From Klebsormidium nitens (taxonomy: Eukaryota > Plantae > Klebsormidiophyceae), in NCBI GenBank assembly GCA_000708835.1, contig DF237250.1, positions 44,448 through 108,447 on the forward strand: 64,000 bases of DNA. Reading direction: 5' to 3'. The translations under genes were made by a program, and so were the position numbers. Below are positions 1-64,000 of this stretch, one piece after another; within the stretch, counting starts at the first letter, position 1; the number at the start of each line of letters is the position of its first letter. The notes under the pieces were generated by a model. The model did no database searches, was not told the DNA's origin, and saw only the letters and a program-made list of their open reading frames with translations.

Positions 1-190
1 CAGTCGAAACGGGTCCCTGTCCTGATCCTCTCTGCGGGCTTGGCGAATGTGTTCGAGGAGTTTCTCTTAACCAGAGCTGAGGGGATGTTTATGCATACGT
101 AAACCATGCATAAAGTCCCAGAACCTTAGCCTAACCAAACGGGTTCCCTTCCTGAATTCTTTGCGGGCCTGGCGGACGTTTTGGAGGAAT
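1..190 (+). repeat. Two degenerate intronic copies of the acceptor plus start of the following NT5C3 exon
   Basis: 1-60 (cagtcgaaacgggtccctgtcctgatcctctctgcgggcttggcgaatgtgttcgaggag) and ~135-190 match the real junction at 278-337. Confidence 0.85.
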
Positions 191-280
191 ACTTCTGAAG
201 AAGGGTTGAGTGAGTAATCATGCAAACGTGAAAAAGAAGTGAAGCCCCGTAAGAACATGCTGACTAACTTTTCTTTGCAG

Positions 281-1668
281 TCGAAACGGGTCCCCGTCCT
301 GATCTTCTCGGCGGGCCTGGCGGACGTGTTGGAGGAGGTCCTCCGGCAGAAGCTGCACCGCGCGTTCGGCAACATCCGGGTCGTGTCCAACCGCATGAAG
401 TTCGACGAAGAAGGCCGGCTACAGAGCTTTGTCGGTAAGCGGACCAGCAAAGGGTGCGAGTTTCCTTTCCAAGCAAGAGCACACGAGCTTGCACTACTAA
501 CAATAAAGCCTGAGGGTCGGGGCTCACGAGCTACGGGGTCAGCAAAGCATTCTTACTTCTGATCTGTTGTTATTGAAGTTGAGATGCTGCCATCTGTTTG
601 GGGGAGGTGTGTAGCCAGAGAAGCACGTGTTGCGTGCATGTTGCCACACATCTTTGGAACCGTCTACTCAGTGAGACTATGCTCTTTAGTTTGTCAGACC
701 TTCATAGGTGCACGTTCTCTTTCGCCTGGGGCTACCAACAAAGGCCCTTTGTACGCTCCTTTTAAGGCCACCTCCCTACTGTCCAACATCAGACGCAGTA
801 CAGGGTTGTGCTCTGCCTCTGTCACCCATACAGTCATATGAACATCAGACGACATCGAAAAGCAAGAAGAAGCCCTAATTTGGCGCCCCGTTTGCAGGCA
901 GTCTCATCCACTCACTCAATAAGAACGAGCACGCCATCGCGCTAGCGGGCCCGATGCACGACGAGCAGGGCCGCGTCCTCGACGATCTCGAGCACCGGGA
1001 GCCGTCCGATGGAAGCACCGAGCCCGCGATCGACGGCCTGGACGGCCGAAGCGTCGTGGCGGGCCGGAACAACGTTATCCTGTTGGGGGATCACCTGGGC
1101 GACCTGGGGATGTCGCGGGGGGTAGACGTGGACGAACAGATCAGCATCGCGTTTTTGTGAGTTGTTTCCCACTATTTTTTAGTGTCCTGTATTTTCGTTG
1201 TTTTTCCCGGTTATTTGTAAGCAATTGCATCCCTGTTCTCGCGTTACGACAAATAGTAGCCCTCTCGGGTTCCTCCTGTTTACGCCATGTTTCCGTTGCT
1301 GGAGGAAGATGATAGATGTAGAGAGTTCAGCACGTAGCGTACAGAGGTGTATCTTGTACGCATAATCGATTTGTGTCTTCTCCGAAGGCTTGTCGACTGA
1401 ATGCTTCTTTCGTTCTTTGAAGACCTTTGAAGTTGTCGTCTTCCTGCCCTGCCGCGCCTTTGCATTCGTTCTAGGGGACCAAGACTAGATTGACATTTCA
1501 AGTGAACGGCATCGCAAAAGAATCTTGACATTAGAAGGCAATCCGCTCCTCCGCAGGAATGACAAGGTGGAGGAGAATCTTGAAGTTTTTGCGAGCTCGT
1601 TCGACGTGGTCCTAATCGGCGACGGGTCGATGAAGGAGGTCATAACGATCGTTGAAGACATTCTTTAG
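281..1668 (+). CDS. NT5C3: Cytosolic/pyrimidine 5'-nucleotidase III (UMPH-1 family, HAD), 3' exons only; 5' part lies outside the window
   Basis: Exons 281-434 (SKRVPVLIFSAGLADVLEEVLRQK..VVSNRMKFDEEG), 898-1157 (LIHSLNKNEHA..RNNVILLGDHLGDLGMS), ~1557-1668 (NDKVEENLEVFASSFDVVLIGDGSM..IL*). GT-AG ends with consistent phases. Motifs are typical of the family. Confidence 0.9.
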
Positions 1669-2946
1669 TGTCCATTTTGACAACTTCTGTGGTTGCCTCC
1701 CCTCCATTGTTGCAAAGGCGATTCTTAATGCACTTGTAACATTTCCGTCAAGACATCCTACCAGAAGTTCGAAGCGAGATACGGCATGACTTTTCGCTCC
1801 ATTCGTGCGCCATTGCCGCAAAGGTTGACGATGCCCCTTGGGGTATGGATCGCAGTCTTCCTCGACTTGCCGCGCGCCTGCAATCGAGTCAACTTCAAGC
1901 TAGGCCAAATAAGAGACATGATTGAGTCGAGCCTCGAGCCTGCACCGTCGCCGCATATTTGTTTGCATCAGTGAGCGGTCATTGAACAACCATCAGGTTT
2001 AAGCACCTGAACAAACGAGAAATACATGCATGGTTGCTGCTTGCCCGTACCATCTCTATACATCCGCGTACTTATATACCGAGTTTGCCCGCGGGCCTTC
2101 CCGGATTGAGTCTATGGTCGGGATTCGCATACATGCGGCCGCCTCAGGGCCTGCATGGCCGGGCCCTTAAGATATGCGGACTCGAAGCCGCATGCAAAGG
2201 ATTGCATGCATGACATGACACTCAGTAGCTAGCTCTCGTCTGAACCTAGTAAGCGCGCGCTAGTGACGTACCGTCAAACATTGATGGGTCTCCCGCTCAC
2301 TGCAAGACTACATGGCGGCGCGGCCGTTTTACCGGAAATATATATTATGGCGAAGGGGCATGCATGAAATTCCACTTGCAAGGCGCCGGCTCTCCATACA
2401 TCCTTGGTTTTTTAGTATATCGCACTCCAGTCGGATGGACCTTTCTCGATCTGACGAGTACACAGAATGATTCAACCATCTGCCCTCCTTTATTGACCAG
2501 GTTCAATCATTTTAATTACTTCCATTACCGTCTTAAATCTACGGAACAATGTACTTCCATATATATTTGCAGCCAGATTCTCAGGATATCGCATGTGGCC
2601 ATCTCTGTTTACTGTATCGCCTACATCCGCCAGTCCCAATTTTCTATCTGTTATAATAATGCTGAGCTGAACAGCGGACAGCAATCAATTTGACCCTCCC
2701 AAGCTATAATCCAAATGTATGCCAAATCCAAACACAACTATATATACAATTTAGTCTGCTTCACAATCTGTTGACCATACGTATCTCCTCTAATCTGTCG
2801 TCACAAATTGCTCATATGAGAGCGGAAGTACTACGTATGCTGCCTATAAGGAAGTGCCCGGTTGACCAATTATGTTGAAACATAAAATAGTACATTGCAT
2901 ACAGCAAGGCTTCTTCATGCACAGCCCCCCGCAAATTGCCGCGTTC

Positions 2947-5900
2947 TCAGTGCTTGAGAAGGTTGAGCAGGTACAGGCTCCCGGCGCACATGAGCACGGA
3001 GCCGGCGGTCAGGAACAGGTCCGTCGAGTTTTGGGGGTGCACCTTTTTGGACTTCTCGAACATCCCCACGAGCAGGATCATCACGATGACGTGGCCCAGC
3101 TTGGTCTTGAGGTCGTCCAGGCCGTTGATCGCGAGCCACGTGGGACGTTCCTGATATTTTCAAGCATGGTTACTCAGGGTTACGAACCGACGCAGCTGAA
3201 GGCGGATCTTGACAACTGAGAGGTTCTCGTAAGCGGAACGTAATTTTGGAGGAGGAAAAGCGGGTCAGGGCATTTGGAGCAGAGACGTTCGAGAGAGCGG
3301 CGAGCAAATGCAGAGCGGGTGCGGGAAGATCCAGTTTGAGACTTGCTTTTGCTGTCAGTATATAGAGAAAAGGGAAGTGCCAGCAAAGTACGCCTCAAAA
3401 GCAAATTTGCAGCGCCCCCAGTGCTGCCTGAACGGCCAGAATGTCCTCGAAGACGACCGTAAGTTTCTGAACTGTCGTAATTTGACGAGCCTGGCACCTG
3501 TACATGTTCAGGCCTAGACACTGAATCAAATGCACCATATCCGACCTCAAAAAGGATCAAAGGAGACGGCACACATACCTCGAGTCGGAAGAGGCCGAAA
3601 AAGCTTGAGTTGTGGTGTTCGACTTCGCCCGGCCCTTCCAACTTCATCACAAAGAGCTCATACAACCTGGCATGCAAGAGGTTTTAGGGTTTTAGGGTTC
3701 TAGGGTTTTAGCGTTTGAGTGTACAGTTCAGAAGGCCAACTTCTCGAAGGGCAAGATCATCGAGCGCTACCGCTCTGAGGCAACTCCCTGTTGCTTTCCA
3801 GAGCTGCTTCTCACTATCGGGGAGCTGTCTCGAGCATGGCTTTGCTTCCGGATTACGCAACTTTCGGCGGGGTGGCACTGAGACGGAAGTCGCCCCAGGT
3901 GTTGCTGTTTCGCTTGTTCTGCCTGATTACTTCGGGCTGCGGCGCGTATGGAATGTGGACGCCGGAAAGCTGGGTTAAGATTCGAGGAGGTCTATCGTTC
4001 TCAAGATGGTCGAATGTCCACCTTCTCAAAAGCAGATTAGGAAGGGAAGAAGGTCAAGTTCGACAACGAAACAGGAATAACTTCCTAACAGAGAGTCGTA
4101 AGAGACCGAGTCAACGCTGGCGTTCTTTATGCTGACGGCTCACATCGGACAGATTTTCGACGGGAATATTTCCCTGGGCAAAGTATTTCTCGCAGACGGA
4201 CGCTTTTCATCATAGAGCTGGTTGACACTGGGATTTTGCCTGGACAAATGTTGCTCTACCGGCAGACTTCCAAGTCGTTTAGGCAAAGGTTTAGAGGACC
4301 TTTGTGACAACTCAATGTGACTGCCCAGGCAGAGTTTGGTTCGTTAGGCTGTCTTCAAAGAAACTCACCCCATCCCAAAGATGAGCATGACGGTGCCAAC
4401 AAGGTACGTATCTTCACAAGACCAAAAGCAGGGCGTCAATCGTTGTACATTGATACATCTCAAGCGTTGCTGACGTCTCTGACTTCCCAAGTCCGCGTAA
4501 TAGCCTGGCAGAAGCTTGCATCAAAGCATCGAAGTCTTTCCATAAAAACACGAGGTGAATGAATGACTCGATTGAACGCCCCATTGCCTGGTCCCAAGCA
4601 ATCAGAACAAGGACACGCCCAAAATGACAAGGATTCCTGAGACTCAACTGGAAGCAAGATCTAGGTTACAACGACTTGTATACCCGAGCATGCTTCTAGC
4701 TCAACTGTGGTGGCAGATTGTATGCAGGCTGCGCTGCTGTCATGGATCCTCATTTGAGAACTGCGAACGAACTTGACTTCAAGTAACCCCTACGAAGACC
4801 TCAACTTTGCATTACAGCGACCCCGGAGTGTGCATCAAACAGCCCCAGGCCTGTGAAGATGACATGGAGGTTCTTGTCTAGTCAGCTCACCAAGCGCTTC
4901 AATCAGCTTCATGACCACCTGGCCCTTGTCGTGAGCAATCATTATAAGGGCGATGTAACCTTGCAAAGCCCTGAACACATAGTAGCTCCCCTGCATCCAA
5001 AGAAACCGGATGTCTTCAGACAGCAGCTTCAGATCCTGGCTAGATTATGAAACAGAATATAGCCAGGGGCTGTTCCTCCTGAAGGTTTGCGTGCATTTTC
5101 AACAGGCCCTTTCTTTGAAAGCGGAAGGACACAGAGGGAGCGCACACCGACCAAACCGAACGGATCTCAGGACTGGACAAGTGCCCTTTCAGGAAATTGG
5201 AGACGCCACCCTCTATTCAGTTCCCTCAAGTAAGTTCAGGGTTAACTTACAACGTTCTAGTGACTCCATCCCTGAAACAAATGTTGGCAATGTTATAAGG
5301 GAGCGCTGCACAATTGGATTTAAAAGAAGAGAAGAGGACTTTCTGTACGGGCCAACTTTCACTTAAGGACTTACATCAAATGTCAAAATGAGCCAATGCT
5401 TTCTAGGTCATAGAAGACTTACTTTGAGGAAGCAGAGGAAGGAACCGAGGAGCGATCCGGCAACGCCAGCAAGTGTGAAGAATCGGCAGTTGAAGATCAT
5501 CTGCAAGTGTCATAAAAGGGCAGAAAGCTATCACATTGTGTGGGACAGAAGCATGAGATTATTGGAAAGGCCCATTGACATGTTGACATGTAACGATTCA
5601 ACCAGAACAAGTGGGGTAAATTTGATTGAGGTAAGTGGAGGTGGGAGCCAAAGAGAAAACAATTCCCGTATGTTCACTCACAGATCTCTGTACAGTTAGG
5701 CCAGGCAGGCAATGCAGGGAATTACACACGCTGTCAGTTTCAACAACGTTTTGGTAACTTCATCAAGCAGCTCTCAAGTCCTGATTAAGAGCAGGGGTCT
5801 AGGACAGTGGGAGCTGCTCTCTTCTTATTTAAAAGAATGCTCAGTAGTGGTCTCAATCTTTGACATTGTGCACTTTCCTAAGGCGACAGGCTAACCTTCC

Positions 5901-6409
5901 CCTTGCAATCTTGAATCATCCTTTACAATTGAAGAAGATGACTGCACGTCAACATGGTTAGCAACAACTGAGGCAATGCAACGCACCTGCTCAATCCACC
6001 GCTCTGTGGCCTTCTTCGCACGCACTGTGTTCTTTGCCTCCTCCCATTCATCCTGCGTCAGCTTCGTCTCTTCCTCCAAAACGACCAGGCCGCCAGGCTC
6101 CATGTGGACTCCATCCAGCACACTTGCCTGGATTGCACCAGTGCCCCCCCTCCCAATCCTTGAGCTGGACTTGGATTGCCAGGCTATGTTAGGTTGCTTG
6201 CCATAGAATGCTGTCTTGGTCAATGCATTCACAGGATTGGCAGCATTGTAAGAACGATGACTGGCTCTCTTGGTGGACTTGAACGTTGAGCGGAGTCCTG
6301 CGTTGCTTGGGACTGACGCCTGGGGGCGTCTCCATTCAGAACAGATGAGGCTTTGGAGAGGTGACTGCAATGCAGCAGCCTTTGGTGCTGCGAGGACGCG
6401 AATTGACAT
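2947..6409 (-). CDS. UPF0114 / YqhA-family membrane protein with probable plastid transit peptide
   Basis: Exons 6409-5987, 5500-5423 (MIFNCRFFTLAGVAGSLLGSFLCFLK), 4990-4891 (..GQVVMKLIEAL), 4411-4369 (DTYLVGTVMLIFGMG), ~3667-3579 (LYELF..SSFFGLFRLE), 3150-2947 (ERPTWLAINGLDDLKTKLGHVIVMILLVGMFEKSK..*). The LDDLKTKLGHVIVMILLV motif is characteristic of plant UPF0114 proteins. Confidence 0.85.
3682..3711 (+). repeat. Short interstitial telomere-like repeat (TTTTAGGG)2 TTCTAGGG TTTTAG inside an intron
   Basis: Read directly from the sequence; lies just upstream of a 3' splice site of the minus-strand UPF0114 gene. Confidence 0.7.
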
Positions 6410-7310
6410 CTTAGAAGGTTTCTGGACACTACACCAGCTGATCAGCAGAGCACTCTTTCAAGTTTCAGTTCAATGCTGTGCTCCGGATTTCAGGTGAGAT
6501 CACCCCTTGCGCAATTTCGACAGCCGGACAGGTAGTGCCAGGCAGATCTGCGAATATGCAGCTGCAGGATGGAAGGAAGCCCCGCTTTGGAAGGGAGCCC
6601 TGTGCCGCCAAAATCGAGCTACCTATGTGGAACAGCCAAGCTGAGCCCAGCTCCAGCTTCTGCTTGCACTGCAGCAGATCTCCGCAAAGTTGTGAGGTGA
6701 AGGCTGACGTCATTGCGTGCCATGTGGAGCACATGGCTTTGGGGGCCGTTCGATGAAGCGTTCGGAACCTCATCTAGGGCCCCTAGTAGGGGAGTGCGAG
6801 CGTTCGGACCTCGCCGGCAAGGCGCATTCACACCACAACTTGGAGAAGTTAGAACCAGCTTTAGCCATGCAGGGCAGCTGAGTCCTGACTGGGCGGATAT
6901 CTGCTGCAACGTTCTTCGGCTTCAAGTTCAATTGGGCGCCTGCCAGTCACTTTTCCATTTTGCTTGGACGCTGCTTACCTACAGGTACTTCCCCCAGCAA
7001 GTACTCTCTTCAGCTTTCAGGTTTTCAACAGTAGAGCGCGACGTTGGGCTTTGGAAACGCAGCATCTGGCAATGAGGACAGTTGACTTCAGTTTCATGCA
7101 TTCTAGTCGGTTGTGCAGAAAGAAGGTGTAGCGCATGCCTTCGTAGATTGCCAAAGCCCTGCCAAAGATTCAAATTGCACAACCAGCATTACCACCTGTT
7201 TTTGACTGAGAAAAGCAATTGTTTTCTGCCAGCTTTTCCGCTCACTTGACAAGAGTCCGCCGCTGAACCTTGCAGACTAGCCTTTGCATAAACAAGCCAC
7301 ATCATTGAAA

Positions 7311-10300
7311 ATGTCACCAGGGCGACAATTGGCACGCTTGGCGGTTGCACATGTAAGTTCAAAAGGGCTACGTCCCCTCTTTCTTCGGTGCGCCTAATTC
7401 GTGCACGTTACTTTTGAGTGTAAAGTTTCTGGTACAACCGACCTTGTTGAAAGATTCGCTGCTGCAGTTGGTGGTGGCAATCGATATCTACTACTTATTC
7501 GCTCCCCTTATTGTACGCTTGATTGAATTTGACCGCAGGAAGTGGTGGTCGAATCACTTTTTTGCTTGTGCACTTTGCACTCATCATGTCCTTCAAGCAC
7601 AGGTTACAACTTAGTAAGCTCCATGGTCCTTCCTGCAGGTCCGGAAGATCCATGCAGCAGCAGCAAAAGCAGGGCCGGCGCCTTCTGCGGCGAATTGGTT
7701 AGCCGGTAGGCCATTTCAAGCCATTTTGTTTGTGAATATGCTGGAGATTTCAGCAAGACAAGGTGCCCTTATTGCATCCCGTGTCCAAAGTTCCTTGTCA
7801 ACACATCAACCTGTCTGTTCAGTGGGGCAATGTGTTGGCACCACCGCTTCGTCAATTGGTCATGCAACTTTGAGCGGCAGCTCCCCCGGGTCCATTCCGG
7901 GTGACCTTGTGGTGCGCAAACGTCAGTGATCCCAAACTTGGTTGCGAGGAAGTCAAGCTGCGGAGACATGCCAATCAAGAAAGACAGCGGGGCTGTGACA
8001 TACCAAATGCAACAAGGCACAGAACTGAAACAGTACCTGTAGGTTAGTATTTGTTAGTTTAAATAGGTAGTAGTCATCTCCAGGACGACCCAAGTACATA
8101 GTTAGATATGCTGACCAATGTCTTCAGGGAGTGTCTTGCCTACCAGATATCTGCACCAACCAGATTCTATCCTTTTTCAGGTGGGGCAGCACTTAGTGCC
8201 GCAGAATGCCAAGTGGCAGCGTCTCAATGGCCTGCCCAGGGGATCTTCCTGCCACAGTTCTTGCGAAGCACCGTCGCAATGGGCTCTTCCAGGATGGACG
8301 TTGTCCCCATTCACTGGACCCTTGTACAGAGGAGCTTCACTTCGAGCGCAGCACGAATGGCGACTGCAGAGTCCAATAAAGCATCGGAGGTGGGTAGATA
8401 TACCTCTTAACATATCCAAGATACGATATCAGTGTCGGCTTACATTCAAATGTGAGGCGCAGTGGTTGGTCGACCTACAGCGAGGCTGGAAAGCTTGCGC
8501 AGAGAGAGTCTGATGCCGAAGTCGAAGATTCTCACTGTGCTTCCACAAAACTAGTTCATACTCCAAGAAGTTCGCCCAAGTCAGGAGAGAAGGCCCAAGC
8601 TTTTGCGTTTTGTCTGCATCGTGGAGAAGATGTTCTCCTCAGAGGGACTTCTGGAATAGCAAGCCTTGCTGCAATGCCTGCTGCCAATCTATCGACCTTC
8701 CAGGCTTCTCATGGTGCTGGACGGCGAAGCTTCATGTTGCTTTTCCGTGATCCCTGAAAGGGGTCGGTCTCAAAAATGGCATCAGTAGCTGGGTGTAGCG
8801 AAACCCCTCCGGGCTTGACTGTTCAAATCCTTTTTTAAGATCAGGGCGCTTTCTACCGCAGGAAGCGGCGCGACGAGACAGCGAGTTGCAGCAGGCGGAG
8901 GATCCGTTCGACACCATCACCGACCGGATTCCGGAGAAGCCCGTCTCGGTGGCGGAGGGGGCGTCGTACACAGTAGTCATTGTCGCGTTCTTGGGGCTCG
9001 CGGCGGCCGCCATGTTCTATGTCGCTAAGGAGCTGCTGATCGAGCCGAAAGAGTGAGCGTTCTTCTGAGATTCGTGGTATTCTTGTGCTACAATGTTCGT
9101 TCGGGACCGCAAAACAACATGGGGTCAGAGCGTTCCTGGGGCTTGCGGCAGCCGTCATGTTCTACGTTGCAAAGGAGCTGCTGATTTAACCAAAAGAGTG
9201 AGCGGTCTTCTAAGAATTCTGCCCTTTGCGTGCAACAATCTCCGTTTGGGGAGCGCCAAAATAGTTGAGCTGCGTTTCTGATCTGTTAGACATCCGCAGA
9301 GATAGAAGTGGAGGAAAGAATGAATGGACGTGCTTATAGCTAAGTTTCATCTTCTGCAGACAATGCCTTAGCGTAGCTTAATTCTGTCAAGGGGGTAGTC
9401 ATCATTACCTGAGCACTTGCAGCGGTATGAGTGGTCGACATGGGTAAAAATTCCGAATTCTCCCTCCCAGACGCTGTCAAACTCCGCCTCCAGGATGGAA
9501 TTGGGGAGTTCGCGGGTTTGAATCGACACCATCACAGCGAATGTCGTCCGGGAATCGCTAGAAAAGAATTGCATTTTTTCCTCGGTGTTCGTTGGGATTT
9601 CTTGAAGCACGCTTTCGGGGAAATAAATTCGTACAATTCGCTTCTCTCTCCACTTTGAAAGGTGGCACTGGCTTTGTTATCATGGGGCGTCCCTGACGCA
9701 CCCCACCGTTCGCGCAGGTACAAGGTGTTCAACAAGGCCCTAGACCGAGTTAAAAACGACAGTCAAGTAAGAACCGTTCTCGATCTTCTTCCTGCTTGTT
9801 GTGTTCGTTACCAATTCAGTTTGTCCTCATTGTGGTCGTTCGACGTCAAGTCGAGCCCGCAGTGAGGTCCTGCCTGTACCCTCCGCTTCCCTCCGTCCAG
9901 TCACGGCGATCAGAGGAACGGCTATCTTACGGACAGAGGTGCTGGCCAATGCTCTGGCTTCCTGCGATGACGTTGCTTCGTCTGGATCAGCTGTGTACGA
10001 TTCACTCCTTGTCCTTTTCAACGGGGTTGCCACGTCGGTGTACACCGACGGGCATGCAATCTCCCGAGGAGGATCTTGCCCGGAATCTTCTACAGACGAT
10101 TTATTATAATAAGTTTACTGCATTGGACTTTGTGTTCCCGGAAGCAATCCAACAACATCTGACCGATTTGTTTCACTTCCAGGTCGCGGTGCGAATAGGA
10201 CGGCCGATCACGGGGTACGGTTCGGAGAGCCGAAACCGTGCTGCGCGGCAACGGATCCGGCACAATATCACGAAGGATGAGGACGGAACGGAACGCGTGC

Positions 10301-11049
10301 AGGTGAGGTAGTACATTTTTGTCTCTTCCCTCTTCCACGCCTTCACCCTTCACTGCGTCCATTTTTTCTACCGCAATCACAGCTCTCATGAGCGGAGTCG
10401 CTTACTTCCTGTTTCTTCAGCGCGATGCTCTACTTTTCTTTACCGTTACGAATTAAGTAGGAGCCAAGGCGTATGTCTGTGAGTTGAAGGTAGATCGCGA
10501 GCCGTTATCGTTCTTCATGTGCAGCATACTTGCAATTGGAGAATGTGCAGCTTCGATCAATGTCATTCAGGTCTCTCAACAAAGCCGCTAAATAAGGCTT
10601 GCCAGCCGAGAGGGATGCAGTTTGTCTAGCAAGGTCTTGCAAGTCGGACCCGAGCATGGGTCCTGCTTTGCCGGCCCTTGCGCTGGCGTCTCCATGTTTC
10701 AGAGGCATGACTTTGATTGTTACACATGGTTAAGCCTCTCGTTGGGACCGCCCCGCACCAGGCTTCCCGCCTTCATCAATCAGCGCCTGTTGTCAAAAAC
10801 CCGGCTCTTAAGCAGCACTTAAAAGAGACATAGTCGGCCGACTGACATCCCTGCCTCGTTCCCTTCTCGCAGGTGCAATTTTTCCTTCGGGGGCCGAACG
10901 GGACGGGCATGGTGACCTCGGAAATGTTCAAAGATCAAGAGACGCGGGACTGGCAGTTCACGTATCTCATAGTCGACATCACTTCGCCAGTTCCGTCTCG
11001 CTTGATGCTCGAGTCCTACCTCGGTGGGCCTGCTGGTGCCGGCGGCTGA
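7311..11049 (+). CDS. TIM21: Mitochondrial import inner membrane translocase subunit TIM21 (plant SD3-like)
   Basis: Phase-consistent exons 7311-7352, 7639-~7705, 7754-7900, 8181-8389, 8862-9052 (DPFDTITDRIPEKPVSVAEGASYTVVIVAFLGLAAAAMFYVAKELLIEPKE), 9718-9766 (YKVFNKALDRVKNDSQ), 10183-10302 (IGRPITGYGSESRNRAARQRI), 10873-11049 (FFLRGPNGTGMVTSEMFKD..WQFTYLIVD..*). The N-terminus resembles a presequence; the first exons are less certain. Confidence 0.85.
9137..9213 (+). repeat. Degenerate intronic copy of the TIM21 exon 3' end plus donor
   Basis: ctggggcttgcggcagccgtcatgttctacgttgcaaaggagctgctgatttaaccaaaagagtgagcgg matches 8990-9068 and has an in-frame TAA. Confidence 0.85.
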
Positions 11050-12609
11050 TTGGCTCACTGAATCTGGTGCATCGCTTTGGGGCCTCGATACTTCGAGATG
11101 TTGCAAATACACAGATTTCCCTGACACGAGATCAATCCTGTGGGCATGGCTTACATTGGGCGTTGCATTTCGAAGCTCCAGAAATGCTCATTCTGATCAG
11201 TGAGTCCGAGTATTTTTGAGAAGGACCAAATGCAATGCAAGTTCAGCGAAAGTGGGCCTGCAAGAACGTCCATTTCCTGGAGTCGACATGCGTGTCCTAC
11301 GCCCACTTTAAAACCGGGCGTCCAAAGGCTATGTTCCGGGTCGAGTCATGCATGCTGATGTCAACTAATTGTTACTTTCAACGGTTAGGGCCGCATGCCA
11401 CCACATTTTACTGCACGTCGATCCGTCCCCGCTCTACAACCCAAGCGTGCTGCAAGTAGCAACCACCGGCCTGCAAAGTGGTTTGGCCGAGTGAATTCAA
11501 GAATTCTAGCTGCCACCACAATTCCGGATCATTCGGAAACGGATAATTTTCCCGTAGCATCCGCATGCACCAAGTGCCAGTTTCTCAACAAGAATAACTT
11601 CTTGTTCTGCCAGTGACATGCTAGCTAATTCGAGTTAAGCATGAATGTGATATTGCATGGGTGACACCTACCTTAGCCTCTATGGCCCCTGGCCCGGTGC
11701 CCGTCCGATCATAGGCGGGACTCCAGACTTGCTGGGTCATTGTATGTCAGCCTCTGCCTACGGCTCCCAATTATTTGAGTAGATTGCTACCGCTAGCGGT
11801 TACGGCTCTTGCAGATCGCCGTCGGAGCTTGCCAACCGCAGTGTGTGATGTATGATCTAAACCACATGCCTAGCTTGCGAGCCATGCAACGACGGCGACG
11901 CTCCACGTGTCAGATCTCGAGTCCGCCGGCCAGTGTTCATTCTATTCTTCTCAGCACGCACCTACAGAGATGCAATTGTCAGTAGAGCATCGACCTTTGT
12001 AAGAAATGGTCGCATATGCACATCTCCAGCCTCTTGACATGGATCGATCGCTCATGATGACGACATCAAAGTCCTCGTGAAAGATCTGCCTGCTCACTTG
12101 AATAAACCTCAGCGGCCGTATAGGCTGTATTTCAACTAGACGAGGTTTTCAAGGTCACGTCTTTGGCTTAGTAACAAACGGCCATGAACACTTAATCTGA
12201 AGAGCAACGTATTGTAGTAGTCATACTATGTCTATGAACCAATAATTCCCTGCTTTCCCACCTCGAAACTTCCGTCTACACAAAGTGGGACCGACAGAGT
12301 CGCATCCAGCGCAGCTGGACCAGTTGGTGCGTTCGTGCGTCTGTTAAGTCCTTCCTGCTCGGGAATACGAGGCCCTTGAATCATCCCTTACGAGCTTAAA
12401 CGGACTAGCCCATCAGCAGCCATGCCTTACCTTCTTGTGCATACAAGGCTCTTAGCTGATGCTAGGGTAATCCTCTCCTGCGCTCTTTTATCAAACACGT
12501 CCTGTCGGCCATTTGTTATCCAAAGGAGAGTTCCCTACAGACATCTCGTAAGCTAGCCGCCTGCGCTTCCCCTTCCCTGATCATAAAGAAGCGGAGCAAG
12601 CCTGCAGCC

Positions 12610-15600
12610 ATGGCGCTGACGTTGCCCGTGAGACGGTGTCTCCTGTTACTGACGTGGGTCGCCTTAGCGGGCTCCCTGTGGAACCATAGGAGATGTGCTC
12701 GAGAGAGCATGGCCCCAAGTAAGCCAACTTTCTCACATTTGCTGCTTTTGTAAGCTTCACGTGTGCCATGAACCCGTTGTGAATCCCATATGGCTACGAT
12801 ACAGTGAACAATCTGGTCTATCCTTCAGTTTTCTGTGGTTTCTCATCCTCCGGCAGTGAAACTCCGTCAGAATGGCAGGGTAGCAGAGACAGCATCTGTA
12901 TCTGAGCGGGTGTCCTTTCTCGCACTTTACCCAGGCCGCTGCAAATCAGCGCGCCTTTGCCTCCTCTAACTCTTTTCTCCAACATCCATCGGTGCATGGG
13001 GTTGCTACGATTGATCAACAAACAGACTTCAAAACATGGTGGGCCGAGCCAAATGTCAAACATACTTCACTTCAAACAGTAAAGTGCAATAGATCTTCTT
13101 TCCTGTAAGTCGCGTCTACGGAAGATTCTTCTACTGCCGAGCAACAAAAGAATCAGACGCATCCGCATGATCCAAACCATCCGCACTACTTTCGGCACTT
13201 ACCCCCCTTTAAAGGTAAGTCAAATCTGATTCTCGTTGCATCGTTGAGTGTTCTGATACGGAGTTGCTTCTTGCACTGCAGGCCAGGAACCGGTCCCTTG
13301 GAGCGTTCCTTCGGGGGGCATCCGGCCGCTCGGGGAAGAGCCCCCTACGGCGGTGTGGAGGGGGGGCGAATACCAGCTGGAGACAGCCAGTGCTGAGAGC
13401 GGGGGGGAAGCGGTGGATGAGAAGCAGCAAAGACGTATGGGCAGCATTCAAATAGAGAGCAAAGCAAACGCCGAGAGCGTCCAAGAGGAAAACACAGAGG
13501 CAATTGACAGTCACAAAGAAGAGGATCGTGATACGGACAAACAGTTTGAAATACGGGAGAAGGTCGCGTCACAGGAAACTGATAACGGAGAAGAAAGGAC
13601 AGAGGAACAGGATACACAAGCTGACAGGAGCACTCACGAAGAAGGCAAACAAACGGACGAGCTCTCCGAAGATCAGGGACTCACCCAACGGAACGCCTCC
13701 ACGTGTCCTCCCGCACCCGCCGGCGGCCCTCCGCGCTTCTACCCCGCGCCGCGCGGCCGCACGCGCGCGCCCACGTGCGCGTGCACGCCGGTCGCGCCGT
13801 TTATTCTGCTGTCGATGCAGCGGTCCGGCAGCGGCTGGTTCGAGACGCTTCTGAACAGCCACCCGCACGTGCGCAGCCACGGGGAGGTTTTCAGTAAGAA
13901 AACGTGGCGTGGCGCGCGCGAGCGCGCGCGCCTGGATGACGTGTACAACCTGGGGCGCGTGGCGCAGGAGACGGAGTGCCTCCGGGCGGTCGGGTTCAAG
14001 TGGATGCTCAACCAGGTGAGGGGGAGCGCCCTAAAACTCACGGGGCCGATTGATCCTTGGATCACCTGCAAAATTCGAATCACATGTGTTCGTTTCTGCA
14101 CCGGCTTTGGGGCATTTCATGAAGCAGCTTTCAATATATGACCACGTATCCTGTGGGCAAGGACCAAACGCGTTTTACGAGCCCGGGCGACCGTTTCACT
14201 GAGGTATTGAACGCGAGTCATTTCGAGTGCTTGGATCCCCAAGGTGGGCAGTCCATTGGAATCCTTGCTCCGAAAGCTGCCTCTCGACAAGAACGATGGC
14301 AAGCAGAGAAGCAGGGTCCGTACGAAGAAAGAGAGTTTTGTATTCACGGTTCTGATCACTTAAGAAGAGCAACGCAACCTACGAATCCGGGCGGGGAAAA
14401 ATAGCACCCCCGAACCCGTTGAAAGAACGAAGAAAGCCTTAACACGACCTTTACCCCTGCACTTCACCCAAATTCTAACAGAAAACGACACCTTCATACC
14501 CCTTTCACGTTGTGAATTGTGCCTTTCATGTCAGCCCAATGAGTTTCACTGAATTCGACGTGGCAGGGCGTAATGGATCACTGGCAGGACTGGCTTGAGT
14601 ACGTGCGCGCGCACGGCGTGTCCGTCGTGGTGCTGTTCCGGCGGAACACGCTCCGCCGGATGGTGTCGGTCGCGGCCAACGGGTACGACAAGCAGGCCAA
14701 GCTGGTGGACGGAGAACAGCACAAGAGCCACGTGCACTCCGCCGAGGAGGTACGCACCGGAACCGTAGTACAACCGGAAAGCCGAAATTTCGCCGTAGAC
14801 TGCAAGATGTTCCTGTTTGTTTTGCATAAACAGAGGGCTTTTGGCGCATAGACATGGTCGGTTACGGGCTGGTTAGAAAAACCAGATTCACGTACGAACA
14901 TTCACCCTGTTCAGCAGCCGAACGTCGACCATGATAAGGGCTCCTGCGTAAGGAGCCCTTATGGTAGACATGGAATTGGTACTGAATTACATACTTTTGA
15001 TCTGAGAACTGATGTCGACCTTCTGGATTCTGACCGAGAATGAGACGATTGAGAATGACCAGCTTAAGCGACAGAGACCGCGAAGTTACAGTCTTGATAA
15101 CCCACCTGCTTTAAGTACTTCATGTGTTCAGTTCGGCCCAGCATAATGAAGAGAGCAAGCAAAAGCAGGATCTCGACGCACAGTGCGATGCAAGGATTGG
15201 ATGTGCGTCTTTGAAGAAATGCTTATGCTTATCCGTTTCCGTTCCGCGTGGCGCATACGGGAATAGAGCCGGCGGAACTTTGGTTCCCAGGACGGCGCCT
15301 AGGGTCTCTCTGATGGGATGCTTCAAAGTCACAGTGCCTGTTCGGTTCCGTTCCGCTCTGTGCACGCTGGCGGAATACAAGCCAGCGGCTGGACCCAAAC
15401 CGTGTGTACTCGTTTCAGGGCAATCGCTTCCCACTCAAAGGTATCCGTCTCGTTATGCTTTGCGCAGGAGAGACGTACGGGTAAATGATAGCCCGGTTGA
15501 AGATCGTTGTGAGGCCACTTCGATTTTAAACCTACTCAGATTTTCAGGCTATTTTGGTCTTGAACGTTGTGTCAGACCATTTTGATCTTAAAAGCTGAAT

Positions 15601-16864
15601 TTCTGAGATCAAAACGGCCTCAGCCAACGATCTTAAACTGGGCTTTGATTTATAGTGATATATCGACGCCGGAGGTTCACAAGTGAATCTGGAATTTGAC
15701 CATGTGGTGTTTTTTTCGCAGCGGTCGCTTCGATTAAGACGTTCCGTTCCGCAGGAAGAGCGCTGTCGGAATACAGGCTCTGTTTGATCGCTTTGCGGCG
15801 ACCGCTTCTCATTCAAAGGTTCCGTTCCGTCCCGTCCAGCGCAGGCGGAAAAGCTGGCGGAATGCAGGCCAGGTGTGTTCGCATCGCAGCGATCGCTTCG
15901 CAATGAAAGCTCCCGTTCCGTTCCGCCTTGTGCAGGCGGAAAAGCTGGCGGAGTACAAGCCGGAGCTGGACCCCCGCACTCTGGTTGCCAAGCTGCGGTC
16001 GGTGCAAGCGACGCAGGAGGGCGCGCTGCGCATGCTGGCAGGAACGCGCCACGTGGTGCTCTATTATGAGGACGTCGTGGCGGATCCCAGTGTGAGCCGC
16101 TGCCAAACATTGCCGCCCCTCGCCAAAAAAGCGCGTTTCAGATTTTTGATATCAAAGTCACAGCTCATGAGTGCAAGCTGTTCAAAATATTTCGGAAGAC
16201 TGTGAGGGAGCTTCTAAACATGCTTCAGCGGATACTTCCCAGCTTTACAGCGACCTCTGGCTTCTATTGTGCTGAACCACGTGGCACGAGACGTTGCTCT
16301 GATTTGACGTTTGGACTATCAGTACCGGAATGATTTTAGATCTTCATCCAGTACTACAATCAATGCGCATACTGTTCTCTTCGTGCAATTTCGTTTTTCC
16401 CCCGCCGATCTCTCACATGTTGCGGTCCGCTGGTGCGATACTGGAAACAATCAGAGTATGATAACTCTAAAAAATCTGTCGTGCGCTCAGTTCGACCACG
16501 TGCCAGAGACTGGGGCATACGCCCCTCCGTCGTTCGTTGCTGCTCACTACAAATCAGAGCCCGTTTTTTGAATTCCCTGGGATCCTCTCTCAATAAAATT
16601 TGGGCGGTTACGGTGATTGAAATGTGGTTCGACTTTGGATTGATCAACGCTGACGCTATTCCATAATAGACCCGAAGAATTCATCGCTTCCCCTGCCCAC
16701 AGATGGTGGACCGCGTGCAAGACTTTCTGGGCGTGGCCCCCCGCCCGCTGCGGAGCAAGCAGGTGCCTATTCACACCCAGGGTTTGGAACACCACGTGGC
16801 CAATTGGGACCAGGTCGCGGCCGCGCTCGCGGGCACGCCGTACGAGGCGATGCTGTACGAGTAG
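12610..16864 (+). CDS. Membrane-anchored sulfotransferase, NodH-like / plant P-loop sulfotransferase family
   Basis: Signal-anchor exon 12610-12718 (MALTLPVRRCLLLLTWVALAGSLW). Exon 13282-~14014 has the PAPS-loop FILLSMQRSGSGWFETLLNSHP..HGEVF and AVGFKWMLNQ. Exon ~14566-14749 has VVLFRRNTLRRMVS, exon ~15936-16090 has VLYYEDVV, and exon ~16703-16864 has VQDFLGV..HVANWDQV..*. Confidence 0.85.
15341..15870 (+). repeat. Three degenerate copies of an acceptor/exon-start junction in a sulfotransferase intron
   Basis: Variants of gttccgttccg..gcag|gcggaaaagctggcggagtacaagcc at ~15341, ~15740 and ~15819; the real junction is at ~15915-15965. Confidence 0.8.
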
Positions 16865-19800
16865 CTTGCAAACACGTGGCGAAACTGCAGTTCACCGTTC
16901 ACCCTTCACCGTTATCGATTAGCCGTCCCTTTGGAACCTACTGTTCGCGGATCCCAACGACGTTAATGTCACTTGTTCAGGCACCTTTCAGACTCCTTTC
17001 GAACTGTCACCTTTAACCGGATAATTTCACTTAGGATGTTATGCCAAGCAGCGTAGCTCCCTACTACAACCGTATCTTCTGAAGTCCAGTCTTCCAATAA
17101 AGCAATTGCGGGCTGCTTGAGGGTGTGAATCCAGGTTGTCAGGCCCTAGGGAAGAAACACCAAACTAGCTCTGAGGTCCAGATTGGAGTCAGCCACATTG
17201 AAACATGTTTTTACTTTTCTTGCCTCAAGCACTGGGTGTTCACGCCCTTGGCCAGCTCGGCCGGGCTCTAAATTGTGCACCAAAAGTCAAAATGTGTTGA
17301 ATGTTCGTACGTAAGGAATTTAAGACTGATAAATTGCACGTCATGAAGACGTGACGCTCTGCAAGGTTGGCAATTATTTCAATTGGAAAAACATGCCAAT
17401 TACGGCCTTCAGCTAAGATGGAGGGAAGCCGATCGATGTATCTTTATCGATTATTTTCATATCCCAAGCTAGCGCGCATATAGCGTCAAAAGCTGCTCGA
17501 GTGTCTTCACATTGATATGGCTCATCAAATGCGTGCAAATCTCTCGGGCTTCACCGTTGTGATGAATGATCTTGCAAGTCAAGCGAACCATGAATGATCA
17601 ATCGCCCCACGTCTCGACTCAGTCAATCTTCGTTCCATACGGCTTATCGTTAAGTTTCGGCCCCTCCGGCCATCATGGTTGCTTTAAGTTGTTTGAGAGT
17701 CTCCCGGAGAATGGGGATTTTGGGTGGAATCTGAAGAATGTTCCGGGCTGCGTTTCGAATCAAAGATTGCAAAGCTTGAATAAACAAGCACACGTTATCT
17801 TGACACCAGGGTGAGTTTTCTTCACGTCAAGATGCTGAATCTCAACAAATCTATGCTATGCTTTCGTCTTACGAGTCCCCGGCCATTGCTGTTGAAGCGG
17901 AGCCTTGTGGGCTACTTCGAACCGCCGCTTTTTCACCCTTTTCCTGAAGTTAGCGGCGGCGAAGCGGTACCTTTCTTACCCAAATGACCTGGACAACTGT
18001 AAATGTTATTTTCGAGTACTAGGATCAGATCCGAACAGGGCTTCAGCCCTAGCGAGCATAAATTTATCATACATAGGGCTGCTTTATAATGTGCGGTTCT
18101 GATGTGCCTCTCACAACGCAGAAGATTGAACGGCAAGAGGTCTTTCAACCGCAAGTAAATCATCAAAGCTTGCTAGCTTCGGGGCCTCCTCTTTTGGTAG
18201 AGCTTGATCAACTGATGTAACTGCTAACGGTTGCAAACCTACCAGTCGCCCGAGTTTACTCGGCGTTGCCGTTCTCGTGCCGAGCGCAAACGCCTATATT
18301 TCGAAATAAGAGAGACTGGCCCTTCTTGATCACATGACGGACCCGTCACCATCGAGAGCTCGATCCTAAAAGGGCTGCGGTTGCAGAGAGCGTCAGACTA
18401 TGTATACCCCACACCGCGACGTTAAGGAATGGGCGCCAGTTATAAGTTGCTACGAAGGACATGTCGTCACACAAATAGGGTGGGGACCGGGCGGCTCAAT
18501 AGTTCAGTTGTTCTATCCTCGATCCTATCGCTTTTAGCTTCGACTTGGTTCATCTGTATGTTATGCTTCGGCGCTTTGCACCCCCGTAGACGTAGCACGG
18601 TTTGTATTCCAAGAAGGGGAACATGATTGCATCGAACGATGATATAAATACAAGGGAGCCAGCGGGAGGTGGCTGTTTCTGTAAGCCGCTCTTCCTTCTA
18701 CGCGCGAAGGTTTTGCAGCCACCTCTTACATGGCTCTTTGCAAAAGTACGGCGCTTCCTTGAACTCAACGTCTTGGGACAGTCAAGCCTTACAAAGACCG
18801 TCAGAGATCTCTTACCTGACAAAAATTGATTCTTCTCGGGAGCATCGCAATTACTTAGAGCCTTTTATTAAAGACTGTCTTGTTTAAGAAACAAGACGGG
18901 ACAGGCTGTCATAGCTGATTCTGTACTTCTTTCAATTAAGAGAACCTCTCTACACCGCAGATATTATACTGAACAGAGTTTCTAGAACGGGTCGTTCGAC
19001 GCGTTAATGGGCGTTGCACTGACGCTGCTAATGTACTCTAGTGGGCTGACTACATATCAGAACTCTGATTCGCTGGTTTGCCAAATCTGCTCGAATCTAC
19101 CATTCAAAAAGGGGCGAACGCCGCTCAAACGACAGACGGTCAAAAAACTCTCAATCAATTGTCCAGCATTCGGAGGCGAGAAGCAACTATCAACCTGAGC
19201 ACATCACTTCTTTGAGAGCACAGGTTCAGCGATCTGACAGCATCCGCATTGACTGGCCACCAACGGTGCATCGGACACACCTGCCGGAGCTTGCTAGTGC
19301 GTCGACGCACGTGGGCGAAGCGCGAGAAGGGCGACTAGTGAGGTGAGTTCCAACAACAGGTTGAAAAAGTTCAAAGGGTGTGAGCCATTTGAGAAATGTA
19401 TTAAATGCCTTGTTGGCAACCAGCAAGTGCATTGCAAAGAGTACTTCGAAGCGCTACAAAACGTCCGCTAGAAAGGTGCCCCATAACAAGTCACTCGAAT
19501 CCCTTGTAAAGGCCTAAGCGGCACTGAGGCTCCTCTGTTGTCAACAGACCGCTTTCAGTGAATGACGAGATGTGTCATAGGAACTGCCAGTTTTCTATTC
19601 TTATAGATTTAACCTTCGAGGATCCACCTGGACTCTGATGTTGATTGAAACAAATGTAAGCGTGAAGAAGCCTCTGCAAATTGTAGGCAAAGAATGTGAA
19701 AGCAGTGCTGTTGGACTCTTCATACGCACTTCATCCTTATTATATACTATGTCCAGAATCATCTTTATCTTTAAAGTGGACAGCCCAAATCTAAGGATCA

Positions 19801-20001
19801 CAGGATGCTCTCGCTACTGACGTCCACCTGGCATGGGCTAACGAGCACCTGACCAAAGGGCACCGTAGCAAATATAGGTGTCCGATCTTACGGAAATTTT
19901 TCTCTCTGACTAGATTCTTGTGGAACAAGAGTTACGTCAATGTTGTTCGAAACAATCTCCAATGTAATTCTCATCGCTTTCGCAGACGAGACGCTAATAG
20001 G

Positions 20002-23000
20002 ATGGCGGTCCGACTCAGCGCTTGGTTTCTTGTTCTGGCCTTGATGACGCCATTCACAGAGGGCGCACCGAACAGGTAAGCTGGAAGGCGGACGGAAAAG
20101 GTTACCACCGGAACGGCGGAATCACTAAGCACCTGTGTCGATTGTTTAGTGACTCCGTTTAGTACAATAAGCGCTCCTCAAATTGTTTCTGTTTCTGAGA
20201 GGAACAAAACAAGAAATGATAAAAGATCATAGACGATAACTGGATCATAGACGTCTCCACAGAAAATACAGATTAGGCCGGTGCTCAGTCATACCCTGAG
20301 ATCGACTCGCTAGGCTCTGACTTGGGTTCGAGCTGTTTCCGGAATCGGGCACGCTTAACAAAGCCCAAAACGGAAGGTGTTAGAGTTCCGAGCACAAACA
20401 TCCCATCTCAAATAAGTGACACGTTTTGAAGTTTTGACCGGCAGCCCGAAAGGCGCGGTCAAGAAAACCCTAGTGGAAAGTGTCAAGGGTTGAAGTCTAA
20501 TCTGCTGTCCTGATCGAGTGACACAACGCTTTTTTGTATTCCACAGCACCGGCGAGACCATACATCCCAACCTCACTCCGGGCCTCGTCTCCACGGCCGG
20601 TATGGATTGCAACCTTTGAAGATTCAGGTTCTTATGGTTTGAGAGTTTTGGTACCATTTTTGGTTTTAGGGCCCGCTCTCAATCAGACTGTGATGTAACT
20701 GCTGACAGCGCTTTTGGGCTTAGAGGTGTTTGAAAGCGGCAAAGAAGAGAAGCAGGTGAGAAGTTCCTACAACCTGATCATGCTTGTAGTTCCTCGCCGC
20801 ATGCCTCATCTTGAGCCAGATTGAGTTTCGAAGTGTTTGCGACAGTGTTTCAACTGAGTCGTATCGCATTACAAAAGCTGACAGTTCCCCGATAGCTTCT
20901 TGGGTGTCTGAGTTTAAATGCATGCAATCGCGCCGATCCGTCATTGAGATTATTCAGAAAGGTTCCACACATGAATATCAAACTGAATAACACTGCAGGT
21001 AAGTTTGCCGTCTTGAACCATGACATCGGCATCAGCCCCATGCACGGCACCCCGGTTCCTTTCACCAACAAGGTGCTCATGATTGACCGGTGAGCTGCTT
21101 CACCACAGGAAGGTTTGGCTGCTAACTAGGTTCAATAACCACACTTCAGTCTGGTTCTTTGACCAGTAAACGGGTTGTAGCCATGTTCAAAACCTGGTTA
21201 CTGATCGAGTCTGGTCATTGGACACTTAAACCCGAGTCAGCCCGTAACCGACTGCGGTTGACTGCCAAAAATCCCTGTGCACTACTTTGGGTCGATCACA
21301 CTTCAAGCCATACACCGAAACAGAGTGTCGCAAATAGGCTCAAGGCCACCGCTCTGCGAGACGCTTCCGATACACAAATTTCATCATGAAGGCGCTTCTT
21401 GGAAATTCCTTTTCAAATGGTTGCGTCTTGCAAGGAATGTTGCCAGCAAAATGTAGTCTGTTTTCTGGTTCGACTAACAGGAAACCTTGGATCCCGGGGC
21501 CCTGAAACCCTGGTAAAGGTCTCGATCCCTAGTTTAGCCAAAAACCGAAAATCCTAAGACTTTCTTGTACGACAGACCGACCTTTACTTACTGATTTCCT
21601 TCATATCTGCACCCATTTCCGTAGCAGCATGCGTCCTGAAGCAAATGAACGGGTGTGACTTTTCAGGACTTTAGAACCTCAAAGGTCCGACCCACCTTTT
21701 CCTCGTTCCTTACCTGTCTTTCCGATGCTTGCAGAACTGACCCAGGCCCCTCAAAGCTGCACCTTTCGGACGGTACTGACGCCTATGCGGGCGAATTCGA
21801 CCTGGACAAGAACAGCATCCGGGCGGTTTCCGTTCCGAGCAACACTTGGTGTTCCGCCGGAGCGTACCTCCCGGACGGAACCATCCTGAACAACGGAGGC
21901 GGCGACGGGGTGCGTCTTTCGCTCGGCTTCACACTGATCGATGATGTAATGATGACGGAGGTATTGCCTAGATCAAGAAAGTGGCGTAGTTCTGAAATGA
22001 AAGTGCTGAGGGAATGGACACGAAAGAGCAGAAGTTCTGCTTCGCTCGATAAGCGCTTTCGCAGTCTCCTGCCGTCGCTGCATCAAAGGCGGATCTGGTA
22101 ATATCAAGAATCTCCGCCCGTCAAGGTTTCATAATCAGACTGACCGCGATCGACTATCTTAATCTGCTGCTTCTCTAAGAATGCATCTCCTTTAAATGAT
22201 GTAGTGATTACGTTTGCTGTGTATTAGGCTTTTGGATCTCATCCAGAGTCTTAGACGGCAAATCAAAAGAAGGCTGATCTAACTCCGTCACTTTGGCCCC
22301 AATCTCAGAACCCCAGCAGAATGTTAATTAGCCCAATTCAACACGTGTAGGCGTCTCTAAGAGACCAGCCACGCTCTATTTGACTGGGCTGACTAACCCA
22401 CTGATTGTCCCACTGAGTGACCCACTACGTGACCCACTAACTAGCCTGCTGACGGAACTTTGAATGGACCACCTGTAAGTCAACCACTTGCGAACCTTCT
22501 AGTTGACCCACTAACCAATCCACTAATCTCGCCCACTAATGGGACTACCAACCCCCTCACTAACCCCACCCCTAACGGACCTACTAATCCCCCACTGACC
22601 CAATACCTAACGGACCTTTCACCCCCCGACTAACCCACCTCCTAACGGACCCCAAAACCTGACCCTCGGTCTAACCCACGATTCCGCGCCAGAGCGGGGG
22701 CTTCGAAGCCAACAGCGGCCTTCGGACGTTCACGGACGGCGGCAACCTGGTCCAGGTGTCCAACACCAAGGTCCCCCGGTGGTACCCAACCGCCCACGTT
22801 TTGCCGGACGGCCGGGTGCTTATGGTGGGCGGGTCAGACAAAACCCAAAACGGTGGAGGCTCCGCATCCTATGTAAGCGGGAACATAAAACCCGGAGACC
22901 CTAAATCTCAAGACCCAGCTCGATCTTAAGACAGAATCTTCTCTGCAGCCCGTGTAAGCTAGAAGACAAAATCTTTTGGAGACGCTGTCCTACAGATTTT

Positions 23001-26000
23001 TGATGCTATTATCATCTTTAGCTTGCACTTCTTAAAGCTGTATGCTTCGTGAGGGTACGTTCAACCGGATCCACTCGGTTCAGAGAGTCTTCTAGGTTCT
23101 CATTGTTCAAGCCGGACAGCTTCGAAGGATATGGACGGACTTAGAAGTCGGTTTCTTCCCGACTCCATCGCCGCTGCCTCGTCTGCTGAAACTGTACTAA
23201 TCTCTAAAACAAGATCTTGAGCGCCGGACTATTCGTAGCCATATGCAAATCCCCGAACCTCTTTCCTTCAGCCCTAATTTCTCGTAAACCTTCTAGAACC
23301 CGGTAACAATACAACGCGTCCACCTCCTACAAAGCTTCCCGACTTCGCCTTCAGAAGCACCCTTATATTCTGGTCCAGATCTCAAACCCGAAAACATTTT
23401 CAATCACCCGCGCCGGGCTTGTAAGATTTCATCTCCCCAGATGTGCGACACGTGTACGATCCAACATGCAGGCCTCGTACGAGTTCTACCCGGCCGACGG
23501 CCAGGATGCCCACCCGCTGGAGCTGCTCGCGCGGCCCAACGTGGTCGCTGCAAACTTATACCCCTTCGTGCACCTCATACCGGATGGCCGCATGTTTATC
23601 TTTGTGAGAGCGCTCTCATCCTCTTTACCTTATCTCAATGTTCTTGCTTTTTCTTCAGAATTCTGCAAGTTTCGTTTAGTTCTTGTCTCTAGGTGATGCA
23701 TCCCCGCTAAAGAACGCGTTCAAGATGCGAACTCATCCGTTTCAGTCTCGGTGGTTCTTCTCTGTTATGAATAATCGTTCCGATCGTCATTCGATCCCTT
23801 GTTTCGTCTGCACCGTTCTCTTTTTCTACGCACCTTTGAGGGGACTATTAAGTACGCAAATCAAAGAAGTCCTTCAACCTTTGCCTCTCTCATTTCTTTG
23901 TGATTGGTCTCCGACTGTTCTCCGATCGTTACCTTATTCAGGCTGACTGCCCAGCCACACCTGTTTCCTTTTGAAAGACCTCCAAACGCTCCTTCCAACG
24001 AGCCTTATGCGGGCACATTAGTAAGTAAACAAGCAACCTCGTGTTAACATTGGTTTCTTTCAAAGCTCTCACTGCAGCCCAAAAGCAGATCAATACCGCC
24101 TTTCCTGCGTCTGAACCAGGCCGCCAAGTCGAGCGTTCTGCTGGACTACAACACCGGAACAACGACCGATCTACCAGACCTCCCCGGAAACTACCGCAAT
24201 TACCCGCTGGCCGGGGCGTCCATTCTCCTTCCGCTCGACTACAAGGACTCTTACACGGCCAGGTAGGATATGAAAACCGAAAAACCCCTGAAGCCTTGAA
24301 ATTTATTTTTTCAAATCCTGACATCTAAGACTTAAAAAAAGGGGTCCTGTGTCTGTGACCGTAATGCTTGAGCGGGTGTTCAAGTCTCCCGTTTTGCACA
24401 TAGAGCACACCTAAACTTCAAAATTGTTGAGGCTCTGAAACCATATGCCATTCAAGCCTTGAGAATATTGAAAAGGGTTAAAAGCTTTGAGAAGCAGACA
24501 AATATGTCTAGAAACATAAAGCTCCGGAAGTGAACTTAAAAAGACCCGATAAATTTCTCTACAAGCTGGAGCGGCGGGGACTATATTTTGGGAGCAACAC
24601 GGACGTCGCGCTCCTGTGTCAAGCCCACCTTGAGCATCGTGCATTTTCGACCTCATTTTTTCATGCTTCAGAAAGACGTTTAAAGCTTCAAAAGGGCACG
24701 TAAAGTGTTGACTGGAACGGTCGCTGATGAAGCAAACGATGACACTAGATGACGCACTCAATGAACAGACTAAGCGAACAAATCCTCTAGTGCATGAAGC
24801 AACCGTTGCTGAAGAAGTCAAGGATGATGCGCAGAGTAATGGTTTGCGGGGGCGGCAACGGGCAGGTAGGGGCCGACAATCAGGGGGATCCCTCTGCACC
24901 GGCATCGGCGTCGTGCGGAACCATCGACCTGAGCCATGACAACCCAAAATGGGCCATCTCATCCTCCGCAACGGTGAGCAGCGACGGTTCCGCCGGAGTC
25001 CTCTGGACTCTGCAGAGTTTCCGCCAGAAGCTTCCAAAGTACGCGACCGGCCGCCACTTGGTTCCGCCGGATTCCGCGGAGATTCACCCAGGAGCTGGCT
25101 AGATTTGCCGGATATCGGACAAGGCCACCAAGTTCTTTCTGACAGCGGATTGCCGTTGGGATCCGCCGGCTTTTGCCAGACTTCAGTGGAACAGTCGTCG
25201 AAGCTTTCTCTTCCATTGAAGATTTAGAGGCGCCTTCTCACATTGTTGGATAGAGTTGAGGTGCTAATCCCGTTTGCGGAGAGATTTCGCCGATTGCTTC
25301 AACAAGAGTCGCAAGCGGTTCGCAAAAAGAAATTCCTCGCCTCTTGAAGCTTTCCGTGGCCGTATCCCGTGCAGCCACGGGTCATGGGGTACCTGGTTTA
25401 CCTTCTGGACGGCACGTGTCTCTACATCAACGGCGGTCTGGTGGGCTTCTCGGGCTACCATTCCTCCACGAAGGCCCAGCATCTACGACCCGACGCACGA
25501 CACGTGGCAGCAGGTGGAGTCCAAGAGCGACAGCGCGCGTTTGTACCATGCGGTAAGGTTTTCAAAAACGAAGTCAGGGTTCAGCTGTTTGAGTTCTGGA
25601 CTTTCCTTGCTCTGTGGGCTTTGAAGATTGAAGTCGCCCTTAAACTCGTCACTCTTGAATGCGCAACTTTTCTGAAGCTCAGAGCGGGCTTCGCATCACA
25701 GCGAGCAGTCGGTGCTCTGATTCCTTAACGTGGGCGTATGCACTCGCAAGTGCATTTCAAATCGGACGGCAGAAAAGCACGAGTTGAATCTATCGAACGA
25801 TGCTCGCTTGCCTAACTTGTGCCGTCGTCACGCTTCGGCCATGCCGCCGGCGTGACGCCTACGCCCACTTTAACGTGGCTGCAAGACGCTTCGCGGCAAA
25901 CCGTCCAACCGTCCTCCAGCTCCATATTCTCTCGCTTGGAAAAATGATAGATCTCCGAAAGAGCTAACTCTCCCAAACTCAGGTTGCGTACCTCATCCCC

Positions 26001-27051
26001 GACGGCCGCGTCCTGATCCACGGAAGCAATCCCCGTCCTAACTACGACTTCGGTGACGCCAGCCTTGACGTCACCCAGACGTCAGTGGAGGCGTTTTCCC
26101 CGTGGTACATCGGGACCAAAGGCCGCCCGACAATTGCGGCGCTTTCTAAGGACGGCGCACTGGGTGGCACGTTCGACCTTACTGTCGCCGTCCCCAGCGA
26201 GAAAACTGTGGACCCGACCAAGATCCGGGTCGCGCTCATTAACCCAGGGTTTGCGGTGAGGGGTTGCCATTCACGTTCGTCCACATTGTTCTTTTACCAC
26301 TGTATGCCAATTTTGGCAGAGTCTATTGTTTTCCAAAATTCACACAAACATTCTGGCCGCAATATGCTACGTTTCGATGGCTGGCTAAGAGGTACACGTA
26401 GTTTTAGCGGATTTTTTTCCCGGTCGTCACGCAAAGTCTGGAGATGGCTTGCGACGTAACCGCATGTTATAACCCAATAACGTACTTACAAGTGTTTACG
26501 CATTTCGCCACGTTCCGAGCATTACTCCCCTAACGCCGCGCTTCTCTCGAGGGTCTCCCTGCTCACATTCCGGCAGTTTTCGCTTTTGCTACCGCTCACG
26601 AGATTAATCGTTGCCTTCGAACTTCTCAACCCTTTAGAGTCTTCTAAGATCCTTCCTGCCTTAAGTCCGGCCTGCCTTCTCTCACGTCTCTCTACTCCTG
26701 CCTTAATCAACCCGTTCGTCTCCTCATAGATTCCTGACTTTCAGGCCTAGCTGTTTCGAGATCTTCCGTCTCCATTGAAGAATAGCCTTGATCCTCTTCC
26801 CGTCTCGCTTGGGACATCCATAAACCCTAAAGTTTGCTAAAAGCGCAACCCTCAAATTCCTTCTCTTGCAGACCCATACGGTGAGCATGAACCAGCGGTA
26901 CGTCCGCCTCGCACTCGTGGGCGCGGACGGAAACGCTCTCACGGTCCGCCTGCCGACGAACGCCGCCGTCCTTCCCCCCGGTCCGTACCTGTGCACGGTC
27001 TTGTACCGGGGGATCCCCTCAGAGTCCAAGTGGTTCACGATGAAGAAGTAG
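20002..27051 (+). CDS. Secreted glyoxal oxidase / galactose oxidase-like copper radical oxidase (AA5), with one apparent frameshift near 25474
   Basis: Signal peptide MAVRLSAWFLVLALMTPFTEG. Exons near 20999-21089, 21735-21909 (NTWCSAG), 22693-22873 (PRWYPT..LPDGRVL), 23472-23602 (NLYPFVHLIPDG), 24120-24262 (RNYP), ~24837-24975 (VMVCGG), 25372-25551 (RLYHA), 25983-26253 (LIPDGRVLIHGSNP..PGFA), 26873-27051 (THTVSMNQR..PPGPY). The Cys, Tyr, Tyr-His and His ligand motifs are all present. Confidence 0.88.
22380..22680 (+). repeat. Intronic minisatellite of ACTAAC/CTGAC-like units
   Basis: Repeated gactaaccc, cccactaa, cctaacggacc and ctgaccc units immediately upstream of the acceptor at 22692. 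Confidence 0.75.
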
Positions 27052-28490
27052 AATCATCTAGGTCCATATTGTCTTCCAAAAGGCGATCTTTGAAAGCAGA
27101 ACTAACAGAAAGCGCGATCGTTCCATTTCATAGGCAATCGCTGAAGATAAGTTTCCACATTCTCCTAAAAGTACATGCACATTTTGGAAGACACAAAGCA
27201 TATAAGGGGCTAGTTAATTGTTTGTGGAGAAACTACAACACTAGGTTCGACATACATTCTCGAACAGTCCACGATTTCCGCACCAATAACCGGTAGGTCA
27301 GATGATAAAGTGTCTTCACCCAACTTCAAATTGGCGATATCAACGTGCAATCGTCATATCGGCCGGCCTGGTTGGATTGAGCCCCTCAGGCTCAAACGTT
27401 TCATAGATTCGAGATAGCTTGATAAATAGCATACAGATATGCTTTATTCTCACCACTCTCAACGTATTGCTGCGCGGCCGAACAGAAAACTGGGCGGCCT
27501 TGGCAGAATTGACAGAAGAGCACTGCAGGCTATGCGCCGTGCCACACCCTGACTGGGGTACAAACCTGAGAGGGTCTTTACTCTGAAGCGGACGGGTAAG
27601 TATATGAGACCGCTGCTCTTAAATCTGCAGAGCGTTGCATAGATTAAGTTTTTCCCCCTGAGGTCAACAAAAGAGAACTCGCCGCAACCTTCGAAGTCGA
27701 GAAGCTTTGAAAGGTAGAAGGGAATCCCCGTTCGATAATCTGGCCAGGAACCCCAAATCGATGGGTGCAAAAGGTGGTCTAAGAATCTTCGACCTCAAAC
27801 AAATGACGACCAAGGAAGACCCTCTGATCTATATCTCGCGCAGCATATGTTCTCCCGAGTCTCATCTGGTAAGAAGGATGTAGTACTGGCATAGGCAAAT
27901 GATCAAGGGCGTGTAATTGGCCTTACTAAAATTTCCCATCAGTTAGTTGGCACTGAAGAGCGGCATGACGCAGATGCAAGTCTTTAGCCTCCTAAGTGGC
28001 TATGTTACTCAAATGACTTAGATAATATATGTGGTTTTGAGAGGTGTAGCTAGACGGGCAGTCGACGGGCTCGGCCGTAAGCTGCGGTTCGCTATGCAAC
28101 TTTGGTAAGCGGCGCGGTATCTGCAAACGCCTCATCTGGTAGACCTGCACGCTGGGACGTGGCATGTCCTGCGCGCACCATGAAAGTAAACATGGAAGCG
28201 ACGGTTCATATATACACGAACATAACATGCATGCGATGTGAACCTACTGTGAGATCAGCCACAGGAAGCACCAGCCTGGGGTTGCTTCGTATCAGGCCAA
28301 ATGCTGATCGGATTAGAAGTGGGAAAAACAGCAAAGGCCGGCGATCATATGTTTGTCAATTACTGATGTCCACTGCCCAGATGCATGCGGTGTACTCACA
28401 CTGAAGCTTGACCGGTTGAATTCGATTACTACAGCAGCCATCGAGTCTAAGCAGTCGTCTGTTCTCCCCCATTTGCAGACCCTACGAGCT

Positions 28491-31400
28491 TTACGCCCAG
28501 TCTCGTGGTTTCCGGAGGATGTCCATCACGTCCGCTTCAGGAGAGCCGGGCGCGGGCTCGACGTTGTAACTCCATGCGATGAGCGGCGGCGCTGCAAAAA
28601 CATTCATACAACGGCATAATCAGCAACATGCCATCGAAGCGCAAGACCGCTCTTGGAACAGTGTGCGTCACAAGTCTCAAGGGTGCTCGCGCTCTCTGTC
28701 AAGATCGGCTTTCATGCAACATCGTGGTTCATGCAAGAGCGAACGTAACCCACGCAACCAGAAGATGCAGCCAATCTTTCGCTTTGCGATCTAGCACGAG
28801 TACTGGGTTTCCACAAAATGCTATCCCCAAGTTCTCCTAGCGAAAGTGGGAGGCAGGCAGAGGCAGGAGGATCACAAGTTTGCAAAAAAGAATGCTTGTT
28901 GCTTAGATTCCTAATTCCGACTCCGTGATGTATGCACCAAAGAAGAGTGCAGCCTCCAAAGCAGGGCCTGTTCTCAAACACCGGCGATTGTATCTTCGAG
29001 ACCCACCGGACTTTGGATCTCAAAGACAAAACGACGCTGCCAGTCGCACCTTTCAGCCTTGCAAGCTTTGCTCAGCAAAGACATGGAACACGTTAAGGAC
29101 TAGCAGGCCGACTGCAGACCGCTGTCAAAACTCAACCGTCACTCTGAATGGTCAAGGTCGGCAGACAATCGAAATTAAAGAATAGCAAGGAAAGGAAGGA
29201 AGGAGAGAAACGACCAATGTGGCGCTCACCCGACACCATAATTGACTCGACCCTCCCCCCTCCGTCCAGGCCAAATTTGACCCCCCGGTCGTACAGCAGA
29301 TTGAACTCCAAATACCGACCTCGCCGGAGAAGCTGCCACTGCCGCTCCTTCTCCCCCCAAAGCCGTGACCGCGCCCTTTCCGCGATCGGCAAATAACTCG
29401 GGATAAACCCTTCTGCTACGTCCCTTACAAAGTGCCAAGCCCGCTCGAAATCCGCGTTCGCAGCACGGCCTGAAACGGACACATTCTCCAGATCTTCCGC
29501 TCCGCTGGGCCCGCCCACAGTTCCGTCCGTTCCGCTTCCGTTTGGTCCACTTCCGTTCTGTCCGTCGCTCCCGGACTGTCTACCAGACGACCCTTCGGCC
29601 GATGCTTTGTCAACACGTGGCCGAACTTCGAGGCCCTCTCTGCCCGACCCATTCCCGTTCGTCGTTCCGCTTCCGTTCGGGATTTCGATTCCGCCGAGGC
29701 TGCTCAGGTCGTCGAAGAAGATTCCGCCCAGTCCGCGGTGCTCCTTCCGGGCCGGAATGTAAAAGTACTTGTCGCACAGGGCCTTGTACTGGGGGTACAG
29801 GCCGGGGCCGTGCCGCTCGCACAGGGCCTTGTAAAAGGCGTGGAAGTCGCGCGCGTCCTCCTCAAACAGGTCTGCACGGGAAAAACAAGGCCTTTGAGCT
29901 GACAGACGGTGGCTTTTTGTTGCGTATGCAAGTAGCTCGACGGATGTGGCCACATGCCGTTTCACGCTATGCCTTTTGGCTTTCTTTCGCCTCTCGAGAT
30001 GGAATTGTAGGACGGGAAGAGAAGCGACGGGAAAAACAAGTACGGAAGAGGGGCGAGCCCACGCCAACAGCCGAGGCCTGCATAAAATCTTGATTTGCTG
30101 CCGCCTTTGGTTATGTCTATCCAAATGACAAGAGAGGGGTCGGACGGGTAAGAGGGACTTAAAGAGCGGCAACAAAAGGGTGGGGATAAACGGGTGGTCA
30201 AGTTACCGCGAGGTCAGAGTTCTTATGACACAGACTGAGCTACAGCGTCAGTTTTTCAGCTCCAGAAGTCAGTATCATTAGAGAGGAGCCAGAAGGGAGA
30301 CTAGATAAGGAAGACCCTCGTGTCCTTTAGCCTGCAGTTGGAACATCGACGCAGTGCCCGTCGCACGAGTTGCAACCCGAAGTAGGAGCGAGGGGGGGAC
30401 TGGACTACAATTCTATATAAATGCAGATTGGTCGACGCCACTCTGTTGCGTAGGTCTGGCTGGAAACGAACTGAGTGCCTTGCCTCTGATTGAGATTGTT
30501 GACTTCTTTTGAGTGTGGAGCACGGGCACTCGTACTTCGCCCCTTTATGGTCTTCTCAGAAATCTTGAGTATGTTACAAAGAAAGAACACGCTGTGTCTC
30601 ATATGAGTACGCTCGGCAATTCGTATAGGAGGCGTTCGGCCCCGCAGTTGAAGCGAGAATCCTCAAATCCAGAGCTTGAAAGAGGCGGCTTTGCTTACGA
30701 AGATATTCAGCATTAGGCGGGCGAAATTCGTCAAGCATGTGATGGAACTTTTAGTACACCAGTGAGCAAAGCACAACCAGGTATTGGACTTCAGTTTCAG
30801 AAGGCTCACAGCTGGGCGTCAGATCTGCGCCACCGCCAAACCAGCCTGGCTGCCCCTCGATTTCGAAGTATCGAATGTCGGAGCGGAAGGTGGGGACCAT
30901 CGGGCTGGCGGAGTGGAACACCAGGGAGAGGGCGCCCGCAAAGTAAGGGGCTCCCGCCACTGCTCCGACTTGCCCCCTGCCAGACATAGCCTGCATTCGG
31001 AAGGTGTGAAGCAGGATACGTCAAGGAAAGAAAAGGGTAGAAAGCAATTTTCTGTCGCTTTTGAGGAGAAGAAAATTGTGCAAGGAAGGCGACGTAAGAG
31101 AGAAAGACTTTTGTTTGCCCATGGGTCAACATACCTTACTTTCGGGTGCCAACTATGTGAAAGCTGCCGTAGCTAGCTCCCGATGTGATGTCCCTTCGCT
31201 ACGGCCACTTCATCAGAAAGTTAAAGAGCAGAGGCCTACTGACAGCAACACGGCGCTTTGGGCGGATTGTCGGAGTTGGAGGAAAGGGAGGAGACACTGG
31301 CTCTGTAACAGAGGACTGGAAAGCCAGAAGTTCATTCCTGCATGATCCCAATGCTTATAGATCTGTGGCGATGTCCCAGGGCAACTGACTGCAACAATCA

Positions 31401-33118
31401 GGTCAACGGTGGGAAGAATTTAGTGGTCGCCAAACCGAAGAAGCGGTACAAGCTGACCCGCTTCACGATCTATTTGGTTGATGCCTGGAGGGCAACAAGT
31501 CTTCCTGAATGTAATCGGTTTCAGTACTTGTTACTGGACTTTTTTGTGACCCAAGCAGGACAAGATCAGAAAGATGCCCCTCAATGGCCATGTTTAGGCT
31601 AGCACTGATTGCTTGTGGTTGTTTCAATCACCCCAAGGACCTGCAGTCCAGTTCCTTTGAGTCTTCATCGGTAGCGCACCATAGTCCAGTTCTTGTGAGT
31701 CCAAACATATTCAGTAGCGCACCTTTGCTCTTGCCTCTGACAGAGTCCCTCGGACAATGGACACATTCGCGGCGGCTTTCTCCAAGAGAGCGCCCCCCTC
31801 CAGGACACGCGTGATACCATAGCTGCACAGACATGATTCTTGCAAGGGTTGAGGCAAGATACAAACAGAAGGTACATTACTATCCAGTCGATTGTCAGCA
31901 TCTATTGACAGGGGGCTATCCAAGTGAGCTGGAGTGAAATCGCCGATACACAGTTTGCTCTAGAAGTCAAATCAGCCCAGGACAAAGTACACATCACTCT
32001 TTCCCGCAGTCCTTTAGTCTTTCCACGTCCGACAAGAGAGCATGGGCAAAGGCATCTGACACTGTACAAGGTTGAAATGTTTTGTTAATCAGAGAGAACA
32101 ACAATCGTACTTTGAAGGGAAAGTACAAGACTATCCGGATAGCAAAGACTTCAAACAAAGATTGCTGTCGTCCCATTGTCCAAAGATTCTGGTCGAGCTT
32201 GTCTGTTCTCGTCATTGCCTACCAACACCACTCCGCCAACAACTTTCAACACTGCGGTGCAAAGGTCTGCTTTTCCATAGAACCACTCAAACCCCTGCAA
32301 ACGGAAATGAAAGTCTGCTCAAGAACTCACATTCATCACTTCAGCTGGGGCTCTCACCCAGCCTTAGGATCATCCCCCCTCGACCACTTGTCCTCGCAGA
32401 ATTTCGCACCGCTCCCGTCCGCTGCTTCCGCCTCATCACAAATCCGGCGCTGGAGGTCCAGCAAGAATTGCTCAAATCTCTGCTGACTAAAATCTGACAA
32501 CGGCCTGTCAAGATGGACAATGCTGTCGTTCGCCAGTGCGGCTGACAAGGTCCTTTGCTTGAGGCCAAAAGCGTGGAAGGGAGGGCCCTTTCTCTGAGAC
32601 CGTAGAAAGCCTGAGGCCGCATATGATGCTTCAAAAGCTACGAAATCACCTGAAGAACAAGTACGGGGGCCAATCTGGCCAATGTTCACTGGGGCGCCCA
32701 GCGGGTCATGTGTAGCATTGACTTTTAAAGCTCCTGTAGAAAGAAGAACTCTCCTTTGAAGCTGCCTGCAAGTAGCTGCATTCCCTTTCACTTTCAAATT
32801 GTGCAATGCAGGTACCAAGCTTGGTAGGGATTGCCGCCAGCTTCCGATGGACACTGTCCCGCTTCTTGTCGCAGAGACGTTGGATTGCTTGGGAACGCAT
32901 CTGCTTCGAACTGCGCTTGATGGCTGCGACTGCAAGCCACCAGTTTTGGCAAGAGGGACCGCTAGGAGCATACTGTCTGGTATGTAGCGTTGGAGGGCGC
33001 TTTCAAGCGCCATCGTTGATACAGGATTTTGTTCCTCAACAAGGCCACATTCCGACGTGGCTGCCATTGAAGGCGGCCCATCGAGAGACGGTACGGCCGG
33101 CGCAGCCGGGCCGATCAT
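28491..33118 (-). CDS. hemF: Oxygen-dependent coproporphyrinogen III oxidase (HemF/CPOX family) with long N-terminal extension
   Basis: Exons 33118 (or 33013)-~32358 (QQRFEQFLLDLQRRIC..FCEDKWSR), 31822-31723 (YGITRVLEGGALLEKAAANVS), 30990-30808 (SLVFHSASPMVPTFRSDIRYFE..WFGGGADLTP), 29871-29230 (CDKYFYIPARKEHRGLGGIFFDDL..RRGRYLEFNLLYDRGVKFGL), 28591-28491 (PPLIAWSY..PGSPE..LRKPRDWA*). Phases are consistent. Confidence 0.92.
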
Positions 33119-34114
33119 GCGATGATGGGCGCGGCCGCGCTGCCCCGCCCAAACTTGAAATCGAGGCAGGAAACGAAACCCCCAAACCCGGGCTTGCCGC
33201 TCACGGCGGGCGCCGGCCGGGCGGCCGGCTTACGCGGCCGGGCGAGGCTGGCCGCGGGCCTGCACTGATATGTGGCGCTCGAGCCGTGAACGCCTTTAGC
33301 TCATTGGGAGCTCATTGTATAATCTGATCGAACACCTTTTGAGAATTCAAGCAGCAATGCAGTGCAGTGCAGGAGCTTACCCGGGGGTGAAGGGAGCCCT
33401 GAGTGAGGAGGTGTTTAGTTTATAATACAATCCCCCTGGGGAGTGGGGGGAACCTGTGCTGTGCCTGAAGAGAGTATCTGTGAGGCTGGGAAGACCTTTG
33501 CGGCCCCCCCTAACAAGCGGGGAGTTTGTTGGGGGGTGCTGGAGCCAAGCAGAGAGGAACAATCTGGTGTACATACACCCCCTGGAGGCTGGAGCGAGGA
33601 AGGGGGAGTGCTGTCTCTGGAGGGGGGGTGCTGTGTTGCTGTGGGCAGACATTCTTGCGGCCACCCCACCAAGTAGGAACCCTCCCACCTGCCTGCATCA
33701 TCCTTTTGCAGAGGCATCATTGCTGGTCACTTGTGTCAGATTCATACTGCATCATCTGCTGCATCATCAAATTGATAGTGTTTAGGGTTAGTTACATGTC
33801 AACGCACATTGGTTAGTTTTCTTGGGTGGCATTTGCTAGGCACGCCATTTTATCTTGCCTTGGTTAGCATCTTTTTAGTTAGGGTTCAGGAGTAGATTCT
33901 GTCTGCATCATTCTGCATCACTTTGCACCACTTGATTCCGGTTTGCCACTGGTCATTGGTTGATCGACACACGCGGCCTCAGTTGCTTTTGCCCCAGATA
34001 AGACCCCACCCTCACGGATTGCCTGCATCATCAGATTTTGCCTGCATCATCCTGTCACTTTTTTTCCAGTAAAAACAGATTAAATTTTTGCGTTATTACC
34101 AAAGTAAAATCTAA

Positions 34115-34597
34115 AACGGGCTCTTTCCCTTTACACCGGGAGCTTGAGCCACGTTATATTCTGATCTCTCTAAAAATTTCTCAACGCTGAAATCCTGAAC
34201 GGGCTCTTTCCCTTTGCACCGGGAGCTTGAGCACCGTTATATTCTGATCTTATTGTCATATTCTCGACGCAAATCTCAAACGGACTCTTTCCCCTTACAC
34301 CGGGAGCTTGAGCCACGTTGGACAAACAAAGCAATTAACCGTCCAAATCCAACCACTTGCAAACGCTATTATATTGGGATTATATTCTGATCCCTTAGTG
34401 TAATTCTCAACACCGATACTTTCAACGGGCTTTTTCCCTTCACACCGGGAGTTTAAGCCACGTTAGCCACGCTGCAAATACCAGTTAATCTGATCATCAT
34501 TATAAACGCAGTTCACACATTTTCATCTTTCTGCGGCCGAGTTTTCAACGCTAAAATTCTGAACGGGCTCTTTCCCTTCGCTCCGGGAGCTTGAGCC
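34115..34597 (+). repeat. Five copies of a ~40-bp hairpin-forming repeat with variable linkers
   Basis: AACGGGCTCTTTCCCTTTACACCGGGAGCTTGAGCCACGTT-like copies start at 34115, 34198, 34279, 34424 and 34562. Confidence 0.9.
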
Positions 34598-35589
34598 TGA
34601 ATGTCGGTTTTCGATTGGTCGACAGCCTTTTCGGTGTGCGAAGTCGTGGCCCAACCTGCGTCATCCTCGCCCGGCCCCTTCATCATTGTGCCATCAGGGA
34701 CAACCTCGCCCCCGGTTGGAACTGCGTCACCCTGGGCTTCGCCGCTTTATGTAGCTGCACAGCACAATCGTTCCTGTAAGTCGCGCTCAATTTTCATTGG
34801 TCGAACTTCGTGAGCTCAACATTCAATAAATATCTGCGTCACCCTGTGTCGGAACTTCAATATAGTGAGCGACAGAGTAATCGTGTCTGGCAACTTGGCG
34901 TTCCCACTTTATTTAGCGAGGTTTTTAATTGGTCGGACCCCCACTGCCTGCGTCACTCTCCTCGGTACGGACTACACGATTCTGACCTGCTGCATCATTC
35001 TGCGCTGTGCACTCATCAGCGAATACTGGTTGAATATTCTATCGGAACAAGTAACGCATTCTGCGCCTCGACATTGCACGGCCCTTTTCACTTTTGTTCC
35101 TTCCTGCATCACGTTCTGCGTCACACAAACGGAGCCACTTGTCAGATTGAAAGACTGCCCGCATCACTGCCTGCGTCATACAAACGGAGCATTAAAAACG
35201 AAAGTTTGCTGTCGGCGTCATCTGCGTCATCATCAATATCGACTCTGATTAACGGCGAAAAGACTCCTTTCTATTGGTCGATTGTGATTCGCCGAGCCCC
35301 CGTTTCTCAGTAGCCGTTATTGTTAAGGCCGCCAGTCTACGTCACTCTGCATCTACAATAGCGTCATCTGTTGTACCTGCGTCATCAACAAACTAAACTC
35401 CTAAATTAACGCAGAAACAACTCGTTTTAATTGGCCTCGGATTCTGATTTGTCGGGCACCCGATTCTCGTCTATCTACGCTCGCGCTCTTTTGGTTTGCA
35501 AGCTCGTTTGGCTCATACTGACCGCACATCTCGACCGCAAATCATCAATATTCATGCATCCACGCCGCAAGTTACAACATTCGACATCA

Positions 35590-35700
35590 ATAAAGCATGC
35601 AAAGTGTGCAAGTCTTCCTCACAACATGAGGATGAATTTCATTTCCTCTTGCAATGCCCGGCTTACACTGACATTCGTCATGTCGATGCTGTCGATAATT
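35590..35700 (+). mobile_element. Remnant of the non-LTR retrotransposon (LINE) ORF2 C-terminal Cys/His knuckle
   Basis: Translates as CKVCKSSSQHEDEFHFLLQCPAYTDIR, the CxxC..EDExHFLLxCxxYxxIR pattern seen at LINE ORF2 C-termini. No RT sequence is recognisable nearby. Confidence 0.55.
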
Positions 35701-36574
35701 TTCGCAAAACATAAAAATTGAACTTCTCTCTAAATCCTATCCTGTGTGTTGGCATCGTTTTATTTCGTCCAATTCGCAACAACAAACTGCCACTCTTCTA
35801 GGAAAACAGTTCTATGATTGGCATAAATCGGTACCGTTGGTTTTTGATAAACATCTACGCCCGTTTCTCTTAGCGGCGGTACAAAAACGAAATACATGCC
35901 TTCAATCAAACTGAAACAGACACACACAATTTTGTATCTCCTGAGAAACGTGATCGTTTCATCAACGATAAACCCACTATTGTTATGGTACTGTGGTGTT
36001 ATCTTTCTCTCCCTGCAGATCAAGGCGCACCTCGGGTCTTCTCCATTGTCCTACATCGAAGCTGCCGCGAGTATACCTTTTTTCCCCCTCGGAAAAAGGC
36101 GGGCCCATTCTAAAAAGCCAAGGGACCCTCGAGGGGTTTTTAATGGTGCTCGCGAAGCTGTGTATAGATATCCGTATCTAGACATTTAGCCAAGATGTAG
36201 GACTTTGGGCAGAAGACTAGCCTAAGTGAGAACTTATCATGAAGATTCTGCATGATAGGTGTATCTCGTCAGCTTAGGTTGTGCAGCCATTTAACGCTAC
36301 GAACACATAAGTCAGGATTGCCTCTCATTCGGTAGGTAATCGAAATACTTCGTGCTCGAAAACCTTGTAAATGCCGTACCGGTAAAACGGTCGGTCGCGA
36401 AATGAGACCATGCTTTCAGATTGCAGGGCGCTACTCTGGCCGATGTGCCCTTGGTTCACAAAACTACTTCCTAGGTTCAGTGGTGTAGCCGGCGCCTCGG
36501 CCCCGCTGCCCCCCCACTACATCAGTTGGCGCGACCTTGCATTTCCACCCAACCCAGCCCCGGGCAGTGCACTT

Positions 36575-37560
36575 TCCGCATAGCCTATGCGCCGTAAGGC
36601 CATGGCAGCCGTTACCATCTTCATATCAACCGTTCCCACTCACTCTGATTGGGCTGGGTATTTTGAGCTACCAACACTAGTTTGCCAGCGGTCTCGTTAC
36701 GGTTCTAGCTGCCCGGCCATCACTGCATCAGATCTGCGTCGCCTCATGAATCAGGAAAACACCATTGCTCTTCTGAGGCATTTCCGTGTCTTGAAAATGC
36801 TGCCCTGCAATGCTGCCTTGTCTCCTGTCTTGTCTCCTGTAACTTGCTTCTGAAAGGGTTCCAGAGCTGACTTGAAAATCAAACCACAGGTCAACCACAG
36901 GTTACTAGTCAGAGGTGGCGCTGGCAAGGTCTGGCACTTTGCGGCAGATCTTGAAGCGGCCTGGACGTCCACCGAGTCCACCGAGTTCGAGTTTTCTAGA
37001 AGGAGCAAGAAGATTCTTGCTGAGTCAGCAACCTGATGACTCAGCACAGCTGGCGCCGGCAACCAATGGCGCTCTCTGGCACCCTCTGGCAGCATTCTGA
37101 GCTTGATTTAATGGGTTGCCAGGGTGTTCCTCTTCATTTCTCATGAGAAGCAAGGGCCCAAATCTGGAGGGAGCTCTGGACCAAACTCAGAAGCTGGCAT
37201 TCTGTGTCCAGCGCTCGGTGCATGCAGTCGCGTGGACATGCTCAGGTAAGGGCGACTTTCTTCTCATACTTTCTGCCAATGCCGAGGGCCTGTGCTATGT
37301 GCTTCAAAATGAATGCTTCCTAGCCTCAAAGAGAGGACACTTGGCTGATCTCCAAAGTCGGGGGCAGCCCCAGTTTGTTCTGTTGAAGGGGGCTGCCCCC
37401 TCCCAGCATCAAGGCTGCCCTTAAAGATTGGGGGCAGCCCCTGCTTTCTTTCATGGGAAGGAAGGGGCTGCCCTCTCACAGCGCCAGGGCTGCCCTTAGA
37501 AATTGAGGTGCAGCCCCTGCTCTTTCTAATTGGGGGCTGCCTTGTCGCAGTGCTTGCCTG
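36575..37560 (+). repeat. Dispersed duplication of the non-coding leader at 43720-44860 (element copy 1)
   Basis: Collinear shared blocks, e.g. gcatagcctatgc..aaggcca(t/c)ggcagccgttaccat, tagtcagaggtggcgctggc, tcagcacagctggcgccggca(a/c)ccaatggcgctc, acatgctcaggtaag. Confidence 0.9.
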
Positions 37561-38069
37561 GTTTACAACCCCGCAAACGGGCTGATTTGCAGCCTGGTCA
37601 AACTGTTTTGGTGCTACTGAACACTTTTCGGCGCATTCAGTCAGGCTGGTCCCAGTTTTGCGGAAGGCTTGGTTTTGTGGCCATTTGGGAACCGCTGTCA
37701 ATGTTGGTTTACTGACTTGCGGTGAGGTGGTGCGCATCTGTTGCGTGCGCGGTCAATCATGGGCCGTTTTGCAGGACTGGTTTTGAAGTCGCGGTCAAAG
37801 TGAACCAGGGTTTTTGAGCTTTGCTTTGGGGTCACGAACAGGGCTGTTTGGCGACCTAATCGAGCTCCATGAATGGTGCGACCAGTCAGCTTTGGGCGAT
37901 CACGTTTCACGGTCTGCCAGATCATCGTCAGCCTCTAATTTCTGGCGTCGTTGAGCACTTTCCTCCGGTCGCGAAGGGCCTGTAAAGAATCGGTTCCAAA
38001 TACCCGGTACTCTTTGGCCCTTTGCAATCTGAACGCTAAGAAATCTGCCGCTCCTGGTCTCTTGCGCAA

Positions 38070-40388
38070 TGCCCTTCGACCTCCAAGCGCCTCGTGAAAT
38101 ACCTGGAGCAAGACTTCGACGTCGAGAACCCGCCCGCCGATTCTGATCGACGCAGCATCTTTTTGCACGCCGACAAGAGGTCGAAAGGGGACGAAGAGTT
38201 CTTTTCGAAGGCGATGGCCGATCCAGACACCTACTTGGAGGCGGATCTCGTGGCCTTCTCTCCAAAGCTTGGCCCAGGCGTCCCGAAAGAGAAGCCGCAC
38301 GCCCAAGAAACCGTTGCTTTCGCCCTCAACCTCCTGTCAGGGCCTCCTGTCGAGACGCTGCTTCAGCAGCATGCGCGCTTCCGAACGGTCACTCATTCCA
38401 CCATCTACTACAAGCAGGTGGTGGCGTCCGCGGTGGACCTGCCGCGCTCGACGGAGGCGGTGTTCCAGGCGATCGAGCGCGACGACAGGCAGATTGTCCA
38501 AATACTCGGCGACGCCTCAGGCTTCCACTTCCTGAGGGGTTCGCATGGCATCTGCGATCCCTCATCAGCGAGCTCAGTCTTGTATGCGAACAACATCCTG
38601 GCCAAGGTGGAGAGCTATCTGGAGTATGTGCCGAAGCTGAAGGCCGACCTGGAAAAGCAGGGTTTTGTGGTGACAGTCGAACCCATCAATCCAAAGGTTC
38701 GACCTGTTGCCGAGTTACTAGGTCTGGCACTCCAAGACCCGCTCTCCATCTTCTTTGCAGGGCACTTTGACCCCCCTAGCACACGTCGTTTCCACTCGAA
38801 GTCGACATAATGATTGTCACTATTGCGAGGGCGAAGTCTTGAAGCCACCGGAGCTGAGCAGTTTGCGGCACAACCTCTCTCTCTGTGGGTTAGAGTCACC
38901 TTCGATGCTTGCTCTACAATCATTGCTCGAATTTTCGTTTGTACTTGGGAATGATTCGTCTCTCCACCCTTTCCTCTTCAGGGCACCCCAAGGCGGCCGC
39001 CCCCAGAGGTTCCTCTCGGCTTCTATGCGGACCCGGAGCTTCTCGACGACGAAGACTGGCGAGCAAAGTACATCATCACCCCGGAGCGGTACGAGGTTCT
39101 AATCGCGAGGCCCGAGAACCTGAGCCCGAGGGAGCAGCTGCAGGAGTACTCGTACGCGATGGTCAGGGAGGAGTACAAGGTCGACCCCGGCCGAGTCGAT
39201 CACGACTTCTACCTGCGCTTCTGCGCCGACTTAAACGAAGCGAATGGTACAAAGGAGGCCCACGCCAACTATCTGAGGTGATTACTTTGTTCCTTGCACG
39301 CCTTGCCTCAGGTCAGAATGGAAAGCCTTTCGAAGATGCTGGCCCGCCTTTCGTCTCGCTAGCTGGCTTTGTTTGTTCGAGAATTGCCATGAATCTGTAA
39401 GGTGTGCGCCAATACTGCGGCCAACCTCAAGCTGAATTAGGGCCTAATGTGGGTCTTGCTGTGGCTACGGTACGGGCCTGCTTTCGCGGTTGTTCAAGGG
39501 GTAGCAGTCAAGAATGTCTTGGCCGCGATTGGGCTGGTTGTCAGTTCCGCCTTGGGGCCGCAACCAGACTGTTTTTGGTGTGTCGAGCTGATTTGGGGCG
39601 TGATCAAGCATGCTCTTGGGTTGGCGGCTGTGGACTTTGGGTTCCGGTGCACCTTCATGCTTGTTTTAGGCTCCGTTTGGGGTTAGTCTGATTCGGAGAC
39701 CTGCTCTCAACTTCGTGATAGGGTTTGTCACGGGGGCGCGCCGGTCTTGGGCCTGCCCCCACCGTTCACTTGTGTTGTGAATGAAGAGTCAGGCTGGTTT
39801 TAGGGCCCCATCATTCCTTCCACTGCTTCTTGACGCTCATTGCAACCTGCAGGTTCCGTGAACACCGCTCGAGGCCCTCGTCGGGGACCTGGACGTAGCG
39901 CAGCGGTACGAGGATGGCGTGGTCCAGGAGTACGTCCGAGCAGTCCAAGATCCTGCCAGCCGTGTGCCGATCGCGGCACGCTTCCTTGCCTTCCTCGTTG
40001 ATTGCAAGGAGGCGGAGCTGGATCACGAGTCGGAGCAGTGGGAGGTGACATGCAGGCGGCCTATGCTGAGCTCATCGGGCCCACCAAGGAGCGCTTGAAG
40101 AGCATCTTCAGCATTTTCGGCTTCACGCAGCAGACCTCAAGGCCATCGAAAGCCGCCGATGGGAGAGTGAGCGAGGGCAAGGCCAAGAAGCGGAATGCGG
40201 TGGCGAACATGCTGAGGGCGGGCTTTGGGATCGAGCTACAGATGGCCGCCGAAAAGAGCGGGGGCAAATTCAAAACGCCCCACCTGTTGACGCCGACTAT
40301 CTATCACGATCTCCATCAGCGATACGGTCCGCTTAGCCCGAAAGTGGCCGCTCCCGAACCGGAGTGCATCATCAGGCCGCGAAGGTGA
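38070..40388 (+). pseudogene. Degenerate 3' half of the UL9-like helicase gene (element copy 1)
   Basis: Exons 38070-38697, 38982-39277 and 39853-40388 are paralogous to 51855-54189 with introns at the same positions. The acceptor is mutated to CAA at 38067-38069. The last exon has a 1-bp loss near 39868 and a ~10-bp deletion near 40047, both frameshifting. Confidence 0.85.
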
Positions 40389-40611
40389 TGATTTATTGTA
40401 GGATAGGTGCTTGAGATAGGAGGATTCGATTGGCATCTCACAATCTACATAATTTTGATTGTAGTGGTTATAGGCTTTCATCGATCTCAGAGCATTTTGT
40501 GTAGAGCCTCTGTCTCATAGTACGTTGACCATTGCGGTAGAAGAAGAAGCCATAGTTGCCCCCCCCGTGACCTTTAGCTAGGCATGCGTTGCTTCTGCCT
40601 TACAGCTAGCC

Positions 40612-41230
40612 TGTCAATATGGACAGCTTGGCAGACTTCATTGTAAAGCACGGTGGTGCAAATTGTCAAGACCATGCCGAGAACTTTTCAAGCGCGTGTG
40701 TGGTGTTATAGTTGATGGCATGAAGCCGTCAATATGCACAGTTCGGAAGACTTCATTGTATAGCATGGTGGTGCAATTTGTCAAGACCATGCCGAGTACT
40801 TCTTTGAGCCACCGAGTGAATTTATATTTGATGGTGCCCTAGCGGTCAGTGTAGGTGCCAGGACATCGGCCATCCTTCTGTCGTAGCCTCCTAGGAATTG
40901 CATAGCGTGTGGTTTTCCATCATTGCCTAGCTTTTCTCGCATAGGCGTTCCATCCTAAATTCCATCGGACATTGGCATACAGTCGTAGAAAGCTGTAGTG
41001 TCAGAACTTGGACGTGACATGCAGCACATAAGCTGCGGTGTCAAAGTTGTATCCCGGTCTCACCAGTGCGCCGCCCCATGGCACATGTTGCTAAAAGGGC
41101 TTATAACAGGATGTGACCATGGTGTGGGGCCGTCAATATGCACAGTTTGAAAGTCTTCTTTGTATACCACGTGGTGCAGATTGACGGGGCCATCCCGAGT
41201 ACTTTTCAACCCCCCGCCAATATGCATGTT
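40612..41230 (+). repeat. Palindromic repeat family (TGACAATCTGCA-N32-33-TGCAGATTGTCA), cluster downstream of copy 1
   Basis: Units at ~40615, ~40728 and ~41131 (gccgtcaatatgcac..tgtata..gtgcagattgacgg), plus a partial unit at ~41216. Confidence 0.85.
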
Positions 41231-41847
41231 TCGAAGTCTGGGCCTAAATTGACTCAATACATGTATATTATACTTAATCCGGCCTGTTGCCGAGTGGCTG
41301 CTGCGCTTGAAAAGACTATGTAACCTATCAGGTTACCATGCATCATCGAGAACGATTACATGGTTGACAGTGTGAGGTCAGACCTGCTCAATGTGCAGCA
41401 ATCTTGCGTGCATTTCATGTGGAGAATTCTTGTGTATGCAAACCTAACAGCATACGATGAAGAGTTTGGTTCGAAGCCGAGTGTTCCGCAATATGCACAT
41501 GCAAAGGCTGATAGAAATAGTGGAACAATGTGTGATGCAAGGAAAGCCTTATGTGGATGATGGAGAACAGACAAGCAGCCGAGCCAGAACCAAGCCGTGC
41601 CGGACGTCTCGTGATTACTTTTGGCAAAGAAAGTTGCCTTCTTCGTCCTCTGGCTCATCAAGTCTGCATGCCTTGCTTCTGACGGGCACATGCTGGCCAC
41701 GGCCAAGTCCGCCTCTATGACGCTACACCTTGAACATGACTGGAAGGACTCTGACTGCAGCTCCAAATCTAGCTGAATTCTTTGAGAAGATTGAGAAACC
41801 GTGAAAGCTGAGCAGCCCAACGCCCCACTTGCGGACTGTAGGGCTAA

Positions 41848-43299
41848 CTAGTGAGACCCAATGTTTCCAGCGACGTTCATAACCCAGATCAAGGCGTCTG
41901 GAGCATCTGGGTCGGCAGAATCTCCCATTGCCCCGCCAACCGCTGCTGGAAGGCGGAACAACGAGCGCAAAGACCACACGGCCGCGTTGGCCTCACCCCT
42001 ATTGGCGAACCCCGTCAAAATGACACTCGACGCAGCACCGTTAGCATTGGTCAGGAAGACGGGCTGCTGCCCGTTCAGGAGCGCAGGCTGCGTGCTCACG
42101 GCTGCCAGAATTTGCGCGCGGGTGGGCCCCTCGCAGACAACCAGCGGCGGGTCGAGGCACTTGTTGACGGCTGGCCAGTTGAGCAGAAAGCTGGAGAAAG
42201 AATGAAGGAGCATGAGGGATTGTGGCAACATAAAGTGAGTGACAGTGCTTGACGCACAGGAGCGCCCTGCCATGACCTGTCACTTCCATTTTCTCCTTCG
42301 TTACCTCCTGTGGTGAGATGGAGACAGACATGGATGCATCTGTGAATGCACAAACATAATGCCAACAGAGGTCCTGCTTTGACATGCGCGGATTAGCTGC
42401 TTCTCAGATTAGTGTAGGTCCCAATCAGCGCATACAAGAGAGTGTAATGCAGAAAACAGACTAGACGCGGTCAGCTTGCACTAACTTTCAATGGCTGCTC
42501 AGCTCGTTGGGATCTGCATTCCTTTTGCGTGAAAACCGCCCTGGGCAGCGCAATGCTAAGAATACTGGGTCGGCAACTGAACAATGGAAACCTCTTCTAA
42601 GCAGAGAGTGGTTGAAGTATCTGGCGGCAGCAAAGTAAAGATGTTGACATTGCGTACCGGTTTTGGTCCTTACCTATCGAACGCCTCGCTGAATGTGGTG
42701 TACTGCGCCAGAGCCTGCCTGGATGCCCCTATCAGATCTGCATGTGGAGTCCGGCTGAGGAGATTTAGGAGGGGAAGAAGCTCTGATGGCCGGGGAGGAG
42801 GCATAGCCTTCTTCCTTGGTCTCTCGCGTGCATGCTGCCAATCAATGAGGGGCTGGCCCGCCTTGAGAAGCTTGTCAGCAGGGCAGAAAAGGTGCGTGAA
42901 GTCCATGCCTTTGCATGGGTTCTCAAGTGGGACGGTGATGCGCTGCAGCATGCGGAACATTGCGACCTGCTCTTCAATGGCCAGCCTCCCCTCTGCTGCG
43001 GCCTTCAGAACATACTCCACCTTCTTGTCATTGATCATGTCTTCTGTCGACTCCACTGCCAAGCAGGCGTCCTCCACGCTCATCTCCAGACTTTCGACCA
43101 CCTCTTCCAAAGTAACTCCCGGGGGCAGGAATCTTCGGAGATTGTCCGCGATCAGCGCCAGGCTCAGGATGTCCTCCTTTGACTCTGCCACCAGTTTGCT
43201 GAGCGCCCTTACGTGGAAGCGTCTTAGGCTGGGCAAGCACTCTGCCCTCCTCACGCGCTCTGCTCGCTCAGGCGAGACTTCCATGGCCTGTGTGTCCAT
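41848..43299 (-). CDS. Hypothetical spliced protein, divergent from the PrimPol-UL9 gene
   Basis: Exon 43299-42674 (MDTQAMEV..FDR, donor ag|gtaagg) joins in phase to the acceptor at 42190 (SFLLNWPAVNKCLDPPLVVCEG..DALIWVMNVAGNIG). No family recognised; the 3' end is uncertain. Confidence 0.6.
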
Positions 43300-43719
43300 T
43301 GCGTCTTCTGGCGCTAGCACGTAGGGCGCTTGCAGTTCTCAGCTTTGAGCAACAATCGCTGGTCCCAGGTACGGCGTTCCGCCCCCACCCCGTTTGGCTC
43401 TTGAGCCATTCTGCAGGGCGCGCAGGCCAGTTGGCGCGACCTTACTAAGTTACCAGGCGGATCATTCGCCGAAGTTCCAAGATGGTCAGAATGATTTCGC
43501 AGCCGTCCGATCTGCACTTTACAACTTCAGTCTGCAAAGCTTAGGCCCGGCAAGTTAGATAATATAAGGACGAGGTTACAGCTCTGGTTTGAATCAAACC
43601 CCCTCACAACCGTAGGATAACAACAAATATGAGACGTCCAATTGTTGACGTTGCCGATCCGACGGTATCGAAATGGTTTTGCTCTGTCCCCCAGCCATTC
43701 CAAAGCCTGGCGGTCCGCC

Positions 43720-44860
43720 TCACCACTTCCTGCATAGCCTATGCACTATAAGGCCACGGCAGCCGTTACCATTTTCCCCTCAGCCATTCCCGCTCACTTG
43801 GAGTTGGGCTGCATTTGAGCTACCCACGCTAGTTGCCAGCGGTCTCATTCTAGCTGCCCATCTCGCTATCTTTCTCGCTCATGAATCAGGGACACTGCTG
43901 CATATCACCAGTGCGTTCTCCAAAAGGCGTTTCTGTTTTAGAAAGCTGATTGCAATGCCGCCTTCTCTCCTGACTTGTCTCCTGTAGCTTGCTTCTCAGG
44001 AGGTCCATAGCTGACTCGAAATTTCAGGTCAGCCAGGTTGCTAAGTAGTCAGAGGTGGCGCTGGCGTGATCTGGCACTTTGCGGCAGGTTTGGACCCTGC
44101 CTGGAACTTCACAGACATTCTAGAAGGAGGAAGAAAGTTCTTGCTGAGTCAGCATTTTGTTGACTCGGCACAGCTGGCGCCGGCACCCAATGGCGCTCAC
44201 CGGCACCATTGGGCACCTTACTCAGCTTGCCAGATTGCTGACTCAGCTTGCCAGATGGCCGACTCAGCACAGCTGGCGCGGGCACCCAATGGCGCTCACT
44301 GGCACCATTGGGCACCTGATTCAGCTTGCCTTGGTGGCTTGCCATGGTCTTCAACTTCATTTCTCAGAACTACAGAAAGTCCAATCCTGGAGGGAGCTCT
44401 TGAGCGAGCTCAGAAGCTGGCAAACTGTCTTCAGCGCTTGGTGCACGCACGCGCGCGGACATGCTCAGGTAAGAGCGACTTTCTTCATCTCTTCTGACTT
44501 CCTGAGGACCTGTGTTTTGTGCTTTGCAGTGGATGCTTCCAGTTCTTTGTAATCTTACACAGAGAGGGGCGCTGGGTTGATCTCCAAAGTTGGAGACAGC
44601 TTCTGCTTGCTTTTGTGAGGGGGCTGCCCTCTGCATCACCAGGGCTGTTCTTGAGAATCAGGGGCAGCCCCGGCTTTCTTCAATTGAGGGGAGAGGGCTG
44701 CCCTCTTGTAGCGCCAGGCTGCCCTCAAAAGCCGGGCGCAATGCTTGCTTCTGTTGGATTGGGGAGGGGGCTTGCCCCTTATCAGCGCCAGGGCTGCCCT
44801 TTAGAGCCAGAGGTCTTAGCCCCTGATTTTCCTAAGTGGGGGCTGCCCCCGCAGCGGTTG
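43720..44860 (+). repeat. Non-coding leader of element copy 2, with internal duplications and a GGGCTGCCC/GGGCAGCCC cluster
   Basis: Paralogous to 36575-37560; tandem duplication of gactc(a/g)gcacagctggcgc..cccaatggcgctcac..ccattgggcacc at ~44160-44330. Confidence 0.85.
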
Positions 44861-45178
44861 CCTGTTAGCAATCTATAAATCTGTTGGCAACTAACTTCAA
44901 TGATACATCCCACATGCATTCATGGGCATATATGTTTGGTGCAGGCTGATTGCGTGGCAACAGTAGAGCGTGTGGACAAACGCGCCGCGCTCCAGGTTTG
45001 GAGGTAAGCTCTTGCGCTCAGGTTTGTCTGGTCCTGCAGCTACTCCCCTTGCATGCTCGCAGGCCCGTGCTCCCAAATTGGGACTTCTTTAGCCGTTGCC
45101 TACATCCAAGTCTCACCTGAGCTCAATCGCTCATCATTTCGTTCCGGAACTCTGAGAACACTCTTGTTCTTGCAGCAG

Positions 45179-48100
45179 ATGGCGCGAACGGCTGTCACAC
45201 CTCACCAACACGAACCAGCGGCGTCAGTCATTGCTGGCGAGGAAGGCACCCCCACCGCTGATTCTCCACCGCCCAGCGTGGTGGGTGCATATCCTATTGC
45301 TCAGGCTTTACTGTCTGAAAGAAGGCCTTACCAATCTTGAGCAACGAAGTGGTGCGGACGTACATGCATGGAGCAGATAATTTGCAGTGGTTAGAGAATT
45401 CTGTGTATAGACCAGAGGTGCAGATTGTCGGGCCCATGGTCGGGCACTCCTGTTGTACGGCGCGGGGTCTGACAATTTGCATCGATCAGAGACCTCTGTG
45501 TACAGATGAGAGGTGCATATTGTCAACCCATTCGGCACTTTCCTGAGAGCTAGTGGATATCCATGCAAGTAGACTGTGCTTCCAAAGTGGGGCTCTCTCA
45601 ACCGTCGCCCACTCTCGTCCTCTCATCATTGTGCAGCAGACGGCAAGGGCAGAGACGTCCGTCGCAGCACAACGGAACGAACCAGCGGCGTCGTTCAGTG
45701 CTGGCAAGAACACCCCCGCCACTGACCCGCCCCCTTCCAGTGTGGTGAGCTCACGTGTCCGATGGCCTTGGCTCTGCTGTGTCATGTCAGAGAAGGGCAT
45801 ACTGATAGCGCGGAAGTGGTATGGTTGTAGCTGGGCAGTCACTGGCTTGCTTGGGGGTCTGTCAATCTGCATCGGTTGGAGACTCCTGTGAATAGACTGG
45901 AGGTGCAAATTGTCGGGCCCATGCCGGACACTTCCTTGTACTCGAGGGTCCGGGGTGTCAATCTGCATCAGTCAGAGACTCCTTGTGTCTAGACTGGAGG
46001 CGCAACTTGTCACCCCCGCGTGCCGCGCGCTTCCTTCAGATCCAGTGTAATTCATGGAGCAGGGGGTCTGACAATCTGCGTCGATTAGAGACTTCAATGT
46101 ATAGTCAAGAGTTGCAGATTGTCAGGCCCCATGACAGACGCTCCTTTGCTTCTTGTAAGAGATGGGGACCGACGAGATGACAATATGCATCGGTGGAGAA
46201 CTTGAATGTATAGACAGTTGGTGCAGATTGTCAAGCCCAACAGCTCCGGTCTGTGCTTGAATAGAAGTCACTGTATAGAACTTGAGGTCCAGGTGACAGC
46301 TTCCATCAAGAACTTTCTGGATCAGGGCTGTGATAGGGCCACACAGGTTCTGAAAAGTCGACCGTACGCGTCACGAAGCATGCTCTTCCCGCCTCTCCAG
46401 AACACATGGCCATATGCAGTGCGCATATTCGAAAGACCCTTACCCACAGCGAAAGACGCCCTTTAACGATACTGCGTGCTGTTCTTTGACATCTTGAGCG
46501 GCTGGATTTGAGTCGATATCCAACATACTCTGTGCCATTTCTATTCGCAGGCAAGAGACGGCCCTGAGGCTGAACGAGATGCCAGCACGAGCCAATTGCA
46601 GGGGTCCGCTTCGAGTGTGGGCACGAAGAGGCCCGCTGTGCAGATGCCAGCACAAGGAGGAGGTCCGGAGAGGAAGACCGTGACTCGAAGGAGACTTGTG
46701 AAGCTCTTAGAAGTCGCCAGTGGAGACCCAATGGGCTCTACCGCAACTCCTAGTGATGGCAGAGAGTAAGTTTCACATGCCACACGCTGTGTCGTGAGTT
46801 CACATGCCTGTCTAGGAGGATCTTTAGAAAGAAGTTTTGCCCTTCATGATGAGATGTTTCCAGTGTAGTCAAGCACGTTTCCATGGAGACGAATTCATCC
46901 AGATCGTAAGGCATTTCAAATCCGGACCTTCTGCTCGATCCAGGGAGGCGGAGATCCCGGGAGGCGAAGGAGAATCATCCATGGCCACGGACGATTTGCA
47001 GAGGGCCGGGCAGAGCAAGGTGGCCCTAGGGGACCGTCGGCCCGCGCAGAAGAAGCAACGGTAAGCTCGTCGGTTCAGCTTATCATTGCTGTTCTCCCTT
47101 TAAGGCCAGGTGACCCGCACTGATGGTGCTTCTTGAGGGGTGCTGAGGGCTTCAGAGCAGCCCTTAGTCTGATAGGTGCTGATAGCAAGAGCAACCCTTA
47201 GTCCGAGTGGGGTCCATCAGACTGTCCCACCTCAGCAATTTTCATAAGCGGCAAGGAATCGAGCCGTCAATCACTGGTGCTGCGGGTACTCCCCGTGCTG
47301 AACCCGACCTCTTTCTTTGGTATTCCAGCAAACGGGCAAGACCGGCCCCTCTCCCACTGGACGAGGCTGCTCGTGCGGCCGCTCGAGCAGCTGTCGAAGC
47401 TCACCGCCAAGCCCTGGAGGCGTTGAGGTACCCCACGACGCAGCGCGATGGGCAGGCCGTACACCAGACCGAGCTCGGTGATTTTGGAGGCCCGCTTGAT
47501 GCAGCCCCCGTGGTGAGTTGTCCGCAACAAGCTCCTACAAGTCCGACCATTGCCTGCGTGGGGCGCATCCCAAAGCTAGCCTGATTGATCAGCTCAACGG
47601 CGCTTGTAGGTCATGGCGTGGGGTTGACAATATGCACCGTTTTGAGAGTCTTGTTGTATAGCATGTTAGTGCAAATTGCCAGAACCATCCCGGGTGCTTT
47701 CCTGTCGGACCAAAGTAATGTTGCGGGTCATGGCATAGAGTCGACAATATGCACGGTTTGTGAACTCTGTTGTATAGCAAGGCAGTGCAGATTGTCAGGC
47801 ACCATGCCGGGTGCTTTCCATAGGATCCAAGTGATGTTGTACGTCATGGCTTCGAGCTGACAATATGCACGGTTCTAAGAGACTCTGTATAGCATAGGTG
47901 GTGCAGATTGACGCATTCAGCCCCGGGGGTGCTTTCCGTTGGACTCAAGTAATGATGTAGGTCATGGCGCAGAGCTGACAAGCCCGGTGCATTTCTTGGT
48001 GCAGACGCTCGTGACCGACGCTCCCATCACCAACGTTGGAGCCCTGGTCGACCGCGTTCAAGCTACGCGAGATGCTGAGAAGGCGGCCGCGCGCGAGGAG

Positions 48101-51100
48101 CGGTTGAAGCGCTACAAACGGACGCGACCCCTCGGTGTGCCACCCCAGGCGGCGGAGTCCCTGCCCCGCAGCATCGAGGACCCGGGCCTTCTCACCCCCG
48201 ACGCCCCCCCTTCTCGAAACACATCCCCTGCCCTGAGCCGTGAGCAGCCCCCCTCAGCGCCCCCCCTGGAGTTCCTCGGTGCGGAAGAGGAGCAGTTGCC
48301 AGCTGCGCCCGCTGTGCCCGCTGCGCCTCCGGTCGATCAGCCCCCCTCTCCCCCCTTCGTTGAGGAGGTTGTTACAGCACCGAAAGATCAGCCCCCGGAG
48401 CCCCTGGTCACAGTTCTGCCCCAAATCGGAGAGGCACTGCCCGAGGTCGTCCCCGGTCAGCCCCCCACCGTCGCCCCTCCCACCCAACAACAAGCGCCAG
48501 ACCCGCCGCACCAGCTCCCTGCAGCGGACGCAAGCCAGCCCTCTGCCGCTGAGCAGGAGCGGGAGCAGCCGACCGGGCAGTCGCCCTCCGCACTCGGGCC
48601 CCCGGAGCCGCTCGTAGCGGCCTCTGAAGAACCCTCCCCGGTGGTCGAAGCTGCGGCAGCAGAACAGGGGCCTGGCTGGTGCAAGAAACTCCAGGCCGCG
48701 CTTCGGCAGCAACGGGCGGCCGGGCATGCGGTTCTCGTGGCGGAGGACGTGAACGACGTTGGGGCGAAGCGCTGGGGCAGCTTTCAGGATGCTGCGGCCT
48801 TGGTGGCGCATCGGAGGTCCCTCGGGCCGTACGCGCACCTGTACGAGGTCATCCAGGACGATGCGTGCTGGCGCATCTACTTCGACCTGGACTTCTCGGC
48901 CCCCGCTGAGGACCCCGGCGATTTCGAGCGGAGGCTGCAGGCCTTCCACTCGGTCAGAGACCGGTTCCTGACCTCGGTGTTGAACTTGCTCGAACACGCG
49001 CTCCGCTTCCAGGCGTGCGAGGCGCACGGTGAAGCGCGCCCCCCCAAGCAGGGCTTCAAGTACAGCGTGCACGAGGTGCTCACGGACTTTTACCTGAGGG
49101 GGCTGGATGCCAGGAGGGCGTTCGGGAGGGCCTTCGGGAGCTTCTTGGAGAAACCCCCGAACGACCTGAAGTCAAGCGTCGAGCTGCTGCGGAAGGACGG
49201 CGGGTCCGCTTACATGTGGGACGGGGGTGTCTACGGGCGGCACCGCTGTTTTCGGCTGCTGGGGTCTTCCAAGTTCGAGGACCGTTTCCGTCCCCTAGTT
49301 CCATCCGAGGGCAGCTCCGAGGCGATTGCGGACCACATGGTCTGTCTCTACTCGGAGGCAGAGCTGGCCGGTTCCATCGAGATCAGTGCTGACCTCTTGG
49401 GGGAGTGGGCGACCGCGAAGCCGGCCCCCCCCACCCCTCCCCGTGTGGGGGCCTTCCGTTCGCAAGCGCTCACTTTCGACGAGGCGAGCACCTCACGGGG
49501 GCCTGGCGGGGACCTCTCCGAGCATGAGCGGGCCGTCCTCCTCGCCTGCTACCAGGAGGACCACGCAGGGGCCGAGATCACCCGGCTGGTGCAGGAGCGG
49601 CCGGGGGACTTCTTCGTCCACTTCCAAGCGCCGGATCCCATGTGCTGCATCGCAGGAAGGCGTCACACGTCACCCGGCAACCAGAACCCGTACCTGATCT
49701 ACAAGCGGGACGAGCCGCGCATCGCACGCTACCAGTGCTTTGCCAACAGCTGCAGGTGAGGTGCCCATGTAGTGAACCTTGAGCATTGCTTTGCATTCGC
49801 TAGACGCTGACAATCTGCAACGGTTGGAAAGCTTCAGTGTATAGACAGGGGGTGCGAATTGTCAGGGCCCACGCGCCGCGCTCCTTGAGTCTCACTTTGG
49901 ACTCTGACAATCTGCATCGGTTGGAAAGCTTCGGTGTATAGACCGGGGGTGCAGATTGTCAGGGCCCACGCGCCGCGCTCCTTGAGCCTCACTTTGGACT
50001 CTGACAATCTGCATCGGTTGGAAAGCTTCAGTGTATAGACCGGGGGTGCAGATTGTCAGACTCATGCCGCTCATGTCAGGCCTGATGAAATTGCGCGGTC
50101 TGGCCCACTTGGCTGAGACAATGAGGCTTGTTTCGAGTCCACTTGTGGGCCGTAATCAGGGGACGGGGCCAGATTGTGTTCAATGCAATCATTGAGGGCG
50201 ATGCGGCGGTTAGTCTCTCCCATAGAGGAGAGTGGCAGCATCTTTTTTGCACCCCACTGGATTGGTATCATGGTAAGAGCGCCTCCCAATCCATCTTTTG
50301 CAGGGGCGAGTGCCGGGTGCTGCCTCTTGATGTTCTCAGCACGCTGGGTTGGACGGAGGACTACGTGGACGATTCCGGAATGCGACCCTACCCCGTGTTC
50401 CGGCTCCAGCACGTGGGCAAACGAACCATCTTGGCTCGTGCCAAGAAAGGGGTCGGGAAGTCGAAGGAGTTGAAGGCTTGGGAGGTGGCCATGATTAAAA
50501 AGAATCCCGGGCTTTCCTTGTGCTCAATCGGAGCCAACATCTCGCTCTCCCAGAAGTATCGCCAGGATTTGGTCGACGCAGGCGTGAAGGACGTCGTGTT
50601 CTATCAGGAAGCGCCTCCGGGTCCAATTAACGCCCCCCGTGTCGTCTGCTGCATCAACTCCATCCACCGCGTGCAATTCAAGATGGACGTTCTGATAATA
50701 GACGAGATGGACATGGTTCTTGCCAATCTCAACTCCGAGGTCATGACCCAACGGGGCAGGGTGCTATCATGCCTGGAGGCACTTGTGGCGGGAGCAAGGG
50801 TCGTCATCGGCCTAGACGCCAATATCGACTCTGCACGCGTCTTGGAGTACCTCTTCATGGCGCGGCCGGACGCAGACTTGCACGCCATTCGCAACCGGGG
50901 CTTGTACCCAGCTTCGAGGCATGCCACCATCCGGGTCTTCCCGGTGGGAAGTGGTCTTCGCGAGTGCATCGGCACCGCGGTGCGGGACGTGCTGGACCGT
51001 GTCGCTCGAGGCACAAAGGTCGTGGTGAGTTCTTCTATCTCCAGGCATGTGGACATTCTCAAGCATTGAAAAGGCAGGCTGATCTAGCTAGCTGAGCCGC

Positions 51101-54100
51101 CTGGGTTCGGTCTGCTTCCAGCTTCGTTGCCGACTTTGATGAAATGTGTGCAGTATTCACAGCTGGTTTCAGTGCGATCATGAAGGCCGTGGCTGCCTCA
51201 GTTAAAACTGTGCCAGGCCGTTTTCAGGCGCGTGCTTGCGCTCAAGCTCGCAGGCTCGATTTCTGGCCGTTGTGGGCCTGTTCTCGGGGGCTGCTTTTGA
51301 CGCGAGGTTAAGCTGATAAGTTGGGGCTGCGGGTGTGAATTAAGGCCGTCGGCGAGAGCTCTAATAGACGGGTGCGTTTGGATCTAATGTAGCCTGGTTT
51401 GGGGGCTTTTTGCGGGCCCCGTTCGACTTACTTGATGTTGAAGCTGGGGCCGCGGTCGAGCTGACTTTTCTCGGTACGCGCGTGAGGTCTTTGCTTGTTT
51501 TCGGATCTGCTGTGGGCCTGGTTTCGGGGGCTGTTTTCGAGCGGCAGTCAAGTAGACTGACGGGGTTCGTGGAAGTGTACTAGGGCCGTGATCGAGCTAA
51601 CTTTTCTTGGGTACACGCGTACTTTCTTGCTCCTCTTAGATCAGCTATGGGCCTGGTTTCAGAGCAGCTCTTCTTGGGGGTTAGTCAAGTGGGATTTGGG
51701 TCGCTACTGGGTGGTTTAAAGGGCCGTTAGTAGCTGTGAGCTCGAATTTGGGGCCCGCTGGGGGCTGGGTGGACGTGTTCTAGGTTGCGGCAAGGCCTTG
51801 GGTCCGATGATTCAACCGTTCTTTGCTGAAAACAACTTCACTCCGATTGTGCAGTGCCCTTCGACATGCAAGCGCTTCGTGAAGCAGCTGGAGCAGGATT
51901 TCAACGATCGAGAACCCGCCCGCCGAGTCCGATCGACATCGACATGGCATCTTCCTCCACGCTGACAAGAGGTCGAAGGTCGACGAGGAGTTCTTCCAGA
52001 AGGCCATGGCGGATCCAGACACCTACTTGGAGGCTGATCTCGTGGCCTTCTCTCCAAAGCTTGGCCCGGGTGTCTCGAAAGAGAAGCCGCACGCTGAGGA
52101 GACGGTCGCTTTCACCCTCAACGGCCTCCCTGGCCCTCCTGTCCAGACGCTGCTTCAGCAGCATGCGCGCTTCCGAACGGTTACTCACTCGACCATCTAC
52201 TATAAGCAGGTGATGTCGTCTGCGGTGGACTTGCCGCGCTCGACGGAGGCGGTCTTCCAGGCCATCGAGCGTGACAATCAGCAGATCGTTCAGATGCTTG
52301 GCGACGCATCCGGCTTTCACTATCTGAGGGGGGCGCGCGGCATCTGCGATTGCTCATCGGCGAGCTCCGTGTTGTACGCGAACAACATCCTCGAGAAGGT
52401 GGAGAGCTATCTAGAGTATCTGACGAAGCTGAAGGCCGACCTGGAAAGTCAGGGGTTCGTGGTGACAGTTGAACACATCGATCCAAAGGTTAGGGTGCCG
52501 AGCTACCGGGATTTATAAGACTTGCTCTCTATGTTGCAAGATGCTCTCTGTGACGCTTTCAACACTCCTTGGTTTTTACTTGGAACTTGAAGGTGACAGG
52601 TGTTTACGCAAAGTTCCGTAGAAGGAAACCGTTGAAGCTAGCATGCATGAGCGTTTTGCAGCGCAATCTCTCCTTTCGTGGGCCGAGGAGTCACTTTCGA
52701 TGCTCGCTCTGCAACTGGTGCACGATTTGCGGTCTTGTGGAACTTAGGGTAGTGTTTCCACCCTCTCCTTCCAGGGCAGCCCCGGGCGCCCGCTCTCGGA
52801 AGTCCCTCTCGGCTTCGACGCGGACCCAGAGCTTTTGGACGATGAAGACTGGCGAGCCAAGTACATCATCAGCTCGGAGCAGTACGAGATCCTATGCGAA
52901 AGGCCCGACAACCTGACTCCGAGGGAGCAGCTACAGGAGTACTTGTACGAGCTGGTCATGAACGAGTACAAGGTCGATCCTCACCGGGTTGATCACGCCT
53001 TCTACCTCCGCTTTTGTGACGACTCGGACGATGCAAAGCGTACAAGAGACGCCCATGCGAACTATCTCAGGTAAATGCCTTGTTCCAATAACGCCTCGTC
53101 TCAAGCCGCACCCGAAAACTTTCGGAGTTGTGGGCCTGCGGGCTAGCTTTGTCAACCCCAGAGCCGCAGTCAATCTGTTTGAGGTGCGATGGTGTGACCC
53201 GGATCTCAAGCTGCTTCCGGGCCTGCTGTGGCTTCTAGGTCTCGCTGTGGGTGTATCATGGGCCCGCTTTTGCGCTTTTTCGAATGACAGCAGTCCTAGA
53301 ACGTTTGGCGCGACTCTAGGTTGGTTTTGGTTCTGCTTTGGCCCGCGATAAGGCGTGGTCGAGCTGTTGCTGAGGGTGGTTTGTCATAGTCTGTGGTTGG
53401 CTGCAGTGGGCCTTGGATTCAGTGCCGGTCGTGGTAGGAAGGGCGCTCAGAGGGACGGTTTTTGAGGGTGTGGGGTCCGGATGTTTTTGCTGTTTTTGTC
53501 ATGGCATCGGTAGTCCCAGGGGCTGTGGTATCACCGTTCAGCTGTGTTGTGAGGTTGATCTCCTTTGAAGTGCCGGCCAATCCAGCCCCCTCCCCGCGTG
53601 CTTCCGTCCACTGCTTCTCAATGCTTGTTATGACCCATCTAGGTTCCGTGAACACCGCTTCGCCGTTCTCGTTGGGGACCTGGACACGGCGCTCGAAGCG
53701 GCCATGTTGGCGGGCGTGGTCCAGGAGTACGTGAAACAAGTTCAAGACCCTGCCAGCCGTGTGCCAATTGCGGTGCGCGTCCTTGCCTTCCTTCTCGAGT
53801 GCGGCGAGGAGGAGCTCGATCACGAGTTGGAGCAATGGGAGGTGTCGGAGGAGCGCATGCAGGCTGCCTATGCGGAGCTCATCGGGCCCACCAAGAAGCG
53901 TTTGAAGAGCATGTTCAACCTCTACGGCTTCACGCAGCAGACCGCTAGGCCATCGAAAGCTGCCGATGGGAGACTGAACGAGAGGTGGGCTCAGAAGCGG
54001 AATGCGGTGGCAAAGGTGCTCAGGGCGGGCCTCGGGATCGAGATGCAGATTGCCGCGGGAAAGAGCGGGGGCAAATTCAAGACGCCCCACATGTTGACGC

Positions 54101-54189
54101 CTGCTATCTATCGAGGTCTACATGAGCGATATGGTTGGCTGGACGCGGAAATAGACGCCGCCGAATCGGAGTGCACAATTAGGCCGTAG
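45179..54189 (+). CDS. Intron-containing fusion of a PrimPol-type AEP primase (with UL52-like Zn finger) and a herpes UL9-like origin-binding SF2 helicase; one +1 frameshift at ~51907
   Basis: Core exons 47221-47512, 48005-49755, 50160-51024, 51855-52488, 52775-53070 and 53643-54189 join in phase. Primase motifs: HLYEVI..WRIYFDLDF, KYSVH, DGGVYGRHRCFRLLGSSK, and C..H..C..C. Helicase motifs: ARAKKGVGKS, VVCCINSIHRV, DVLIIDEMDMVLANLNS, VIGLDAN, AFSPKLGPGVS, LLQQHARFR. Upstream exons (45179-47060) are tentative. Confidence 0.82.
45400..46240 (+). repeat. Palindromic repeat family, intronic clusters
   Basis: About six units at ~45415 (half), 45470, 45858, 45955, 46068 and 46178. Confidence 0.85.
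47625..47990 (+). repeat. Palindromic repeat family, intronic tandem array (~116-bp period)
   Basis: Units at 47625, 47742 and ~47858, plus a partial unit at ~47977. Confidence 0.88.
49808..50058 (+). repeat. Palindromic repeat family, near-perfect 97-bp tandem array in the primase/helicase intron
   Basis: TGACAATCTGCA at 49808, 49905 and 50002; right arms at 49853 (imperfect), 49950 and 50047; each spacer is 33 nt. Confidence 0.95.
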
Positions 54190-54458
54190 AGGTGTTGATG
54201 TATCGAAGAAAGATCGTAGGAGTAGAGGCTTTGATGTACAAAGGTGTACATATGGTTCTTTGCTAGTAATTGTAGAGTGTGTGAGAGGCTGTTAAGGTGA
54301 TGTTTTATTTTAAACATTGTGCGTCGATAAGAGGTTCTCAATCTGCAATCCGCAACTCAAGTGTACATAGGGATTGTAGACTCTTCAATTCGAGATTTGT
54401 GTAAAAGAATCTACTTTGCGGGCCCGGATGTGTGAGCCCGTCAATATGCATCGTTTGA

Positions 54459-55171
54459 NNNNNNNNNNNNNNNNNNNNNNNNNNNNNNNNNNNNNNNNNN
54501 NNNNNNNNNNNNNNNNNNNNNNNNNNNNNNNNNNNNNNNNNNNNNNNNNNNNNNNNNNNNNNNNNNNNNNNNNNNNNNNNNNNNNNNNNNNNNNNNNNNN
54601 NNNNNNNNNNNNNNNNNNNNNNNNNNNNNNNNNNNNNNNNNNNNNNNNNNNNNNNNNNNNNNNNNNNNNNNNNNNNNNNNNNNNNNNNNNNNNNNNNNNN
54701 NNNNNNNNNNNNNNNNNNNNNNNNNNNNNNNNNNNNNNNNNNNNNNNNNNNNNNNNNNNNNNNNNNNNNNNNNNNNNNNNNNNNNNNNNNNNNNNNNNNN
54801 NNNNNNNNNNNNNNNNNNNNNNNNNNNNNNNNNNNNNNNNNNNNNNNNNNNNNNNNNNNNNNNNNNNNNNNNNNNNNNNNNNNNNNNNNNNNNNNNNNNN
54901 NNNNNNNNNNNNNNNNNNNNNNNNNNNNNNNNNNNNNNNNNNNNNNNNNNNNNNNNNNNNNNNNNNNNNNNNNNNNNNNNNNNNNNNNNNNNNNNNNNNN
55001 NNNNNNNNNNNNNNNNNNNNNNNNNNNNNNNNNNNNNNNNNNNNNNNNNNNNNNNNNNNNNNNNNNNNNNNNNNNNNNNNNNNNNNNNNNNNNNNNNNNN
55101 NNNNNNNNNNNNNNNNNNNNNNNNNNNNNNNNNNNNNNNNNNNNNNNNNNNNNNNNNNNNNNNNNNNNNNN
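54459..55171. other. Assembly gap (N run)
   Basis: Run of N; it begins inside a palindromic repeat unit (cccgtcaatatgcatcgtttga|N). Confidence 1.
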
Positions 55172-55498
55172 TCTCGGTTGCCCCCGTTGTTTGGTGGCCT
55201 TCCACGGCTTACTTCTGCGCAAGCCGGCCATCTCATCCAGCAGCGGCAGATCAATCTTCTGCTCCAACTCCCGTTGTGCTCCACGGCCGTATCTCTTGGG
55301 CACGATGAGGCAAACGGCCGTGGGAGCCCAAGAAGGAGAGCGTAACGGCGAGGGTCCCCGGGGGATCCTACTGTGAAAGGCACGGTCGAAAACGATCAAA
55401 AGGGCGTACGAACCGATTTAAGAACACAGAAGTGCCTCTAGTGCATCCGTCGACACGATGCATACCCCACGTGGCTAAGGCAGTTGACTTCCGTGCCT

Positions 55499-55860
55499 TT
55501 ACAGAGAGCGCTCGCTGTGGCTGGGGGCTGCCACAGACTCCGCGATTGCCACCGCAAAATGCCAAGGCCCATGGCGGCCCCTGGCTCGGTTGATGCGATG
55601 CACCTTCACCGGCAGCTCCACGCCTGTGCGACTGGGCTCGAACACTCCATGGTGCTTGTCGTCGCGTCCGATAAATCCCAGCGGCGCTGTGCGGTTTGCG
55701 GGATCGAAGATGCCAATCGCGTAAGTGTCAAAGCCACCCCCCAAGTTCTTCGAAAGCACGAGAGCTTGGCCAACCCAAAGCTTGCGGATCGCATCCAGTC
55801 GAGCTGCAAAGGTGACGCCACCGTTCGGCACAGCATTCGGCCATCTGGAAGCTTCCCCAT
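55499..55860 (-). pseudogene. Stand-alone HIRAN-domain gene with a -1 frameshift near 55818
   Basis: MGKLPDGRMLCRTV continues, after adding one G, as GVTFAARLDAIRKLWVGQALVLSKNLGGGFDTYAIGIFD..PLGFIGRD. It aligns from the start with the 56099 ORF. Confidence 0.7.
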
Positions 55861-56098
55861 GATACGGCCAGCACAATTGTGCCTTTCGTGTTTGCGCTTT
55901 CTCCCTCAGTCGGATATGTCGGCGACATTCGATCAGCTCACGAGTGTTGATAATTTGCAGGGCTCGTCGGAAAACCCCTAGTGTGTGGACCAGAATTGCG
56001 GTTTATCGGATGACTATGGGCCGTGCGCTTTTTGGCATATGTCGCACTTAGAGAGAGCGTGGAAGCCTCGAGGAGCACCGGATTTGGGGCTCTTTGAG

Positions 56099-56449
56099 AT
56101 GAATCGCCTACCAGACGGGAGCCTACTGATTCGTGCCGTGGGTGTGAGCTTCGAAGGTAGGCAGGCCGCCGTGTGCGCACTTCGGCCGGGACAAGAGCTG
56201 CTCCTTGTAAGAGATGCAACGAACGAGCACAATCCGCATGCAATCGCCATCTTTGAGGCGCAAGATACGAGCTCGCACCTTGGGTTCGTGGGGCGTGACA
56301 TCAACCGTCACGAGGCGTTTTGCGCGGCTCGTGCGGGCCAAGCCCTGCTTGCGCGCGTGCATAGTGTCGGGCCTTGTGGCAGCAGCGGCCTTTGGGGGTA
56401 CATCTTGAGGATCGGAGCTCCTCGCGATAGCTCCGTCGTTCTCGCATGA
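56099..56449 (+). CDS. Stand-alone HIRAN-domain protein
   Basis: MNRLPDGSLLIRAVGVSFEGRQAAVCALRPGQELLLVRDATNEHNPHAIAIF..HLGFVGRD matches the HIRAN pattern (GVxF..R..L..G..LxLxR...N.hD.hAI..LGfv). The start could be further upstream. Confidence 0.8.
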   Translation: MNRLPDGSLLIRAVGVSFEGRQAAVCALRPGQELLLVRDATNEHNPHAIAIFEAQDTSSHLGFVGRDINRHEAFCAARAGQALLARVHSVGPCGSSGLWGYILRIGAPRDSSVVLA

Positions 56450-56562
56450 TGGGGCGAGCAGTTTGGCCGCGCATTCTCTAAGTGCCGTTGAGAGACAATG
56501 GAAAGCCGTCAATATGCACGGTTCATGATAGGGGTTTTTTCACATAGCGCGCGCCGCAGACA

Positions 56563-56749
56563 CATCACAGCATCACGGATCACACTTTGAAATTACTTCG
56601 ATTGTATTTCTTCGTCGCCGGTGGCTGCTGATTTTTGTAGTGTGATGCTGTGATGCTGTGATGCTCACCTGCTTTTGCCTTGATTCATGGGTATCCTATC
56701 ACTTTTGGTACATCACACTTTACTTTTAAAGAAGTGTGATGATGTGATG
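56563..56749. promoter_or_regulatory. Inverted CATCAC/GTGATG iteron cluster, candidate replication origin
   Basis: CATCACAGCATCAC at 56563-56576 faces GTGATGCTGTGATGCTGTGATG at 56642-56663. A perfect 10-bp inverted repeat lies at 56711-56720 / 56732-56741. The origin function is inferred. Confidence 0.5.
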
Positions 56750-56789
56750 AAGAATTCCAAGTCTCCACTTTGCTCTCAACGGAGCACTT

Positions 56790-59495
56790 TCAGAGAGAAG
56801 AAGCTGAATCTACTTCGATTTTGACACCAATATGCTCCAAACCGCAACCCAAACATGTTCGAAGCTCTTTAATCTCTTTATCATCCTTTTGTGACGGATC
56901 GTAGCTTGTCATCCATGGGCGATCAACGTCATTGGCATGCCTCAGAGGCCTTTCCCAGCTCGTCTCTTTCCAAAGGTAGGCCTTCCCCTCCTGAAACATC
57001 TTCTCACCCCGTAGAAGCTTACACATCTCACCTTCTGGTTTGAACCACCATCCTCGGACCGTTTTTGCTTCCTGGTTGAATTGGTCGTTGTTTGGTCTGC
57101 TCAAGTTCCGAGTGCATGATCGCAGCTTAAAGGCTTTATGCAACGCTCCACAAAGTGCCGTTCGTGTAAGCCTAGCTTCCGCCGCTTGGATGTTATTGTC
57201 TCGTAGGAAGGTCTCGTATGTTGCCAAGATATCTTCACTTGCGGCCCATGTTTCTTTCGTTGGATGGAAGCAGCCGTTCTCAAGGAGAGCTTGGACCATG
57301 GATGCATACGTGGGAATCGAATGTGCTCTTAAGGCTTCTCCCCACGCTGTTTGGGGCACCAACTTTGCATTCCAAGTTGAGATGTCCAGAGATAGAAGGT
57401 ATTGGAAGAAGCGCTTTGCCGTTTCTGGTTGCTCGAGCTCATTTCCCAAACGAGTAAAGTACTCCTTGTCTCCCAGCTTCTCATTAGATGCTTCTACAGC
57501 CGCATACCGTCTGTCATCAACACCGCGCTTGACTGGCCACTCCTCGTTTGTTGTGAAGACGGAGTTGCAAAAGTCTCTCACTTGGATCGGGTCAATTCCT
57601 TTCTTCTCGAGCATGCTCCGTTCTTGAGTGATGTGGCTCTTGAATCGATTGTTGCTCTTGTAAGCTCCACCCCAGCTGGAGACCTCGTCGAAAACAGTGA
57701 GTAGTCGGTTGGCGGAAATGGAGTTGAATCTGCCAATCACCTTGTCGAGATCGTTACAGTACAAGTATAGATCCTCGCCGAGAATTCGAAGCCCTACAAA
57801 ATCCCATATGATGTTCTTTCCAGCACCCTCTTTGGATTTAAACACGAGTGCCACCCCGATCTTCTTCCCAGGCCGCTGGACTTGATGAGCAAGCCAGTTA
57901 AGTATGTATTCGTAGCATGCACGATCCCCGTTGGCCAGAATGTGGCGGAGGTGCCAGAAAAGTCGAGGCAAGCGCTCCTCGCAATCTCGCAACCCGTCTG
58001 CATCCAGCACAGCCACCTCGTCTTGGTCGAAGCAAAGTCCGTCATAGAGATTGTAGTCCCCCGTTGCGTGACCGTACAGGTTGGGGTCGAAAATGATGGA
58101 GTCGTATATCTTTCTCTCCGGCGATTGTCGCCAGAACTGCCCCGCAGTCGTTGCCGGCAGGTGTTGGAGACGAAGGCATTCGAAACGCAGCGCAAAGTCG
58201 GCACCGGACCTCAGTATGGTTCCATTGGACTTTAATTCTCCTCCTATACTCCGACGAAAGGTGGTTTCAATGTAGATGGGTTTGGAAACCCCAACTACTA
58301 CGCCACAATAGGTGTTAAGAACGGCCATAGTGATGTCTGCTAGCACTCTCTTTTTGGCCCTCTGCTCTTCTTTGGAAGCAGCGTCCATCTTATCACATAT
58401 ATATTGTTCGCATACGTGAAGGATCCTACCGTTTCCAAGCTTCTCCGGAAGGCATTGGGGCCAAAAGTGGACCCCGAGGAGACGCTTTGGCTTTCGTATG
58501 CACTCTTTACTCAGACACCGATAGAGTAAGAGAGCGCCGTTGGACAAGACGCTCCAATTGTTTGAGATGTGCTTCTCACCGTTGAGGCATGTGCGTGTGC
58601 CGACCGTTCTATATTTAAGTATGTGCCAATCATTGAGAATCTTGCTGTCCATACCGCAGAAGCGGCTCTTATCATTAGGGAGCTTCTCTTTTAGAAGTTT
58701 GGCGATCTTATCCAAAGCGCTTTGCAAGCCCGGAAAGCTTAGAGGATCTTTTAAAACGACGACACTATTTGTGGGCTGGGACGCGAGAGCCGCTGAGGAT
58801 TCGCCACTACTCATAGTTGAATTCGATCTGTCAAAACGTTCATTTGGATCACCCGTAAGCAATTTAGCGAGCCAATCGGGCATGGCTTGGGGGAGGTTGC
58901 ATTGCGTTTTGTCCCATTTGTAACAGTAAACAGTTCCCGAGTCGTCCACATACGAGCTTGGTTCAACGAAGAGGAGCCCGTTTCCTCCTCTCCCATCGAT
59001 AGCCCATTGTTGACCCTTGTACTTCAGACCTGCAAAGTTTGTGTGTCGATGGTGGAAGTTGGTGCTTGAGCTGCTCTTGAACAAATAATGAAGACCTCCT
59101 CTACCCGACTTTGCTTTCAGAGTCACAGGATCGCCATGTTCGAGTGTGAGTTGCTTCCACAGCTCCAATCCTGATCGAAATTTAACCCCTTCTGGGCTTA
59201 CCTTGCAATCTTTATCAATATCAAGGGCGTAGACGTTAGAAATTCCGGTCAACACGGCTATTGAGTTCACGTCGTTTGGTGCCTTCTCGATCATTTTATC
59301 AATACATTTGTGCCATATGGCAGCCGACGTGATGTGCACGTATGTTTGGAGATTACTAGCAATTTTCTTCCCTCCTTTGAGCTCGATTGTGAGTGGCAAG
59401 GTATAGAGCCCCTCTTGAGACAAGCGCCGTATGGCTGCTTCCAAGCGCCGTTTGGTCTCGCTCTTTGTTTTCATCGTTGGTCCCTGAACGTCCAA
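56790..59495 (-). CDS. Intronless primase-helicase: N-terminal bifunctional Prim-Pol domain, Cys/His Zn-binding region, C-terminal SF3 (D5/NrS-1-like) helicase
   Basis: 901 aa. NSIAVLTG..VYALDID, SGRGGLHYLF and IDGRGGNGLLFVEPS (Prim-Pol); CLNGEKH..YRCLSKEC; LNWLAHQVQRPGKK..KEGAGKN (Walker A), LTVFDEV (Walker B), VFTTN..DDRRY (sensor/Arg finger). Confidence 0.88.
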   Translation of the reverse strand: MDVQGPTMKTKSETKRRLEAAIRRLSQEGLYTLPLTIELKGGKKIASNLQTYVHITSAAIWHKCIDKMIEKAPNDVNSIAVLTGISNVYALDIDKDCKVSPEGVKFRSGLELWKQLTLEHGDPVTLKAKSGRGGLHYLFKSSSSTNFHHRHTNFAGLKYKGQQWAIDGRGGNGLLFVEPSSYVDDSGTVYCYKWDKTQCNLPQAMPDWLAKLLTGDPNERFDRSNSTMSSGESSAALASQPTNSVVVLKDPLSFPGLQSALDKIAKLLKEKLPNDKSRFCGMDSKILNDWHILKYRTVGTRTCLNGEKHISNNWSVLSNGALLLYRCLSKECIRKPKRLLGVHFWPQCLPEKLGNGRILHVCEQYICDKMDAASKEEQRAKKRVLADITMAVLNTYCGVVVGVSKPIYIETTFRRSIGGELKSNGTILRSGADFALRFECLRLQHLPATTAGQFWRQSPERKIYDSIIFDPNLYGHATGDYNLYDGLCFDQDEVAVLDADGLRDCEERLPRLFWHLRHILANGDRACYEYILNWLAHQVQRPGKKIGVALVFKSKEGAGKNIIWDFVGLRILGEDLYLYCNDLDKVIGRFNSISANRLLTVFDEVSSWGGAYKSNNRFKSHITQERSMLEKKGIDPIQVRDFCNSVFTTNEEWPVKRGVDDRRYAAVEASNEKLGDKEYFTRLGNELEQPETAKRFFQYLLSLDISTWNAKLVPQTAWGEALRAHSIPTYASMVQALLENGCFHPTKETWAASEDILATYETFLRDNNIQAAEARLTRTALCGALHKAFKLRSCTRNLSRPNNDQFNQEAKTVRGWWFKPEGEMCKLLRGEKMFQEGKAYLWKETSWERPLRHANDVDRPWMTSYDPSQKDDKEIKELRTCLGCGLEHIGVKIEVDSASSL

Positions 59496-59706
59496 CCCAT
59501 CCTATCGAGGTACCACTGGCTCTTCTTCGATCGTGCTATGTAGCGAACAGTAGTTATCACCCTGTGAGCTCGTCATTTGAAATCCGCTAGAGGCCATTGC
59601 CGATTTCTTCTTACAAGGGAAGATTATTTTCACAGCAATCGAACGCGCGTCAGGGCGACTTCAAATATTTTCTGTTTTTCACATTAAGCAAGAGGCTCCT
59701 CACACA

Positions 59707-60036
59707 ATGGAAGAACAACCCTCTTTATCATCCACAAGCAGATACGAGGACGAAGTTTTGGTTTGTCCATGTGCTCATTGCCAGACTTTACGAAGATATC
59801 GAGAACGAGATCCTCAAGCACATCTGCGTCATGTGCGCGCCTATTACCATCGCCATAAGGACAACATCCTTCTTGCACAAGCTTATGCTCGATACCAATC
59901 CGGCGCAAGAAGTCACCAAAACACCATCAAAAGGCTCATAAGAGCCGGCTTTCCTGTACTTCCAAGTCAGTCCGAGTATGCTGAAGGAATGATGACGGAT
60001 GCCACGTCCTCTTCCTTTGCCATCGAAGCTGCATGA
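59707..60036 (+). CDS. Small basic hypothetical protein of virus-like type
   Basis: CPCAHCQTLRRYRERDPQAHLRHVRAYYHRHKDNILL resembles the YRE..E..R.Y...YY..NKE pattern of small ORFs in virus-like elements (recall-based). Confidence 0.5.
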   Translation: MEEQPSLSSTSRYEDEVLVCPCAHCQTLRRYRERDPQAHLRHVRAYYHRHKDNILLAQAYARYQSGARSHQNTIKRLIRAGFPVLPSQSEYAEGMMTDATSSSFAIEAA

Positions 60037-60058
60037 GTCGAGAGCCGTTTGAGATATT

Positions 60059-61030
60059 CTAGATGTCGACGTGCTTATCCGGAGCTCCTCGGTGCTGATC
60101 TGGAAATAAGTGCTGTAGATGGCTTATAGTCAGCGATTTCCCATTTGAGAACGAGATGTCACCGACGAATCGTGACAGGTTGTTCTCGCTCATTGCTAGA
60201 CCCATGTTCCTGACGCAGACCAAGAAGTATGCTCGCGGCACAAGATTCAAGGATCTCGTAACATAGTGGCTGAATCTGGCCGTCAGGGGGTGGGTTCGCT
60301 CGCACTCCTCCCCTGAACTCCCCTTTTCTCTCAAGATCAAGCTGAATGTGCCGTCTCCCCCTTCTCTCAGCGTATTGCCCTTGATTGTAAATGCGGCACC
60401 CGCAAATGAGCTGTAGAACGACCCATTTTTCCTCTGGATTGGAAGGTCGGCCCACCCTCTTCCCCTTTCGGGCTCGAGAATGTATGCAACAAGAATGAGG
60501 TGTTGAAAAACAGTCCTAACTTCGTCGCGAGTAAGCGCGTCTCCACAATCGACTCTTGGCACCAAGTACTGTCGTATGAAACGACCAAGTCTCTTGACTT
60601 TATTCACAACTTCATCTCGACTCACGAATTCATCTGGAGGGGTCGCACTTACTCTATTCTTGGCGAGATGCTTGGCCTCAAGAAAGGCTTTGTAGTATAT
60701 CTCGTGAGTCTCCTTCCAATTATGCAAACGACAGATGACGAGCAGGGGGGTAAGTTTGCTTGCTAGAGAGCCCTTATTTGGATACTTTGCTTGAAGAACC
60801 GGAATGATGGCGTCGACTCTAGATCGGATCCATTCTGTATCGACAGGCAGAGTCGGATCTCCCGTTAGGGCATCATGTATTATCCTAACGCCGAGCACAT
60901 ATTGAGAAACGGTTGCTTGGGAACGAGAACCGTTGGCTTTGAGCAGCTCCTCGAGCCTCTTTTCACCACACGCGATTGGTCTTGAAGCATTCGAAATCGT
61001 GTGCAAAGTTGGGGCTCCAGACAAGGCCAT
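60059..61030 (-). CDS. Tyrosine-recombinase-like protein, catalytically degenerate or truncated
   Basis: 323-aa intronless ORF. Helical N-terminus (SQATVSQY), LILVAYILEPERGR (box I Arg) and LTISHLQHLF where LRH is expected; it ends before any His/Tyr box II. Confidence 0.5.
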   Translation of the reverse strand: MALSGAPTLHTISNASRPIACGEKRLEELLKANGSRSQATVSQYVLGVRIIHDALTGDPTLPVDTEWIRSRVDAIIPVLQAKYPNKGSLASKLTPLLVICRLHNWKETHEIYYKAFLEAKHLAKNRVSATPPDEFVSRDEVVNKVKRLGRFIRQYLVPRVDCGDALTRDEVRTVFQHLILVAYILEPERGRGWADLPIQRKNGSFYSSFAGAAFTIKGNTLREGGDGTFSLILREKGSSGEECERTHPLTARFSHYVTRSLNLVPRAYFLVCVRNMGLAMSENNLSRFVGDISFSNGKSLTISHLQHLFPDQHRGAPDKHVDI

Positions 61031-61399
61031 AGAGGTTATCTAAGCTGTGAAATTATTTCCATGAGTTAACCTCACGTATCCACGCAATCGCGGAATCGTG
61101 ATGAGAGCTGGTCACAAATTGCTGAGTTCTTGGTTTTTGGTTACGTCGCATTTCGCTTTTGAACGATTCCATGTACCATTCAGCAGTAAATTGCCCAACT
61201 TCTTTTCGATCGAAATTCAACTGGGCCATACTGGATTCGTGATGAACGGTGGACATGTTTTTAGAACGGGACATCCTTCAATTACATGCATGTCTCTGGT
61301 TATTGGCGCAATATTAAGCGTGCTCGAGGTTACCTAGTCGAGAGGGCTCGACATAAACTACTACGTATGCTACCATGTGAATATGGTTATAACTTTCGT

Positions 61400-61948
61400 T
61401 CATGAGGCCTCTCCATTGGACGTAGCCGGCAAGGTTTCATCTCGTGGCACATCTGCCACTCGAAGACCCTTGCGAGTCTTCTGTGGATTTGCAAGCAATT
61501 CCAACAGTAGAACGCTCTCGGATGATTCTACATCACATGATCTGTCATTATCATTCGTTCGATTCTCATGATGCTTTCGTCTCGTCCGACGCATTCGATC
61601 GTGAAGCAACGTGGTATTTGAATGATGCATCTTCTTGGCTCTTTGCATCAAGCGCAGCACGCTACCCCATTCGACAAATATGTGATGAGGTCTCGTTGAG
61701 TCCATCTTGCAGACGCGAAAGCCCTCTGCAATCAGAGAGCGTGTCACAAAGTTCGTGATATTTTGCAGATTGAATGGCGCCGTGAGAGCGCGTAGGCCTG
61801 CCACTGCGCCGATGTCAATTATTACGTGAGTGAGTTGCTGGTGCTGGTAACTGCGAACGATTATGGAACGGACACTTGCAAGCACGCTAAGATTCTTATC
61901 TCGGACCGTCTTTTCAGTCGGAGATTGGAATCCAGCTATTGCGTCCAT
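61400..61948 (-). CDS. Hypothetical protein resembling a conserved small NCLDV family (DUF5759-like)
   Basis: FNLQNITNFVTRSLIAEGFRVCKMDSTRPHHIFVEWG matches the remembered pattern Y....i..yi...L...GF.V......i.isW. Confidence 0.5.
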   Translation of the reverse strand: MDAIAGFQSPTEKTVRDKNLSVLASVRSIIVRSYQHQQLTHVIIDIGAVAGLRALTAPFNLQNITNFVTRSLIAEGFRVCKMDSTRPHHIFVEWGSVLRLMQRAKKMHHSNTTLLHDRMRRTRRKHHENRTNDNDRSCDVESSESVLLLELLANPQKTRKGLRVADVPRDETLPATSNGEAS

Positions 61949-62083
61949 GTGCTAGGTATTAATAGACATCATCATAAATTAGCAAACCATCTCAACCGAG
62001 TATTAAAGCTCTGAAATAGGAATGACCTAGACCTCTGGTGGTCTTTTACAGGAAGATCATGGTATCATGAATCAATGCCAGAC

Positions 62084-64000
62084 TCAACTTCGCCCCTTCT
62101 TAATCAAGTCTCTCAGCGGATTCTTATTCTCGCTCAAATAGACGGCGTACTTGGATCGTTCGAACAGCGTGTCTAGGATCGTCGTTACTCTGCTGAGTAG
62201 CCGCTTGATGCTAGTAATCTGCTAGAGACTAGCCGCGCATCTCTTCAGCCCAGAGTTGATGCCCTCCGAGGCCGTCGTGATCGTTTGGCGATGTTGCGGA
62301 AAGCTGTCGATGAAGAGAGTGGGCGAGCACGTGTGCGTCGCGTAGCGCTTGGCTCCCGAGGACGCGCAGCTGATAGGCCCCGAGTGGAAGCGGTCAACGA
62401 CAAATAGGATGAACTTAGCCAGATGCGGCACCCTGTTTAGCAGCCATTCCTGGGCGTTGCAGGCGGCGTCCTCCACGATCGTGAGTCCCCGCAGCGTCTT
62501 GAAGGGAAACCGCGTGAGCAGCACAGTTCCCAAGTCCGACACCGACTCACCCCCCTTCAACCAATGGTAACCGAGAGGCGCCCGATTTTGGCAGCACGCA
62601 ATGAATATGCCGGCCCGCCCCTTGGACGACTGAGGGTTCGGAGCACTGCAGTGTTGGGTAAGACGCTCCTCCGAACCCTTCTTTCCCCGTCCGGATTCGT
62701 CCTCCCAGTCCACGAATTGCGGCCGCCCGTAGAGCAACGGGTGGAAGCCGTACGTCGAGACAGCCTCCACCCGCTCTCTGTAGATTGTTGAGGGCGCCGA
62801 AAGGAAGCCGCCCTCTCCGTAGCACTGCGGCTCGCGAACCTCCAGCTCAAAAAGAAGTGAGTTGGCAACCCTCTTCAGCGCCACACCCCGTTGCTCCGCG
62901 TACTCCATCGCCGCCGCCTCAAGTTGGCCCACGAGCCTCAACCGCTCGCTTTCAATGGTCCACATATGCTCGGTGGCATCATGGAGGGCCGCAAGAGGCG
63001 AACGATGGGACGAAGTTGGCCGGTTTGCGCTGGACTCGAAGCAGAGCAGGTTCGTGGCGTAGATGTCACGCACGAGGGGCCACAGCGTCGGGGGGAATGC
63101 GTACAGCCCTCCAGCAATCGGGTGCAGGCGCAGGATCGCCGCCAGCATGGGGGCGTCCTCGGACAGGAAGGCCATCCCTCGCTGGTCGAGCGGGCCCTCC
63201 AGCAAGAGGTGGCGGAGCAGCTTCAGGGTGACGATGCGCCCAAACACCCACGAATACCGGGGTATGAGGAGCGCGTGGAGCAGGGCCGCGTATGGCTGCC
63301 AGTGATCGGGGCACCAACCCGACGCCCCCACCGGCCCGTCCTTCAGAAAGCCTTGCATCCAAGGCCGTCGTGGGACTCCCTTGCACATCGCACACGTCTC
63401 CGTATCCGCACACCCCCCCGACTCCGTCACGAGGTCGATCAGGGCCCTCACGTTCGCCGGCAGCCCCTCCCGCATCGCCACGAACTCCCCCGGCTTCAGA
63501 GGCGCGTTGCTCCCTTGCGCTGGGGCCTTCCGAAAGTTGCACCATCTTAGCGTTAAAGCACGTACTGCCGGCCGCAGCTCCGAGAGTCCATTGCGATACT
63601 TCCAGGGGCAATCGATCCCCTCTAGCGGCACACACGAGGGCCGCACCCCCCCGACACTTAGAGGAGTGAAGCCACCGGCCACTCGAGGCGCTTCTGGGTC
63701 CGGCTCGCAGATGGAATGAAGCGACGCCTCCGTCCCCGCGTCCCGCATCGCGCTGGAGTTTGCGAAGAAGGTGCCGTCGAAGGTGATAACCTTCTCTCGT
63801 CCGAAGGAGTACGTGGTCAGCTCGGAGAACGCCCCCTCTGTCCGCTCGGGCCTCAAGGGGTTGCTTGCCGCTTGGGCCTCCGCCTCAGCCGCTTGGACCT
63901 CCCTCGGTAGAGGTGGGAGCAATCGGGGCGCGAGCACACGTGCTGGATCCGCGAGCGTGCGGCGAGGTCGTTGAATGTGACGATTCGAGTCTATGAATCT
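62084..64000 (-). mobile_element. KDZ (Kyakuja-Dileera-Zisupton) transposase with Cys-rich N-terminal region; open at the window edge, with an in-frame TAG at 62224-62222
   Basis: GIFIACC..PLGYHWLKGGES, IVEDAACN..LLNRVP..FVVDRFH..HTC and SEGINSGLK are KDZ catalytic-core motifs. The frame is open from 64000 and continues 45 codons past the TAG to a TGA at 62086-62084. Confidence 0.8.

What the first reader, a model, noticed from the sequence alone, without database searches (positions are those of the whole stretch)
40612..56520. About 20 same-orientation palindromes (12-bp inverted arms, 32-33-bp spacer, central TGTATAG) threaded through the element
Seen in sequence: TGACAATCTGCA-N33-TGCAGATTGTCA and variants (GTCAATATGCA..TGCAGATTGAC) cluster at 40.6-41.2, 45.4-46.2, 47.6-48.0, 49.8-50.06, 54.3-54.46 and 56.5 kb. 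They occur in introns and just 3' of both helicase copies, and I saw none in the host genes at 1-33 kb. Arm symmetry and spacer length persist while the linkers diverge. Established: HSV UL9 binds inverted boxes flanking a spacer in oriS. Inference: these are binding or origin sites for the encoded UL9-like protein, or recombination/cruciform sites. They also tie the HIRAN pair (flanked by units at ~54440 and ~56507) to the same element.
Basis: partly seen in the sequence, partly recalled or inferred. Interest (0 to 1): 0.82.

Follow-up and report, generated by a model that had tools for sequence, protein, structure and literature searches.

The report
Origin-like dyad arrays in algal introns
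In a green alga, a spliced gene for a virus-type primase-helicase carries fifteen same-direction copies of a paired inverted DNA motif in its introns and behind its 3' end, and these likely are landing sites for the encoded herpes-like origin-binding protein, which would give a first candidate DNA target for this protein family.

Summary
The repeat is real: 15 intact units (half-site YGWCAATHTGCA, inverted, spacer 32 bp in 8 and 33 bp in 7; about 0.02 expected by chance), one unit cut by an assembly gap and five remnants, all in one orientation. None lies in 1-40.4 kb or 56.6-64 kb. The window is Klebsormidium nitens. Twelve units sit in 4 of the 11 introns of a spliced PrimPol-UL9-type helicase gene (mimivirus R8/ASFV pF1055L kind). 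Three lie behind a deleted upstream copy. Arms change less than half as often as spacer or tail, and the same positions vary in both arms, with no covariation. That fits two protein-binding half-sites at a fixed distance, not a hairpin. The predicted last domain of the protein ranks HSV-1 UL9's DNA-binding region first of 48,161 chains, but weakly (Z 5.0). Best reading: cognate binding arrays of a decaying virus-derived gene family, working like baculovirus hrs or herpes oriS (0.45). Against it: the spacer is barely AT-rich, both local gene copies are frameshifted, five giant-virus loci show no such arrays, and the link to the nine paralogues is untested. A MITE-like repeat remains the main rival (0.27).

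The parts
40612..40783 (+). Array of 2 intact units (40612-40668, 40727-40783), 224 bp behind the last stop of the upstream gene copy
   Evidence: RNA-type contigs of 3 runs end at 40653-40693 (a weak hint of the transcript end)
41131..41250 (+). Intact unit 41131-41186 and an internally deleted remnant from 41215
45375..45525 (+). 2 intact units in intron 3 (45281-45636)
45860..46310 (+). 4 intact units (45860, 45956, 46069, 46178) and a remnant near 46270 in intron 4 (45745-46550); exon 4 + intron 4 is a 66%-identical duplicate of exon 3 + intron 3
47625..48004 (+). 3 intact units (47625, 47742, 47858; period 116-117) and a collapsed fourth near 47976 in intron 7 (47513-48004)
49808..50058 (+). 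3 intact units (period 97, 95% alike) in intron 8 (49756-50303), between the primase and helicase exons
   Evidence: intron from splice signals, loose ends at 50299 and the annotated protein
54439..54458 (+). Left arm and start of spacer, about 250 bp behind the last stop of the main gene, cut by the N gap 54459-55171
55948..56008 (+). Degenerate unit (37-bp spacer) between the two divergent HIRAN frames
   Evidence: nhmmer E 0.0033
56507..56525 (+). Left arm only, about 58 bp behind the plus-strand HIRAN stop, just before the CATCAC repeats of the neighbouring element
43430..54443 (+). Main gene KFL_003010140: 12 exons; low-complexity N-terminus, PrimPol-type AEP with Cys/His cluster (exon 8), UL9-type SF2 helicase (exons 9-10), C-terminal region (exons 11-12); frameshifted near 51.9 kb; start approximate
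36520..40693 (+). Upstream copy of the same gene, lacking the primase and first helicase exons; spliced; frameshifted near 39.87 and 40.05 kb; start approximate
41537..43467 (-). Orphan two-exon gene KFL_003010130 (322 aa) between the copies
55514..55837 (-). HIRAN-like frame, minus strand
55982..56449 (+). HIRAN frame, plus strand (PF08797, E 1.2e-05)
56563..61039 (-). Neighbouring Polinton-like-virus-type segment without units: CATCAC inverted repeats, long-ORF Prim-Pol + DUF5906 helicase (56790-59501), tyrosine-recombinase-like frame (60059-61039)

Best explanation
The units are fifteen same-direction inverted pairs of a 12-bp motif in the introns and 3' flanks of a virus-type primase-helicase gene, and they likely are double-stranded binding sites for that gene family's own UL9-like origin-binding protein. 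Shown: the repeat, its placement outside exons, position-specific constraint shared by both arms without pairing, a spacer held at 32-33 bp, and the AEP + UL9-type helicase architecture. Predicted: the C-terminal region folds like the UL9 CTD. Inferred: one protein unit would bind each arm 44-45 bp apart, the asymmetric spacer motif and 3' tail would set direction, and the fused helicase and primase would open and prime DNA there. The arrays would then be dispersed origins or enhancers, like baculovirus hrs. They grew by local tandem duplication inside introns, where they do not break the reading frame. Both local copies are frameshifted, so the protein would have to come in trans from intact paralogues.
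For: Arms 1.08 and 1.17 parsimony changes per column against 2.61 (spacer), 3.14 (tail) and 5.3 (5' flank), p = 0.0003; mirrored arm positions vary alike, rho 0.61, permutation p = 0.02. No covariation: 390 of 500 shuffles pair as well. A 32-bp spacer is reached by three different partitions around TGTATAG (18+7, 17+8, 16+9), which suggests selection on total length. Units only around this gene, its copy and the HIRAN pair; none in 33 kb of host genes or in the PLV-type segment. Family profile hits HSV-1 UL9 (E 2e-44, helicase core) and human PrimPol (E 1e-11). A paralogue model (P0006) aligns to UL9 over model 45-744 and chain 36-808, Z 24.5, 545 residues, rmsd 12.7; most other helicases listed end near model residue 500 with about 310-350 aligned. 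The window's last exon folded alone ranks UL9 588-823 first of 48,161 chains (Z 5.0, rmsd 5.7, 143 aligned). Herpes origins are two inverted OBP boxes around a spacer (PMC12543377, PMC4944276, passages).
Against: Spacer only 53% AT against 47% in unit-free introns; herpes origins have AT-rich spacers. Z 5.0 is inside the range the tool calls common, Foldseek found no match for the same domain, and whether UL9's DNA-contacting SAP subdomain (748-799, PMC13483431 section 8) is matched was not resolved. No RVKNL motif in the sequences printed. Five giant-virus loci with the related gene show no fixed-spacer dyad family within 10 kb. Two loose ends that abut units (47615, 46188) are not from this window, so unit-like sequence occurs elsewhere in unknown context. 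Position-specific arm constraint would also arise if a transposase or a host factor bound the arms. Variation at arm position 1 may be CpG decay (inference). The 15 units share ancestry and are not independent.
Confidence: 0.45

Rival explanations
1. A non-autonomous palindromic repeat (MITE-like, as pithovirus M1/M2) that landed in these introns and multiplied by tandem recombination; the arms are kept as terminal repeats for an unrelated transposase, and the helicase gene is only the host site.
For: Short inverted arms around a short core; clusters more alike within than between (spacer 75% against 63%; tree), as reported for M1/M2 (PMC10664404, passages). Unit-like sequence exists outside the window with other flanks. 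A collapsed unit near 47976 looks like a palindrome deletion.
Against: No shared target-site duplication: a direct repeat flanks the arms in 2 of 15, with different sequences. A conserved tail lies outside the right arm only. All 6 arrays and the remnants point one way; about 0.03-0.06 by chance if arrays are independent (my arithmetic). None in 33 kb of host DNA. No transposase among the window frames scanned with Pfam (one weak transposase-associated hit, E 0.021, at 59581).
Confidence: 0.27
2. Binding sites for another protein (a host or element-encoded regulator) acting as enhancer or silencer arrays for this gene cluster, not for the helicase.
For: Same anatomy evidence as the best reading; placement in introns and near 3' ends of spliced genes; baculovirus hrs act as enhancers too (PMC4535591, passages).
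Against: No units in neighbouring host genes; no candidate regulator identified (the orphan gene has no relatives); the gene inside which they lie encodes a predicted origin-binding-type domain.
Confidence: 0.15
3. Sense-strand RNA hairpins that affect splicing or 3'-end formation.
For: All units are in sense orientation; RNA-type contigs stop at 40653-40693 and 54443, at the first 3' units (weak hint); 9 of 15 units fold with z below -2; the pair just inside the arms is C-G or U-G in 12 of 15.
Against: No covariation; arm position 8 pairs in 4 of 15 even with G-U; five units fold no better than shuffles (z above -1); no Rfam family at the units; 12 units lie in introns that are spliced out.
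Confidence: 0.07
4. Crossover sites of a site-specific recombinase, or cruciform-forming recombination hot spots.
For: A tyrosine-recombinase-like frame lies 3.5 kb away; the PLV-type segment starts right behind the half unit at 56507.
Against: Tyrosine recombinase sites have 6-8 bp spacers and need exact length (recalled), here 32 or 33; that recombinase belongs to a segment with no units; mismatched arms and a 32-nt loop disfavour extrusion (inference).
Confidence: 0.06

Closest known systems
Herpesvirus OBP origins (HSV-1 oriS; roseolovirus oriLyt OBP-1/OBP-2)
   Same: Two inverted boxes around a spacer; neighbouring gene encodes a UL9-type helicase with a predicted UL9-like C-terminal region.
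   Different: Spacer not AT-rich; box sequence unrelated to GTTCGCAC; at least 15 copies, mostly in spliceosomal introns of the helicase gene itself; protein carries a fused primase.
Baculovirus homologous regions (hrs)
   Same: Several dispersed arrays of 2-4 imperfect palindromic units; hrs hold 3-8 units of 64 bp and act as origins and enhancers (PMC4535591, passages).
   Different: hr palindromes are contiguous 24-28 bp, here two 12-bp arms 32-33 bp apart; hrs are AT-rich; no baculovirus genes seen.
Pithovirus M1/M2 palindromic MITE-like repeats
   Same: Clustered palindromic units with a short core (37 bp) and higher identity within clusters (PMC10664404, passages).
   Different: Their arms are 47-54 bp with a putative TA duplication; here 12 bp, no shared duplication, one orientation, asymmetric tail.
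Mimivirus R8 / ASFV pF1055L / OsHV-1 / Yaraviridae SF2_hel primase-helicases
   Same: AEP fused to a UL9-related SF2 helicase (PMC11253617, passages); top viral fold matches are such proteins, e.g. Pyramimonas orientalis virus E 3e-30.
   Different: Here 11 introns, at least nine further annotated copies in one algal nuclear genome, some with a 2A-like peptide; five viral loci examined lack dyad arrays.

Membership tests
Herpesvirus OBP origin (oriS/oriLyt) | Two inverted boxes at fixed distance | tested here: met
   15 of 15 intact units, spacer 32-33
Herpesvirus OBP origin (oriS/oriLyt) | AT-rich spacer | tested here: not met
   53% AT against 47% in unit-free introns
Herpesvirus OBP origin (oriS/oriLyt) | Box sequence of the GTTCGCAC kind read by an RVKNL motif | tested here: not met
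   Arm consensus differs; no RVKNL in the sequences printed
Herpesvirus OBP origin (oriS/oriLyt) | Cognate protein with a UL9-type DNA-binding C-terminal domain | tested here: inconclusive
   Rank 1 of 48,161 but Z 5.0, rmsd 5.7, 143 aligned; whole model Z 24.5 reaching chain residue 808; no Foldseek hit for the domain alone
Herpesvirus OBP origin (oriS/oriLyt) | Protein binds the boxes and starts replication | not testable with these tools
   Needs binding and replication assays
Baculovirus hr | Several dispersed arrays of imperfect palindromic units | tested here: met
   6 arrays over 9.5 kb
Baculovirus hr | Contiguous 24-28 bp palindrome core | tested here: not met
   Arms separated by 32-33 bp
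Baculovirus hr | Origin and enhancer activity | not testable with these tools
   Reporter and replication assays needed
MITE / pithovirus M1-M2 repeat | Terminal inverted repeats with a shared target-site duplication | tested here: not met
   Direct repeat next to the arms in 2 of 15, no common one; conserved sequence continues outside the right arm
MITE / pithovirus M1-M2 repeat | Dispersed genome-wide, independent of one gene family | not tested
   No whole genome held; absent from 33 kb of host DNA; two loose ends point to unit-like sequence elsewhere
R8/pF1055L/SF2_hel primase-helicase (the protein) | N-terminal AEP domain with catalytic motifs | tested here: met
   Profile hit to human PrimPol E 1.4e-11; YFDLD, YSVH and WD motifs and Cys/His cluster present
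R8/pF1055L/SF2_hel primase-helicase (the protein) | UL9-related SF2 helicase fused behind it | tested here: met
   PF02399 in all six annotated copies scanned; fused in P0005, P0008, P0009; local copy frameshifted
Structured RNA | Covarying stem or Rfam match | tested here: not met
Giant endogenous viral element | Capsid, packaging ATPase or PolB genes in the block | tested here: inconclusive
   None among the stop-to-stop frames scanned with Pfam and PHROGs; not all 175 frames were scanned and the scaffold (108 kb) extends beyond the window
Tyrosine recombinase site | 6-8 bp spacer of exact length (recalled) | tested here: not met
   Spacer 32 or 33

The most novel reading that the evidence does not exclude
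A new kind of intron-rich, self-copying nuclear element in Klebsormidium: one PrimPol-UL9 fusion protein recognises arrays of its own origins carried inside its own introns and amplifies the locus, with no transposase or DNA polymerase of its own. The dyad would be the first DNA target for the R8/pF1055L family of giant-virus origin-binding proteins.
Probability: 0.2. Interest if true: 0.87.

Novelty: new variant of a known kind. Interest (0 to 1): 0.62.

Why it matters
Giant viruses, ASFV and mollusc herpesviruses encode primase-fused relatives of the herpes origin-binding protein. The passages I read give no DNA target for them. A 57-bp dyad repeated inside such a gene is a concrete substrate that makes the question testable by one binding assay. 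It would also show an endogenised viral replication gene keeping its cis-sites by parking them in introns, and could explain why the gene is multi-copy in this alga. If the MITE reading holds, it is an undescribed but ordinary repeat.

Tried and rejected
Whole-genome scan: no genome held, so the genome-wide distribution stays open. With the unit profile over all 143 loci the best E was 0.0024, no locus had two separate units, and none matched the window or six family proteins: treated as chance. Related loci: none with the K. nitens alignment in viral contigs or prokaryote genomes, none for the D5-like helicase. Five distant giant-virus loci had no dyad family. 29 phage HIRAN loci had no unit (best E 0.34). 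Rfam: one weak hit at 37.4 kb, none at the units. No listed run is on record as RNA; splicing rests on contigs that join across GT..AG in three runs of three studies and not in the DNA run. Contig depth over the arrays was about the same as over flanking DNA, except 37.5 in the bin with the 97-bp array; depth is no copy number, so it was not used. Foldseek found nothing for the isolated C-terminal domain. The profile comparison is not independent (K. nitens rows on both sides) and was not used. No terminal inverted repeats delimiting an element were found. The orphan gene has no relatives or usable fold. Five look-ups in earlier findings returned nothing. No complex prediction was run: the open question is protein-DNA binding.
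Full report
Observation. A half-site scan and a profile search found 15 intact two-arm units between 40,612 and 50,058. A fixed pattern with up to 3 mismatches gives 8 units with a 32-bp spacer and 7 with a 33-bp spacer, against 0.02 and 0.00 expected from 100 shuffles. One more unit starts at 54,439 and is cut by a 713-base gap. Remnants lie at 41,215, about 46,270, about 47,976, 55,948 (E 0.0033) and 56,507. The asymmetric spacer aligns all 15 in one orientation. Half-sites with at most one mismatch number 2 in the first 33,250 bases, 1 in the next 7,150, 36 in the 16,130 bases of the finding and 0 in the last 7,470.

Setting. The helicase exon matches Klebsormidium nitens KFL_003010140 at 96%. 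Contigs of three RNA-type runs from three studies join across GT..AG introns that the DNA run does not skip (the runs' RNA status is the tool's guess). This gives 10 of the 11 introns of the main gene. Intron 8 follows from splice signals, loose ends at 50,299 and the annotated protein. Twelve units lie in introns 3, 4, 7 and 8; seven introns and all exons have none. Three units lie behind an upstream, internally deleted copy of the gene (36.5-40.7 kb), which is also spliced. Both copies are frameshifted. Between them is an orphan gene. Behind the gap are two divergent HIRAN frames. From 56.56 kb there is a different segment with a Prim-Pol + DUF5906 helicase, a tyrosine-recombinase-like frame whose nearest clusters are mostly viral, commonly Preplasmiviricota, and its own CATCAC inverted repeats. 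It holds no units.

The protein. Nine further annotated copies lie on eight other scaffolds, judged by locus tag and contig length. Eight rows, seven of them annotated K. nitens genes, form a close group at 73-81% identity to P0005 in the helicase core; two genes are more distant, and one of these clusters at 90% with Klebsormidium subtile transcripts. A 37-sequence profile hits HSV-1 UL9 (E 2e-44, UL9 residues 74-414) and human PrimPol (E 1e-11). This is the architecture of mimivirus R8, ASFV pF1055L, Ostreid herpesvirus 1 and Yaraviridae SF2_hel (PMC11253617, passages). A model of paralogue P0006 (pLDDT 86) ranks UL9 first in the PDB. It aligns over model 45-744 and chain 36-808 (Z 24.5, 545 residues, rmsd 12.7), while most other helicases listed end near residue 500. 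The window's last exon folded alone (pLDDT 84) gave no Foldseek match. In the exhaustive search it ranked UL9 588-823 first of 48,161 chains (Z 5.0, rmsd 5.7, 143 aligned), followed by an archaeal virus protein, a viral IRF DNA-binding domain and two plasmid replication initiators at Z 3.4-4.1. The score is low; the support comes from the rank and the expected position in the chain. UL9 reads DNA through a SAP subdomain at 748-799 with the RVKNL motif (PMC13483431 section 8; PMC12543377 passages). That motif is absent from the sequences printed, and I could not resolve whether the subdomain is matched.

Anatomy of the unit. Between arrays the arms are 82-85% identical, the spacer 63%, the first 25 bases of the 3' tail 51%, and farther flanks 33-37%, against 39% for random 33-mers. 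On a tree of the units the arms change 1.1-1.2 times per column, the spacer 2.6 and the tail 3.1 (p = 0.0003). The same mirrored positions (1, 3, 8) vary in both arms (rho 0.61, p = 0.02). Partners match no better than permuted partners (150 against 150.1 of 180; 138 against 138.8 of 168 after dropping unit 50002), and 390 of 500 shuffles pair as well. Position 8 matches its partner in 3 of 15. Each arm therefore tracks a consensus by itself, which is what a protein-read half-site does and a stem does not (inference). The 32-bp spacer is reached in three ways around TGTATAG, while unit-to-unit periods range from 95 to 117. The spacer is 53% AT against 47% in unit-free introns. No shared target-site duplication flanks the arms (2 of 15, different sequences). 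Caveats: the units share ancestry, the arms defined the first search (the whole-unit profile found the same 15), and position 1 may reflect CpG decay.

Mechanism. Most likely (0.45) the units are cognate binding arrays for the family's UL9-like protein, working like herpes oriS in unit design and like baculovirus hrs in layout (PMC4535591, passages). Shown: repeat, placement, constraint pattern, domain architecture. Predicted: UL9-like C-terminal fold. Inferred: binding, direction from the asymmetric spacer, unwinding and priming, supply of protein in trans. Rivals: MITE-like repeat of the pithovirus M1/M2 kind (0.27; PMC10664404, passages), sites for another regulator (0.15), RNA hairpins (0.07), recombination sites (0.06).

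Results against the best reading. The spacer is barely AT-rich. Five giant-virus loci with the related gene show no fixed-spacer dyad family and no unit. Two loose ends that abut units, one DNA contig before 47,615 and contigs of all three RNA-type runs behind 46,188, are not found in the window. Unit-like sequence thus exists elsewhere in the genome, next to paralogues or not. The decisive test, distribution across the genome, was not measured, as no whole genome is held.

Membership. It is not a herpes origin (spacer and box sequence fail), not an hr (no contiguous palindrome) and not a canonical MITE (no duplication). The protein does belong to the R8/pF1055L-type primase-helicases. No capsid, packaging or polymerase gene was seen among the frames scanned, which were a subset of 175, so I do not file the block as a giant endogenous virus.

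Literature. Searches for Klebsormidium with helicase, primase, origin-binding, viral or repeat terms and for UL9-like primase fusions or elements listed no title or abstract opening that describes this repeat or gene family; I saw listings only for these. Read as term-search passages: PMC11253617, PMC12543377, PMC4535591, PMC10664404, PMC4944276, PMC12768974 (nothing on UL9 or palindromes) and PMC13483431 (plus section 8). No supplements were opened; gene tables in supplements of endogenous-virus papers may list these genes. The labels 2A-like and E2F-like, and the spacer rule for tyrosine recombinase sites, are recalled.

Verdict. A real, non-random and apparently undescribed cis-repeat with a plausible cognate protein; new variant of a known kind; interest 0.62.

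Noticed in passing
Paralogues P0010 (KFL_009210030, residue 121) and P0160 (KFL_001380210, residue 403); P0009 residue 3: A 2A-like ribosome-skipping motif (LLxxGGVESNPGP; label recalled) lies upstream of the primase, suggesting a polyprotein. It is absent from all six frames of this window.
   Followed up: partly
window 56563-61039: Polinton-like-virus-type segment with a 903-codon Prim-Pol + DUF5906 helicase frame, a tyrosine-recombinase-like frame, and CATCAC/GTGATG inverted repeats directly behind the helicase gene, possibly its own origin.
   Followed up: partly
window 34071-34603: A second repeat family, five copies of about 86 nt spaced 81-145 bp, with an internal GGCTC..GAGC hairpin-like motif, between the last host gene and the element.
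   Followed up: no
window 36131-36412: High-copy repeat: summed contig depth 322 against about 17 nearby, with loose ends on both sides. It lies just left of the upstream gene copy.
   Followed up: no
window 36526-36545 and 43431-43450: Both gene copies start near the same CAGTTGGCGCGACCTT motif, E2F-like (label recalled), which might tie expression to S phase.
   Followed up: no
window 41537-43467 (-): Spliced orphan gene KFL_003010130, 322 aa, no relative or usable fold found.
   Followed up: yes
KFL_002040040 (P0167): A divergent family member clusters at 90% identity with Klebsormidium subtile transcripts, suggesting one conserved, possibly domesticated copy beside the expanding group.
   Followed up: partly
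window 3680-3716: Short (GGTTTTAG)n array, telomere-like (label recalled), inside host DNA.
   Followed up: no
window 47965-48004: A fourth unit of intron 7 appears collapsed, the start of the left arm joined to the tail through a short shared sequence.
   Followed up: partly

Follow-up and report, generated by a model that had tools for sequence, protein, structure and literature searches.

The 64,000-nucleotide stretch of Klebsormidium nitens DNA analysed here, which we call the window, contains a spliced gene that fuses a primase to a helicase of the type found in herpesvirus and giant-virus replication proteins. This locus raises the question of whether such a gene is the replicase of an undescribed self-replicating mobile element, as a first-pass annotation had proposed from the sequence, or a viral gene with another fate in the nucleus of an alga.

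A spliced primase-helicase gene and its broken frame

To examine the splicing of the gene, we set contigs of one DNA run against those of three runs, each from a different study, that were presumed to be RNA; this status was taken from their spliced joints, not from run records. The gene lies on the plus strand and has 12 exons and 11 introns, all of them canonical (Table 1). Ten of the 11 introns were found as GT-AG joints in all three presumed RNA runs and none in the single DNA run. The eleventh junction, leading from primase to helicase (49755/50304), was seen only as a 13-base loose end in each of the three RNA runs, and this overhang corresponds to 49738-49750, the end of exon 8, a sequence unique in the window. 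Since RNA contigs show GT-AG joints, the possibility that the junctions are unspliced does not hold. The RNA contig start, computed from contig extent, lies at about 44169, and RNA extends past the coding part of exon 12 to about 54450. The spliced model accommodates an ATG at 45179 and a stop at 54187-54189, and an annotated K. nitens protein matches the focal exons identically. In exon 7, a basic stretch has what we take to be the look of a putative nuclear localisation signal. Transcription and 11 introns are also expected of a host gene.

Table 1. Features of the two family copies and their surroundings (positions in the window)
Feature	Position	Strand	Remarks
Second copy, internally deleted	36523..41250	+	Spliced in RNA; 3' end approximate
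Second copy, 5' terminus and first exon	36523-37560	+	
Second copy, exons 10-12	38070-38696, 38982-39277, 39854-40390	+	Exon 12 frameshifted
Three full units and one half unit downstream of second copy	40612..41226	+	
Putative element 5' terminus	43428..43443	+	16-base motif identical at 36523-36538
Promoter region and first non-coding exon	43691..44468	+	Donor 44468
Exon 2, non-coding	44945..45003	+	RNA joints
Exon 3, start codon 45179	45176..45280	+	RNA joints, translation
Two 56-bp units, intron 3	45375..45525	+	
Exon 4, tandem duplicate of exon 3, low-complexity N-terminus	45637..45744	+	
Four units, intron 4	45860..46233	+	
Exon 5	46551..46765	+	RNA joints
Exon 6	46944..47060	+	RNA joints
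Exon 7, basic stretch	47329..47512	+	RNA joints
Three units, intron 7	47625..47913	+	
Exon 8: proline-rich linker, PrimPol-type AEP domain, C-H-C-C zinc finger	48005..49755	+	
Three units with 97-bp period, primase-helicase intron	49808..50058	+	
Exon 9: UL9-like helicase, first RecA domain	50304..51024	+	
Exon 10: second RecA domain	51855..52488	+	Frame broken ~51907, premature stop 51963-51965
Exon 11: C-terminal domain	52775..53070	+	Untranslated in focal copy
Exon 12, coding part	53643..54189	+	Family stop 54187-54189
Start of further unit entering assembly gap 54459-55171	54439..54458	+	
Isolated half unit	56507..56518	+	Adjoins end of neighbouring Prim-Pol/SF3 gene

The domain assignment made at first sight, a PrimPol-type AEP joined to a UL9-type helicase, was confirmed. 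All the primase motifs that it quoted were located (YFDLDF at 48878, SVH at 49064, and FRLLGSSK at 49250, with zinc-finger residues at 49643-49753), as were the helicase motifs (GVGKS at 50449, INSIHRV at 50653, IIDEMD at 50695, and LDAN at 50812). In profile and sequence comparisons, human PrimPol was matched by the AEP exon with E 3e-5, and for the helicase exon the match was to Herpes_ori_bp (PF02399) with E 2.8e-15. The catalytic motifs are intact in the N-terminal AEP domain. AEP and UL9-like SF2 helicase in one chain is true of the family, and the focal copy ends after motif IV. Relative to the second copy in the window and to all five aligned paralogs, it carries one extra base at ~51907, just after helicase motif IV. 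Translation meets its first stop at codon 1103 of the 1557-codon read-through and so loses helicase motifs V and VI together with the C-terminal domain. An assembly error at this site was rejected: a DNA contig crosses it unchanged, without difference or gap, in a DNA run that may be of the window's own strain, and no indel is listed there in the presumed RNA runs. An alternative acceptor restoring the frame before motif IV was also sought, and none fits. Of the at least six phase-consistent GT-AG exons first proposed, the GT-AG splicing is thus borne out in RNA and extends to 12 exons, but the frame is not maintained. Because it is frameshifted inside the helicase, in DNA and RNA, the focal copy cannot be a working replicase, contrary to the role initially suggested for it; it is a transcribed, spliced, frameshifted member of a multi-copy family.

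To characterize the fold of the intact protein, we used the paralog P0002, whose structure model from a 104-row alignment reached a pLDDT of 83 (an earlier fold from a 4-sequence alignment had a pLDDT of 32). The best solved match of the model is HSV-1 UL9 (Z 24.9, 541 aligned residues, rmsd 14.5, model residues 415-1087), it matches human PrimPol with Z 22.1 (229 aligned residues, rmsd 3.0), and its best predicted-structure matches are giant-virus origin-binding proteins. The model therefore predicts both a PrimPol and a UL9 fold, the two that the first-pass annotation had named for comparison, with a predicted UL9 likeness into the C-terminal domain; the sequence profile match to the UL9 type is limited to the helicase, and the structural alignment reaches residue 1087 at the rmsd of 14.5. 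A homodimer prediction for P0002 residues 610-1092 was uninformative (score 0.00).

When 1.84 billion proteins were searched with a profile, 534 matched at E <= 0.001, of which 150 were listed. About 100 intronless homologues are among the matches listed. Among these, the nearest relatives of full length are intronless fusions; two such fusions lie on IMG/VR contigs of 548 kb and 234 kb, and the 548-kb viral contig carries genes for NCLDV capsid proteins. Homologues of the helicase also include the plasmid Rep CyRepA1 (E 1e-25), which accounts for 9 of 10 among the plasmid matches listed, and phiHAP-1 RepA (E 2e-3). The score against the CyRepA1 model NCBIfam NF042913 is 90.5 bits, below its cut-off of 200, and covers the helicase part only.

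A dispersed gene family with shared introns

The family occupies ten loci in K. nitens, namely nine annotated proteins, whose locus tags carry nine different scaffold numbers, and the second copy in the window, which is unannotated. With about ten loci, the gene is not single-copy. Its multi-copy state and its fusion to a helicase are unlike the cellular PrimPol (CCDC111), which is single-copy and has no helicase. Three subfamilies are present in K. nitens, with P0170 41% and P0021 35% identical to the reference paralog P0002, and one transcript places the family in K. subtile as well. In a tree of the first helicase domain, the spliced members form one clade (23 of 134 rows, SH-aLRT 97); a tree of the second helicase region, for which 50 of 128 rows were used, recovers a spliced clade of 15 of the 50 rows with support of 100/99. 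The nearest unspliced-looking relatives are P0029 and P0093. The viral-type ancestry that had been proposed is supported, with intronless relatives in giant-virus contigs, and the spliced members form a clade of their own.

Many exon-sized fragments from other sources fall in the spliced clade, and the introns of other family members were inferred from the ends of such fragments. Of the 14 helicase fragments of the clade that were tested, 12 cease to match at the motif-IV intron site and two do so earlier. Six fragments have their start at that site, and five stop at the intron that follows the zinc finger. Fragment ends coincide with three intron sites of the focal gene across subfamilies. 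In one subfamily, a transcript crosses the site where its genomic fragments stop. These shared sites support introns conserved among copies. One cluster, formed at 90% identity, has 15 members whose contigs vary widely in length; these may represent separate copies or one locus sampled several times. Two scans of metagenome contigs found no relative, and two scans of viral contigs, with alignments that included the spliced clade, found no member of that clade.

The second diverged copy reported in the first-pass annotation is real and runs from 36523 to about 41250. It lacks the primase and the first helicase exon, while the promoter region and exons 10-12 are retained. DNA contigs span the deletion, so that an assembly error there was rejected, and RNA contigs show that this copy is spliced. 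A single-copy spliced gene sits between the two window copies, and a high-copy repeat lies directly upstream of the second copy. Between the two copies, dN/dS is 0.14, 0.25, and 0.45 over 190, 98, and 109 codons, respectively. All seven annotated proteins of the focal subfamily miss a piece, which may in part be annotation error, and P0170 is one apparently full-length paralog. Taken together, damaged members and low dN/dS point to selection before and decay after. No young, near-identical copy was found: dS between the window copies is 0.35-0.61 and paralogs are 65-79% identical in protein. Depletion of CpG is mild and not stronger than in a neighbouring gene.

Mobile element or resident gene family

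The case for a mobile element rests on a shared sharp 5' boundary, on dispersal, and on decay. The two copies begin with the same 16-base motif (Table 1) and share nothing upstream of 36523 and 43428. Among the loose ends listed, homology starts exactly at 36523 in at least three DNA contigs of run X1 and at least four of run X2, the two runs being of the same sample and the supporting contigs few. Agreement between upstream flanks is 0.56 and 0.55, compared with 0.56 and 0.53 for random sequence and about 0.77 for related flanks. Homology therefore has a sharp start at the same base in at least five loci with unrelated flanks, and the sharp edge common to dispersed copies is seen for the 5' end only. 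The transcript starts a few hundred bases further downstream, and the motif may represent a conserved promoter element; three contigs that carry it run on into sequence resembling the family promoter region. No minus-strand 5' motif with up to 3 mismatches was found in the window, where a 713-base gap (54459-55171) is unread, and the search with this motif gave no terminal inverted repeat, the second copy being gap-free near its 3' end. The search for target-site duplications yielded one 7/8 match per copy, which is at chance level. Of the mobile, self-replicating element first proposed, many copies and a sharp 5' boundary are thus in evidence, but a 3' end, a target-site duplication, an empty site, and a young copy are not.

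The family also has its own repeats, as the first-pass annotation had claimed. Units of 56-57 bp, each with inverted 12-bp arms around a 32-33 bp spacer, number 15 in five arrays, in introns 3, 4, 7, and 8 and behind the second copy. The window has 13 strict units, and none appeared in any of 50 shuffles. All 15 units lie inside the two copies, which make up 25% of the window (p about 0.001), and all are in gene orientation. Outside the copies, the only unit material in the window is the half unit at 56507, which may indicate that the element extends farther in the 3' direction. Between arrays, arms are 83% alike, spacer halves 46% and 58%, and flanks 38%, and the arms do not covary. Conservation of the arms without covariation fits a protein that binds two sites at a fixed distance. 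A role as hairpins was considered and rejected: four of six units fold well, yet the lack of covariation does not agree with it. The spacers are 42-66% AT. In viral contigs, the unit pattern gave five isolated matches, none arrayed or near a family gene, and an Rfam search of 33.5-64 kb gave nothing above a family threshold.

We favour, at a probability of about 0.5, the reading that an old, dispersed mobile element has the family at its core and that the inverted-arm units would be the sites of action of its replicase. By analogy with oriS, an intact family protein would bind the inverted arms of the element's own units, its helicase would unwind them, and its AEP domain would prime copying; host polymerases would then extend the primers and make extra copies. 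Re-insertion of these copies would fall to host repair or to a recombinase acting in trans, and this would account for the absence of both a transposase and terminal inverted repeats. Both the focal copy and the adjacent deleted copy would be non-autonomous. A stronger version, which we put forward only tentatively, is that the family represents a new kind of eukaryotic selfish DNA: a nuclear replicon without capsid or transposase, derived from a giant-virus primase-helicase, with arrays of its own oriS-like origins in its introns and at its 3' end, amplified by host polymerases, re-inserted by host repair, and split into several subfamilies in Klebsormidiales.

No transposase, integrase, HUH, or capsid domain was found among the 47 of 175 window ORFs scanned, in agreement with the first-pass annotation as regards transposase and capsid, and no transposase, HUH endonuclease, integrase, or tyrosine recombinase within 43428-54458 or 36523-41250; the 713-base gap and what lies beyond it may also be part of the element. 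As no such domain occurs among the 47 ORFs scanned, we conclude that there is no insertion enzyme. This result, together with the lack of young copies, is also what would be seen if a giant-virus primase-helicase had been domesticated early in Klebsormidiales, had gained introns, and had expanded by duplication with birth and death. The protein would then serve the host in repair or repriming, with the repeats and the 5' motif acting as regulatory sites. Spliced transcripts of both window copies in five studies, 11 canonical introns at sites common to subfamilies, purifying selection, and the apparently full-length P0170 are consistent with such a history. However, homology that stops at one base in at least five loci, next to flanks agreeing at random level, argues against it, as do seven of seven annotated focal-subfamily members that look damaged, an internal deletion derivative that retains both ends, and the recurrence of inverted sites of fixed geometry in five arrays. 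We therefore regard domestication as doubtful.

The neighbourhood bears on a further reading, in which a larger intron-bearing virus or virus-like element, replicating in the nucleus, integrated more than once and left the copies behind as scattered remnants, its other genes being lost or beyond the sequence read. The left part of the window contains host-type genes. At 55.2-64 kb, an intronless block that includes a Prim-Pol/SF3 helicase lies 2.6 kb downstream; paralogs of this block occur on other scaffold numbers, and it probably represents an element of its own. Its proximity would suit a viral origin, as would the giant-virus affinities of the predicted structure and of the closest full-length, intronless relatives on viral contigs, one with NCLDV capsid genes. 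Likewise, NCLDV core genes have been described in K. flaccidum (PMC5294986, available text) and introns in endogenous giant viruses and mirusviruses (PMC9693826, PMC12768974, available text). On the other hand, the SF3 primase-helicase of the separate block is the only NCLDV hallmark family member among the scanned ORFs of the 64-kb window, and no capsid or other hallmark gene was found among these ORFs beside the family. The copies are also separated by a single-copy spliced gene, the second measures only about 4.7 kb, and the viral contigs scanned hold no spliced-clade member. Moreover, endogenous giant-virus genes are untranscribed according to the accessible parts of these reports, and the family copies are transcribed. 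Together, these points make viral remnants an unlikely source of the family. Finally, it is very improbable that the repeats and the 5' motif are unrelated small mobile or satellite families in or beside a duplicated gene, as contigs of other loci holding near-identical unit pieces with different flanks and the high-copy repeat by the second copy might suggest, given the confinement and common orientation of the five arrays and the family-like promoter sequence into which the three 5'-motif contigs continue.

Relation to known replication systems

The fusion itself is not new. AEP joined to a UL9-like SF2 helicase is described for mimivirus R8, ASFV pF1055L, Ostreid herpesvirus 1, and mriyavirus SF2_hel (10.1101/2024.02.29.582850, PMC1594570, in their available parts). 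Viral fusions of the R8/F1055L type resemble the K. nitens family in domain order, catalytic motifs, and a folded part of about 1050 aa. In contrast to them, the K. nitens family is nuclear, has 11 introns, many dispersed copies, and a long proline-rich N-terminus, and forms a separate clade with no capsid or viral gene found beside it. Only its nuclear, spliced, dispersed form is therefore new, which narrows what the first-pass annotation had called possibly undescribed. No such family with arrays was found in the literature covered, which consisted of titles and the starts of abstracts and included few subscription journals, and no description of the DNA target of an R8/F1055L-type fusion was found in the literature examined.

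Introns in virus-derived genes of green algae are likewise on record in the available text of PMC9693826 and PMC12768974. The splicing of a viral-type gene, which had been taken as a sign of a nuclear-transcribed lineage that acquired introns, is real, but introns by themselves are no argument for a new element. Giant endogenous viral elements of green algae also hold virus-type genes with spliceosomal introns in a nuclear genome; as far as the available reports describe them, they are long multi-gene blocks, whereas the K. nitens copies are transcribed single-gene units of about 11 kb with introns common to subfamilies.

In HSV-1 oriS, two inverted boxes flank an AT-rich spacer within a 56-bp duplex (PMC13483431, PMC13261067, available text), close in size to the 56-57 bp units. 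HSV-1 UL9 shares the helicase fold and a predicted likeness in the C-terminal region with the K. nitens family. It differs in having no primase, and the spacers of the units, which are candidate sites, are not AT-rich as that of oriS is. For CyRepA1, a Rep of cyanobacterial plasmids, the accessible part of PMC10899382 reports autonomous replication. CyRepA1 and phiHAP-1 RepA thus offer cases of a homologous helicase serving as a replicon protein, but both are bacterial and extrachromosomal, and only the helicase matches (90 against the cut-off of 200 for CyRepA1). The available parts of PMC4889955 and PMC12344493 served as background.

Dispersed copies, a sharp end, deletion derivatives, and decay are features that the K. 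nitens family has in common with Helitron, Polinton, Replitron, and Crypton elements. To our knowledge, each of these has an HUH, integrase, or tyrosine recombinase enzyme as its defining feature, and we know of no group of eukaryotic DNA transposons that is not defined by an enzyme cutting or joining DNA. The K. nitens unit differs from them in that no HUH, integrase, or tyrosine recombinase was found in it.

If the family is instead domesticated, it would show that selection has maintained an ancient viral replication gene in a sister lineage of land plants. If the mobile-element reading is true, an element composed of an origin-binding helicase and a primase only would have a different way to spread and would be a eukaryotic parallel to plasmid replicons. 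The inverted-arm units would then be the first candidate binding sites for a fusion of the R8/F1055L type, and the family would provide a simple pair of gene and site.

An intronless Prim-Pol/SF3 gene and its neighbors

Downstream of the focal primase-helicase copy, we found an intronless Prim-Pol/SF3 gene that probably belongs to a separate virus-like element. The encoded protein has several paralogs, some from K. nitens and others unnamed. CATCACA/TGTGATG repeats are numerous directly 3' of this gene (56560-56775), and they include one perfect inverted pair of 10 bp with an 11-bp spacer. This repeat region is a candidate origin of the second element.

Two further minus-strand ORFs in this block lie in DNA with likeness to P0014, a protein retrieved in our database searches. 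The ORF that resembles the P0014 N-terminus had no family match in domain-family searches; we presume a likeness to the tyrosine recombinase of Polinton-like viruses. For the second ORF, the DNA shows a translated likeness of 74% to a segment that P0014, as annotated, carries at its end.

A divergent ORF pair, whose plus-strand member matches HIRAN (E 1.2e-5), is sited between the assembly gap (54459-55171) and the isolated half unit at 56507. The pair could therefore belong to the proposed primase-helicase element or to the probable Prim-Pol/SF3 element.

Genes and ORFs flanking the two primase-helicase copies
Position	Strand	Feature	Detail
13257-14141		Host-type gene	Weak sulfotransferase match
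29132-33229		Host-type gene	Coproporphyrinogen III oxidase
41565-43446	-	Spliced, single-copy gene	322-aa protein; divergent from focal copy
55499-56002 / 55982-56449	- / +	Divergent ORF pair	33% alike
56790-59501	-	Prim-Pol + DUF5906 SF3 helicase ORF	Intronless, ~900 codons
60059-61039	-	ORF resembling P0014 N-terminus	27% identity over 121 aa
62222-63100	-	ORF without family match	

Repeats and a gene around the primase-helicase copies

The RNA of the gene divergent from the focal copy overlaps the 5' motif shared by both copies, and its protein had no family match in domain-family searches. Each copy's first intron (37342-37521 and 44574-44750) carries three 35-bp repeats that contain a GGGGC-W-GCCCC palindrome. 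High-copy repeats (35500-36420; DNA depth 180-530 versus 17) lie upstream of the second copy, and within them ~35600-35700 is presumably the zinc-knuckle end of a LINE. An 81-86 bp repeat, present five times at 34071-34603, is unrelated to the 56-57 bp units.

Intronless relatives elsewhere

The primase-UL9 fusion also occurs as an intronless protein of 1106 aa (the P0129 cluster from database searches) on several contigs of 21.5-21.7 kb, which may be complete small viral genomes.

Follow-up and report, generated by a model that had tools for sequence, protein, structure and literature searches.

What kind of element is a tight cluster of intronless, virus-like genes in the genome of the streptophyte alga Klebsormidium nitens? 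We analyzed a window of 64,000 nucleotides, in which host-type genes fill 1-33 kb and the DNA is repeat-rich from 34 kb on. A preliminary description had placed five packed intronless ORFs at 56790-61948, and all of them were found in the ORF list at the positions given (Table 1); the largest, described as 901 aa, is present but measures 894 aa from its first ATG and 903 aa from stop to stop. The locus combines this gene content and intact frames with a repeat array, a recurring transposase neighbor, and a left breakpoint common to related copies. We lean toward the reading that a replication module resembling those of Polinton-like viruses (PLVs) sits at several loci beside a KDZ-type transposase, probably as cargo of a large KDZ transposon.

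Table 1. Features of the module and its surroundings (window positions)
Feature	Positions	Strand	Basis or remark
Left breakpoint common to related copies	56556-56563	.	X5, X6, and X7 records
Predicted replication origin	56563-56748	.	Opposed CATCAC and GTGATG iteron sets (two pairs) flanking AT-rich spacers
Prim-Pol, zinc-finger-like segment, and SF3 (D5/NrS-1-like) helicase	56790-59474	-	894 aa, intact; Pfam
109-aa ORF, no assigned function	59707-60036	+	ORF list; island match in second X1 copy
PLV-type tyrosine-recombinase homologue	60059-61030	-	323 aa, catalytic motifs degenerate; Atlas 0.97
73-aa ORF, no assigned function	61053-61274	-	ORF list; match in second X1 copy
182-aa ORF; possible likeness of its N-terminal half to DUF5759, a nucleocytovirus family	61400-61948	-	Atlas 0.86
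3' part of KDZ-type DDE transposase gene, broken	62084-63975	-	73-86% identical to multicopy family

The assignment of the largest ORF as a Prim-Pol/SF3 primase-helicase held, with Pfam matches to Prim-Pol (PF09250; E = 1.9 × 10−10) and to the DUF5906 SF3 helicase (PF19263; E = 4.1 × 10−17); PLVs and virophages are expected to carry a primase-helicase or a pPolB, and these matches supply the former. The protein also matched PDB 6k9e/6k9c ("Primase"; E = 3.7 × 10−16) and carries DID85, RGGLHY125, DGR160, KEGAGK548, FDEV595, FTTN640, and DRRY654, which we take to be its catalytic motifs. Its frame is intact, as are those of the module generally, with 69 to 70% identity to P0001 and P0009. We rejected the NCBI model KFL_003010150, in which the helicase is joined by splicing to a HIRAN frame (55502-55804), since both the open frame and P0001 continue through. 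In a tree of the window protein and 150 of 158 homologues (six dropped for short matches, two without a match), the rows sister to it are unnamed, and no viral donor was assigned. Word-based scans, a weak method, found no relative of the helicase, recombinase, or transposase among viral contigs, one such scan of prokaryote genomes found no relative, and a metagenome scan returned two loci, both unrelated phage fragments with 24 to 25% identity. The AlphaFold model of the protein had a pLDDT of 31, and 9 of 21 helicase differences fell at third codon positions among the differences listed, a biased sample.

The ORF described as recombinase-like proved to be a homologue of PLV-type tyrosine recombinases, but one with degenerate catalytic motifs. 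It had no Pfam match, scored 0.97 in Atlas to Preplasmiviricota clusters, with the nearest named clusters all of the tyrosine-recombinase superfamily, and aligned with the N terminus of P0010 (27% over 191 aa; E = 2 × 10−14). In both this ORF and P0009, the first Arg, at what we presume to be the position of the first catalytic one, is replaced, HLQH takes the place of H-x-x-R, and the frame stops about 15 aa past HLQH without a catalytic Tyr. The two proteins read PERGRGW / PQKGRSW where the other subfamily (P0004 and P0010) retains PAIRNDY. An active integrase would have either an rve-INT domain or a YREC domain with H-x-x-R and the catalytic Tyr, and the 323-aa ORF has neither. Because the catalytic motifs are lost, the protein is unlikely to act as the integrase of the window copy. 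Its AlphaFold model had a pLDDT of 39, and 7 of the 16 listed differences, again a biased sample, were at third codon positions.

The claim of NCLDV-type ORFs was reduced to a single lead, the 182-aa ORF, whose similarity to DUF5759 clusters lies below the 0.9 line of the Atlas tool. The 109-aa ORF matched no family above cut-off in Pfam and family searches. A diverged second module copy in run X1 gave island matches across all five ORFs (59740-59962 in the 109-aa ORF, 61145-61274 in the 73-aa ORF, and 61619-61950 in the 182-aa ORF), indicating that the small ORFs are not just frames open by chance. Module ORFs have a GC3 of 0.39 to 0.54, versus 0.77 for the neighboring transposase.

An array of short repeats sits 42 nt behind the helicase stop. 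It holds 10 ATCAC/GTGAT pentamers within 205 nt, against a maximum of 3 elsewhere (3,190 windows), and folds as two hairpins (z = −5.3; 0 of 200 shuffles equally stable), with spacers of 77 to 78% AT between the iteron sets. A third, distant X1 contig retains 24-nt pieces at 56572-56595 and 56725-56748. The arrangement, with short iterons right downstream of the helicase gene and opposed around AT-rich DNA, agrees with a layout of 6 to 12 such iterons, and we predict an iteron origin here by analogy with the SaPI ori (PMC9371898). A reading of the array as mere subterminal repeats of a transposon is disfavored, as the repeats follow the helicase.

Related copies stop matching just beyond this array. 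The match begins at 56562 in X5 record 7 and X7 record 20 and at 56556 in X6 record 14 (45 differences in 623 nt); the X5, X7, and X6 records carry 1,005, 1,408, and 1,926 further nonmatching letters, and these left flanks differ among the copies. None of the X5-X7 records covers 56200-56407. The breakpoint is likely the left end of the element subfamily, judging from these alignments, although it may instead reflect a window-specific insertion. A second primase-helicase had been noted within 12 kb and taken to suggest either nested elements or one composite element. Such a gene exists (PrimPol-like AEP, E = 2.7 × 10−5; Herpes_ori_bp, UL9-like, E = 1.2 × 10−15), broken into pieces across a 713-N gap (54459-55171). 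The ends of the related copies at 56556-56562 led us to reject it as part of the module's element; it is a separate gene split across an assembly gap.

The module sits 135 nt downstream of a transposase gene whose family carries FDG, EDAAC, DRFH, and SEGIN, presumably the KDZ transposase motifs. The CxC4 model PF18717 matched below cut-off in two of eight aligned family members (best E = 2.5 × 10−4) and in three of four full-length members, and the Pfam KDZ model itself gave no match; we call it KDZ-type on the strength of these sub-cut-off matches and the motifs, which counts against the cargo reading. The family is dispersed and multicopy: it includes 15 named models in K. nitens along with metagenome records, and the left flanks differ among X5-X7. 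The window member has a premature TAG (62222-62224), ahead of the natural stop codon at 62084-62086, and a frameshift near 63905 (frames -1 and -2 relative to P0187); its match to relatives ends at 63975, with loose ends behind. Position 62224 is G in nine X1 contigs and throughout the X5-X7 depth. That the transposase has two lesions and the module ORFs have none (P of about 0.08) also speaks against cargo.

The two parts recur together. Helicase and transposase are adjacent at four of the five named K. nitens helicase loci, including the window; KFL_008920020/030 and KFL_011360030/040 are such pairs, and the end of the model KFL_014570010 is part of the transposase read in antisense. Three of 10 further helicase records share equal-sized contigs (30547, 38027, and 38474) with transposase records. 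In the independent metagenome study P2, an X5 record spans 60666-63150 at about 93% identity and X7 record 26 spans 61721-62420 with 19 differences, and another strain, whose left flank differs, keeps the 135-nt junction at 93 to 97% identity. The second X1 copy includes a 1,987-nt contig that, judging from offsets, is in register with the window's own and ends in the transposase ORF. On the other side of the ledger, 7 of the 10 further helicase records have no matching transposase contig in incomplete lists, and for 13 of another 15 named transposase models no adjacent helicase is known.

KDZ elements are bounded by a 7- to 8-bp target-site duplication and end in terminal inverted repeats (TIRs; Zisupton) or in CA..TG without TIRs (Kyakuja). 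Other transposase copies lose their match to the window at 62092-62145, near the stop codon, and the 135 nt that separate the transposase from the module thus showed no transposon end common to related copies. A search of 55172-64000, up to the window's end, gave no long inverted pair flanking the module. Nor was any right end, target-site duplication, or empty site seen in the window, beyond which the right end lies, and this weighs against the cargo reading. The trees of helicase and transposase are incongruent (100/100 each), with two helicase subfamilies, separated by about 1 change per site, on transposases that differ by about 0.2 to 0.3, and at one locus the module is inverted relative to the transposase. 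From these trees we infer that modules were exchanged or reacquired between transposon backbones; the conflict would also fit a scenario in which one element targets the other, and it argues against simple cargo, unlike in Teratorn, where gene trees are near-identical (PMC5822658).

Other explanations place the same genes in a different setting. The module could belong to an integrated PLV or virophage with its capsid module outside the window or lost, the KDZ transposase being its integrase, as in Teratorn, or the virus a preferred KDZ target. We regard this as rather unlikely. In its favor, PLVs commonly have AEP-S3H replicases and YREC (PMC12220804), the recombinase homologue resembles those of Preplasmiviricota, transposons favor endogenous virophages (e.g., Ngaro in EMALE; PMC8547959), and the element may continue past 64000, but capsid, packaging ATPase, and PolB had no match in 76 frames of at least 110 aa at 33-64 kb (divergent capsids may escape Pfam), related copies end just behind the origin-like array, and neither the junction, with no common transposon end, nor the viral-contig scans lend it support. 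Neither the protein-primed PolB nor the retroviral-type integrase of a Polinton/Maverick was found at 33-64 kb. A capsidless satellite or plasmid replicon that used its own tyrosine recombinase to integrate downstream of KDZ transposase genes and then hitchhiked, the recombinase having since died in this subfamily, would account for PAIRNDY in the other subfamily, the unequal divergence and conflicting trees, the inverted module, and a composition unlike the transposase's. It is nevertheless unlikely, as a search around the module turned up no attachment-site repeat, copies with the dead recombinase have different left flanks, suggesting that they moved while encoding no active one, and recombination between transposon copies could yield the same tree conflict.

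Klebsormidium does contain NCLDV core genes (PMC5294986), and an inert fragment of an endogenized giant virus that happens to lie in the same repeat-rich regions as KDZ transposons would fit the lean of the 182-aa ORF to DUF5759, the repeats from 34 kb on, and the fragmentary state of several homologues. The fixed junction in another strain, the intact frames, and transposase adjacency at most named loci make this quite improbable, and of the NCLDV core genes expected over tens to hundreds of kilobases, we found the DUF5759 lead and the separate split PrimPol/UL9-like gene only. Contamination or misassembly, which the preliminary description had also considered, is hardly credible. An N gap does lie 1.4 kb to the left of the module, and no single contig covers the entire stretch, but X1 contigs (55172-60305 and 60296-62282) that show no differences from the window, of which X1 may be the source, link the module to a dispersed repeat (6 in the window versus 0.12 expected) and to the algal transposase family. 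The helicase is, moreover, on five named K. nitens scaffolds, and the weak prokaryote scan gave no relative. The earlier reading as an endogenized viral or plasmid-like replicon survives in that the module is virus derived, multicopy, and integrated, but the unit is larger than the five ORFs: it includes the origin-like array and is tied to the transposase across several loci.

Under the favored cargo reading, the module would likely let the KDZ transposon family copy its own DNA and self-amplify. By analogy with SaPI PriRep, which acts at an ori located behind its own gene, the primase-helicase would bind the opposed CATCAC iterons and its helicase would melt the AT-rich spacer, and the Prim-Pol domain would prime and extend. 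Extra copies could arise in place or after excision. As the window transposase is broken, we propose that intact family members supply the transposase that would cut out and insert the copies. The recombinase homologue may have been retained as a DNA-binding protein, not as an integrase.

Known self-copying eukaryotic DNA transposons use a protein-primed PolB or rolling-circle enzymes (Polintons and Helitrons). It is possible, and we suggest it tentatively, that this family is a new class of self-synthesizing eukaryotic transposon, a KDZ element with its own iteron origin and a single primase-polymerase-helicase taken more than once from PLVs, and with no PolB or capsid. A review argued that a primase-based replicon with a suitable integrase could yield new large transposons (PMC6431247), and the Klebsormidium family resembles a small natural instance of this, built on KDZ transposases, which have been little studied. 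In the literature searched, there was nothing on this element, no earlier trace of PLV-like genes in Klebsormidium, and nothing joining KDZ transposase, primase, and virus; supplements of large PLV protist surveys or of the original KDZ paper could list Klebsormidium. The module also offers a concrete candidate origin and initiator pair for PLV-type primase-helicases.

Several known systems share part of this design. Like PLVs and virophages, the module has a primase-SF3 helicase fusion, a tyrosine-recombinase homologue, a compact intronless layout, and a lower GC3 than its neighbors (PMC12220804, PMC8547959); it differs in the degenerate recombinase, the tie to a KDZ transposase, and the absence of any capsid, penton, or ATPase found at 33-64 kb or long TIR at 55172-64000. 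Teratorn, a piggyBac-herpesvirus fusion, likewise joins virus-derived replication genes to a cut-and-paste transposase (PMC5822658, PMC6431247), but from another virus and transposase, and here the viral genes span about 5 kb with no virion genes seen. Transpovirons are also capsidless PLV-derived replicons, with an SF1 helicase-pDNAP fusion and a tie to mimiviruses instead of to a host transposase (PMC5499653). SaPI PriRep/ori (PMC9371898) has a fused primase-SF3 helicase followed at once by short iterons that face each other across an AT-rich center; the likeness is one of layout only, and our host is eukaryotic with no helper phage known. The Plavaka giant repeats of Amoebidium carry tyrosine-recombinase genes in intron-poor clusters that a DDE transposase flanks, but the accessible portion of that account describes no primase-helicase or origin (PMC11244446), and Plavaka is not KDZ (PMC12730594). 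KDZ (Kyakuja-Dileera-Zisupton) elements are known to carry cargo (PMC12730594) and share with our locus extra genes beside the transposase and, if the matches below cut-off hold, a CxC4-bearing transposase family; their known cargo is TET/JBP in fungi, in contrast to a primase-helicase, origin-like array, and recombinase homologue in an alga. The window's left breakpoint, like Kyakuja termini (PMC12730594), lies at a sequence that starts with CA, possibly by chance.

We found all five intronless ORFs of the module, and the largest, described previously as 901 aa, encodes 894 aa counted from the first ATG. Its product matched Prim-Pol PF09250 and the SF3 helicase DUF5906 in a Pfam profile search, both above cut-off, and resembled PDB chains 6k9e/6k9c, labelled 'Primase' (E 3.7e-16). 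The primase, Walker A, B, C and arginine-finger motifs, which we presume to have their usual roles, are all retained. Three sister helicases (P0049, P0053 and P0109) share the zinc-finger-like segment and the helicase, yet their N-terminal primase differs; the Prim-Pol domain was therefore swapped in one lineage.

Coordinates of the module and of related features in the window
Feature	Position	Strand	Remarks
PrimPol-like	47912-49759	+	E 2.7e-5
UL9-like	50380-51069	+	profile match
Predicted origin-like array	56563-56748		42 nt behind helicase stop; predicted from repeats, fold and layout
Primase-helicase ORF	56790-59474	-	894 aa
109-aa ORF	59707-60036	+	
323-aa ORF	60059-61030	-	
73-aa ORF	61053-61274	-	
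182-aa ORF	61400-61948	-	
Transposase gene, natural stop	62084-62086	-	same strand as 182-aa ORF; ends 135 nt upstream of it

The closest named helicase record comes from Klebsormidium nitens itself (KFL_003010150, 99.3% over 435 aa), with four further named relatives (KFL_009560020, KFL_014570010, KFL_011360030 and KFL_008920020). In the primase-helicase phylogeny that the preliminary description had recommended (helicase domain, 151 rows), these named K. nitens models grouped with metagenome records in a clade of eight, with support of 1.0. Contigs of the sequencing run X1, possibly the source of the window, match 55172-60305 and 60296-62282 without differences, and the former links the module to a dispersed repeat with six occurrences in the window versus 0.12 expected. 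A second collinear X1 copy, at about 80-85%, shows islands of match across all five ORFs, and copies at 86-97% are present in three sludge-metagenome runs of one study (X5, X6 and X7). Because of the five named K. nitens models, the X1 contigs, one of which joins the module to the repeat, and the sludge copies, contamination is very unlikely. The element is real, multicopy and mobile-looking.

The adjacent transposase shares 73-86% identity with a family that counts 15 named K. nitens models, whose DDE-like motifs we take to fit Kyakuja-Dileera-Zisupton (KDZ) transposons. CxC4, a cysteine cluster of KDZ transposases, gave matches below cut-off in two of eight family members and in three of four full-length members. 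By its sequence the window copy is broken, given a premature TAG (absent from nine X1 contigs and from the entire X5-X7 depth), a frameshift near 63905 and the end of the match to relatives at 63975. Different sequence takes over at 63975-64000, an insertion or deletion breakpoint. Full-length transposases of about 1300 aa (P0183, P0187 and P0192) conserve the C-terminal 700 aa, while their N-terminal halves are mosaic, which points to recombination among copies.

Adjacency of helicase and transposase was traced at four of five named helicase loci, the window's own included and KFL_009560020 excepted. KFL_008920020/030 and KFL_011360030/040 are adjacent-tag pairs, and the last 97 residues of the KFL_014570010 model map antisense to the transposase (74%), so that there the transposase lies downstream of and faces the helicase, and the module is inverted. 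Three of ten further helicase records of known contig size pair with a transposase record by equal size (30547, 38027 and 38474); seven had no size-matched contig in the partial set of transposase records covered. An X5 contig spans the module-transposase junction (60666-63150, about 93%), as does an X7 contig across 61721-62420 (19 differences). One contig of the second X1 copy, 1987 nt long, lines up in register with that of the window itself, and thus likely also ends within a transposase gene. What weighs against the link being fixed is that, in the records covered, no helicase neighbour came up for 13 of the 15 other named transposase models.

The predicted origin-like array contains 10 ATCAC/GTGAT pentamers; elsewhere the count never exceeded 3 per 205-nt window (3190 windows away from the array). 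They form two opposed pairs flanking spacers of 77-78% AT, the fold has a z of -5.3 (equal stability in 0/200 shuffles), and 24-nt pieces from both arms survive in a third X1 contig that is far more distant. According to PMC9371898, a SaPI origin follows immediately behind the (pri)rep gene and has 6-12 iterons of five or six nucleotides, placed in opposed orientation on either side of an AT-rich centre. The window array is alike in its opposed iterons, AT-rich centre and position behind the helicase gene, and by this analogy may act as a replication origin. Matches to the window start at 56562 (X5), 56556 (X6) and 56562 (X7), with 1005, 1926 and 1408 unlike letters beyond, indicating a breakpoint at 56556-56562. 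This is likely the element's end, the alternative being an insertion specific to the window. Immediately to its left lie two head-to-head HIRAN-like frames, 55502-55804 (-) and 56039-56449 (+), 33% mutually identical, with further copies in X1 and none in the sludge runs at 80%. An NCBI model joining one of them to the helicase is a wrong splice.

We lean modestly towards the module being cargo of a large KDZ transposon, which it would replicate. The helicase would load onto the iterons, the Prim-Pol domain would prime and then extend, and transposase from intact family members would excise and insert copies. An integrated Polinton-like virus (PLV) with unseen capsid genes, either using KDZ or targeted by it, is rather unlikely. 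The 323-aa ORF scored 0.97 to Preplasmiviricota clusters. A search for capsid, packaging ATPase and PolB families gave 0 matches among 76 frames of at least 110 aa at 33-64 kb. Somewhat less probable than such a virus is a capsid-less replicon integrating by its recombinase and targeting transposase 3' ends. Other transposase copies (at least 80% identity) cease to match at 62092-62145, where the coding sequence finishes, and hence show no common transposon end between transposase and module. The recombinase-like 323-aa ORF held up as to family, its nearest named clusters being tyrosine-recombinase families and its identity to the P0010 N terminus 27% over 191 aa (no Pfam match), and its catalytic motifs are degenerate: PERGRGW stands at the site of PAIRNDY in P0004 and P0010, HLQH replaces H-x-x-R, and the frame stops about 15 aa further on. 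Since P0009 (69% identical) has the same losses, this is a conserved recombinase homologue, though likely inactive. Inert giant-virus debris is improbable, less so than contamination. The proposed NCLDV-type ORFs reduce to a lead from the 182-aa ORF to DUF5759 (score 0.86). Klebsormidium carries NCLDV genes (PMC5294986).

Every part of the element belongs to a known family. The sources cover KDZ elements with cargo, their TSDs and termini (PMC12730594), PLV replicases and integrases (PMC12220804, 10.64898/2026.07.28.741278, PMC8547959, PMC5499653), Teratorn (PMC5822658, PMC6431247) and Plavaka giant repeats (PMC11244446). We did not find the combination of KDZ-type transposase, PLV-type primase-helicase and predicted iteron origin in print: the literature searched (main text without supplements, few subscription papers) contained no paper that brings KDZ, transposase, primase and virus together, and none on this element. 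If self-replication were demonstrated, the element would represent a self-synthesizing transposon of a new class.

In a helicase tree (8 rows), the window copy, KFL_009560020 and P0001 stood apart from the five remaining rows (100/100, about 1 change per site). A transposase tree (11 rows) set KFL_008920020, the 38474 record and KFL138 against all other rows, the window copy among the latter (100/100, about 0.2-0.3). Rows for both trees were picked from loci with tags or contig sizes. The suggested GC/codon-usage check gave a GC3 of 0.39-0.54 for the module versus 0.77 for the transposase. From the conflicting splits and this contrast, modules were thus swapped between transposon backbones or acquired more than once; we claim no donor or order of events.

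Nothing links the second primase-helicase to the module, contrary to the idea of one composite element. Its primase falls in another clade and its helicase in another superfamily, and the gene lies in pieces spanning an N gap. This split gene (47912-54189, +) comprises a proline-rich N terminus, a PrimPol-like primase that includes a zinc finger, and an SF2 helicase of UL9-like type; tandem repeats of about 97 nt fill its introns. The gene appears to represent a second virus-derived or mobile family, one that carries introns. Its flanks show a diverged partial duplication (36570-40396 versus 43724-54203, 72-79%), the duplicate at 36570-40396 being without the primase and helicase parts. An intronless 209-aa ORF (42670-43299, -) inside a repeat-rich zone had no Pfam match and no PHROG match below E 0.28. 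Judged by eye, 1-33000 holds ordinary intron-rich plant-type genes, which we take to be 5'-nucleotidase-like, sulfotransferase-like, glyoxal-oxidase-like and coproporphyrinogen-oxidase-like.
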